Assembly: GCA_964522265.1 (NCBI GenBank)
Contig: CAZFVS010000012.1
Coordinates: forward strand, 3,501 to 17,118
Direction of reading: 5' to 3'
DNA from: an uncultured Gammaproteobacteria bacterium
GTDB taxonomy: Bacteria > Patescibacteriota > Microgenomatia > Daviesbacterales > UBA10151
DNA length: 13,618 nt
Shown: positions 1 to 13,618 of the stretch, piece after piece
How the letters are laid out: each line of letters opens with the position of its first letter
How positions within the stretch are numbered: position 1 is the first letter of the stretch
Made by a program: the position numbers and the translations under genes
The notes under the pieces: generated by a model
The model's input: the letters and a program-made list of their open reading frames with translations, nothing else
Told to the model about the DNA's origin: nothing
Databases searched by the model: none

Positions 1-179
1 CAGGTGTAATCCACACTGATTTTGAAAAAGGCTTTATCAGGGCTCAGGTTATTGGATATGAAAAATTAATAGAAGCCGGATCCTATGCCAGTGCCAAACA
101 AAAAGGTTGGATTAGAATTGAAGGGAAAGATTATGAGATCAAAGATGGGGATGTGGTTGAGTTTCTGGTCAGCACTTAA
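1..179 (+). CDS. ychF: Ribosome-binding ATPase YchF, C-terminal fragment (5' end lies outside the window)
   Basis: The frame starting at nt 3 reads [58 protein letters not shown], then TAA at 177-179. This is the characteristic YchF C-terminal domain pattern (GFIRAEV ... GK.R.EGKDY.V.DGDV..F). Confidence 0.85.
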
Positions 180-550
180 ACAGGATAATGCGGATGGATT
201 TTTCCCCTAGGAAGCCTTTTTAAGTGGTGGATTTTATCAAGCTCGTTTTGTAATATTACTGCGTGTTCTTGATAGGCATTGTATTGCCTGTTGTGTTTGA
301 TCAGCTGTCTGATAGTTAATGATCCCCAAAGCAGTGCTGTAATCCCAAATGCTGCTGTGTCAAGGTAGTTGGCTGATTCAAAACTTCTGCCTATACCGAA
401 GGTACCCAGAGATGTTGTGATCATTCCGGTTGAGGCAAGAATCGTAGGTGCCCATTTTTCGTAAAATTTAAGCGAACCATTTTTAAACCTGTTTAGCAAA
501 GGAGTTTTTTGTGCCTCTGATCCTGGTCTGTCATATTCATTACTAACCAT
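176..550 (-). CDS. Hypothetical small membrane protein (124 aa, two predicted hydrophobic helices)
   Basis: ATG-initiated ORF with two hydrophobic segments ([21 protein letters not shown] and [16 protein letters not shown]). A TATAAT box sits 8 nt upstream of the ATG. I recognise no family. Confidence 0.5.
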
Positions 551-558
551 ATAATGAA

Positions 559-586
559 ATTATACCCCCAAATTATTACTTGACAA
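559..586 (-). promoter_or_regulatory. Putative sigma70 promoter for the 124-aa ORF (TTGTCA, 16-nt spacer, TATAAT)
   Basis: The minus strand reads cTTGTCAagtaataatttgggggTATAATttcattatATG. The -10 box ends 8 nt before the ATG and there is no SD. Confidence 0.45.
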
Positions 587-608
587 GCCGTCTGTACCGG
601 TTTATAAC
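580..608 (+). promoter_or_regulatory. Putative sigma70 promoter P1 upstream of rpsF (TTGACA, 17-nt spacer, TATAAC)
   Basis: Perfect -35 TTGACA at 580-585, a 17-nt spacer, and TATAAC at 603-608. Confidence 0.5.
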
Positions 609-617
609 AGAACAGGG

Positions 618-646
618 TTGATTAGACCTTGAAAAATTAGTATAAT
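618..646 (+). promoter_or_regulatory. Putative sigma70 promoter P2 of rpsF (TTGATT, 17-nt spacer, TATAAT), positioned for a leaderless transcript
   Basis: TTGATT at 618-623, a 17-nt spacer, and consensus TATAAT at 641-646. The ATG at 655 lies only 8 nt past the -10 box and has no SD. Confidence 0.5.
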
Positions 647-654
647 TACCAAAT

Positions 655-936
655 ATGCCAACTTATGCATTAACAATATTGCTTAAAAATGACCTTGATG
701 AAGATAAACGCAGGGCAGTCCTGGATGCCGTCAAAGAGCAAATTGGACATGACGGTAAACTCATAAAAGAGGATCTTTGGGGAAGCAGAAACTTGGTTTA
801 TCCGATCAAACATCAAAACAGAGCTTACTTTGTACTGTTGGAATTTGAAAATGATCCCGGCAGTATTTTATCGCTTGACAAAAATATTAAACTAAACGAA
901 GATATTATCCGTTATCTGTTGTTGAGAAAGGATTAA
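655..936 (+). CDS. rpsF: 30S ribosomal protein S6
   Basis: The 93-aa product has the S6 pattern (YALTILLK ... WGSRNLVYPIKHQNRAYFVLLEF). It sits in the conserved rpsF-ssb-rpsR order. Confidence 0.9.
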   Translation: MPTYALTILLKNDLDEDKRRAVLDAVKEQIGHDGKLIKEDLWGSRNLVYPIKHQNRAYFVLLEFENDPGSILSLDKNIKLNEDIIRYLLLRKD

Positions 937-938
937 TA

Positions 939-1484
939 GTGGCAAGCAGAAGTTGGAATAAAGTAGAACTGATTGGTAATTTAACAAGAGATCCCGAACT
1001 CCGTTACACTCCTTCGGGGGCTGCAGTGGTGTCCTTTACTATTGCTACCAACAGGACATATGTTTCAGAAGGAGAGCGGAAAGAGGAGGCTGATTTCCAT
1101 CGGGTTATTGCCTGGAATAAACTGGCTGAACTCTGCAGCCAGCTCTTGAAAAAAGGAAACAGGGTATTTGTTTCAGGAAGGCTGCAAAACCGCTCCTGGG
1201 AAGGGCAGGATGGTCAACCCCGCAACATTACCGAAATTGTAATCGAAGACATGATACTGCTTACCTCCAAGAACGGTTCAATGGAATCAGATTATACCCA
1301 GTCCCGGTCTGCTGCCAAAGCCCAACCAGCTGAAAATGCCATTGGGGTCAAACAGGAAGAGTCTAAAACCGAGCCTGCTGAAAAGGTACCGGATGTACCT
1401 GCGGCAGAAGAAGCAATACCGGCAGAAGATACCCAAACTCCTAAAAAAGAAGATCCAGGAGATCTGGATGACCTGCCTTTCTAA
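939..1484 (+). CDS. ssb: Single-stranded DNA-binding protein
   Basis: GTG start 2 nt after the rpsF stop, with GAAAGGA upstream. The N-terminus is an OB fold (NKVELIGNLTRDPELRYTPSGAAVVSFTIATNR ... FHRVIAWNKLAE). It is followed by a Pro/Glu-rich tail ending in the acidic SSB tip DLDDLPF. Confidence 0.93.
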   Translation: MASRSWNKVELIGNLTRDPELRYTPSGAAVVSFTIATNRTYVSEGERKEEADFHRVIAWNKLAELCSQLLKKGNRVFVSGRLQNRSWEGQDGQPRNITEIVIEDMILLTSKNGSMESDYTQSRSAAKAQPAENAIGVKQEESKTEPAEKVPDVPAAEEAIPAEDTQTPKKEDPGDLDDLPF

Positions 1485-1515
1485 ATTCCAATATTTATAA
1501 AAAACAAGCAAGTTG

Positions 1516-1544
1516 TTGCTAATTCCTTCCCTGCAAGGTACAAT
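1516..1544 (+). promoter_or_regulatory. Putative internal sigma70 promoter for rpsR (TTGCTA, 17-nt spacer, TACAAT)
   Basis: TTGCTA at 1516-1521, a 17-nt spacer, and TACAAT at 1539-1544. The ATG at 1553 is 8 nt downstream and has no SD. Confidence 0.4.
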
Positions 1545-1552
1545 ATTATATC

Positions 1553-1867
1553 ATGCCGGTAAAACTTAAGATAACTAAAAAAATAGAACCCGCTAGTAGT
1601 AAGCCTGTAGTGGTGCACGATGGGGAGCAAGCAGCAGAGAAAACCGTGTCTGTACCCGTGAGAACAAAGAAAGGCTGTTTTTTTTGCCAGAATAAAAAAG
1701 AACCGACATTTGAGGACTCTGTTACTCTAAGGAGGTTTATCTCAGACCGCTCAAGGATTGTACCGAAGTTAAGAACTGGAGTTTGTAGTAAACACCAGCG
1801 TTATCTCACCCGCCAGATCAAATATGCCCGTCATCTAGCCCTTTTGCCGTTTGTACCTAGCGTCTGA
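1553..1867 (+). CDS. rpsR: 30S ribosomal protein S18 with an N-terminal extension of about 40 aa
   Basis: S18 core CFFCQNKKEPTFEDSVTLRRFISDRSRIVPKLRTGVCSKHQRYLTRQIKYARHLALLPF. Conserved position after ssb. Ends in TGA at 1865-1867. Confidence 0.9.
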   Translation: MPVKLKITKKIEPASSKPVVVHDGEQAAEKTVSVPVRTKKGCFFCQNKKEPTFEDSVTLRRFISDRSRIVPKLRTGVCSKHQRYLTRQIKYARHLALLPFVPSV

Positions 1868-3082
1868 GTGAAAAAGAGACTGTGTCAATACTGTTACCCA
1901 TCAAGACGAAAAAATCACCTGAGCTTGCATGTTGAATATTACCTGGAGAAAATTCCCAGGATTAATCTTGGGTTGCAGGTTTTTGATAATTTGGTTTTGA
2001 ATGTACTCTCTTTCCTGAAAATCTTAAATTTCTCTGAGACAATAGATGAAACTTTATTTCACAACCGCAGCCTGATATTTTGGCATGAGGCAAAAAAGAG
2101 GAATCTTAAACTGGCTGCCCTGAAATTTTTAGGAAGAACAATTCAGGAGTTTCGGTTGGATTATGAGGGGAGGAAGTATTATTTTGAAGGCACACCTTTA
2201 AATATTTTTCCCAGCCCAAAATTCTTGGATAACAAAATCAAAGTTAAAAAATTTTTACAAAAAAAAGGTATACCGGTAGCTTCAGGTGAACTGTTTACCG
2301 ACTGCAAAAAAGCTTTAGAATTTGCAAAAAAGATTGGACTCCCGGTAGTAATTAAACCAAATACAGGATCTTTAAGCCATCATGTTATTTGTCCTGTAGA
2401 CTCTTTTCCGGCTCTTTCTAAGGCATTTAAGATTGTGAAAAGTTATAGACCGGATTTTATTGTTGAGAAATATACAGCAGGAAATTTATACAGGATCAGT
2501 GTTATAGGTAAAAAATATGTTTTTGTCTGTAAAAAAGACCGGGCTAATATTTTGGGGAATGGCTACGCCAATATAGACCAGCTTATCCAAACCAAAAATG
2601 GAGATATAAACCGCGGTGAAACGAGGCAACTGAATACTACCTTGCACAAGATTCCGCAGGATAATGTACTCCTTAAAAATCTTAAATCTCAAGGATTAAC
2701 TCTGGGGTCCATCCCTCCTAAGGATAAGAAAATCTATCTGCAGGATAAATATATCTTGTCAACAGGTTGTGATGTGGTGGGTTGTACCGGGGTGATAAAT
2801 CCGGCAAATAAAAAACTTTTCTTAAAAATTGCCGGACTGTTTAATACAGATATCCTGGGTATCGACTTTATTTGTCAGGATATAAGAAGAAACTACCTCA
2901 GCCAAACGAGTGTGGTTTTAGAAACTAATAGCCTGCCGTATATTGATATGCACATGTTTCCGTCTGAAGGTAAGCCAGATGATGTAGCAAAAATTAGCTG
3001 GGATTTTATACTCGGAAAACTGGATAAGCAAAAAAATAAAAAATTTTGTACTATTAATAAGTACCGAAAAATCGATGCCTAA
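1868..3082 (+). CDS. Stand-alone ATP-grasp ligase resembling the cyanophycin synthetase N+G domains, with no Mur-ligase domain
   Basis: Motifs seen by eye: DNKIKVKKFLQKKGIPVASG, KKIGLPVVIKPNTGSLSHHV, DFIVEKYTAGNLYRISVIG, RANILGNGYANIDQLIQTKNGDINRG, ILSTGCDVVGCTGVINPANKK, DILGIDFI and VLETNSLP. There is no in-frame ATG until about residue 360, so the start must be non-ATG. GTG at 1868 directly abuts the rpsR TGA, but the exact start is uncertain. Confidence 0.8.
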   Translation: MKKRLCQYCYPSRRKNHLSLHVEYYLEKIPRINLGLQVFDNLVLNVLSFLKILNFSETIDETLFHNRSLIFWHEAKKRNLKLAALKFLGRTIQEFRLDYEGRKYYFEGTPLNIFPSPKFLDNKIKVKKFLQKKGIPVASGELFTDCKKALEFAKKIGLPVVIKPNTGSLSHHVICPVDSFPALSKAFKIVKSYRPDFIVEKYTAGNLYRISVIGKKYVFVCKKDRANILGNGYANIDQLIQTKNGDINRGETRQLNTTLHKIPQDNVLLKNLKSQGLTLGSIPPKDKKIYLQDKYILSTGCDVVGCTGVINPANKKLFLKIAGLFNTDILGIDFICQDIRRNYLSQTSVVLETNSLPYIDMHMFPSEGKPDDVAKISWDFILGKLDKQKNKKFCTINKYRKIDA

Positions 3083-3686
3083 CTTAACAGGAGTTTTTAA
3101 CAAATTGAAAGATTTGGATCAGATACCAGCTATTGTTGTCAACCCCCGGGTGAAAAATAAGGGGCAGTCAGAATCCTTGGAAAATTTTATTGGTAATAGA
3201 GTTTTATACCCCCAGACCATATCAGCCAGTTTTGAGGATATGGAGATTGATTTTGCAATCTTGAAGGAGAGTATAAGAAGAGACCCCGGGCTCTTTTTCA
3301 ACAGTATCAGCAAAAAGATTATTTTGCCTTCTGATTTTATATCAAGATTTCCTCCTGTTTCAAAATTGATAACTGTGGTTGTCCAGGTACTGGTTCTTCC
3401 CGGAGTAACTATGGTTTATATAAAAAAAAACATCAGTATAATTTTGGTAGGCAGCATCATCAACATCAGGAAGCTACCCATATTTAGTAAATTAATAAAA
3501 GACCAAGTATTAATAGATCTGATGGTGGGTGATATTGCAACTAAAGCCCGTTTAAATGAGATCATTATTTTACCCCTCAAGGAGCATCACATTAAGGTTA
3601 AGATTAGTAATTCAGAGGAGATATTTGTTGCCGGTGGAGAATTAGGGTTGGTTTTGGATCTTAGATTGGAGGAAAAGCAAACGTGA
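3075..3686 (+). CDS. Hypothetical protein (203 aa), translationally coupled to the ATP-grasp gene
   Basis: The ATG at 3075 overlaps the ATP-grasp stop by 8 nt (ATGCCTAA). The ORF is continuous and ends at TGA 3684-3686. It has a hydrophobic central stretch (LITVVVQVLVLPGVTMVYI). I recognise no family. Confidence 0.6.
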   Translation: MPNLTGVFNKLKDLDQIPAIVVNPRVKNKGQSESLENFIGNRVLYPQTISASFEDMEIDFAILKESIRRDPGLFFNSISKKIILPSDFISRFPPVSKLITVVVQVLVLPGVTMVYIKKNISIILVGSIINIRKLPIFSKLIKDQVLIDLMVGDIATKARLNEIIILPLKEHHIKVKISNSEEIFVAGGELGLVLDLRLEEKQT

Positions 3687-4834
3687 TATTTGGAGCAAAC
3701 ATAACTTCGCAGCTTGTTGCCAATGTTCGTACAAGAATACAGGTCAACAGGGTGACTCATGTTAAAAGATCGCTTATCGGAGAAGGAAAATTAACTGTGA
3801 GGGTTGGTGAGGAAGTACAACCACAGGATATTTTAGGTCAGTCGCTGCTTAGTGCAGGATTTTCTGCTGTTAATATAGCCAAAATGTTGAATGTAAGGCC
3901 CTCAGAGGGTGGAAAGTATATACAAAGGCCTACCGGTAAAGTAATTTACAAGGGGGAGCTTTTGGCGCTTAAAAAAGAAATCTTCGGGAAAAAAGTAGTA
4001 GTAGCACCTACCGATGGTTTGATTGAAACTTATGATGCCAAAACCGGTGAATTACGGTTACGATTTTTATCAAAAGAGATCCCCCTGACTGCAGGTATTA
4101 TTGGGATAGTAGATAATGTCAACTACGTGACGAATGAGGTAATCATAAAAACTATGGTTACTGAAATTTTTGGTATATTAGGTTCGGGGAGAGAACGGAG
4201 TGGAGTTTTAAATATCCTGGGAGCTCCGGGCGATTTAGTGCATCCAACCCAAATTCAAACCCAGATGCATCAACAGATAATACTTACAGGAGGTTTGGTT
4301 GACAGTTCTATTCTCAGAAAAGCTGCCGGGTTTGGTCTGAGTGGTATTGTTTGCGGAGGGCTTAATGTTGTTGATTATAGATCTATTATGGGCAGCATAA
4401 ACCCCGCAAAGAGGGTAGGAACTGATGTAGGGATTTCCATAGTGGTTACAGAAGGTTTTGGCTTGATTCCGGTAGGCAGTGATATCTTTAATCTGATGAG
4501 GCCGTTTGGCGGTAAATTTGTATTTCTGAATGGGAATATTAATCAGGTATTATTGCCAACAGCAACTGCTGATAGTATACTGACACTGCGCAAAAGCAGT
4601 TTGCCTCTGGAGAAAGTCCATGATATGGTTCCTGAAGTTGAATTAGGGGAGATCAAAATAGGGCTAAAGGTGCGGATTATCTGGCCTCCATTTATGGGTG
4701 CACAGGGGAAGGTTATATCGATTGATCAGACACCAACGGTTTTAGAATCAGGGATATCAACGATTTTACTGACCTTAGAAACAACAAAACAAAAACTCAA
4801 AATACCATATACCAATATAGAAATTATAAAGTAG
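3683..4834 (+). CDS. Hypothetical protein (383 aa) with lipoyl/barrel-sandwich-hybrid-like motifs and a C-terminal KOW-like motif
   Basis: GTG at 3683 overlaps the upstream stop (GTGA), with GGAGGA 9 nt upstream. Motifs: GKLTVRVGEEVQPQDILGQ and KKVVVAPTDGLIETYD (split barrel-sandwich hairpins), IILTGGLVDSSILRKAAGFGLSGIVCGG, and GLKVRIIWPPFMGAQGKVISID (KOW/SH3-like). I see no signal peptide. Function is unknown. Confidence 0.75.
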   Translation: MIFGANITSQLVANVRTRIQVNRVTHVKRSLIGEGKLTVRVGEEVQPQDILGQSLLSAGFSAVNIAKMLNVRPSEGGKYIQRPTGKVIYKGELLALKKEIFGKKVVVAPTDGLIETYDAKTGELRLRFLSKEIPLTAGIIGIVDNVNYVTNEVIIKTMVTEIFGILGSGRERSGVLNILGAPGDLVHPTQIQTQMHQQIILTGGLVDSSILRKAAGFGLSGIVCGGLNVVDYRSIMGSINPAKRVGTDVGISIVVTEGFGLIPVGSDIFNLMRPFGGKFVFLNGNINQVLLPTATADSILTLRKSSLPLEKVHDMVPEVELGEIKIGLKVRIIWPPFMGAQGKVISIDQTPTVLESGISTILLTLETTKQKLKIPYTNIEIIK

Positions 4835-4838
4835 CCAG

Positions 4839-6041
4839 ATGAAATACCTACAAAAGATTAACCTGACATCGATTATAGTATATCTGCTGATTTTTAGTTT
4901 GGGCTGGCAGCTTGGACATCTTGACCTGTCTAGATTTAAAGTTAAAAACCTTAAACCTCCTCAGGATAAACAGACATTAGATTTTAAACTATTTTGGGAT
5001 ACTTGGGATCTGGTTTCCCGGGAATATGTAGATAAAAAAGCCATCGACATTCAGAAAATGTATTACGGGGCGATATCGGGGATGGTTGCATCGCTTGGTG
5101 ATCCATACACCTTTTTTCTTCCTCCGGAAATTCAAAAATCCACCAAAGAAGCATTGAGCGGCAGTTTTGAAGGTGTGGGTATTCAGCTGGGGTTTAATAA
5201 GGAGAAAAGGCTGGTTGTAATAGCTCCGCTCAAGGATACACCTGCAGCAAAAAACGGGATAAAAGCTGGGGATTTAATTCTAAAGATTGAGGGAAAAGAT
5301 ACTGTAAATATAACCCTTCAGGAAGCTGTAACATTAATCAGAGGGCCTAAAGGTACTAAAGTTGGTCTTGAAGTCTATCACGAAGGGGATTCAAAATCCA
5401 CCACCATTTCCCTAACAAGAGATACAATCATAGTCAAAAGTGTTGAGTTTGAGTCTAAGCTGACCAAGGGGGGTAAAAAAGTCGCTTATATTAAATTGTC
5501 AAGTTTTGGGGAAAGAACCCAGGAAGAATGGAATAAGGTCATCAGCGAAGCTGCTGCTAATAATCCTTCAGGAATTGTATTAGATCTTCGTAATAACCCC
5601 GGCGGGTTTTTAGAAGAAGCGGTTTTTATCTCATCAGAATTCATCCCTTCAGGGGATATAGTAATACAGGAAGATGGGCAAGGCGGGAGAAAAGCCTTAC
5701 CCGTTAAGCGGACTGGTAAGTTTTTAAAACAGCCTTTGGTGGTGCTTATTAACAAAGGTTCTGCTTCTGCAGCAGAAATTGTGGCTGGGGCAATACAGGA
5801 TTATAAAAGAGGGAAACTGGTAGGTGAAGAGTCGTTTGGTAAAGGTACGATACAGTCAGCTAAGGATTTAGCGGGAGAGACAGGGATTCATATTACAACA
5901 GCCAAATGGTTGACGCCAAACGGAAGATGGATTCACAACATTGGGCTGACACCTGATGTGAAAGTTGAAGAGCCGGTTATTTCAGATCAGACCCAAAAAG
6001 ACCCCCAGCTTGATCAGGCTTTGGAACTGTTGGATCGCTGA
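4839..6041 (+). CDS. ctpA: S41 family C-terminal processing peptidase (Ctp/Prc-like) with a PDZ domain and an N-terminal membrane anchor
   Basis: FEGVGIQLG ... VVIAPLKDTPAAKNGIKAGDLILKIEG (PDZ); VLDLRNNPGGFLEEAV; LINKGSASAAEIVAGAIQD ... GEESFGKGTIQ (Ser/Lys dyad region). The N-terminal hydrophobic segment is LTSIIVYLLIFSLGW. Confidence 0.92.
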   Translation: MKYLQKINLTSIIVYLLIFSLGWQLGHLDLSRFKVKNLKPPQDKQTLDFKLFWDTWDLVSREYVDKKAIDIQKMYYGAISGMVASLGDPYTFFLPPEIQKSTKEALSGSFEGVGIQLGFNKEKRLVVIAPLKDTPAAKNGIKAGDLILKIEGKDTVNITLQEAVTLIRGPKGTKVGLEVYHEGDSKSTTISLTRDTIIVKSVEFESKLTKGGKKVAYIKLSSFGERTQEEWNKVISEAAANNPSGIVLDLRNNPGGFLEEAVFISSEFIPSGDIVIQEDGQGGRKALPVKRTGKFLKQPLVVLINKGSASAAEIVAGAIQDYKRGKLVGEESFGKGTIQSAKDLAGETGIHITTAKWLTPNGRWIHNIGLTPDVKVEEPVISDQTQKDPQLDQALELLDR

Positions 6042-6065
6042 CTCCCTGCAAAGATATGGTAAAAT
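6038..6065 (+). promoter_or_regulatory. Putative extended -10 promoter for htrA (CTGACT, 16-nt spacer, TGgTAAAAT)
   Basis: CTGACT at 6038-6043 overlaps the ctpA stop. TG at 6057-6058 is followed by TAAAAT at 6060-6065. The ATG at 6075 is 9 nt downstream and has no SD. Confidence 0.4.
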
Positions 6066-6074
6066 AATACTTTG

Positions 6075-7196
6075 ATGAATGAGAAATTAAAGTTTTTTTT
6101 AATCGCTGTCCTGATAGGAATTATAGCAGGGGTAGCCGCCTTTAGGCTGGCTGTTTTAGGTAAGCTGCCCTTTAAGATTAACCTGCCTCAAGGAATACAA
6201 ACTCAGATACAAAATACCCAAACACGCACCGTTGTACAAGAAGAGAATGCAGTGATTTCAACTGTGGAGAAAACTTCCCCTTCGGTGGTAGCGATTGGTG
6301 TTACCCAGAGGATTGTTAACCCCTTTGACCCTTTCTCCATCCCCAAAAACCAGCAGTCAACTATTGGGACTGGATTTGTGGTTTCAGAAAAAGGGATTAT
6401 TGTTACCAACCGTCATGTTGTTTCGGACACAAGTGTTAAATATTCGGTGGTCACAAAAGAAGGCAAAAAACTTGAGATTAATAAAATTTACCGGGATCCA
6501 AATCTTGATCTAGCTTTAGTGCAGGTTAGTAGCGTGGATGGATTGAAGGCACTGGAATTGGGTGATTCATCTAAACTGAGGGTGGGTCAGACTGTCATAG
6601 CTATCGGTAATGCTTTGGGCAGATTTGATAATACAGTTACTACCGGAGTTGTTTCGGGTTTAGGCCGTTCTGTTTCAGCAGGCGATCCTTTTGGGGGTGA
6701 TACTGAGAGGTTGGATAATTTGATCCAAACTGATGCTGCAATTAACCCCGGTAACTCCGGGGGGCCGCTTTTAAATTCTGCCGGGCAGGTGATTGGGGTG
6801 AATGTAGCAACAACAGAAGGGGCCCAGAATATTGGTTTTGCGATTCTGATCAATCCGGTCAAAGAGCTGGTAGATGAGTTTAATAAAAACGGTAGTATCT
6901 CCAGGGCTTTTTTGGGTATCAGATACCGTTTAATCACGCGGGATATCGCTCTCCTCAATGAAGTTCCACAGGGGGCATATATTCAGGAGGTCATTCAGGG
7001 ATCACCCGCAGAAAAAGCCGGGATCAATGCTGGTGATATTGTCACTAAAATTGATGGTCAGGCAGTGAATGAAGAAAGCAAAATCTCGAGTATCATCCAA
7101 AACAAAAAAGTCGGACAAACTGTTTCTTTGGAGGTTTGGACAGACGGTAAAACCAGGACAGTTACAGCAACTTTGGCAGAATCTTCAAACCAATAA
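6075..7196 (+). CDS. htrA: HtrA/DegP family S1C serine protease with one PDZ domain and an N-terminal anchor
   Basis: Catalytic triad context: GTGFVVSEKGIIVTNRHVV (His), DLALVQV (Asp), TDAAINPGNSGGPLLN (Ser). PDZ: GSPAEKAGINAGDIVTKIDGQ. The ORF track starts at TTG 6072, but I prefer the adjacent ATG at 6075. Confidence 0.92.
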   Translation: MNEKLKFFLIAVLIGIIAGVAAFRLAVLGKLPFKINLPQGIQTQIQNTQTRTVVQEENAVISTVEKTSPSVVAIGVTQRIVNPFDPFSIPKNQQSTIGTGFVVSEKGIIVTNRHVVSDTSVKYSVVTKEGKKLEINKIYRDPNLDLALVQVSSVDGLKALELGDSSKLRVGQTVIAIGNALGRFDNTVTTGVVSGLGRSVSAGDPFGGDTERLDNLIQTDAAINPGNSGGPLLNSAGQVIGVNVATTEGAQNIGFAILINPVKELVDEFNKNGSISRAFLGIRYRLITRDIALLNEVPQGAYIQEVIQGSPAEKAGINAGDIVTKIDGQAVNEESKISSIIQNKKVGQTVSLEVWTDGKTRTVTATLAESSNQ

Positions 7197-7197
7197 T

Positions 7198-7977
7198 TTA
7201 AAATTTAACTATTAAAATCCGGTTCTTCCGGCTTAAATCTTTTTTAATTTCGATTTCTGAATTGGGAAAATATCTTTCTGCTTCTGCTGTTGCTAAATCA
7301 CCTTGATTCTCGTCTATTTCACAAATAAGATATTTTATACCTCCACATCGGAGGTGCCAGCTCAGTTGTGAGAATAATTTTCTGTAAAGCGCAAATCCGT
7401 CTTCACCGCCATCCAGGGCAATTTTTGGTTCCCATTCAGTTACCATCGGATCAATATGCATAAGACTGGTTGTTGGGATGTAAGGGAGATTGGCGACAAT
7501 TACATCAGGGGCTTTTTTAAAATTTGGCAGTAGATCTGACTCTAAAAAAATGATCTGCTTTTCGACATGGTGGAATTTGGCATTTTTTTGAGCAATTTCC
7601 AGAGCTTTTTGGGAAACATCAGTAGCGATGATTTTAGCGTTTGGCAGATTCTTGGTAATTGCTATGGCAATACAGCCAGAGCCTGTGCCAAGGTCAAGGA
7701 TGGTTAGGGATTGCTTCGCTGCGCTCGCAATGGCGCCTGCACTGAGCGTAGTCGAAGTGTCATTGCGAGGAGTCTTTGACGACGAAGCAATCTCTTTTTC
7801 TGCCCTCAATACCTCATCTACCAAAAGTTCTGTTTCAGGACGGGGGATTAATACATCCGGAGTCAGGTAAAATCTAAGTTTGTAAAACTCTGTCCAACCT
7901 CGCTGGTATTGTTTAGGAGGATCAGATTTCTTCTGGATTCTTTGGATCTCTGATTTTAAAGTAGCACCTTTTTTCAT
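7198..7977 (-). CDS. prmC: Release-factor glutamine N5-methyltransferase PrmC/HemK, with a short N-terminus and a 28-aa in-frame insert
   Basis: VLIPRPETELLVDEVL, SAM motif ILDLGTGSGCIAIAI, and catalytic motif IVANLPYIP (NLPY instead of NPPY). It lies immediately downstream of prfA. I prefer ATG at 7977 over the TTG at 7980 used by the track. Confidence 0.88.
   Translation of the reverse strand: MKKGATLKSEIQRIQKKSDPPKQYQRGWTEFYKLRFYLTPDVLIPRPETELLVDEVLRAEKEIASSSKTPRNDTSTTLSAGAIASAAKQSLTILDLGTGSGCIAIAITKNLPNAKIIATDVSQKALEIAQKNAKFHHVEKQIIFLESDLLPNFKKAPDVIVANLPYIPTTSLMHIDPMVTEWEPKIALDGGEDGFALYRKLFSQLSWHLRCGGIKYLICEIDENQGDLATAEAERYFPNSEIEIKKDLSRKNRILIVKF
7709..7792. repeat. 84-bp GC-rich nested palindromic element embedded in frame in prmC (REP/MITE-like)
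   Basis: The outer arms GATTGCTTCG (7709-7718) and CGAAGCAATC (7783-7792) are perfect reverse complements. So are the inner arms CTCGCAATG (7724-7732) and CATTGCGAG (7761-7769). My hand count gives about 55% GC, against clearly AT-rich flanks. The length is exactly 28 codons. Confidence 0.7.
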
Positions 7978-7986
7978 CAAGAATGG

Positions 7987-8895
7987 TTATAATGTTGTTT
8001 GGAGAGCTTGAATTATAGGTTCTAGTTTACCTTCTAAAATATCCTCCAAATTATGCCAGGATTTGCCAACTCTGTGATCTGTGACTCTGTTTTGGGGGAA
8101 ATTGTAGGTTCTGATCTTTTCATTTCTTTCCCCTGTACCCACCATAACTGATCTGGCTCCTGAGATTTTTTGCATTTTTTGTGACTGTTCCATCTCCCAA
8201 AGTTTAGCCCTCAAAAGTGCCATAGCGTTTTCTCTATTTTGCAGCTGGCTTCTTTCAGTTTGGGCTGTTACCACAATCCCTGATGGTTTGTGTTTAACCC
8301 TGACAGCAGTTGATACTTTGTTGACATTTTGCCCGCCGGCGCCTCCGGATCTGAATGCTTCAAATTCTATATCAGCAGGATTGATGTAAACTTCAGTTTC
8401 TGGTACATCCGGCAGTACTGCAACGGTTGCAGTTGAGGTATGAATCCTTCCTGAAGATTCTGTTTTTGGTACTCTTTGGACCCGATGCACCCCTGCTTCG
8501 AATCTTAGATCAGTATAAGCATTCTTGCCTTTGATTTGCAAAACAACCTGTTTAATCTGCCCGATTCCTCCTTCAGATCTGTCCAGTTCTTCAACACTCC
8601 AGCCTCTTTTTTCTGCAAACCTTAAATACATCCGCAGTAAATCTGACGCAAAAAGTCCTGCTTCGTCTCCTCCGGCAGCCGAACGGATTTCCAGGATTGC
8701 AACATTTGGATTGTTAGTTTCTATCTGGGAATCAGTTGGTGTGGCGGCTGAAGTCTGCAGCTCTTCCTTCTGTTTTTCCAGCTCTTCAATCTCAGTTTGG
8801 GCAAGCTGATAAAGCTCAGGATCTTCCAAGAGAGGGGTTACCTCAGCAATTCTGTTGTCTATCTCTTCCAGTTGTTGTTTTATATAATCGTCCAT
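7987..8895 (-). CDS. prfA: Peptide chain release factor 1 with a shortened N-terminal domain (302 aa)
   Basis: RF1-type tripeptide region [22 protein letters not shown] (P-x-T), GGQ motif [20 protein letters not shown], and [14 protein letters not shown]. An in-frame TAG 9 nt upstream of the ATG excludes a longer N-terminus. Confidence 0.93.
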
Positions 8896-8904
8896 AGCGG
8901 TAAG

Positions 8905-9231
8905 CTAGCTATGGAGGTCTTTGCGGGCCTGCATTAAAAGATCTTTTAATGTCGGTTTTTCGGATTTAACATCAGTAACCTTTTTAGTACGCAACTCCTT
9001 TTCCCGCTGTTTTTCCAGTGCCTTTGCCTGGTAATGCTCAACCTTTTTCGAATATCTTTGAACCTGGCCCAGTGTATCAACAAATTTTTGGGTTCCTGTA
9101 AAAAAAGGATGGCATTTTGAACATATCTCCACACGCACGTTATTTGAAGTTGAGCCTGCTATAAATGTGTTGCCGCAAGCGCAACTGATATTAACCATTT
9201 TATTCCAAATAGGATGTATCCCTTGTTTCAT
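8905..9231 (-). CDS. rpmE: 50S ribosomal protein L31 (Cys-containing type) with a Lys-rich C-terminal extension of about 40 aa
   Basis: [28 protein letters not shown] ... [30 protein letters not shown] matches the L31 core. The following 40 or so residues are Lys/Glu rich. Confidence 0.9.
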
Positions 9232-9240
9232 GGTGTTTGT

Positions 9241-9269
9241 AGTATACCAATACTTCGAGTTAGGATCAA
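9241..9269 (-). promoter_or_regulatory. Putative sigma70 promoter of rpmE-prfA-prmC (TTGATC, 17-nt spacer, TGgTATACT)
   Basis: The minus strand reads TTGATCctaactcgaagtattggTATACTacaaacaccATG. It has an extended -10 TG, 9 nt between the -10 box and the ATG, and no SD. Confidence 0.45.
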
Positions 9270-9281
9270 GTGAAAACCATC

Positions 9282-9644
9282 TTACTGCACTTCTTCAGAA
9301 TCATCAAGTAATGCTTTTTCCTCCATCCACGTTTTCCCTTCCTCTTTGCAAGCTTTGAGAGATACAGAAGCATCGCCTATTACGCTTCTTACGACATTTT
9401 CAACAATGCAATCTCTGTAGGTAACCAGATCTGTGTCTGCCCGAAGCTGACTTATCGTTTGATCTGTTTCCGCCTGTTTTGCAACGACTAAATCCAGCCC
9501 TTCGTTCGTCTTGGTGACCTGCTGTATAATACTGTTTGCATCTAGGTTCTGTACAGTTTCTGTATTGCGGTATGTTTGGAAAGCTGCATAACCGCTAAAT
9601 ATCAAAGTTAATGCCAAACCCGCCCTTTCGATTGTAAGTGCCAT
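9282..9644 (-). CDS. Hypothetical N-terminally anchored or secreted small protein (120 aa)
   Basis: ATG at 9644 is preceded by AAGGGGGTGA (SD) about 7 nt upstream. The N-terminal hydrophobic segment is [15 protein letters not shown], and there are two Cys residues. I recognise no family. The track starts it at TTG 9650. Confidence 0.5.
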
Positions 9645-9680
9645 TTTCAATCACCCCCTTCTTTAATTTATCCTATTGTT

Positions 9681-9709
9681 ATCGTAGTAAATGGTTTGGT
9701 AACTGTCAA
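9681..9709 (-). promoter_or_regulatory. Putative sigma70 promoter for the 120-aa ORF (TTGACA, 17-nt spacer, TACGAT)
   Basis: The minus strand reads TTGACAgttaccaaaccatttacTACGAT, followed by a leader of about 35 nt that contains the SD. Confidence 0.45.
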
Positions 9710-9715
9710 GAACCC

Positions 9716-10693
9716 CTAAATGCGGTGGTGTTTGTGTATGGAATGATGATGGTGCTCTCTTCCCAGAGTCCCCCAATAAACCCCCAGAACCACCAGGCAG
9801 GTTCCAATAATAAAAGAAAATGAGATACGCTCTCCCAAAAAGGGGACAGCAAGTGCTGCCGCTATTGCAGGTTCGATATAGGTAAATAGGTTAGCTTTGG
9901 TGATATCTATTTTTGTAAATCCCCATTCCATCAAAAACATTGCTGAAATAGAAGAAAGTATGGTGATATACAAAAAACCTATCAAACCTATAATACTGAC
10001 ATGAGAGACCCAATTAGGTTTGTTGACAAAATCAAGCATTGCCGGAATAAAGAATGTTGCTACCCCAACAGCGAACATAACCGCTATTAAAACGAGCGGA
10101 TGGTAAGTTTTTAAAATCTCTTTGGATAAAATAGCACCAATTACAAAAGAGACAGATGAAGATATTATAAGCAGGTTGCCAACCAAACCCTGTGTGGAAA
10201 AATTCCCGAAAAAAATAAGTGGCAGGCCGATTACAAACAAGGCCCCCAACAGACCCAAAAAAATCCCCACCAGATTTATCCAATATATCTTTTCCTTTAA
10301 AAACCACCACCCTCCTAAAACAGAAAGGATGGGTATGACGAGCGTTAGGACTGATGAATCAATTGCAGAGGTCCTTTTCAGCCCTTCATAAAAAAGGGAG
10401 ATATTAATGGTGATTAAAAATAAACCTGTGCCAATAAGTTTTGGCAGGTCTTTAATTTCAATCTTTAACTGTTTGCGCCCTACCTCTAACAAAAAAGGGG
10501 CAATCAGTATCAGTGCCAAAAAAAACCTGAAAAAAGACAAGCTCATAACAGGAAATTCCTGGAGTGTAATTTTGGCCACCACAAAATTTGCCCCCCAAAT
10601 AATGTGTGCTGCCAGCAATGCAAAATAAGCCAGGATTATTTTCCATGCCTGTGGAAGGCGGGAAAGAGGTGTTTTTAAAATTTGGGGTTGCAT
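9716..10693 (-). CDS. DMT superfamily (EamA-like) transporter with a His-rich C-terminal tail
   Basis: About 10 hydrophobic helices in two EamA-like halves (AHIIWGANFVVAKITLQEFP ... and EPAIAAALAVPFLGERISF). The tail is GREHHHHSIHKHHRI. I prefer ATG at 10693 (MQPQILK...) over the TTG at 10723 used by the track. Confidence 0.85.
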   Translation of the reverse strand: MQPQILKTPLSRLPQAWKIILAYFALLAAHIIWGANFVVAKITLQEFPVMSLSFFRFFLALILIAPFLLEVGRKQLKIEIKDLPKLIGTGLFLITINISLFYEGLKRTSAIDSSVLTLVIPILSVLGGWWFLKEKIYWINLVGIFLGLLGALFVIGLPLIFFGNFSTQGLVGNLLIISSSVSFVIGAILSKEILKTYHPLVLIAVMFAVGVATFFIPAMLDFVNKPNWVSHVSIIGLIGFLYITILSSISAMFLMEWGFTKIDITKANLFTYIEPAIAAALAVPFLGERISFSFIIGTCLVVLGVYWGTLGREHHHHSIHKHHRI

Positions 10694-10702
10694 AGTAACT
10701 AA

Positions 10703-10731
10703 ATTGTAAGATATTGTTTTCAAGAAGTCGA
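10703..10731 (-). promoter_or_regulatory. Putative promoter for the transporter gene (TCGACT, 17-nt spacer, TACAAT)
   Basis: The minus strand reads TCGACTtcttgaaaacaatatctTACAATttagttactATG. There are 9 nt between the -10 box and the ATG and no SD. The -35 element is weak. Confidence 0.35.
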
Positions 10732-10735
10732 GCGC

Positions 10736-11965
10736 TTAAGGATTTACCAGTTCTTCTATCAGATTGTCAAGCGGAAATCTTTTTTGTGTTTTTTGGGAAA
10801 GGTTTTTGACTGTCACCTTTCCGCTGGATATCTCATCAGGCCCGATGATTACAGCATATGGAATGCCCTTAAGGTCAGCATATTTTAACTGTTTATCAAG
10901 TTTGCTATCAGGATCAAGCCAGATTTCTGTTGGTATGTTCTTTGAGCGCAAGCGAGATGTTACCTCAAGCGATTTCTCCAATAACTCAAGACTAAAAACT
11001 GTTACCAAAACTTTTGTCTCTGTTGGTTTGTTTTCCAATTTACCCGCCTCTTCCAATGCTTCTATGGTCCTGTCCAGCCCGATTGCAAACCCGACTGCAG
11101 GTAAGTCAACACTACTAAACATTCCCACCATCTTGTCATATCTGCCCCCTGCGCCAAGAACAGATCCATCCGGATAATCTTTTAAAACTACTTCAAAAAT
11201 CAGTCCTGTGTAATAATCCAAACCACGCACCATTGTTGAGTCAACTATCAGGGATTTTTTTGGATAGCCCATCTTTTCATAAGTTTTTATGATTTGAGTC
11301 AAATTTTTGGAGGGCTTAAGAGATTTAATTGTATTTAATGTAGTGGCTGCATCACTTTTTGATAACCCTTTTTGCTCAAGTTCCAGCAAAACCTTTTCTT
11401 CACCAATCTTGGAGAGTTTATCAATCGCTGCCAAATATTTTGGCTCAATGTTTTCAAAAAGTGTACGATCGTTCACCTTTATGAAAATTTCTAAATTAAG
11501 CGCTTGGTAAATCTCATAGACCAAACATAAAATTTCCGCATCAGCCAGGGAAGTGGAGACACCCACTATATCCGCATCAGCTTGAGTAAATTCCCTGTAC
11601 CTGCCTTTTTGGGGATTTTCACCGCGGAAGTTAGACTGGAGCTGGTAGCGCTTAAATGGGATGGGCAGTTTCTGTGCCCAAGTTGGTCCATATTGTGCCA
11701 CAACTCTTGCCAGAGGTACAGTCTGGTCATACCTTAAAGCCACCTCGTCACCGCCCTTTGTTTTAAATTCATAGATCAATTTTTCCTCCTCACCATATTT
11801 ACCCTTTAACATGTCAGCATACTCCAGGGTTGGCGTCTCCAACGGGTCAAAGCCAAATTTTTGGAAAACTGAGGTGATTTTGCCCAAAACAACCTCCCGC
11901 TTGATTGCATCAGGCGGCAAAAAATCCCTAAACCCTTTTGGTGTTTGCAGTTTTACTTTGTTCAT
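10736..11965 (-). CDS. hisS: Histidine--tRNA ligase
   Basis: N-terminal PKGFRDFLPPDA, motif 2 RYREFTQADADIVG, motif 3 GAGGRYDKMVGMF, and a C-terminal anticodon-binding domain. SD AAAGGAG lies upstream of the ATG. Confidence 0.95.
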   Translation of the reverse strand: MNKVKLQTPKGFRDFLPPDAIKREVVLGKITSVFQKFGFDPLETPTLEYADMLKGKYGEEEKLIYEFKTKGGDEVALRYDQTVPLARVVAQYGPTWAQKLPIPFKRYQLQSNFRGENPQKGRYREFTQADADIVGVSTSLADAEILCLVYEIYQALNLEIFIKVNDRTLFENIEPKYLAAIDKLSKIGEEKVLLELEQKGLSKSDAATTLNTIKSLKPSKNLTQIIKTYEKMGYPKKSLIVDSTMVRGLDYYTGLIFEVVLKDYPDGSVLGAGGRYDKMVGMFSSVDLPAVGFAIGLDRTIEALEEAGKLENKPTETKVLVTVFSLELLEKSLEVTSRLRSKNIPTEIWLDPDSKLDKQLKYADLKGIPYAVIIGPDEISSGKVTVKNLSQKTQKRFPLDNLIEELVNP

Positions 11966-11977
11966 TTCTTCTCCTTT

Positions 11978-12006
11978 AGTATATATGCATCTTTGCCCGG
12001 TGTCGA
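11978..12006 (-). promoter_or_regulatory. Putative hisS promoter (TCGACA, 17-nt spacer, TATACT)
   Basis: The minus strand reads gggGTCGACAccgggcaaagatgcataTATACTaaaggagaagaaATG. Confidence 0.35.
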
Positions 12007-12014
12007 CCCCGGGC
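11995..12014. other. GC-rich 6-bp-stem hairpin (GCCCGG, 8-nt loop, CCGGGC) between the GNAT-like gene and hisS
   Basis: GCCCGG at 11995-12000 and CCGGGC at 12009-12014 are reverse complements around an 8-nt loop. No U-tract follows on the minus strand. The hairpin overlaps the putative hisS -35 element. Confidence 0.3.
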
Positions 12015-12033
12015 TTGATGCTTTCATTGGGTA

Positions 12034-12759
12034 TTAGTTTTTAACAAATAATACCCGGTTCCTATTTTCAAAATCCAAGCCGTTTATGGCTTGATTTGAA
12101 ATATTAAACCTTTGACAACCCCTACAAACCTCGACCTTTGGGCCTAAAACCTGTTGCATACCAAACCTTTGGGCAACAGCAACCATTGGTGACTTTGCAT
12201 TAGTACGCATTACCACAGGTAGTTCCAATTTTCCTGCCTGTTCAAACAAGCCTTTTACAAGTTGGTTGCTTAAACCCCTATTCCGGTATGGTTTTTTTAT
12301 CCCAACTTCTGAAATATAAAACAGCCTATCTAAAACCCCATTCAGGCTTAATATGCTTGTCAATTTTTTCTGCATATCTGAAGTTTTATATTTTTCAGCA
12401 ATCAGGGCAGTTGAATTCTCTGGATAACCCAAACCAAAGCCCACAAATCCGCCGGGGTAATCCGGTAAATTCCTAAATTTTTCTTTAGGATCCCTCAGCA
12501 CCAGGATTAATGCACCTTCCCTCCCGCTGTCACTTAGTAGATAGCTGCGGGTTTCTTTATAAGGATATGCTTCCTGCAAGATGTCTCCACAATTTATACA
12601 AATTTGCTCCTTGGAAGTTTTCAGTCCATAATACTTTCCACATCCGCTGCAAATTGTTTTTTCATTCCAGGGCGGGTCGGCAAAAACTTCTTGGTATGTC
12701 AAAACCAGTTCGGTTGTATCTACTTCCGGTCTGAATTCATACATATTAATCTTTTCCAT
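12034..12759 (-). CDS. GNAT-like N-acyltransferase with an inserted CxxC-x16-CxxC zinc ribbon and a third C-terminal CxxC
   Basis: Acetyl-CoA motif-A-like segment FYISEVGIKKPYRNRGLSNQLVKGLFEQA. Cys motifs CSGCGKYYGLKTSKEQICINCG and CRGCQRF. ATG at 12759 has a strong SD (GAGGAGGaacATG). The track's TTG at 12780 is less likely. Confidence 0.65.
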   Translation of the reverse strand: MEKINMYEFRPEVDTTELVLTYQEVFADPPWNEKTICSGCGKYYGLKTSKEQICINCGDILQEAYPYKETRSYLLSDSGREGALILVLRDPKEKFRNLPDYPGGFVGFGLGYPENSTALIAEKYKTSDMQKKLTSILSLNGVLDRLFYISEVGIKKPYRNRGLSNQLVKGLFEQAGKLELPVVMRTNAKSPMVAVAQRFGMQQVLGPKVEVCRGCQRFNISNQAINGLDFENRNRVLFVKN

Positions 12760-13618
12760 GTTCCTCCTCACCCCCTCCAAAGCTGTGGATTAAGGCAGAA
12801 TATTTGCCTTCAGCTTTCAAAAGATTTGGTATAAAAATATACTCATTTTCTTTGTGGGCCATCTCCAGATTACCGGCGCCGAATGTTATACAGGGTATTT
12901 TATTGAAGACCTGCCAAAGCATTTGGGTATCTATAAACCCAAAAGACCCGAGGCCTAAGTAATTTTTGCCTGTAATTTTTTCAATCTTTTTTAGCCTATT
13001 TTTTGGTGTTATCCATAATCCAAAATCATGTCTAACTTTATAATTTATTATTTTTAAACCCTCTTTTTTGATCAAACTTTTAAATATTTCAACCACCCTT
13101 TTTGCATTTAATTTTGGGTCAGCAGGCCTAATATCCAAAACAAATTCAGCTATGTCTGCAACATTATTTCCTTCCCTGCCAATCTCTTTGCCTAAATCCA
13201 AACCGCCTTGAATATAAGCTAAATTACAGCTGGTTTTCCCAAGCATATTATCCTGGTACTTTTCCATAATATTTTTTAGTTCATTTATGGCATTTATACT
13301 GCCCAGGATGGCATTTTTACCATTTTGGGGTTTTGAAGCATGTGCTGTCTTCCCTTTGACTTGAAAATTTATTTCAATTAAGCCCCTGCAACCATTGCCG
13401 ATACTAAGGTTGTACCCATCTGCAGAAATAATCAGTTTTGGGTTAATTTTACACTTGTACTCATCAATAAATTTTTTCATCCCCAAAAAATCATATTCTT
13501 CATCAACATACAAAAGCAGCATTAAGCCTTTGGTTTTTTCAGCTTTTTCTAAAGCACAAATTAGGGCTGCCAAAGAGCCTTTCATGTCTGTTGCTCCAAG
13601 CCCAAAAAGTTTTTCACC
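12746..13618 (-). CDS. M20 family metallopeptidase/deacylase (ArgE/DapE-like); N-terminus lies outside the window
   Basis: The frame stays open to the window edge (GEKLFGLGATDMKGSLAALI ... = GxGxxDMKG motif). Also LLYVDEEYDFLG (metal-binding Glu-Glu region) and a C-terminal EMAHKENEYI (His ligand context). Stop at 12746-12748. Confidence 0.85.
   Translation of the reverse strand, partial: GEKLFGLGATDMKGSLAALICALEKAEKTKGLMLLLYVDEEYDFLGMKKFIDEYKCKINPKLIISADGYNLSIGNGCRGLIEINFQVKGKTAHASKPQNGKNAILGSINAINELKNIMEKYQDNMLGKTSCNLAYIQGGLDLGKEIGREGNNVADIAEFVLDIRPADPKLNAKRVVEIFKSLIKKEGLKIINYKVRHDFGLWITPKNRLKKIEKITGKNYLGLGSFGFIDTQMLWQVFNKIPCITFGAGNLEMAHKENEYIFIPNLLKAEGKYSALIHSFGGGEEEHGKD

Follow-up and report, generated by a model that had tools for sequence, protein, structure and literature searches.

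The gene at positions 1868–3082 of the 13,618-nt stretch of DNA analysed here (the window) very probably encodes an active-looking, stand-alone ATP-dependent carboxylate-amine ligase, which belongs to an unnamed Patescibacteria family, was inserted into a Daviesbacteria operon and is not a cyanophycin synthetase. The family comprised at least 160 proteins of ~400 aa, nearly all from Patescibacteria (CPR), with hosts in Daviesbacteria, Roizmanbacteria, Uhrbacteria, Doudnabacteria, Kerfeldbacteria, Parcubacteria and Saccharibacteria. When only the N-terminal region served as the query of an exhaustive search, 38 representative clusters were returned, all but one of which were ~400 aa long or fragments. 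Nothing specific was found in the literature on CPR members of the family or on stand-alone CphA-like ATP-grasps; the family is undescribed. Some pipelines label family members as ‘cyanophycin synthetase’ or ‘Ddl-like’.

The open reading frame was intact, with 404 codons on the forward strand (Table 1). As had been predicted, its GTG directly abutted the rpsR stop (TGA, 1865–1867), with the junction letters GTC TGA / GTG AAA AAG and a 0-nt gap, and direct reading placed it in frame with rpsR. The first internal methionine was M361, within YIDMHMF, so that a non-ATG start is needed, and the claim that no in-frame Met occurs for about 360 codons was correct. In an alignment of 103 family sequences, the commonest N-terminal layout, in which CxxC begins 5 residues past the start, was that given by GTG 1868. 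The public gene call (P0001) has 369 aa and starts from TTG at 1973; because this start cuts off the conserved CxxC...H motif, the public call is truncated N-terminally. At the level of sequence comparison, the family-wide conservation of the N-terminal CxxC...H shows GTG 1868 to be the correct predicted start.

No GGAGG-like or other Shine-Dalgarno-like sequence was present in the 20 nt before the ligase GTG, whereas other genes of the window have one. In the closest relative (locus L005), rpsR and the ligase gene were joined by an overlapping TAGTG (TA[G]TG), with the ligase in a different frame from rpsR. These two observations make termination-reinitiation coupling plausible, and with it the proposal that ribosomes ending on rpsR read the ligase frame. 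The promoter-like site in the ssb-rpsR gap might be a candidate internal promoter for rpsR and the ligase, judging from its match to the consensus; in the same scan the number of promoter-like sites overall was not above the shuffled background. The shared frame, with only a TGA between the two genes, would also accommodate an S18-ligase fusion made by read-through or recoding of TGA, whose 509-aa product would tether the ligase to the ribosome. This reading is next to impossible: chance alone would put two genes in the same frame in 1 of 3 cases, the genes of L005 lie in different frames across their overlap, and 40 other lineages have no upstream rpsR. Furthermore, TGA ended S18, p203 and the S41 gene at normal lengths and no conserved gene was interrupted by a TGA in its frame; the genome therefore uses code 11. 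With this code and the frame difference in L005, an alternative genetic code or a read-through fusion with S18 was rejected.

Table 1. Positions of the ligase gene, its parts and its neighbours in the window
Feature	Positions	Strand	Basis or remark
rpsF	655-936	+	Pfam Ribosomal_S6 5.4e-20
ssb	939-1484	+	Pfam SSB 3.5e-37
Promoter-like site TTGCTA-17-TACAAT, ssb-rpsR gap	1516..1544	+	Consensus scan, 9/12 matches
rpsR (ribosomal protein S18)	1553..1867	+	Pfam Ribosomal_S18 1.7e-16; C-terminus ...LALLPFVPSV, a normal S18 end
Stop-start junction TGA/GTG, 0-nt spacing, same frame	1865..1870	+	Direct reading
ATP-grasp ligase gene, 404 aa, GTG to TAA	1868..3082	+	
N-terminal motif C6-x2-C9-x7-H17-x3-H21, putative metal knuckle	1883..1930	+	Family alignment
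ATP-grasp core, N-terminal subdomain (residues ~53-120) with the conserved NRSLIF-EAKKR helix	2024..2227	+	AF2 secondary structure, Foldseek alignment
Lid subdomain, residues ~138-205, with K163 and P-loop G167-S-L-S-x-H172	2279..2482	+	phmmer alignment to TeCphA1
G-omega-like insertion, residues ~225-301, with ‘large loop’ K294..I296..S298..G300-C301-D302	2540..2770	+	Aligned to TeCphA1 325-399
Catalytic C-terminal core: D333, E352, N354 (Mg2+ ligands), L356-P-Y-I-D360-M-H362	2864..2953	+	TeCphA1 mapping
Variable C-terminal tail, residues 385-404	3020..3082	+	Conservation <=0.16 past residue 381; pLDDT <50 at 397-404
p203, native rpsR downstream neighbour in Daviesbacteria	3075..3686	+	No family match
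p383, beta-rich, KOW-like C-terminus, native operon member	3683..4834	+	353 homologs, mostly Daviesbacteria

The AF2 model of the ligase had a pLDDT of 91.9. Residues ~55–385 formed an ATP-grasp domain that was equally near to the G domain of CphA1/CphA2 and to the glutathione-synthetase module of GshF. The cyanophycin synthetase model TIGR02068 matched with 7.6e-63 and 213 bits (cutoff 850) over profile positions 212–465 of 862 only, the GshAB model NF002688 with 3.9e-42 and 144.6 bits (cutoff 425) over positions 476–745 of 756, which is the C-terminal module, and the Ngg model TIGR03103 with 3e-20 and 72 bits (cutoff 569) over ligase residues 73–361. These NCBIfam matches were all local, confined to G-domain portions and far under the family cutoffs. 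In a search of PDB sequences, CphA2 was the best match (3.7e-32; 8fxh aligned query residues 119–378 to 213–476, the G-domain region only), and CphA1 and GshAB were found at ~1e-30 and 8e-27, respectively. Foldseek matched hundreds of ATP-grasp structures to the ligase model. TeCphA1 (7wae) and GshF (3ln6) were level at 3e-28 with a TMq of 0.70 over ~330 columns, and Ddl, LysX and ArgX reached only ~1e-10 (Ddl TMq 0.32–0.38). Similarity at these levels lies far outside what chance would give. The protein was placed in the ATP-grasp superfamily by its fold and by its Lys, Arg and Mg2+-binding Asp/Glu/Asn residues, which are conserved.

The original prediction had described the protein as an ATP-grasp of CphA G-domain type that stands alone, and the TIGR02068, PDB and Foldseek matches agreed with this description. 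The Mur-ligase (M) domain was absent, as it had also stated, given the length of 404 aa and the confinement of the TIGR02068 match; the three-domain N-G-M architecture of CphA1 was rejected on the same length and on 213 vs 850 bits. All the motifs that it had quoted were located in the 404-aa protein: LGNGYANIDQLIQTKNGDINRG at residues 229–250, ILSTG at 296–300 and GIDFI at 331–335. The profile and fold searches that it had proposed against CphA, RimK and Ddl gave the CphA/GshF type as closest, with Ddl and RimK below their cutoffs. The top Ddl family model scored 35 bits (cutoff 243), and identity as a Ddl was rejected on this score and on the Foldseek value of ~1e-10 vs 3e-28 for CphA/GshF. 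The rimK_fam model TIGR00768 scored 33.6 bits (cutoff 143.4) over ligase residues 121–217 only, and PF08443 gave a partial match of 28.5 bits over residues 121–176.

Active-site residues were mapped from pairwise phmmer alignments to TeCphA1, and their conservation was taken from the 103-sequence family alignment. The roles of the TeCphA1 G-domain residues were taken from PMC9427784. The residues that serve ATP, Mg2+ and the acyl-phosphate were kept, with K163 (= K261 of TeCphA1), R209, D333 (= D431), E352 (= E450) and N354 each present in 102–103 of 103 sequences. Conservation was also high elsewhere in the domain: N66, R67, E74 and R78 of the N-terminal subdomain were conserved to at least 95%, S168 and H172 of the lid and G300 of the large loop were found in 103/103 and D302 in 99/103, and D333, E352, D360 and Y358 of the C-terminal core each in 94–103 of 103. 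Of the set that recognises Asp and the acyl-phosphate in TeCphA1 (N394, R458, R323, H267), only R323 was retained, as K/R223. The Asp-binding N394 was replaced by I/V/T296, R458 by an invariant Asp (D360, 103/103) and the P-loop H267 by L169 (98/103); G456 was replaced by Y358 (94/103). Since the Asp-recognition residues are replaced, the nucleophile of the ligase is predicted not to be L-Asp. The acidic residue that binds the Arg of cyanophycin (E215 in TeCphA1, D212 in StCphA2) was not conserved; positions 118 and 119 were variable, with I, F, L, S and V commonest at 118 and Asp in only 28/103 sequences at 119.

These replacements bear on whether the protein could be a minimal cyanophycin-like polymerase. 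Like CphA2 with beta-Asp-Arg, the stand-alone G domain would then join amino acids or dipeptides in repeated cycles, and the resulting polyamide would serve for storage or at the cell surface. The G domains of CphA2 and CphA1 were indeed the top sequence matches, and family members carry the label ‘cyanophycin synthetase’ in some pipelines. Nevertheless, such a polymerase was considered very improbable: the known CphA1 and CphA2 enzymes all keep N and (truncated) M domains, which are important to their stability and oligomerisation and of which the ligase has neither, the acidic Arg-binding residue is not conserved, N394 and R458 are replaced, and neither a cyanophycinase nor an isoaspartyl dipeptidase recurred near family members in the neighbour census. 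Identity as a cyanophycin synthetase proper was rejected, with the N and M domains absent and N394, R458, G456 and H267 all replaced.

The N-terminus of the protein was specific to the family. C6, C9 and H17 were present in 95/95 sequences of the family alignment that have the N-terminus, and H21, found in 59/103, covaried with C301. The ~55-residue N-terminus with its Cys-x2-Cys-x7-His probably forms a small metal-binding knuckle. Residues 1–123 matched nothing in Pfam or among PDB sequences and the structural alignment covered the G domain only; a likeness to the N region of CphA, which had been claimed by eye, was undetectable. At the other end, the ligase tail ran into the next gene, as the ATG of p203 at 3075 gave an 8-nt overlap.

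The genomic setting was compared over 95 loci, which represented 42 independent lineages. It was found that rpsR lay upstream of the ligase in only 2/42 lineages, the window and the Daviesbacteria relative L005. Adjacency to rpsR across relatives, which had been named beforehand as the test of the idea, was absent in 40/42 lineages, and the Daviesbacteria loci L098–L103 (one distant species group) carried ychF-rpsF-ssb-rpsR-p203-p383-S41-HtrA without the ligase. The ligase is therefore not ‘hard-wired’ to the S6-SSB-S18 operon as had been supposed. Because the rpsF-ssb-rpsR operon occurs without it, the ligase gene is an insertion, and its place between rpsR and p203 is recent, local and lineage-specific. 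In the ligase-free Daviesbacteria operon, the p203 homolog started 25 nt past rpsR. The homologs that immediately follow rpsR in L098 and L103 had 37% identity to p203, and the homolog of L005 had 50%. The AF2 model of p383 had a pLDDT of 88, and Foldseek gave only local KOW and PA-like matches for it. PADLOC and PHROG searches, made in case the insertion had come from a defence system or a phage, gave no matches, and Rfam and tRNA scans of the window found nothing. The ligase gene and its native neighbour p203 had the same GC (0.36), and composition therefore says nothing about the origin of the former. No conserved partner gene was found by all-vs-all clustering of 514 flanking ORFs, which showed lineage-level synteny only (DHH-like, PilB, TsaE and PolA in one Parcubacteria-like group, GtrA in another), and no Pfam family recurred among the nearest neighbours in more than 3/42 lineages (census of 131 neighbours).

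Since the position of the ligase is a sub-lineage insertion, it is uninformative on the substrate. A ribosomal or SSB protein had been suggested as the substrate, and no evidence pointing to S6, S18 or SSB was obtained. RimK-like tailing, in which S6, S18 or SSB would be extended C-terminally with amino acids by the ligase, could draw on the fact that RimK is an ATP-grasp of the same broad clade (with the partial PF08443 match of 28.5 bits), on the apparent translational coupling of the ligase to rpsR in two genomes, and on the use of a peptide C-terminal carboxylate as a substrate by CphA G domains as well. Missing synteny alone is not decisive; rimK of E. coli is not known to be linked to rpsF either. 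Tailing was still barely credible, because the adjacency, seen in 2/42 lineages, goes back to an insertion into an operon that also occurs in a ligase-free form, TIGR00768 stayed at 33.6 bits against 143.4, and LysX/ArgX-type enzymes ranked below CphA and GshF in Foldseek by 17 orders of magnitude. The quoted protein ends were confirmed: S6 of the window ends in LLLRKD, not in acidic Glu-Glu, and the SSB tip is DLDDLPF, its normal interaction motif.

MurE lay directly downstream of the ligase in L010/L011, with Alr 5 kb upstream, in L095 a MurC/Mpl-like gene had a 4-nt overlap with the ligase stop, and MurE or MurC was found no more than 2 kb away in L050/L055 and L090. Mur ligases were thus nearby in 4/42 lineages vs ~1 expected in 204 kb of flank (Poisson p ~0.02, post hoc). 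In a single read-archive protein (P0122), a His-racemase-like DapF-fold domain was fused to a family member; no racemase genes were found near other family members. The Mur-ligase neighbours and the racemase-like fusion are weak hints of cell-wall or D-amino-acid chemistry. An approximate E. coli DdlB query found no canonical ddl on 760 kb of family-bearing loci, where ~0.8 copies were expected. A split cyanophycin synthetase, with the ATP-grasp and a separate M protein, was rejected, because the adjacent Mur ligase in L011 scored as a true MurE (591 bits vs cutoff 373) and the others were MurC, Mpl-like or MurE.

A divergent branch of the family adjoined a TrxB-like flavoprotein gene in two loci, which equally fits a GshF-like small thiol or peptide role. 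A GshF-type synthetase would attach a single amino acid to a di-/tripeptide or acyl-amino acid, and its product, a low-molecular-weight thiol, an osmolyte or a cofactor-like peptide, would be cytoplasmic and have nothing to do with the cell wall. Besides the TrxB-like neighbour, this would suit the level rank of GshF and CphA1 in the fold search, the matches to GshAB (3.9e-42) and the NAGGN synthetase Ngg (3e-20), and neighbours that are scattered housekeeping genes. However, the TrxB-like genes were convergent with the ligase, not co-oriented, no GshA-like or GNAT partner occurred at any locus, the residues in the P-loop and at the R458 position were unlike those of GshF, and CPR bacteria have a very limited biosynthetic capacity. 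We regard this synthetase as unlikely.

Our tentative preference, held at less than even confidence, is for a role in small-peptide synthesis or modification, which might most plausibly be linked to the envelope or to peptidoglycan precursors, or involve D-amino-acid-containing peptides. A more specific proposal appears quite unlikely, namely a CPR-specific envelope ligase, with the Cys2-His knuckle in its substrate site, for which a DapF-fold racemase would provide an unusual amino acid, possibly cationic and D-configured, to be joined to a peptidoglycan precursor or another envelope peptide. If true, a CphA-type G domain of the Candidate Phyla Radiation would carry out a kind of peptidoglycan modification that has not been described.

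By homology, the stand-alone carboxylate-amine ligase would hold ATP between lid and core and phosphorylate a substrate carboxylate by means of K163, R209, D333, E352, N354 and two Mg2+. An amine that is held by the large loop of the G-omega insertion would then attack the acyl-phosphate, with an amide bond, ADP and Pi as products. This nucleophile would probably face D360 with a cationic or polar group and K/R223 with one carboxylate. The gene would be co-transcribed with rpsF-ssb-rpsR-p203-p383-S41-HtrA and probably translated by ribosomes re-initiating at the TGA/GTG junction. The rpsR-ligase placement is a feature of the sub-lineage, not of the family.

The genomes of CPR/Patescibacteria are very small and hold very few biosynthetic enzymes. 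A conserved ATP-consuming ligase in these bacteria marks a real gap in their metabolic map. The family also indicates that a G domain of the CphA/GshF type can occur by itself, as a minimal enzyme whose specificity pocket differs, which is relevant to the engineering of cyanophycin synthetases and amino-acid ligases. ‘Cyanophycin synthetase’ labels could mislead metabolic reconstructions toward cyanophycin storage in CPR, and the window's own ligase gene call, short at its N-terminus, calls for an annotation correction. The zero-gap rpsR junction, which arose by insertion into an older operon, advises caution when gene order in a compact genome is used to predict function.

Among known systems, the G domain of CphA1 (TeCphA1 7WAE; SuCphA1 7LG5) has, like the ligase, a core, a lid and a G-omega insertion, with ~27–29% identity over ~325 columns (Foldseek 3e-28). 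Its catalytic K261, R309, D431, E450 and N452 and its basic R323 are conserved in the ligase, and the chemistry, in which an acyl-phosphate is formed on a carboxylate and then attacked by an amine, is probably shared. CphA1 has an N domain (1–161) and a MurE-like M domain in an N-G-M protein of ~870 aa, whereas the ligase has neither and carries its own CxxC..H N-terminus. CphA2 (8FXH, 7TA5), the best PDB sequence match (3.7e-32), has ~630 aa with N, G and truncated M domains, and its N domain and truncated M domain are needed for stability and oligomerisation; the ligase lacks N- and M-domain sequence. CphA2 has a Tyr at the position of the invariant D360 of the ligase family, and its substrate beta-Asp-Arg is unlikely to be that of the ligase. 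The C-terminal module of GshF/GshAB (3LN6, 3LN7), level with CphA1 (3.1e-28, TMq 0.70, 337 columns), attaches a single amino acid to a peptide carboxylate. It has Tyr/Phe in the P-loop and Met/Tyr at the CphA1 R458 position, where the ligase family has Leu169 and Asp360, so that the latter is unlike both CphA1 and GshF. In addition, GshF has a fused GshA (gamma-glutamylcysteine ligase) domain, which is absent from the ligase, and no GshA-like neighbour was found in the 42 lineages. Ngg (TIGR03103), whose ATP-grasp module is of the same clade as the ligase, carries a GNAT domain, whereas no GNAT partner was found near the ligase family. RimK, an ATP-grasp acting on a C-terminal carboxylate and thematically linked to S6, matched the ligase only in the generic ATP-binding segment, and RimK is not known to have a G-omega insertion. 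Finally, the D-aspartate ligase AslA/Aslfm of lactic acid bacteria is likewise an ATP-grasp that stands alone; it links a D-amino acid to a precursor of peptidoglycan, and its gene shares an operon with that of the racemase RacD (PMC4155827); the racemase-like fusion and the Mur-ligase neighbours of the ligase family may resemble it by analogy of logic only.

The ligase gene belongs to a tightly packed, same-strand array that runs from rpsF to the HtrA-type protease gene. Its ORF was confirmed to have 404 codons, with a GTG following the rpsR TGA without spacer (…GTC TGA GTG AAA…) and the first internal Met at residue 361; the original prediction had also been correct on the ligase motifs, on S6 ending in LLLRKD and on SSB having an acidic tail. 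It was observed that ychF precedes rpsF in the closest relative (L005, Daviesbacteria) and in L098, a ligase-free Daviesbacteria operon, as in the window, with a dCMP-deaminase gene in the ychF-rpsF gap of L005 and a 68-aa ORF in that of L098.

Positions of features in the window and in the compared loci
Locus	Feature	Position	Strand	Remark
Window	ychF, 3' end	1-178	+
Window	124-aa ORF	176-550	-	function not assigned; between ychF and rpsF
Window	rpsF	655-936	+	array member
Window	ssb	939-1484	+	array member
Window	rpsR	1553-1867	+	array member
Window	ATP-grasp ligase	1868-3082	+	404 codons
Window	ligase residue 21	1928-1930		covaries with 301
Window	TTG start of P0001	1973		public call, 369 aa
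Window	ligase residue 301	2768-2770		covaries with 21
Window	p203	3075-3686	+	uncharacterised
Window	p383	3683-4834	+	uncharacterised
Window	p203-p383 pair	3075-4834		overlapping
Window	S41 C-terminal processing peptidase	4839-6041	+
Window	HtrA-type protease	6072-7196	+
Window	248-aa ORF	12034-12780	-	weak GNAT similarity; CxxC...CxxC zinc-ribbon-like segment
Window	M20-family peptidase (DapE/ArgE-like)	12746-13585	-	3' end overlapped 35 nt by the 248-aa ORF
L005	ligase, annotated start	7001
L005	p203-p383 pair	8267-10004		overlapping
L098	p203-p383 pair	7420-9131		overlapping
L011	ligase	7001-8188
L011	bona fide MurE	8245-9702		same strand as ligase, 57-nt gap
L095	ligase	12-1196
L095	MurC/Mpl-like gene	1193-2605		same strand, 4-nt overlap at ligase stop
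L096	divergent-branch gene	8639-9682
L097	divergent-branch gene	8364-9293

Pfam recognized only a generic ATP-binding segment (PF08443, ligase residues 121-176). NCBIfam gave strong local matches, in each case to an ATP-grasp portion: that of cyanophycin synthetase (7.6e-63, profile 212-465 of 862), of GshAB (3.9e-42, profile 476-745 of 756) and of the NAGGN synthetase Ngg (3e-20). All three stayed far under the cutoffs of their families; the models for RimK, Ddl, LysX and others reached ~1e-8 or worse. The PDB sequence search returned CphA2 (8FXH, 3.7e-32), CphA1 (~1e-30) and GshAB (~1e-26). The AlphaFold2 model built from the family alignment was confident (mean pLDDT 91.9, pTM 0.89), and by Foldseek it matched TeCphA1 (7WAE) and S. 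agalactiae GshF (3LN6) in the PDB equally (3e-28, TMq 0.70, ~330 columns), followed by ArgX, LysX and Ddl (~1e-10). The aligned part was the entire G domain (core, lid and G-omega), in agreement with the predicted CphA-type G domain, and the ligase stands alone, being without the N and M domains that CphA1 has. A preceding N region of CphA, which had also been proposed, was not supported: residues 1 to ~55 had no counterpart in the CphA1/GshF structural alignment, and residues 1-123 had no match in either Pfam or the PDB sequences.

For the active site, phmmer alignments were compared with the residue roles established for TeCphA1 (PMC9427784). The catalytic machinery of that enzyme (K261, R309, D431, E450 and N452) corresponds to K163, R209, D333, E352 and N354, each kept in 102-103 of 103 family members, and the basic residue R323 is kept as K/R223. 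H267 of the P-loop, which stabilises the acyl-phosphate, is replaced by L169 inside an invariant G-S-L-S-x-H motif; N394 and R458, which bind the beta- and alpha-carboxylate of the incoming Asp, by I/V/T296 and by an invariant D360 (103/103); and G456 by Y358. E215, which binds the Arg side chain of cyanophycin, is not conserved. On these alignments the ligase looks catalytically competent, but the charge of its nucleophile pocket is reversed, and the enzyme is not an Asp-adding cyanophycin synthetase. In GshF the P-loop residue is Tyr/Phe and the R458 position is occupied by Met/Tyr, whereas the ligase family has Leu and Asp there; the family therefore fits neither paradigm. A GshF-like cytoplasmic small-molecule synthetase, ranked second among the possible roles, was considered unlikely, and a cyanophycin-like polymerase, ranked third, quite improbable. 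Judged from its residues, the ligase would make an acyl-phosphate on a carboxylate and then join an amine other than L-Asp.

The N-terminal motif was read from alignments of 41 and then 103 homologs. C6, C9 and H17 were found in all 95 family sequences having an N-terminus, and H21 in 59 of the 103. In the commonest layout the CxxC begins five residues after the initiator, as it does from the GTG at 1868; the public call P0001, which starts 35 codons too late and omits 1868-1972, therefore drops a conserved element (CxxC..H). The ligase annotated in L005 likewise starts too late, ~25 codons after the GTG that lies at its rpsR stop. No Shine-Dalgarno-like sequence was seen before the ligase GTG; other window genes have one. 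In L005 the stop and start codons overlap (TA[G]TG), and stop-start coupling is thus conserved between these two genomes. In the window rpsR and the ligase incidentally share a frame, but a read-through fusion of S18 and ligase, ranked last among the possible readings, is highly improbable, since the frame relative to rpsR differs in L005. The genome uses code 11, as S18, p203 and S41 all have normal lengths when ended at TGA. H21 covaried with C301 of the G-omega large loop (H+C in 56/59 sequences), and K/R21 paired with A301 in 13/22. From this pattern, the N-terminal knuckle may pack against the substrate loop or share a metal with it; the covariation could also be phylogenetic.

The homolog search (E<=1e-5) returned 160 family proteins, nearly all ~400 aa and from Patescibacteria (Daviesbacteria, Roizmanbacteria, Uhrbacteria, Doudnabacteria, Kerfeldbacteria, the Parcubacteria group and Saccharibacteria). 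The few from MAGs labelled Gammaproteobacteria (L002 and L004, in GTDB MAGs titled 'uncultured Gammaproteobacteria', and the family member P0106) lie on short contigs with 49-55% identity to CPR sequences, and may reflect mis-binning rather than real occurrence outside Patescibacteria. An exhaustive search with the family-specific N-terminal 123 residues gave 38 representative clusters, all ~400 aa or fragments except P0122. Existing labels were 'hypothetical', 'cyanophycin synthetase' or 'Ddl-like ATP-grasp', and no curated family or paper describing the family was found in Pfam, NCBIfam or literature searches. The ligase is an uncharacterised CPR family member, a new variant in the CphA-G/GshF branch of ATP-grasp ligases.

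Synteny was compared at 95 loci with family members (42 lineages at 70% identity, ~204 kb of flank). By tblastn, S6, SSB, S18, p203, p383 and S41 lay beside the ligase in L005 only, and neither unbiased clustering of 514 flanking ORFs nor a Pfam survey of the two closest genes to either side in each lineage (131 proteins) found a partner gene recurring in more than three of the 42 lineages. Homologs of p383 form a large, mostly Daviesbacteria family (353 matches). At the Daviesbacteria loci L098-L103 (GW2011_GWA2_38_24 and relatives) the order is ychF-rpsF-ssb-rpsR-(25 nt)-p203 homolog-p383 homolog-S41-HtrA, and no ATP-grasp gene was present across 17 kb. The genes conserved alongside rpsR in Daviesbacteria are thus p203, p383 and those for the two proteases, and in the sub-lineage to which the window and L005 belong the ligase was inserted between rpsR and p203. 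The C-terminal tail of the ligase lacks conservation (residues 385-404; pLDDT <50 for 397-404) and crosses the former rpsR-p203 gap into the p203 start. The original prediction therefore held for the fold, the stand-alone status, the coupled non-ATG start and the family being undescribed. Not supported were a functional hard-wiring to the S6-SSB-S18 operon and a ribosomal or SSB substrate: the original prediction had named absence of the rpsR adjacency in relatives as refuting it, and apart from L005 the relatives do lack that adjacency. RimK-like protein tailing was ranked fourth, slightly below even the polymerase.

The Daviesbacteria genes p203 and p383 had no match in Pfam, NCBIfam, PHROG or PADLOC. 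The AF2 model of p383 (pLDDT 88) had no global PDB match; local matches were a KOW/SH3-like barrel at the C-terminus (as in NusG, Spt5 and ribosomal proteins of KOW type, e.g. uL24) and a PA-domain-like middle. Bearing a KOW element and linked to an operon for ribosomal proteins, p383 may merit separate study.

Established for the ligase are its fold, complete catalytic set, changed nucleophile pocket, lack of N and M domains, and scattered housekeeping gene context. Weak hints point towards the cell envelope or D-amino acids, and a small-peptide or cell-envelope-linked ligase was ranked first, as a tentative reading held at less than even probability. In the unrelated lineages of L095 and L011 a Mur ligase gene immediately follows the ATP-grasp gene; at L010/L011 this is MurE, with alanine racemase 5 kb upstream. 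MurE or MurC lies <=2 kb away in two further lineages, so that Mur ligases were observed in 4 of 42 lineages versus ~1 expected. The most divergent branch (~30% identity; L096 and L097, two different assemblies) is convergent with a thioredoxin-reductase-like flavoprotein gene, with ftsZ/ftsA nearby. This TrxB-like and ftsZ/ftsA neighbourhood counts against over-reading the envelope hints. The family merits biochemical study and an annotation fix but does not amount to a surprising new system. In P0122 (SRR3989344_1502638), a C-terminally truncated singleton, a DapF-fold, histidine-racemase-like domain (residues 1-250; CntK 1.7e-17 and HisR 2.4e-16, both under cutoff) is fused N-terminally to the family ATP-grasp (255-487); no racemase was found near other family members, a further caution against over-reading. 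Such a pairing of ATP-grasp ligase and racemase has a precedent in the D-Asp ligase AslA, which shares an operon with the racemase RacD (PMC4155827).

Follow-up and report, generated by a model that had tools for sequence, protein, structure and literature searches.

Two overlapping genes in a genome of the Daviesbacteria (CPR/Microgenomates), encoding proteins of 203 and 383 aa (here termed the stub and the partner), lie between an ATP-grasp gene and two protease genes. The locus raises the question of whether this pair belongs with the ligase, with the proteases, or with some other system altogether. The window considered throughout is the whole stretch of DNA that was analyzed, 13,618 nt in length. 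Drawing on observed homologies, truncation, gene fusion, adjacency statistics, and protein folds, we consider that the two genes are probably a pared-down version of a two-component module that occurs widely, in which a GlmL/MutL-like actin-fold (ASKHA) ATPase is coupled with a barrel-sandwich/alpha-beta/KOW partner.

Gene layout and coding status

The original prediction placed two translationally coupled genes immediately downstream of the ATP-grasp gene, and reading of the sequence locates both open reading frames exactly where they had been placed (Table 1). The ATP-grasp and stub genes overlap by 8 nt (ATGCCTAA; TAA at 3080–3082, ATG at 3075), the stub and partner genes overlap by 4 nt (GTGA; TGA at 3684–3686, GTG at 3683), and the GGAGGA element reported upstream of the partner start is present. 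Across CPR loci with gene calls, the stub/partner junction falls between −4 and +2 nt in eight of nine cases and at +45 nt in the ninth. Promoter-like and terminator-like sites between positions 400 and 7400 are no more numerous than expected by chance.

Table 1. Features of the locus, given as positions within the window.
Feature	Position	Strand	Basis or remark
rpsF-ssb-rpsR, conserved upstream neighbors	655..1867	+	Pfam S18 match; blastp synteny across related loci
ATP-grasp gene, like cyanophycin synthetase G domain	1868..3082	+	TIGR02068, PDB matches
203-aa stub, last third (C-terminal) of a GlmL/MutL-like ASKHA protein; N-terminal ATPase core missing	3075..3686	+	hhalign, HMM matches
Stub residues 18–105, helical, last part of ASKHA fold	3126..3389	+	Carries ENxxGNRxLYPQT
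Stub residues 111–195, beta domain	3405..3659	+	C-terminal end is GGxLGLxxDxR
GGAGGA, Shine-Dalgarno-like	3668..3673	+	Within stub gene; 9 nt 5′ of the 383-aa GTG start
383-aa partner, large uncharacterized family, beside or fused to GlmL-like ATPases	3683..4834	+	
Partner residues 12–180, split barrel-sandwich hybrid and further beta structure	3716..4222	+	AlphaFold2 strands
Partner residues 199–303, Gly-rich alpha/beta domain	4277..4591	+	Family-wide GG and TEGFG motifs
Partner residues 319–381, KOW/SH3-like barrel	4637..4825	+	C-terminal PxxNxE motif; Pfam, profile, Foldseek
S41 (CtpA/CtpB-like) and HtrA-like protease genes	4839..7196	+	Pfam assignments

Comparison with the closest relative, locus L105, gave dN/dS values of 0.23 for the stub gene and 0.15 for the partner gene, indicative of purifying selection on both. 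Coding conservation of the 203-aa frame is also seen in the near-invariant motifs ENxxGNRxLYPQT, RF, and GGxLGLxxDxR, which recur over 65 aligned sequences. This alignment is conserved from residue 1, and the start can therefore be placed at ATG 3075; the 193-aa call made by NCBI for this gene appears too short. AlphaFold2 monomer models reached mean pLDDT values of 93.3 for the stub and 90.7 for the partner, and neither protein contains a signal peptide or membrane helix. The description of the two proteins as genuine, translationally coupled, and in no curated family holds: Pfam and NCBIfam scans returned no match for the 203-aa protein of the window and no model for the 383-aa family, and no solved structure matched the 383-aa protein as a whole.

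The stub as a remnant of a GlmL/MutL-like ASKHA protein

Although the window protein itself falls outside the curated models, its family can be placed by profile comparison. Alignment of the stub family (alignment A3) against the fusion protein P0277 using hhalign paired stub residues 18–203 with P0277 residues 329–577 (probability 98%, E 1e-13), and the stub HMM matched 47 GlmL-like ORFs at residues ~320–590 (full-sequence E 1e-6 to 5e-22). PF13941 is matched weakly by 18 of the 65 stub family members, at positions 297–354 of 450 in the seven members that were re-scanned; stub relatives score 12–16 bits against a cut-off of 27, below the curated threshold. One family member has been named "glutamate mutase L" by NCBI. 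These alignments argue with confidence for homology of the 203-aa protein to residues ~320–590 of ~600-aa GlmL/MutL-like (PF13941) ASKHA proteins, that is, to the C-terminal part of the family comprising GlmL/MutL (PF13941; NCBIfam NF040745, TIGR01319) and Or-4 (NF040744). This family is unrelated to ligase chemistry, which counts against the three-gene module originally proposed.

The alignments also indicate what the stub has lost. It begins at approximately residue 320 of 605 in the full-length alignment, past both phosphate-binding motifs of the full-length forms (DxGSTTTK and DIGGATTD), for which no counterpart was found in the aligned stub. In relatives without the ATP-grasp gene, rpsR is followed by the stub homolog after only 18–109 nt, leaving no space for the missing N-terminal part. 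Of what remains, residues 18–105 are modeled as four main helices and one strand and align with the stretch around NK(M)IRPTT(I/V)PQ in full-length GlmL-like proteins, and the GGxLGLxxDxR motif aligns with GGxxGxIxDxRGRP of the full-length forms. Matches to the GlmL family profiles, which comprise ~460 positions, stop near residue 470 of the 599–605 aa proteins; the stub beta domain corresponds to the C-terminal extension of the ~600-aa proteins beyond these models. We propose that this beta domain serves as a docking domain for the 383-aa protein.

GlmL-like genes of CPR lineages form a length series of 385, 348, ~250, and ~200 aa in identical synteny. Within the flanks searched, at most ~10 kb each way, no CPR locus examined had an N-terminal GlmL-like half or membrane partners; more distant parts of the Daviesbacteria genomes could still encode a full-length GlmL-like protein or the membrane components.

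The stub and its relatives are nevertheless distinct from the named members of the family. The gene for true GlmL sits between glmS and glmE, and Or-4 is a GlmL-related protein of ornithine degradation. In contrast to a true GlmL locus, neither the window nor any of the CPR loci retrieved contains B12-dependent mutase genes (glmS/glmE, oraS/oraE), and the stub has no ATPase core. Full-length relatives, as found alongside the partner family, fit the GlmL and Or-4 models over ~450 positions and carry a C-terminal extension of ~130–150 aa past the profile matches; they score 215–240 bits against a family cut-off of 475, and, being below the cut-offs for true GlmL and Or-4, represent a separate subfamily. 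True GlmL has been described as a chaperone for the reactivation of B12-dependent glutamate mutase (PMC4682846), and both diol dehydratase reactivase and glutamate mutase L are members of the actin superfamily (PMC5597319). The diol and glycerol dehydratase reactivases (DdrA/DdrB, GdrA/GdrB), in which an ASKHA chaperone, an actin-fold ATPase, is combined with a small, dedicated non-ATPase subunit from an adjacent gene, resemble the present pair by analogy of arrangement only; here no B12 enzyme is nearby, and the ATPase half is missing.

Association of the partner family with GlmL-like ATPases

The two components also occur as a single protein. P0277 (995 aa) contains PF13941 at residues 12–485 and a partner-like part at 629–993; its cluster has 12 members, and the 995-aa form was found on more than 15 contigs. 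Where the genes are separate, the partner is immediately preceded by a GlmL-like gene in 34–35 of 49 non-CPR loci (about 71%), these being metagenome loci with at least 1.9 kb of DNA upstream of the partner, and the order of the two genes is inverted in L021. Outside CPR, approximately 30% of partner genes lack a GlmL-like neighbor within 6 kb; the partner can therefore stand apart from the ATPase and might act alone. In every CPR locus with upstream DNA, a stub homolog is directly upstream of the partner. These data indicate that the evolutionary partner of the pair is an actin-fold ATPase, not the ATP-grasp ligase, and the combination of fusion, adjacency, and overlapping cistrons makes a physical complex between stub and partner rather likely.

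Architecture of the 383-aa partner

The partner belongs to a large family: a word-index search recovered 353 homologs, and an exhaustive profile search (E ≤ 1e-3) recovered 2448 cluster representatives at 50% identity. The three-part architecture proposed originally, with a split barrel-sandwich, a Gly-rich alpha/beta segment, and a KOW-like barrel, holds at the fold level in the AlphaFold model and in domain-level hits.

The N-terminal half shares its split barrel-sandwich domain with RnfC/NqrA N-termini, biotinyl/lipoyl carriers, and HlyD/AcrA/BesA adaptors. Partner relatives P0281 and P0310 exceed the Pfam cut-offs for Biotin_lipoyl_2, RnfC_N, and Biotin_lipoyl; Foldseek matches of the partner to BesA are weak (probability 0.12–0.23). 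A swinging-arm carrier role, which had been suggested for this region, is not supported. Unlike biotinyl/lipoyl carriers, the partner has no conserved cofactor lysine: the lysine sought at the barrel hairpin tip is absent, no lysine in residues 1–190 is conserved at ≥90% among 54 relatives, and none in the whole protein reaches ≥85% among 130 members of the wider family. The hairpin site is occupied in the AlphaFold2 model by an insert of ~50 residues with two short helices.

Two further assignments of this half were considered and rejected. RnfC consists of a barrel-sandwich N-domain followed by NADH/FMN-binding, SLBB, and Fe-S domains, NqrA has middle domains, and both occur with rnf/nqr membrane subunits. 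Identity with RnfC/NqrA would rest on a generic barrel-sandwich half-motif that was matched in relatives only, and Pfam scans show none of the flavin, NADH, or Fe-S domains of RnfC. A periplasmic adaptor of the HlyD/RND type, whose gene would neighbor that of a transporter, is likewise inconsistent with a protein whose N-terminus is not hydrophobic and which has no signal peptide, membrane anchor, or alpha-hairpin.

In the central domain, strands alternate with helices in the AlphaFold2 model, and E257, G258, F259, and G260 are conserved in 88%–100% of 130 family members. No significant PDB match to this domain was found by profile or fold, hits to PA domains being weak (Foldseek). Judging from their conservation, the GG and TEGFG motifs look like a ligand-binding or catalytic site more than a passive scaffold.

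Over its last ~60 residues, the partner folds as a KOW/SH3-like barrel comparable to those of NusG/Spt5 and uL24/eL26, the remainder of the protein being unrelated to these. The region matches Pfam KOW at E 0.054 and, by profile, uL24 and Spt5 at E 0.004–0.03, and the KOW of NusG is matched too; Foldseek aligned the barrel with uL24/eL26 and phage KOW proteins at probability 1.0. P375, N378, and E380 are conserved at 91%–95% in the same 130 members.

Neighboring genes and alternative explanations

The S41 and HtrA-like proteases encoded downstream each have a single N-terminal hydrophobic segment, and the pair could serve these membrane-anchored enzymes from the cytoplasm, as a regulator or assembly factor of envelope proteolysis. 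The order of stub, partner, and S41 genes is constant in all CPR loci examined, with stubs ranging from 200 to 385 aa; the S41 gene lies 3′ of the 383-aa homolog in every one, often with an overlap of 1–4 nt, and PspC genes are close to the partner gene in L017 and L020. However, in none of 85 non-CPR loci is either protease gene next to the partner gene, and the adjacency may instead reflect inherited CPR gene order; the stub and partner, having no export signals, would also occupy a different compartment from the protease domains. We therefore regard this explanation as unlikely, and the protease genes as conserved downstream neighbors in CPR only. Among the same 85 loci, L042 contains one distant trypsin/PDZ ORF. 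PADLOC defense-system models matched none of the three window proteins or their non-CPR counterparts.

The genes upstream of the pair invite a second explanation, in which the partner is a NusG-like, KOW-type RNA- or ribosome-binding factor of the rpsF-ssb-rpsR operon. In addition to its C-terminal barrel, the partner has a conserved position in CPR, where the pair directly follows these genes, and several family members are labeled "transcription antitermination factor NusG" by JGI. Yet identity with NusG/Spt5 was rejected: the KOW region alone matches, the N-terminal part is a beta-rich barrel-sandwich rather than an NGN domain, and the NusG model TIGR01956 scores 12.9 bits against a cut-off of 150. 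The database name NusG is a misnomer for this family. KOW/SH3-like barrels are widespread as protein-binding modules, and a protein-binding role is common for them; outside CPR, moreover, the partner's neighbors are GlmL-like and membrane-protein genes, not ribosomal ones. A ribosomal or antitermination role is accordingly improbable.

The ATP-grasp gene was central to the original prediction, which joined it with the stub and partner in a three-gene module and cast the barrel-sandwich protein as carrier or scaffold for the ligase product. Residues ~120–380 of its product align with the cyanophycin synthetase G domain (CphA1/CphA2) and with a RimK-domain ATP-grasp protein, and a likeness to peptide-forming enzymes, GshAB-type ligases included, would suit such a module. 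The match to TIGR02068 (E 7.6e-63) spans profile positions 212–465 only and, at 213 bits, falls far short of the cut-off of 850. In the PDB, the protein is closest to the RimK-domain entry 8fxh and to cyanophycin synthases (E 1e-30 to 4e-32). In contrast to CphA, the protein is a stand-alone enzyme of 404 aa with no Mur-ligase-like M domain, and both the model and PDB matches are confined to the G-domain region. The stop/start overlap with the stub gene recurs in L105, where it measures 13 nt, and all three genes are under purifying selection (dN/dS 0.15–0.23).

However, a survey of the trio across genomes found no co-conservation of the three genes. Of 17 distinct CPR loci with the pair, only 3 carry the ATP-grasp gene (the window, L105, and L001, in the last of which 123 nt separate it from the stub gene); the 14 without it are 10 other loci of the Daviesbacteria type and 4 more from CPR. 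This phyletic pattern already contradicts the three-gene module; taken with the lack of a conserved lysine in the barrel-sandwich region and with the GlmL-like ATPase as the conserved companion of the pair across phyla, it leaves the module very improbable. The ATP-grasp gene is a recent, lineage-specific insertion between rpsR and the stub in one subclade, not a component.

Finally, it is unlikely in the extreme that the GlmL-like gene has decayed into a stub without function, leaving the 383-aa protein alone of importance: the CPR length series does resemble progressive gene decay, but the stub has a dN/dS of 0.23, invariant motifs shared with full-length proteins over 65 clusters, a confidently predicted fold (pLDDT 93), and a start, length, and coupling that are kept in every Daviesbacteria-type locus.

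Proposed function and implications

A reduced GlmL-like/partner module thus remains the probable identity of the pair, and a sequence of events can be sketched on this basis. The Daviesbacteria ATPase gene has shrunk to its last ~200 codons, losing the N-terminal ~320 residues and with them both phosphate-binding motifs, and retaining a short helical ASKHA remnant and the C-terminal beta domain of the ~600-aa forms, with the partner kept at full length. Overlapping cistrons would allow stub and partner to be made in fixed proportion, and the two would bind each other, most likely via the stub beta domain. Because the stub has no ATPase core, the resulting complex could not hydrolyze ATP through the ASKHA fold and would act as a scaffold or adaptor; within loci searched to ~10 kb on either side, such independence from ATP seems the likelier state of the complex.

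Where the ATPase is complete, as in other phyla, it would power the same partner at the cytoplasmic side of the membrane, often with four membrane proteins. The partner gene of non-CPR phyla is often found within a seven-gene cluster that includes four such proteins, and the extended cluster recurs in 20–37 loci; its membrane proteins are DUF6754 and three members of families for which Pfam has no model. No Rnf/Nqr families were found among these membrane proteins. The full-form cluster often adjoins genes of lipid metabolism (DAGK-type kinase, CdsA). From gene neighborhood in other phyla only, a membrane or envelope role for the pair is possible but tentative.

These clusters also raise the possibility, which we hold with considerable doubt, that the pair represents, as a minimal core without the ATPase, a bacterial machine that is undescribed and widespread, and that is membrane-associated and ASKHA-driven in its full form. 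The full machine would then combine the GlmL-like ATPase and the barrel-sandwich/KOW partner with four membrane proteins (DUF6754 and three others) and one small protein of the cytoplasm. If this is correct, the docking stub and the partner would be all that CPR bacteria retain of it, and their reduced loci would reveal the indispensable part of the machine.

Gene order and coding status of the pair

The two genes downstream of the ATP-grasp gene encode a 203-aa protein (hereafter the stub) and a 383-aa protein (hereafter the partner). Both ORFs, the 8-nt ATGCCTAA and 4-nt GTGA overlaps, and the GGAGGA at 3668-3673 are as originally predicted, and ATG 3075 is taken as the stub start because conservation across the family begins at the first residue. 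Near-invariant motifs in the 203-aa family (ENxxGNRxLYPQT, RF, and GGxLGLxxDxR), low dN/dS relative to L105, the closest relative of the window locus (0.23 for the stub gene; 0.15 for the partner gene, with 80% amino-acid identity between the 383-aa proteins), and confident AlphaFold2 models (mean pLDDT 93.3 and 90.7, respectively) support the coding status of both. The window derives from a Candidatus Daviesbacteria-type genome of the Patescibacteria/Microgenomates (CPR) group. An NCBI entry matches the 383-aa protein at 100% identity, and every named relative of this protein belongs to Daviesbacteria.

Since only 0-68 nt separate neighbouring genes from rpsF to htrA and sequence scans returned no promoter-like or terminator-like sites above chance, one long co-directional cluster is plausible. 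Comparison by blastp and gene calls indicates that a block of rpsF-ssb-rpsR, stub, partner, S41, and usually HtrA genes is kept across CPR loci, with a stub/partner junction of -4 to +2 nt in eight of the nine CPR loci with gene calls. Ribosomal protein L9 (rplI) occupies the position after rpsF-ssb-rpsR in many bacteria; the CPR loci examined showed no rplI. The ATP-grasp gene aside, the stub/partner pair lies directly after rpsF-ssb-rpsR in the window (1553-3686), and likewise in every CPR locus. Searches against Rfam, against plasmids and phages (tblastn), and for defence systems (PADLOC) returned no matches.

Features of the window and of fetched relative loci (L-handles, from CPR or non-CPR genomes)
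Locus	Feature	Position	Strand	Remarks
Window	ORF	176-550	-	124 aa; no Pfam family
Window	rpsF	655-936	+	
Window	ssb	939-1484	+	
Window	rpsR	1553-1867	+	
Window	ATP-grasp gene	1868-3082	+	stand-alone
Window	stub	3075-3686	+	203 aa
Window	partner	3683-4834	+	383 aa
Window	S41 protease gene	4839-6041	+	
Window	HtrA-like protease gene	6072-7196	+	
Window	prmC, prfA, rpmE, EamA transporter gene, hisS	beyond HtrA-like gene	-	prfA, rpmE, hisS named from syntenic locus L001
Window	ORF	9282-9650	-	122 aa; no Pfam family
Window	ORF	12034-12780	-	248 aa; Cys-rich; no Pfam family
Window	M20 peptidase fragment	12746-13585	-	5' end probably past window edge
L001	ATP-grasp gene	6125-7267		stand-alone
L105	ATP-grasp gene	1-888		stand-alone
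L019	seven-gene cluster	7642-14722		
L053	seven-gene cluster	4182-10973		
L022, L031, L037, L038, L046, L047, L050, L051, L055, L061, L062, L066, L073, L080, L084, L085, L089, L090, L092, L098	seven-gene cluster			
L030, L036, L040, L044, L054, L063, L069, L070, L071, L081, L083, L091, L100	partner, then unassigned ~300-aa ORF			no GlmL-like gene nearby
L021	partner, then GlmL-like gene	1100-6371		reversed order
L058	two GlmL-like/partner pairs	360-7125		tandem
L068	two GlmL-like/partner pairs	266-7122		tandem
L017	PspC-domain gene	9819-10013	-	adjoins partner gene
L020	PspC-domain gene	458-1018	-	adjoins partner gene

Origin of the 203-aa protein

The stub is what remains of a GlmL-like protein after truncation and loss of the ATPase core. 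The window copy has no Pfam or NCBIfam match, and 18 of 65 family members weakly match PF13941 (MutL/GlmL); in seven re-scanned members, the N-terminal ~60 residues correspond to positions 297-354 of the 450 in this model. One member is named "glutamate mutase L" by NCBI. A profile search with the 383-aa family recovered P0277, a 995-aa protein carrying both a complete PF13941 domain (12-485, E 3e-128) and a 383-aa-like region (629-993). Stub residues 18-203 align by hhalign with residues 329-577 of P0277 (probability 98%, E 1e-13), an alignment that takes in the common C-terminal motif GGxxGLxxDxR, and the Daviesbacteria stub HMM matches residues ~320-590 of 47 independent ~600-aa GlmL-like ORFs (full-sequence E 1e-6 to 5e-22). 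Alignment with full-length proteins indicates that the stub lacks DxGSTTTK and DIGGATTD, both phosphate-binding motifs, together with all sequence N-terminal to them.

Scores of the full-length proteins against the GlmL, Or-4, and TIGR01319 models stay below the cut-offs, and the proteins run ~130-150 residues past these ~450-position models. The predicted stub fold comprises a helical part (~7-105) and a beta domain (111-195), the latter equivalent to that extension. The stub model had no fold match in the PDB (the best, HIV protease at E 0.1, is meaningless), and a profile search of PDB sequences with the stub family returned nothing. In one Daviesbacteria-type protein, P0197 (507 aa), the first ~110 stub residues are joined to a full partner and the stub beta domain is absent; the fusion may be genuine, or it may stem from a frameshift or assembly error.

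Association with GlmL-like ATPases outside CPR

The 383-aa protein belongs to a family that accompanies, or is fused to, GlmL-like ATPases. Proteins of the P0277 cluster combine both in one chain. Of 49 non-CPR metagenome loci in which 1.9 kb or more of DNA precedes the partner gene, 34-35 carry a GlmL-like gene (~600-620 aa) directly upstream of it. Clustering of neighbouring ORFs outside CPR recovered a recurrent seven-gene cluster, each component of which occurs in 20-37 loci: a small cytoplasmic protein (~110 aa), the GlmL-like ATPase, the partner, DUF6754 (PF20539), and three families without a Pfam model. Membrane helices are predicted in DUF6754 and in all three of these further families, and genes for a DAGK-type (DAGK_cat) kinase and a CdsA-type (CTP_transf_1) protein are often found upstream.

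For about 30% of the partner genes outside CPR, no GlmL-like gene lies within 6 kb. In 13 such loci, the ~300-aa ORF following the partner is possibly outer-membrane-like, and accA (PF03255) comes next in 12. Of the two tandem pairs in L058 and in L068, one has a long (~450-aa) partner with a duplicated barrel-sandwich region and the other a short (~375-aa) partner. The GlmL-like protein of the locus with reversed order has 1304 aa, with an N-terminal extension weakly matching CglD/thrombospondin-type-3-like repeats. The two loci with PspC-domain genes are unrelated and non-CPR.

Reduction of the ATPase in CPR

In CPR, a GlmL-like remnant is found in constant synteny (rpsF-ssb-rpsR, remnant, partner, S41). 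The remnant measures 385 aa in L104, 348 aa in L103 (with a faint PF13941 match on record), 252 aa in L102, 255 aa in L018, and 189-213 aa in Daviesbacteria, while partner length across the series is 350-400 aa. The L104 and L103 remnants keep a DxGxS/T-like N-terminal motif and have lost ~220 core residues. None of the CPR loci examined contained the membrane genes of the recurrent cluster, the DAGK- or CdsA-type genes, or the N-terminal GlmL-like half. The stub/partner pair is a reduced form of a widespread module of GlmL-like ATPase and partner.

Fold, conservation, and distribution of the partner

The original three-part reading of the 383-aa protein recurs in the AlphaFold2 model, which consists of a beta-rich region with a split barrel-sandwich hybrid (residues 12-180), an alpha/beta domain (199-303), and a KOW/SH3-like barrel (319-381). 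Homology and structure searches bore out the KOW barrel of the 383-aa protein and gave no match to the whole. Foldseek against the PDB gave no global match, only KOW proteins, a weak protease-associated (PA) domain, and a weak BesA match; a viral fold library gave KOW matches only, and a profile search of PDB sequences gave KOW matches and a marginal match to the FakA C-terminus.

Residues conserved family-wide include R29, P109, the run G164-x-x-G-x-G-x4-G174, G225, E257-G-F-G260, R331, P375, N378, and E380; the GG and TEGFG motifs could form a ligand-binding site. The central-domain profile resembles GG-type phosphate-binding loops of TIM-barrel enzymes at non-significant levels (E 0.02-0.5), and this likeness was rejected as evidence. 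The swinging-arm carrier first proposed for this protein fails because no lysine is conserved family-wide and a 50-residue insert fills the usual lipoyl-hairpin position. The missing lysine also discounts a BCCP role, suggested by accA near the partner gene. A B12-binding (GlmS-like) central domain was rejected for want of a PF02310 match, a DxHxxG motif, or such a fold match, and an Rnf/Nqr-like complex because the membrane proteins of the extended cluster match no Rnf or Nqr family.

A word-index search returned 353 homologues of the 383-aa family; an exhaustive profile search returned 2448 representatives of 50% identity clusters at E<=1e-3 (1469 at E<=1e-10), and a metagenome scan at least 600 matching stretches. 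The family has no Pfam or NCBIfam model, and no solved structure fits the whole protein. In databases the family goes under "hypothetical protein" or the misnomer "NusG", which stems from the KOW motif; members P0065, P0115, P0380, and others bear the JGI name "transcription antitermination factor NusG". Among the named carriers are one Roseiflexaceae and one Dormibacteraeota genome, and neighbouring SpoIIT and Por_Secre_tail genes suggest that the partner also occurs in Bacillota and Bacteroidota-like lineages, respectively. Literature searches found no paper on the partner family, PF13941, or DUF6754, and the GlmL/MutL literature found does not treat the GlmL-like/partner module.

The ATP-grasp gene lies outside the conserved unit

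The original prediction joined stub and partner to the ATP-grasp ligase in a three-gene module. Comparison of all fetched loci by blastp, and of further contigs by gene calls, contradicts this: among CPR loci the ATP-grasp gene occurs only in the window, L105, and L001, and the trio is not co-conserved. In 10 other Daviesbacteria-type loci the gene is missing and the 203-aa homologue starts 18-109 nt past rpsR; the ATP-grasp gene is missing also from four more distant CPR loci (L018, L102, L103, and L104). The ATP-grasp gene overlaps the stub start by 13 nt in L105 and is separated from the stub gene by a 123-nt spacer in L001. Its stand-alone product (380-404 aa) is similar to the cyanophycin synthetase G domain and to GshAB-type ligases, in that domain only and far below family cut-offs, and has no Mur-ligase-like domain. 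The gene is found in one Daviesbacteria subclade, with unremarkable GC content and a dN/dS of 0.17 relative to L105; the best reading is an insertion specific to this subclade.

Functional implications

Based on the fusion, adjacency across phyla, and overlapping cistrons, we infer that stub and partner form a complex, in which the retained stub beta domain would be the docking surface and which would act without ASKHA-type ATP hydrolysis. GlmL has been described as a chaperone for the reactivation of glutamate mutase (PMC4682846); by analogy with GlmL and other ASKHA accessory proteins (PMC5597319), the ancestral GlmL-like ATPase probably remodelled the partner or the partner's client. A role connected with the envelope is hinted at by the membrane proteins encoded nearby in other phyla and by the membrane-anchored proteases (S41 and HtrA) encoded downstream in CPR; the link of the pair to protease genes is confined to CPR.

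The observations and domain reading of the original prediction thus stand, and its ligase module and carrier do not; a traceable evolutionary origin replaces them. What is new here is the partner family and the ATPase-less variant of the module, not a new ligase system. The family is tied to a distinct GlmL-like ATPase subfamily and to a seven-gene cluster with four membrane proteins, which makes the module accessible to experiment in more tractable organisms than CPR bacteria. The shrinking CPR remnants (385, 348, ~250, and ~200 aa) clearly exemplify how an ATPase can be pared down in nature to a non-catalytic fragment with the partner left whole, and point to the functionally essential surface of the ATPase.

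Follow-up and report, generated by a model that had tools for sequence, protein, structure and literature searches.

A pair of inverted REP-like hairpin units in the prmC gene of a Daviesbacteria-like genome, probably translated as a tolerated loop

The prmC gene of a Daviesbacteria-like genome carries an in-frame insert that is very likely an inverted pair of dispersed, REP-like hairpin units, translated as a tolerated loop in a permissive linker of PrmC. The insert lies in the window, by which we mean the whole 13,618-nt stretch of DNA that was analyzed. The host is a tiny uncultured bacterium of a free-living or episymbiotic Patescibacteria lineage. Repeats of this kind and their insertion into genes have already been described, and the insert is a new example.

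The insert and its host gene

Two adjacent genes form the setting of the insert:

7198..7980, minus strand: prmC (release-factor N5-glutamine methyltransferase), the host gene of the insert, assigned by TIGR03534, fold matches, and identity to P0001
7987..8895, minus strand: prfA (release factor 1), with PCRF and RF-1 domains, adjoining prmC upstream

prmC is an essential methyltransferase gene. Judged from its sequence, the gene that bears the insert is a bona fide prmC. Its product is 100% identical to the database protein P0001, with the ATG at 7977 as the start, and scores 207.6 bits against the TIGR03534 equivalog model (cut-off, 199.1). The best fold matches are HemK/PrmC structures (1vq1, 1sg9, 1t43, and 2b3t). 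The GTGSG motif is present, and the catalytic motif reads NLPY rather than the canonical NPPY, as it does in 120 of 120 homologs. The order prfA-prmC is conserved in the Daviesbacteria loci L121, L122, L123, and L328. Translation of the minus-strand open reading frame (7198-7980) gives ...ETELLVDEVLRAEKE-IASSSKTPRNDTSTTLSAGAIASAAKQS-LTILDLGTGSG..., in agreement with a preliminary description of this DNA that had placed an in-frame insert of 28 codons in the PrmC gene.

That description had read the insert as an 84-nt nested palindrome, richer in GC than its flanks, and its four half-sites lie where it had located them: GATTGCTTCG at 7709-7718, CGAAGCAATC at 7783-7792, CTCGCAATG at 7724-7732, and CATTGCGAG at 7761-7769. 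None of the four occurs a second time in the window (13.6 kb). With 92% complementarity, the outer arms can be extended to 13 nt each (7706-7718 and 7783-7795), and GC content is 56% in the 84-nt block compared with 38.9% in the rest of prmC and 40.2% in the window. The block is nevertheless not one palindrome but a pair of inverted hairpin units whose tags point inward, made up as follows:

7706..7795, no strand assigned: whole element, two inverted hairpin-repeat units plus spacer; supported by the inverted repeats, fold z-scores, the empty-site ortholog L328, and the lack of a counterpart in solved PrmC chains
7758..7795, plus strand (template strand of prmC): unit B, with tag TGTC, arm ATTGCGAG, tip GA-GTC-TTT-GAC-GA, arm CGAAGCAAT, and tail CTCT
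7706..7735, minus strand (mRNA-sense): unit A, with tag CGCC, arm ATTGCGAG, tip CGCAG, arm CGAAGCAAT, and tail CCCT
7736..7757, no strand assigned: spacer between the inward-facing tags, encoding part of TSTTLSAG; placed by the alignment of the window and L121 prmC genes

The earlier reading of the block as a REP/MITE-type element therefore stands in its REP-like part and falls as regards a single MITE with terminal inverted repeats, since there are two hairpin units with inward tags. The tag of unit B is intact. In unit A, a C replaces the canonical T, so that the tag is one substitution off; its tip, a G-C-closed GNA-type loop, is the second commonest of the repeat family. The 28 codons of the insert occupy 7708-7791, a trivial offset of one base from the palindrome, and the gain of prmC relative to the minimal ortholog is 87 nt (29 codons). 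The reading frame encodes at the insert, for example, the peptide TPRNDTSTTLSAGAIASAAK, and direct reading of the opposite strand gives DCFAALAMA...SLRGVFDDEAIS, as previously reported.

The strong mRNA hairpin anticipated in the preliminary description was also predicted here. A 101-nt stretch of the mRNA strand folds at -34.6 kcal/mol (z = -3.85), with none of 200 shuffles as good, and the two strands of the block folded as DNA gave z-scores of -3.27 and -3.05. Single units folded alone with DNA parameters were no better than shuffles (z = +1.05 and +0.37), a point against our best explanation. Support for the unit hairpins therefore rests on the covariation of tips across copies, described below. 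An Rfam scan of 7600-7900 with E values up to 10 returned two chance matches only; thus, the block corresponds to no known RNA family.

A dispersed family of hairpin repeats

A unit of the family consists of a 5' tag (YGTC), ATTGCGAG, a variable self-paired tip, CGAAGCAAT, and a C-rich tail. We searched viral and genome collections with the split pattern CATTGCGAG-N5-25-CGAAGCAATC, which matched at least 120 contigs in each. Together with copies in sister Daviesbacteria, these matches bear out the earlier proposal of a dispersed repeat. Exact arms were found in at least 181 units from at least 120 viral contigs, and more were found in at least 120 genomes. The genomes come from most bacterial phyla; among the matches listed, they belong to Alpha-, Gamma-, and Deltaproteobacteria, Chloroflexi, Bacteroidota, Cyanobacteria, Planctomycetota, Firmicutes, Patescibacteria, Omnitrophota, and others, and the copies outside the window are mostly extragenic. 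In-gene copies elsewhere include one in YchF and one in a C-terminal tail in L122 and one in a C-terminal tail in L161; sister Daviesbacteria DNA holds further copies in other genes. The peptides ..ARND.., ..SLAMT.., and ..DEAIS.., which the preliminary description had associated with hypothetical proteins of uncultured bacteria, are reading frames of the family. A full-text literature search for LRFARNDK, DCFASLAMT, similar peptides, and CATTGCGAG found nothing relevant.

The flanks of the units are conserved across the family. Of 359 units, 354 carry the G and 351 the T of the 5' flank, and 351 have either C or T on the 3' side. Directly after AATC, the tail opens with C in 203 units and with T in 148, and its next base is A in 163. 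Structurally, a unit comprises a basal stem of 5 bp (ATTGC/GCAAT), a conserved internal loop (GAG/CGAA), and a tip that varies from 5 to 26 nt. At least three Watson-Crick pairs can form in 52% of 137 distinct tips compared with 4% of shuffles, and 34 different tip stems of at least 4 bp are represented among these tips. When two units neighbor each other, the tags point outward in 37 of 46 pairs and inward in 3, so the window pair shows a minority arrangement. An element released by cutting outside its tags would not be expected to have them facing inward, and this counts against our best explanation.

Such repeats inflate and diversify metagenome-derived proteins and are a source of many spurious "hypothetical proteins"; recognizing them would help the annotation and alignment of metagenome-derived genomes.

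Association with a GIY-YIG nuclease gene

Units of the family flank the gene of a small single-domain GIY-YIG nuclease as inverted ends. At locus L181, the gene encodes 96 residues (PF01541, E = 6e-18) and stands between a plus-strand and a minus-strand unit; proteins of this type match the PF01541 superfamily only, with no specific NCBIfam model. We then picked 80 metagenome loci solely by protein similarity to the GIY-YIG protein. A unit lay within 150 nt upstream of the gene in 67 of 76 loci and within 150 nt downstream in 62 of 79, with units on both sides in 51. Unit density was ~6 per kb near the gene compared with 0.42 per kb farther off. The GIY-YIG protein of L423, whose gene is flanked by canonical NTS, shares 43% identity with that of L181 (E = 5e-25). 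The low-GC GIY-YIG loci have MsrAB, PEPCK, and Pcm as neighbors, which is not informative on a Patescibacteria origin.

Most copies of the repeat, the window pair included, lie far from any GIY-YIG gene. A forward test found just three GIY-YIG open reading frames in 2.04 Mb of unit-bearing loci, and an HMM scan that covered the window and ~65 kb of the ~85 kb of Daviesbacteria DNA, from loci other than L328, found no GIY-YIG gene. These outcomes count against our best explanation, and the reverse test with loci chosen by protein similarity was the more informative one.

A precedent for such a pairing comes from Ssn, a GIY-YIG single-strand DNA nuclease that targets NTS (Chenal et al. 2025, PMC11893778). 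Ssn binds NTS as a single-stranded hairpin and cuts just 5' of the tag, activities known from NTS-type repeats only; it has been shown to cut, not to join, and the authors of that work put forward transposition of such repeats as a hypothesis only (PMC11893778). We consider the GIY-YIG nuclease a likely candidate for the partner enzyme of the repeat family and, from the NTS case, suggest that it may spread or maintain the repeats.

The repeats could instead be mobilized by other means, for instance by a tyrosine transposase of the RAYT/IS200 type or in the course of DNA replication and repair by the host, with the nuclease just targeting them or hitch-hiking between them. This is a real possibility, if a somewhat unlikely one. 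A survey of CGTC-tagged REPs found no dedicated transposase and suggested a broad range of transposases as movers (Di Nocera, De Gregorio & Rocco 2013, PMC3733652), which would fit such a scheme, as would the cutting-only activity of Ssn and the inward tags of the window pair, which do not suit simple excision. Against it, the units are tightly and directionally tied to the GIY-YIG gene in the loci counted above, NTS shows the same flanking layout, and the CGTC REPs surveyed showed no link to tyrosine transposases (PMC3733652). That the present family, too, flanks an Ssn-like GIY-YIG gene bears on the question raised in 2013 of what moves CGTC REPs.

The PrmC linker in related genomes

The pair sits in the linker that joins the helix following PRPETE to strand beta-1 of the PrmC methyltransferase domain. 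Among 119 relatives of PrmC, this linker has 13 residues in 30 and is longer in 89, and the longer linkers are filled by at least six repeat families. The 28 residues are lineage-specific, a point raised as a check in the preliminary description: a homologous doublet occurs in only one of the 119 (P0004) and is palindromic there too. The nearest PrmC relatives carry other inserts or none.

Filled and empty sites can be compared directly. In the empty-site ortholog L328, the linker measures 39 nt compared with 126 nt in the window prmC, which argues that the element landed in a coding sequence, as had been proposed. L326 has a canonical single unit in its PrmC linker, and L325 is empty. Both comparisons (L326/L325, 72.6% nucleotide identity; window/L328) are too diverged to yield exact ends or a target-site duplication. 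The published SRM motif has just two matches in ~41 kb of L122 and L123, both in the PrmC linker, against an expectation of 0.14 when the four sequences are shuffled. Because it has been struck repeatedly and independently by several repeat families in related genomes, the PrmC linker is a permissive hot spot. The window pair survives there because its length is a multiple of three, the frame used has no stop, and the site tolerates the added residues.

The predicted loop in PrmC

At the position of the insert, the window PrmC has ~33 residues where solved PrmC structures have 0-8. Residues 32 and 33 of 4dzr are adjacent across query residues 68-91, and chain residues 115 to 124 of 1sg9 cover query residues 58 to 92. 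The AF2 model, with a mean pLDDT of 91.4, places the insert between a helix and strand beta-1; residues 67-91 are modeled as coil, and the blocks 71-80 and 81-90 average 61 and 65. The insert is probably translated into a disordered loop of ~28 residues. This low-confidence coil in an otherwise confident model, with no counterpart in solved structures, is what would be expected of the tolerated loop envisaged in the preliminary description. By the topology of Rossmann-type folds, the loop would lie away from the SAM-binding GxGxG turn, at the other end of beta-1, and it most likely contributes nothing to PrmC function.

We also considered an intron-like or excised element. This idea was dropped: nothing indicated that the element is removed, and all in-gene copies preserve the frame.

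Conservation of the units between two loci

L121, from an independent assembly (GCA_964583055.1), carries a homologous pair at the identical codon position and in the same frame. Its insert is almost without a spacer: the alignment shows a 24-nt gap, and the tags abut (..AATGAC/GTCTTT..). Between the window and L121, the units agree at 54 of 57 nt, compared with 64% identity in the rest of prmC and 70.5% in prfA, and all three differences alter the amino acid. The rare tip GAGTCTT is confined to these two loci among 359 units. The L121 units have two arm mutations. The ranking of PrmC identities is compatible with orthologous as well as with independent inserts in the window and L121. Such a difference between units and gene is not what an old, passive insert in plain neutral decay would show, and this, too, is a point against our best explanation.

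The pair could be kept for a role as nucleic acid, either as an Ssn-type site that limits recombination or transformation in prfA-prmC or as an mRNA hairpin that tunes translation or stability. The high unit identity with its exclusively nonsynonymous differences, the shared rare tip, and the strong predicted mRNA hairpin all point in this direction, and NTS/Ssn modulates transformation in Neisseria (PMC11893778). We nevertheless regard such a role as distinctly improbable. The other inserts, or none, in the nearest PrmC relatives indicate that no specific element is needed at this site, the canonical tag T is lost in unit A, and L121 has mutated arms. Moreover, the high identity falls mostly at family-consensus positions, the same pattern would follow if the units had been inserted independently and recently or converted by other copies, and no nuclease gene turned up in the HMM scan of the window and related DNA.

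A broader reading, which we think unlikely, is that Ssn-type GIY-YIG nucleases are the mobilizers of CGTC REPs and keep reseeding a few permissive loops of essential genes in reduced, gene-dense genomes like those of Patescibacteria, with the units kept at the nucleotide level. If so, nucleotide-level upkeep, for example as nuclease sites controlling recombination in core operons, would explain the 95% compared with 64% identity, and Ssn-type GIY-YIG nucleases would be the mobilizers of the short coding palindromes of Rickettsia too.

Two further readings have next to no probability. An ordinary lineage-specific loop under protein-level selection, its palindromy incidental, would suit the generally variable length of the PrmC linker and an in-frame, stop-free insert, but the same nucleotide arms recur hundreds of times in unrelated genomes, mostly extragenic, the block is richer in GC than the rest of the gene (56% compared with 39%) and folds better than its shuffles (z = -3.85), and orthologs have unrelated repeat families at the same spot; the copy counts effectively refute this reading. 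An assembly or chimera artifact might be suspected in a metagenomic contig (P0001 is from one contig of 17,118 bp), as repeats can mislead assemblers, but it is scarcely credible given the L121 pair in an independent assembly, the intact reading frame, and similar in-frame units in many independent assemblies.

Comparison with known repeat systems

With this element, palindromes within protein-coding sequence, formerly regarded as peculiar to Rickettsia, are seen in the candidate phyla radiation as well, and a single protein linker, that of PrmC, proves to have been colonized repeatedly by small repeats of at least six families. The analysis also adds a repeat family that published CGTC-REP and SRM definitions miss.

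The closest superfamily is that of the CGTC-tagged REPs, also known as Ssn-related motifs (SRMs), which comprise the families CGTC-1 to CGTC-4; CGTC-1 corresponds to Neisseria dRS3 (dRS3/NTS) and R. conorii RPE-6, and CGTC-4 corresponds to RPE-4 (PMC3733652). Intragenic singles and dimers of these REPs code for 20-30 residues in frame, and the five phyla listed for them do not include Patescibacteria (PMC3733652). Like the window family, CGTC REPs have an unpaired 5' tag (CGTC or TGTC, with CCTC also allowed), a stem that opens with A-T pairs (here ATTGC...GCAAT), frequent inverted dimers, and a wide phylogenetic spread. Their short, unpaired 3' tail has the consensus CCA, and the window tails read CTC and CCC. 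Families CGTC-1 to CGTC-4 have an 8-9 bp stem and a 4-5 nt loop, whereas the window family has a 5-bp stem, an internal loop, and a variable tip. The window repeat would therefore be a further family, distinct from the four described. The text and supplement of PMC3733652 do not contain ATTGCGAG or the peptides AKQS, LAMT, and PRND.

Rickettsia palindromic elements (Ogata et al. 2000, 2002, summarized in PMC10969869), like the window pair, lie in frame in housekeeping genes and are tolerated by the protein. The analogy to them drawn in the preliminary description turned out to be even closer than supposed, in that the short RPE-4 and RPE-6 belong to the CGTC-tagged REP superfamily, whose layout the window element shares (PMC3733652). 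Their peptides (VIPWLDHGI and SFPRKRES) are unlike those of the window family, and the classical RPE-1, which is ~150 bp and Rickettsia-specific, is a different family. In R. conorii RC1314, a protein of 524 residues listed as a tRNA-G-N7-methyltransferase, a CGTC-1 unit occupies residues 109-117. Because its length agrees with the 524 positions of profile NF002421, we infer that RC1314 is a PrmC/TrmB fusion, and its CGTC-1 unit appears to lie in the same PrmC linker, as placed by NF002421 profile coordinates rather than by an alignment.

NTS/SRM shares with the window family the layout GTCAT(T)-hairpin-(A)ATC(C), with GTC at the 5' side and a C immediately after the palindrome; in NTS, cutting and binding depend on these positions (PMC11893778). 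In both systems, the repeats form inverted ends of a single-domain GIY-YIG gene of ~95 residues. The protein associated with such repeats would be expected to belong to the CDD family cd10448. The SRM string HGTCWYN(0-2)YYVSBRHN(0-5)WNVSBRGN(0-2)RNCYNB is matched by NTS but not by the window units or the canonical unit of the family; like the differing stem, this mismatch counts against our best explanation. In-gene or in-frame copies and the candidate phyla radiation are not discussed in PMC11893778.

Finally, REPINs and GTAG REPs resemble the window pair in that two inverted hairpin repeats can fold into one long hairpin, and in both systems non-autonomous copies exist of units found on either side of a single-copy enzyme gene. 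The sequence of the window family is common to several phyla, whereas REPIN sequence is species-specific. Where the RAYT system combines a GTAG tag with a Y1 tyrosine transposase, the window family combines a YGTC tag with a GIY-YIG nuclease.

The insert is a nested palindrome within prmC

The 84-nt block at 7709-7792 (28 codons) consists, on the plus strand, of an outer arm pair, GATTGCTTCG (7709-7718) with CGAAGCAATC (7783-7792), enclosing an inner pair, CTCGCAATG (7724-7732) with CATTGCGAG (7761-7769). The outer arms reach 13 nt at 92% complementarity, and each of the four half-sites is single-copy in the window. GC content is 56% in the block compared with 38.9% in the remainder of prmC. 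The block and its host gene comprise the following features:

7198-7980, minus strand: prmC, the host ORF (207.6 bits with the NCBIfam equivalog model, whose cut-off is 199.1)
7706-7735, minus strand: repeat unit A, tag CGCC, tip CGCAG
7758-7795, plus strand: repeat unit B, tag TGTC, tip GA-GTC-TTT-GAC-GA

The gene immediately follows prfA, and the best fold matches of its product are HemK/PrmC crystal structures. The insert peptide, IASSSKTPRNDTSTTLSAGAIASAAKQS, is flanked by ETELLVDEVL and ILDLGTGSG. Half-sites, reading frame, and PrmC identity all agree with the preliminary description, which had read the block as a REP/MITE-type element (REP, short hairpin repeat) tolerated in frame, a reading that the results below support. 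Its proposed mRNA hairpin was likewise borne out by folding: a 101-nt stretch gave -34.6 kcal/mol as RNA (z = -3.85), a value that none of 200 shuffles equaled, and the two strands folded as DNA with z = -3.27 and -3.05. The hairpin may have a role in mRNA or DNA.

The catalytic motif of the window protein is NLPY (residues 163-166), invariant in 120/120 aligned homologs, where NPPY is canonical for HemK/PrmC. The protein's match to TIGR03534 (253 positions) starts near position 33 and that to the HemK family model (286 positions) at position 57; judging from these profile matches, this PrmC lineage appears to lack most of the N-terminal helical domain, the release factor contact in E. coli PrmC. 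Nearby, the ribosomal protein L31 gene (8905-9231, minus strand) encodes 108 residues, of which only residues 1-63 form the Pfam domain; the C-terminal extension is rich in lysine and glutamate, and the length is equal in three related Daviesbacteria loci (L122, L123, and L328).

The block consists of two units of a dispersed repeat family

We scanned public collections for the pattern CATTGCGAG-N5-25-CGAAGCAATC and found it in at least 120 viral contigs and at least 120 species-representative genomes, as expected if the element belongs to a widely dispersed family. Genomes among the matches listed include Bradyrhizobium, Sphingomonas, Rhodospirillales, Rickettsiales, Gamma- and Deltaproteobacteria, Chloroflexi, Pedobacter and Chryseobacterium (Bacteroidota), Microcoleus, Melainabacteria, Planctomycetota, Sporomusa, Helicobacter rodentium, Zixibacteria, Latescibacterota, Omnitrophota, and Patescibacteria.

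The repeat unit spans ~24-45 nt and has the form YGT-CATTGCGAG-[tip]-CGAAGCAATC-C/T, with CGNAG the most frequent tip. Longer tips can pair with themselves: at least three Watson-Crick pairs are present in 52% of the 137 distinct tips, compared with 4% of shuffles, and 34 different tip stems reach at least 4 bp. Pairing maintained across so many different stems is covariation that favors a hairpin. Just 5' of the unit, the sequence hardly varies: of 359 units, 354 carry the G and 351 the T; GT was in the search pattern for part of this sample, and a viral sample without GT selection agrees. By this anatomy, the window block is two units in inverted order, with inward-facing tags and a 22-nt spacer between them. 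Among 46 neighboring pairs, 37 have outward tags (spacer ~23 nt) and 3 are oriented as in the window.

The repeat family flanks GIY-YIG nuclease genes

Chenal et al. 2025 (PMC11893778), reached through the related string GTCATTCCCGC, give the Neisseria repeat NTS as CGTCATTCCCGCGMAVGCGGGAATCYRG, a sequence that includes dRS3, and define a generalized Ssn-related motif (SRM). SsnA, a 94-residue GIY-YIG protein, binds the hairpin solely as single-stranded DNA and cleaves a few nucleotides 5' of it; the palindrome's three 5'-flanking bases matter for cutting and the C directly 3' for binding, and ssnA is flanked by repeats resembling insertion sequence ends (PMC11893778).

In a Planctomycetota locus (L181), a plus-strand unit of the window's family, a 96-residue GIY-YIG gene, and a minus-strand unit follow one another. 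We then chose 80 metagenomic loci by protein similarity alone, encoding proteins 59-73% identical to that of L181. The 150 nt upstream of the GIY-YIG gene contained a unit in 67/76 and the 150 nt downstream in 62/79, with both sides occupied in 51; the prevailing order was a plus-strand unit ahead of the start codon and a minus-strand unit right behind the stop codon. Unit density was ~6 per kb close to the gene versus 0.42 per kb farther away. One metagenomic locus (L262, 1259-2243) carries its GIY-YIG gene within a long array of alternating plus- and minus-strand units, at least 12 in 1 kb, spaced ~18-25 nt.

Loci with the canonical NTS pattern contained three GIY-YIG ORFs, all adjoining NTS. 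One of these loci, L423, has the counterpart layout, NTS(+), GIY-YIG gene, NTS(-), and its protein is 43% identical to that of L181 (E = 5e-25). By the flanking counts and this identity, the window's repeat family is the cognate flanking repeat of a nuclease clade that is sister to the published Ssn proteins. Such a gene is remote from most units (3 GIY-YIG ORFs in 2.04 Mb of unit-bearing loci), and the scan of Daviesbacteria DNA detected none. The repeats may be mobilized by the nuclease.

The PrmC linker is a recurrent insertion site

The closest relatives of the window are annotated Candidatus Daviesbacteria, with a syntenic neighborhood. Across 119 PrmC homologs, the linker from the PETELLVDE helix to GTGSG has 13 residues in 30, is longer in 89, and has at least 25 residues in 55. 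The site is empty in L328 and filled in the window (39 versus 126 nt). The L328 linker, GAAGTCATCAAG, contains a conserved E-V-I coded GAA GTC ATC that includes the tag sequence GTCAT, possibly by coincidence; near the N terminus of the same protein (L328 10001-10777), a PPxQYQxGWxEFY segment is duplicated internally.

Inserts from the window's family occupy the linker in 12 of the 119 proteins, often as a single unit (e.g., VIARSLAAKQS), and CGTC-1/NTS-like inserts in six (DSRFRGND, CHSRAGGNP). Other recognizable families include IPKQVRNDK, GSDP...GPTL, SQMADS...SAIS, and THNS. L122 and L123 contain just two SRM matches, both in the PrmC linker (0.14 expected, four sequences shuffled). The L326 linker holds one canonical unit, while that of the related L325 is empty, and the L449 linker holds a mini-palindrome of a different family. 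In Rickettsia conorii RC1314 (524 residues), a CGTC-1 unit, CHSRESGNP, lies at residues 109-117 (PMC3733652, supplement). The length of RC1314 fits the PrmC/TrmB fusion type, and NF002421 profile coordinates, rather than an alignment, suggest that this unit lies in the same linker. Unrelated repeat families meet at this one site, so the hot spot is better explained by permissive-site filtering than by target specificity.

Two more hypervariable insertion sites occur in the PrmC alignment, before PDIIVANLPY and after YRKLFxQ (columns ~200-270 and ~327-390), where inserts resemble other repeat-derived peptides (ARNATHSVAGG in P0067, PSPRPFGERARVRG in P0100).

The family also enters other genes. 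In L122, YchF (18131-19330, minus strand) contains an in-frame pair of ~33 residues (TSLRDHEVAKQS...EIATGSLSPRNDG), and a neighboring ATP-grasp-like gene of 380 residues takes its final residues (..CHCEKRAQRVT) and its stop codon from a single unit (15115-15150, minus strand). A Patescibacteria membrane protein (L161) has a 35-residue C-terminal tail from a unit pair; a second nearby pair is intergenic. The same YchF contains a short repeat-like stretch, PSTNSGQAP, elsewhere, and the window ortholog of the ATP-grasp-like gene (1868-3082) ends differently.

The modeled insert is a coil of low confidence

We modeled the window PrmC with AlphaFold2 from 120 homologs (mean pLDDT 91.4). Alignments to solved PrmC chains skip the insert; residues 32 and 33 of 4dzr bracket query residues 68-91. 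In the model, residues 63-66 extend helix 47-66, residues 67-91 are coil, and strand 92-96 follows. Block-mean pLDDT falls to 61 (residues 71-80) and 65 (residues 81-90) in the coil, consistent with the surface loop envisaged earlier. In Rossmann-type methyltransferases, the N-terminal end of β1 is opposite the SAM-binding GxGxG turn, so the loop would be directed away from the active site.

The units are more similar than their host genes

The Daviesbacteria locus L121 carries a homologous pair in the same frame, with abutting tags and 24 nt of spacer missing. Window and L121 units are identical at 54/57 nt, and all three differences are non-synonymous; outside the units, identity is 64% in the remainder of prmC and 70.5% in prfA. 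The L121 PrmC falls outside the nearest relatives of the window protein, and among 359 units the tip GAGTCTT is common to these two only. Recent independent insertion from a common subfamily would explain the identity, as would gene conversion by other copies or selection acting at the nucleotide level. The inward tags are inconsistent with an element released by cuts outside the tags. The length difference is located exactly between the tags, and we speculate that it is tied to the nuclease's expected cut position there.

Comparison with known hairpin repeats

Di Nocera et al. 2013 assign such repeats to four families of CGTC-tagged REPs, in which CGTC-1 corresponds to dRS3 and Rickettsia palindromic element RPE-6, and CGTC-4 to RPE-4; intragenic singles and dimers coding 20-30 residues are catalogued in that work (PMC3733652). 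The window units share the tag, A-T stem base, C-rich tail, and dimer arrangement of these REPs. The element belongs to a known kind, the CGTC-tagged, Ssn-associated hairpin repeats, for which in-frame genic copies are already known, and the preliminary analogy to Rickettsia elements was apt, with RPE-4 and RPE-6 in the same superfamily. In contrast to CGTC-1 to CGTC-4, which are described as having an 8-9 bp stem and a 4-5 nt loop, the window units start with a 5-bp base, above which come an internal loop, GAG/CGAA, that is conserved and a tip that varies. They do not match the published SRM string, and the arm string and typical peptides of the family are absent from the text and supplement of PMC3733652. 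Three things are new: the host phylum, the PrmC linker as a landing site hit repeatedly, and a repeat family that the published definitions do not cover and that has a GIY-YIG partner clade of its own.
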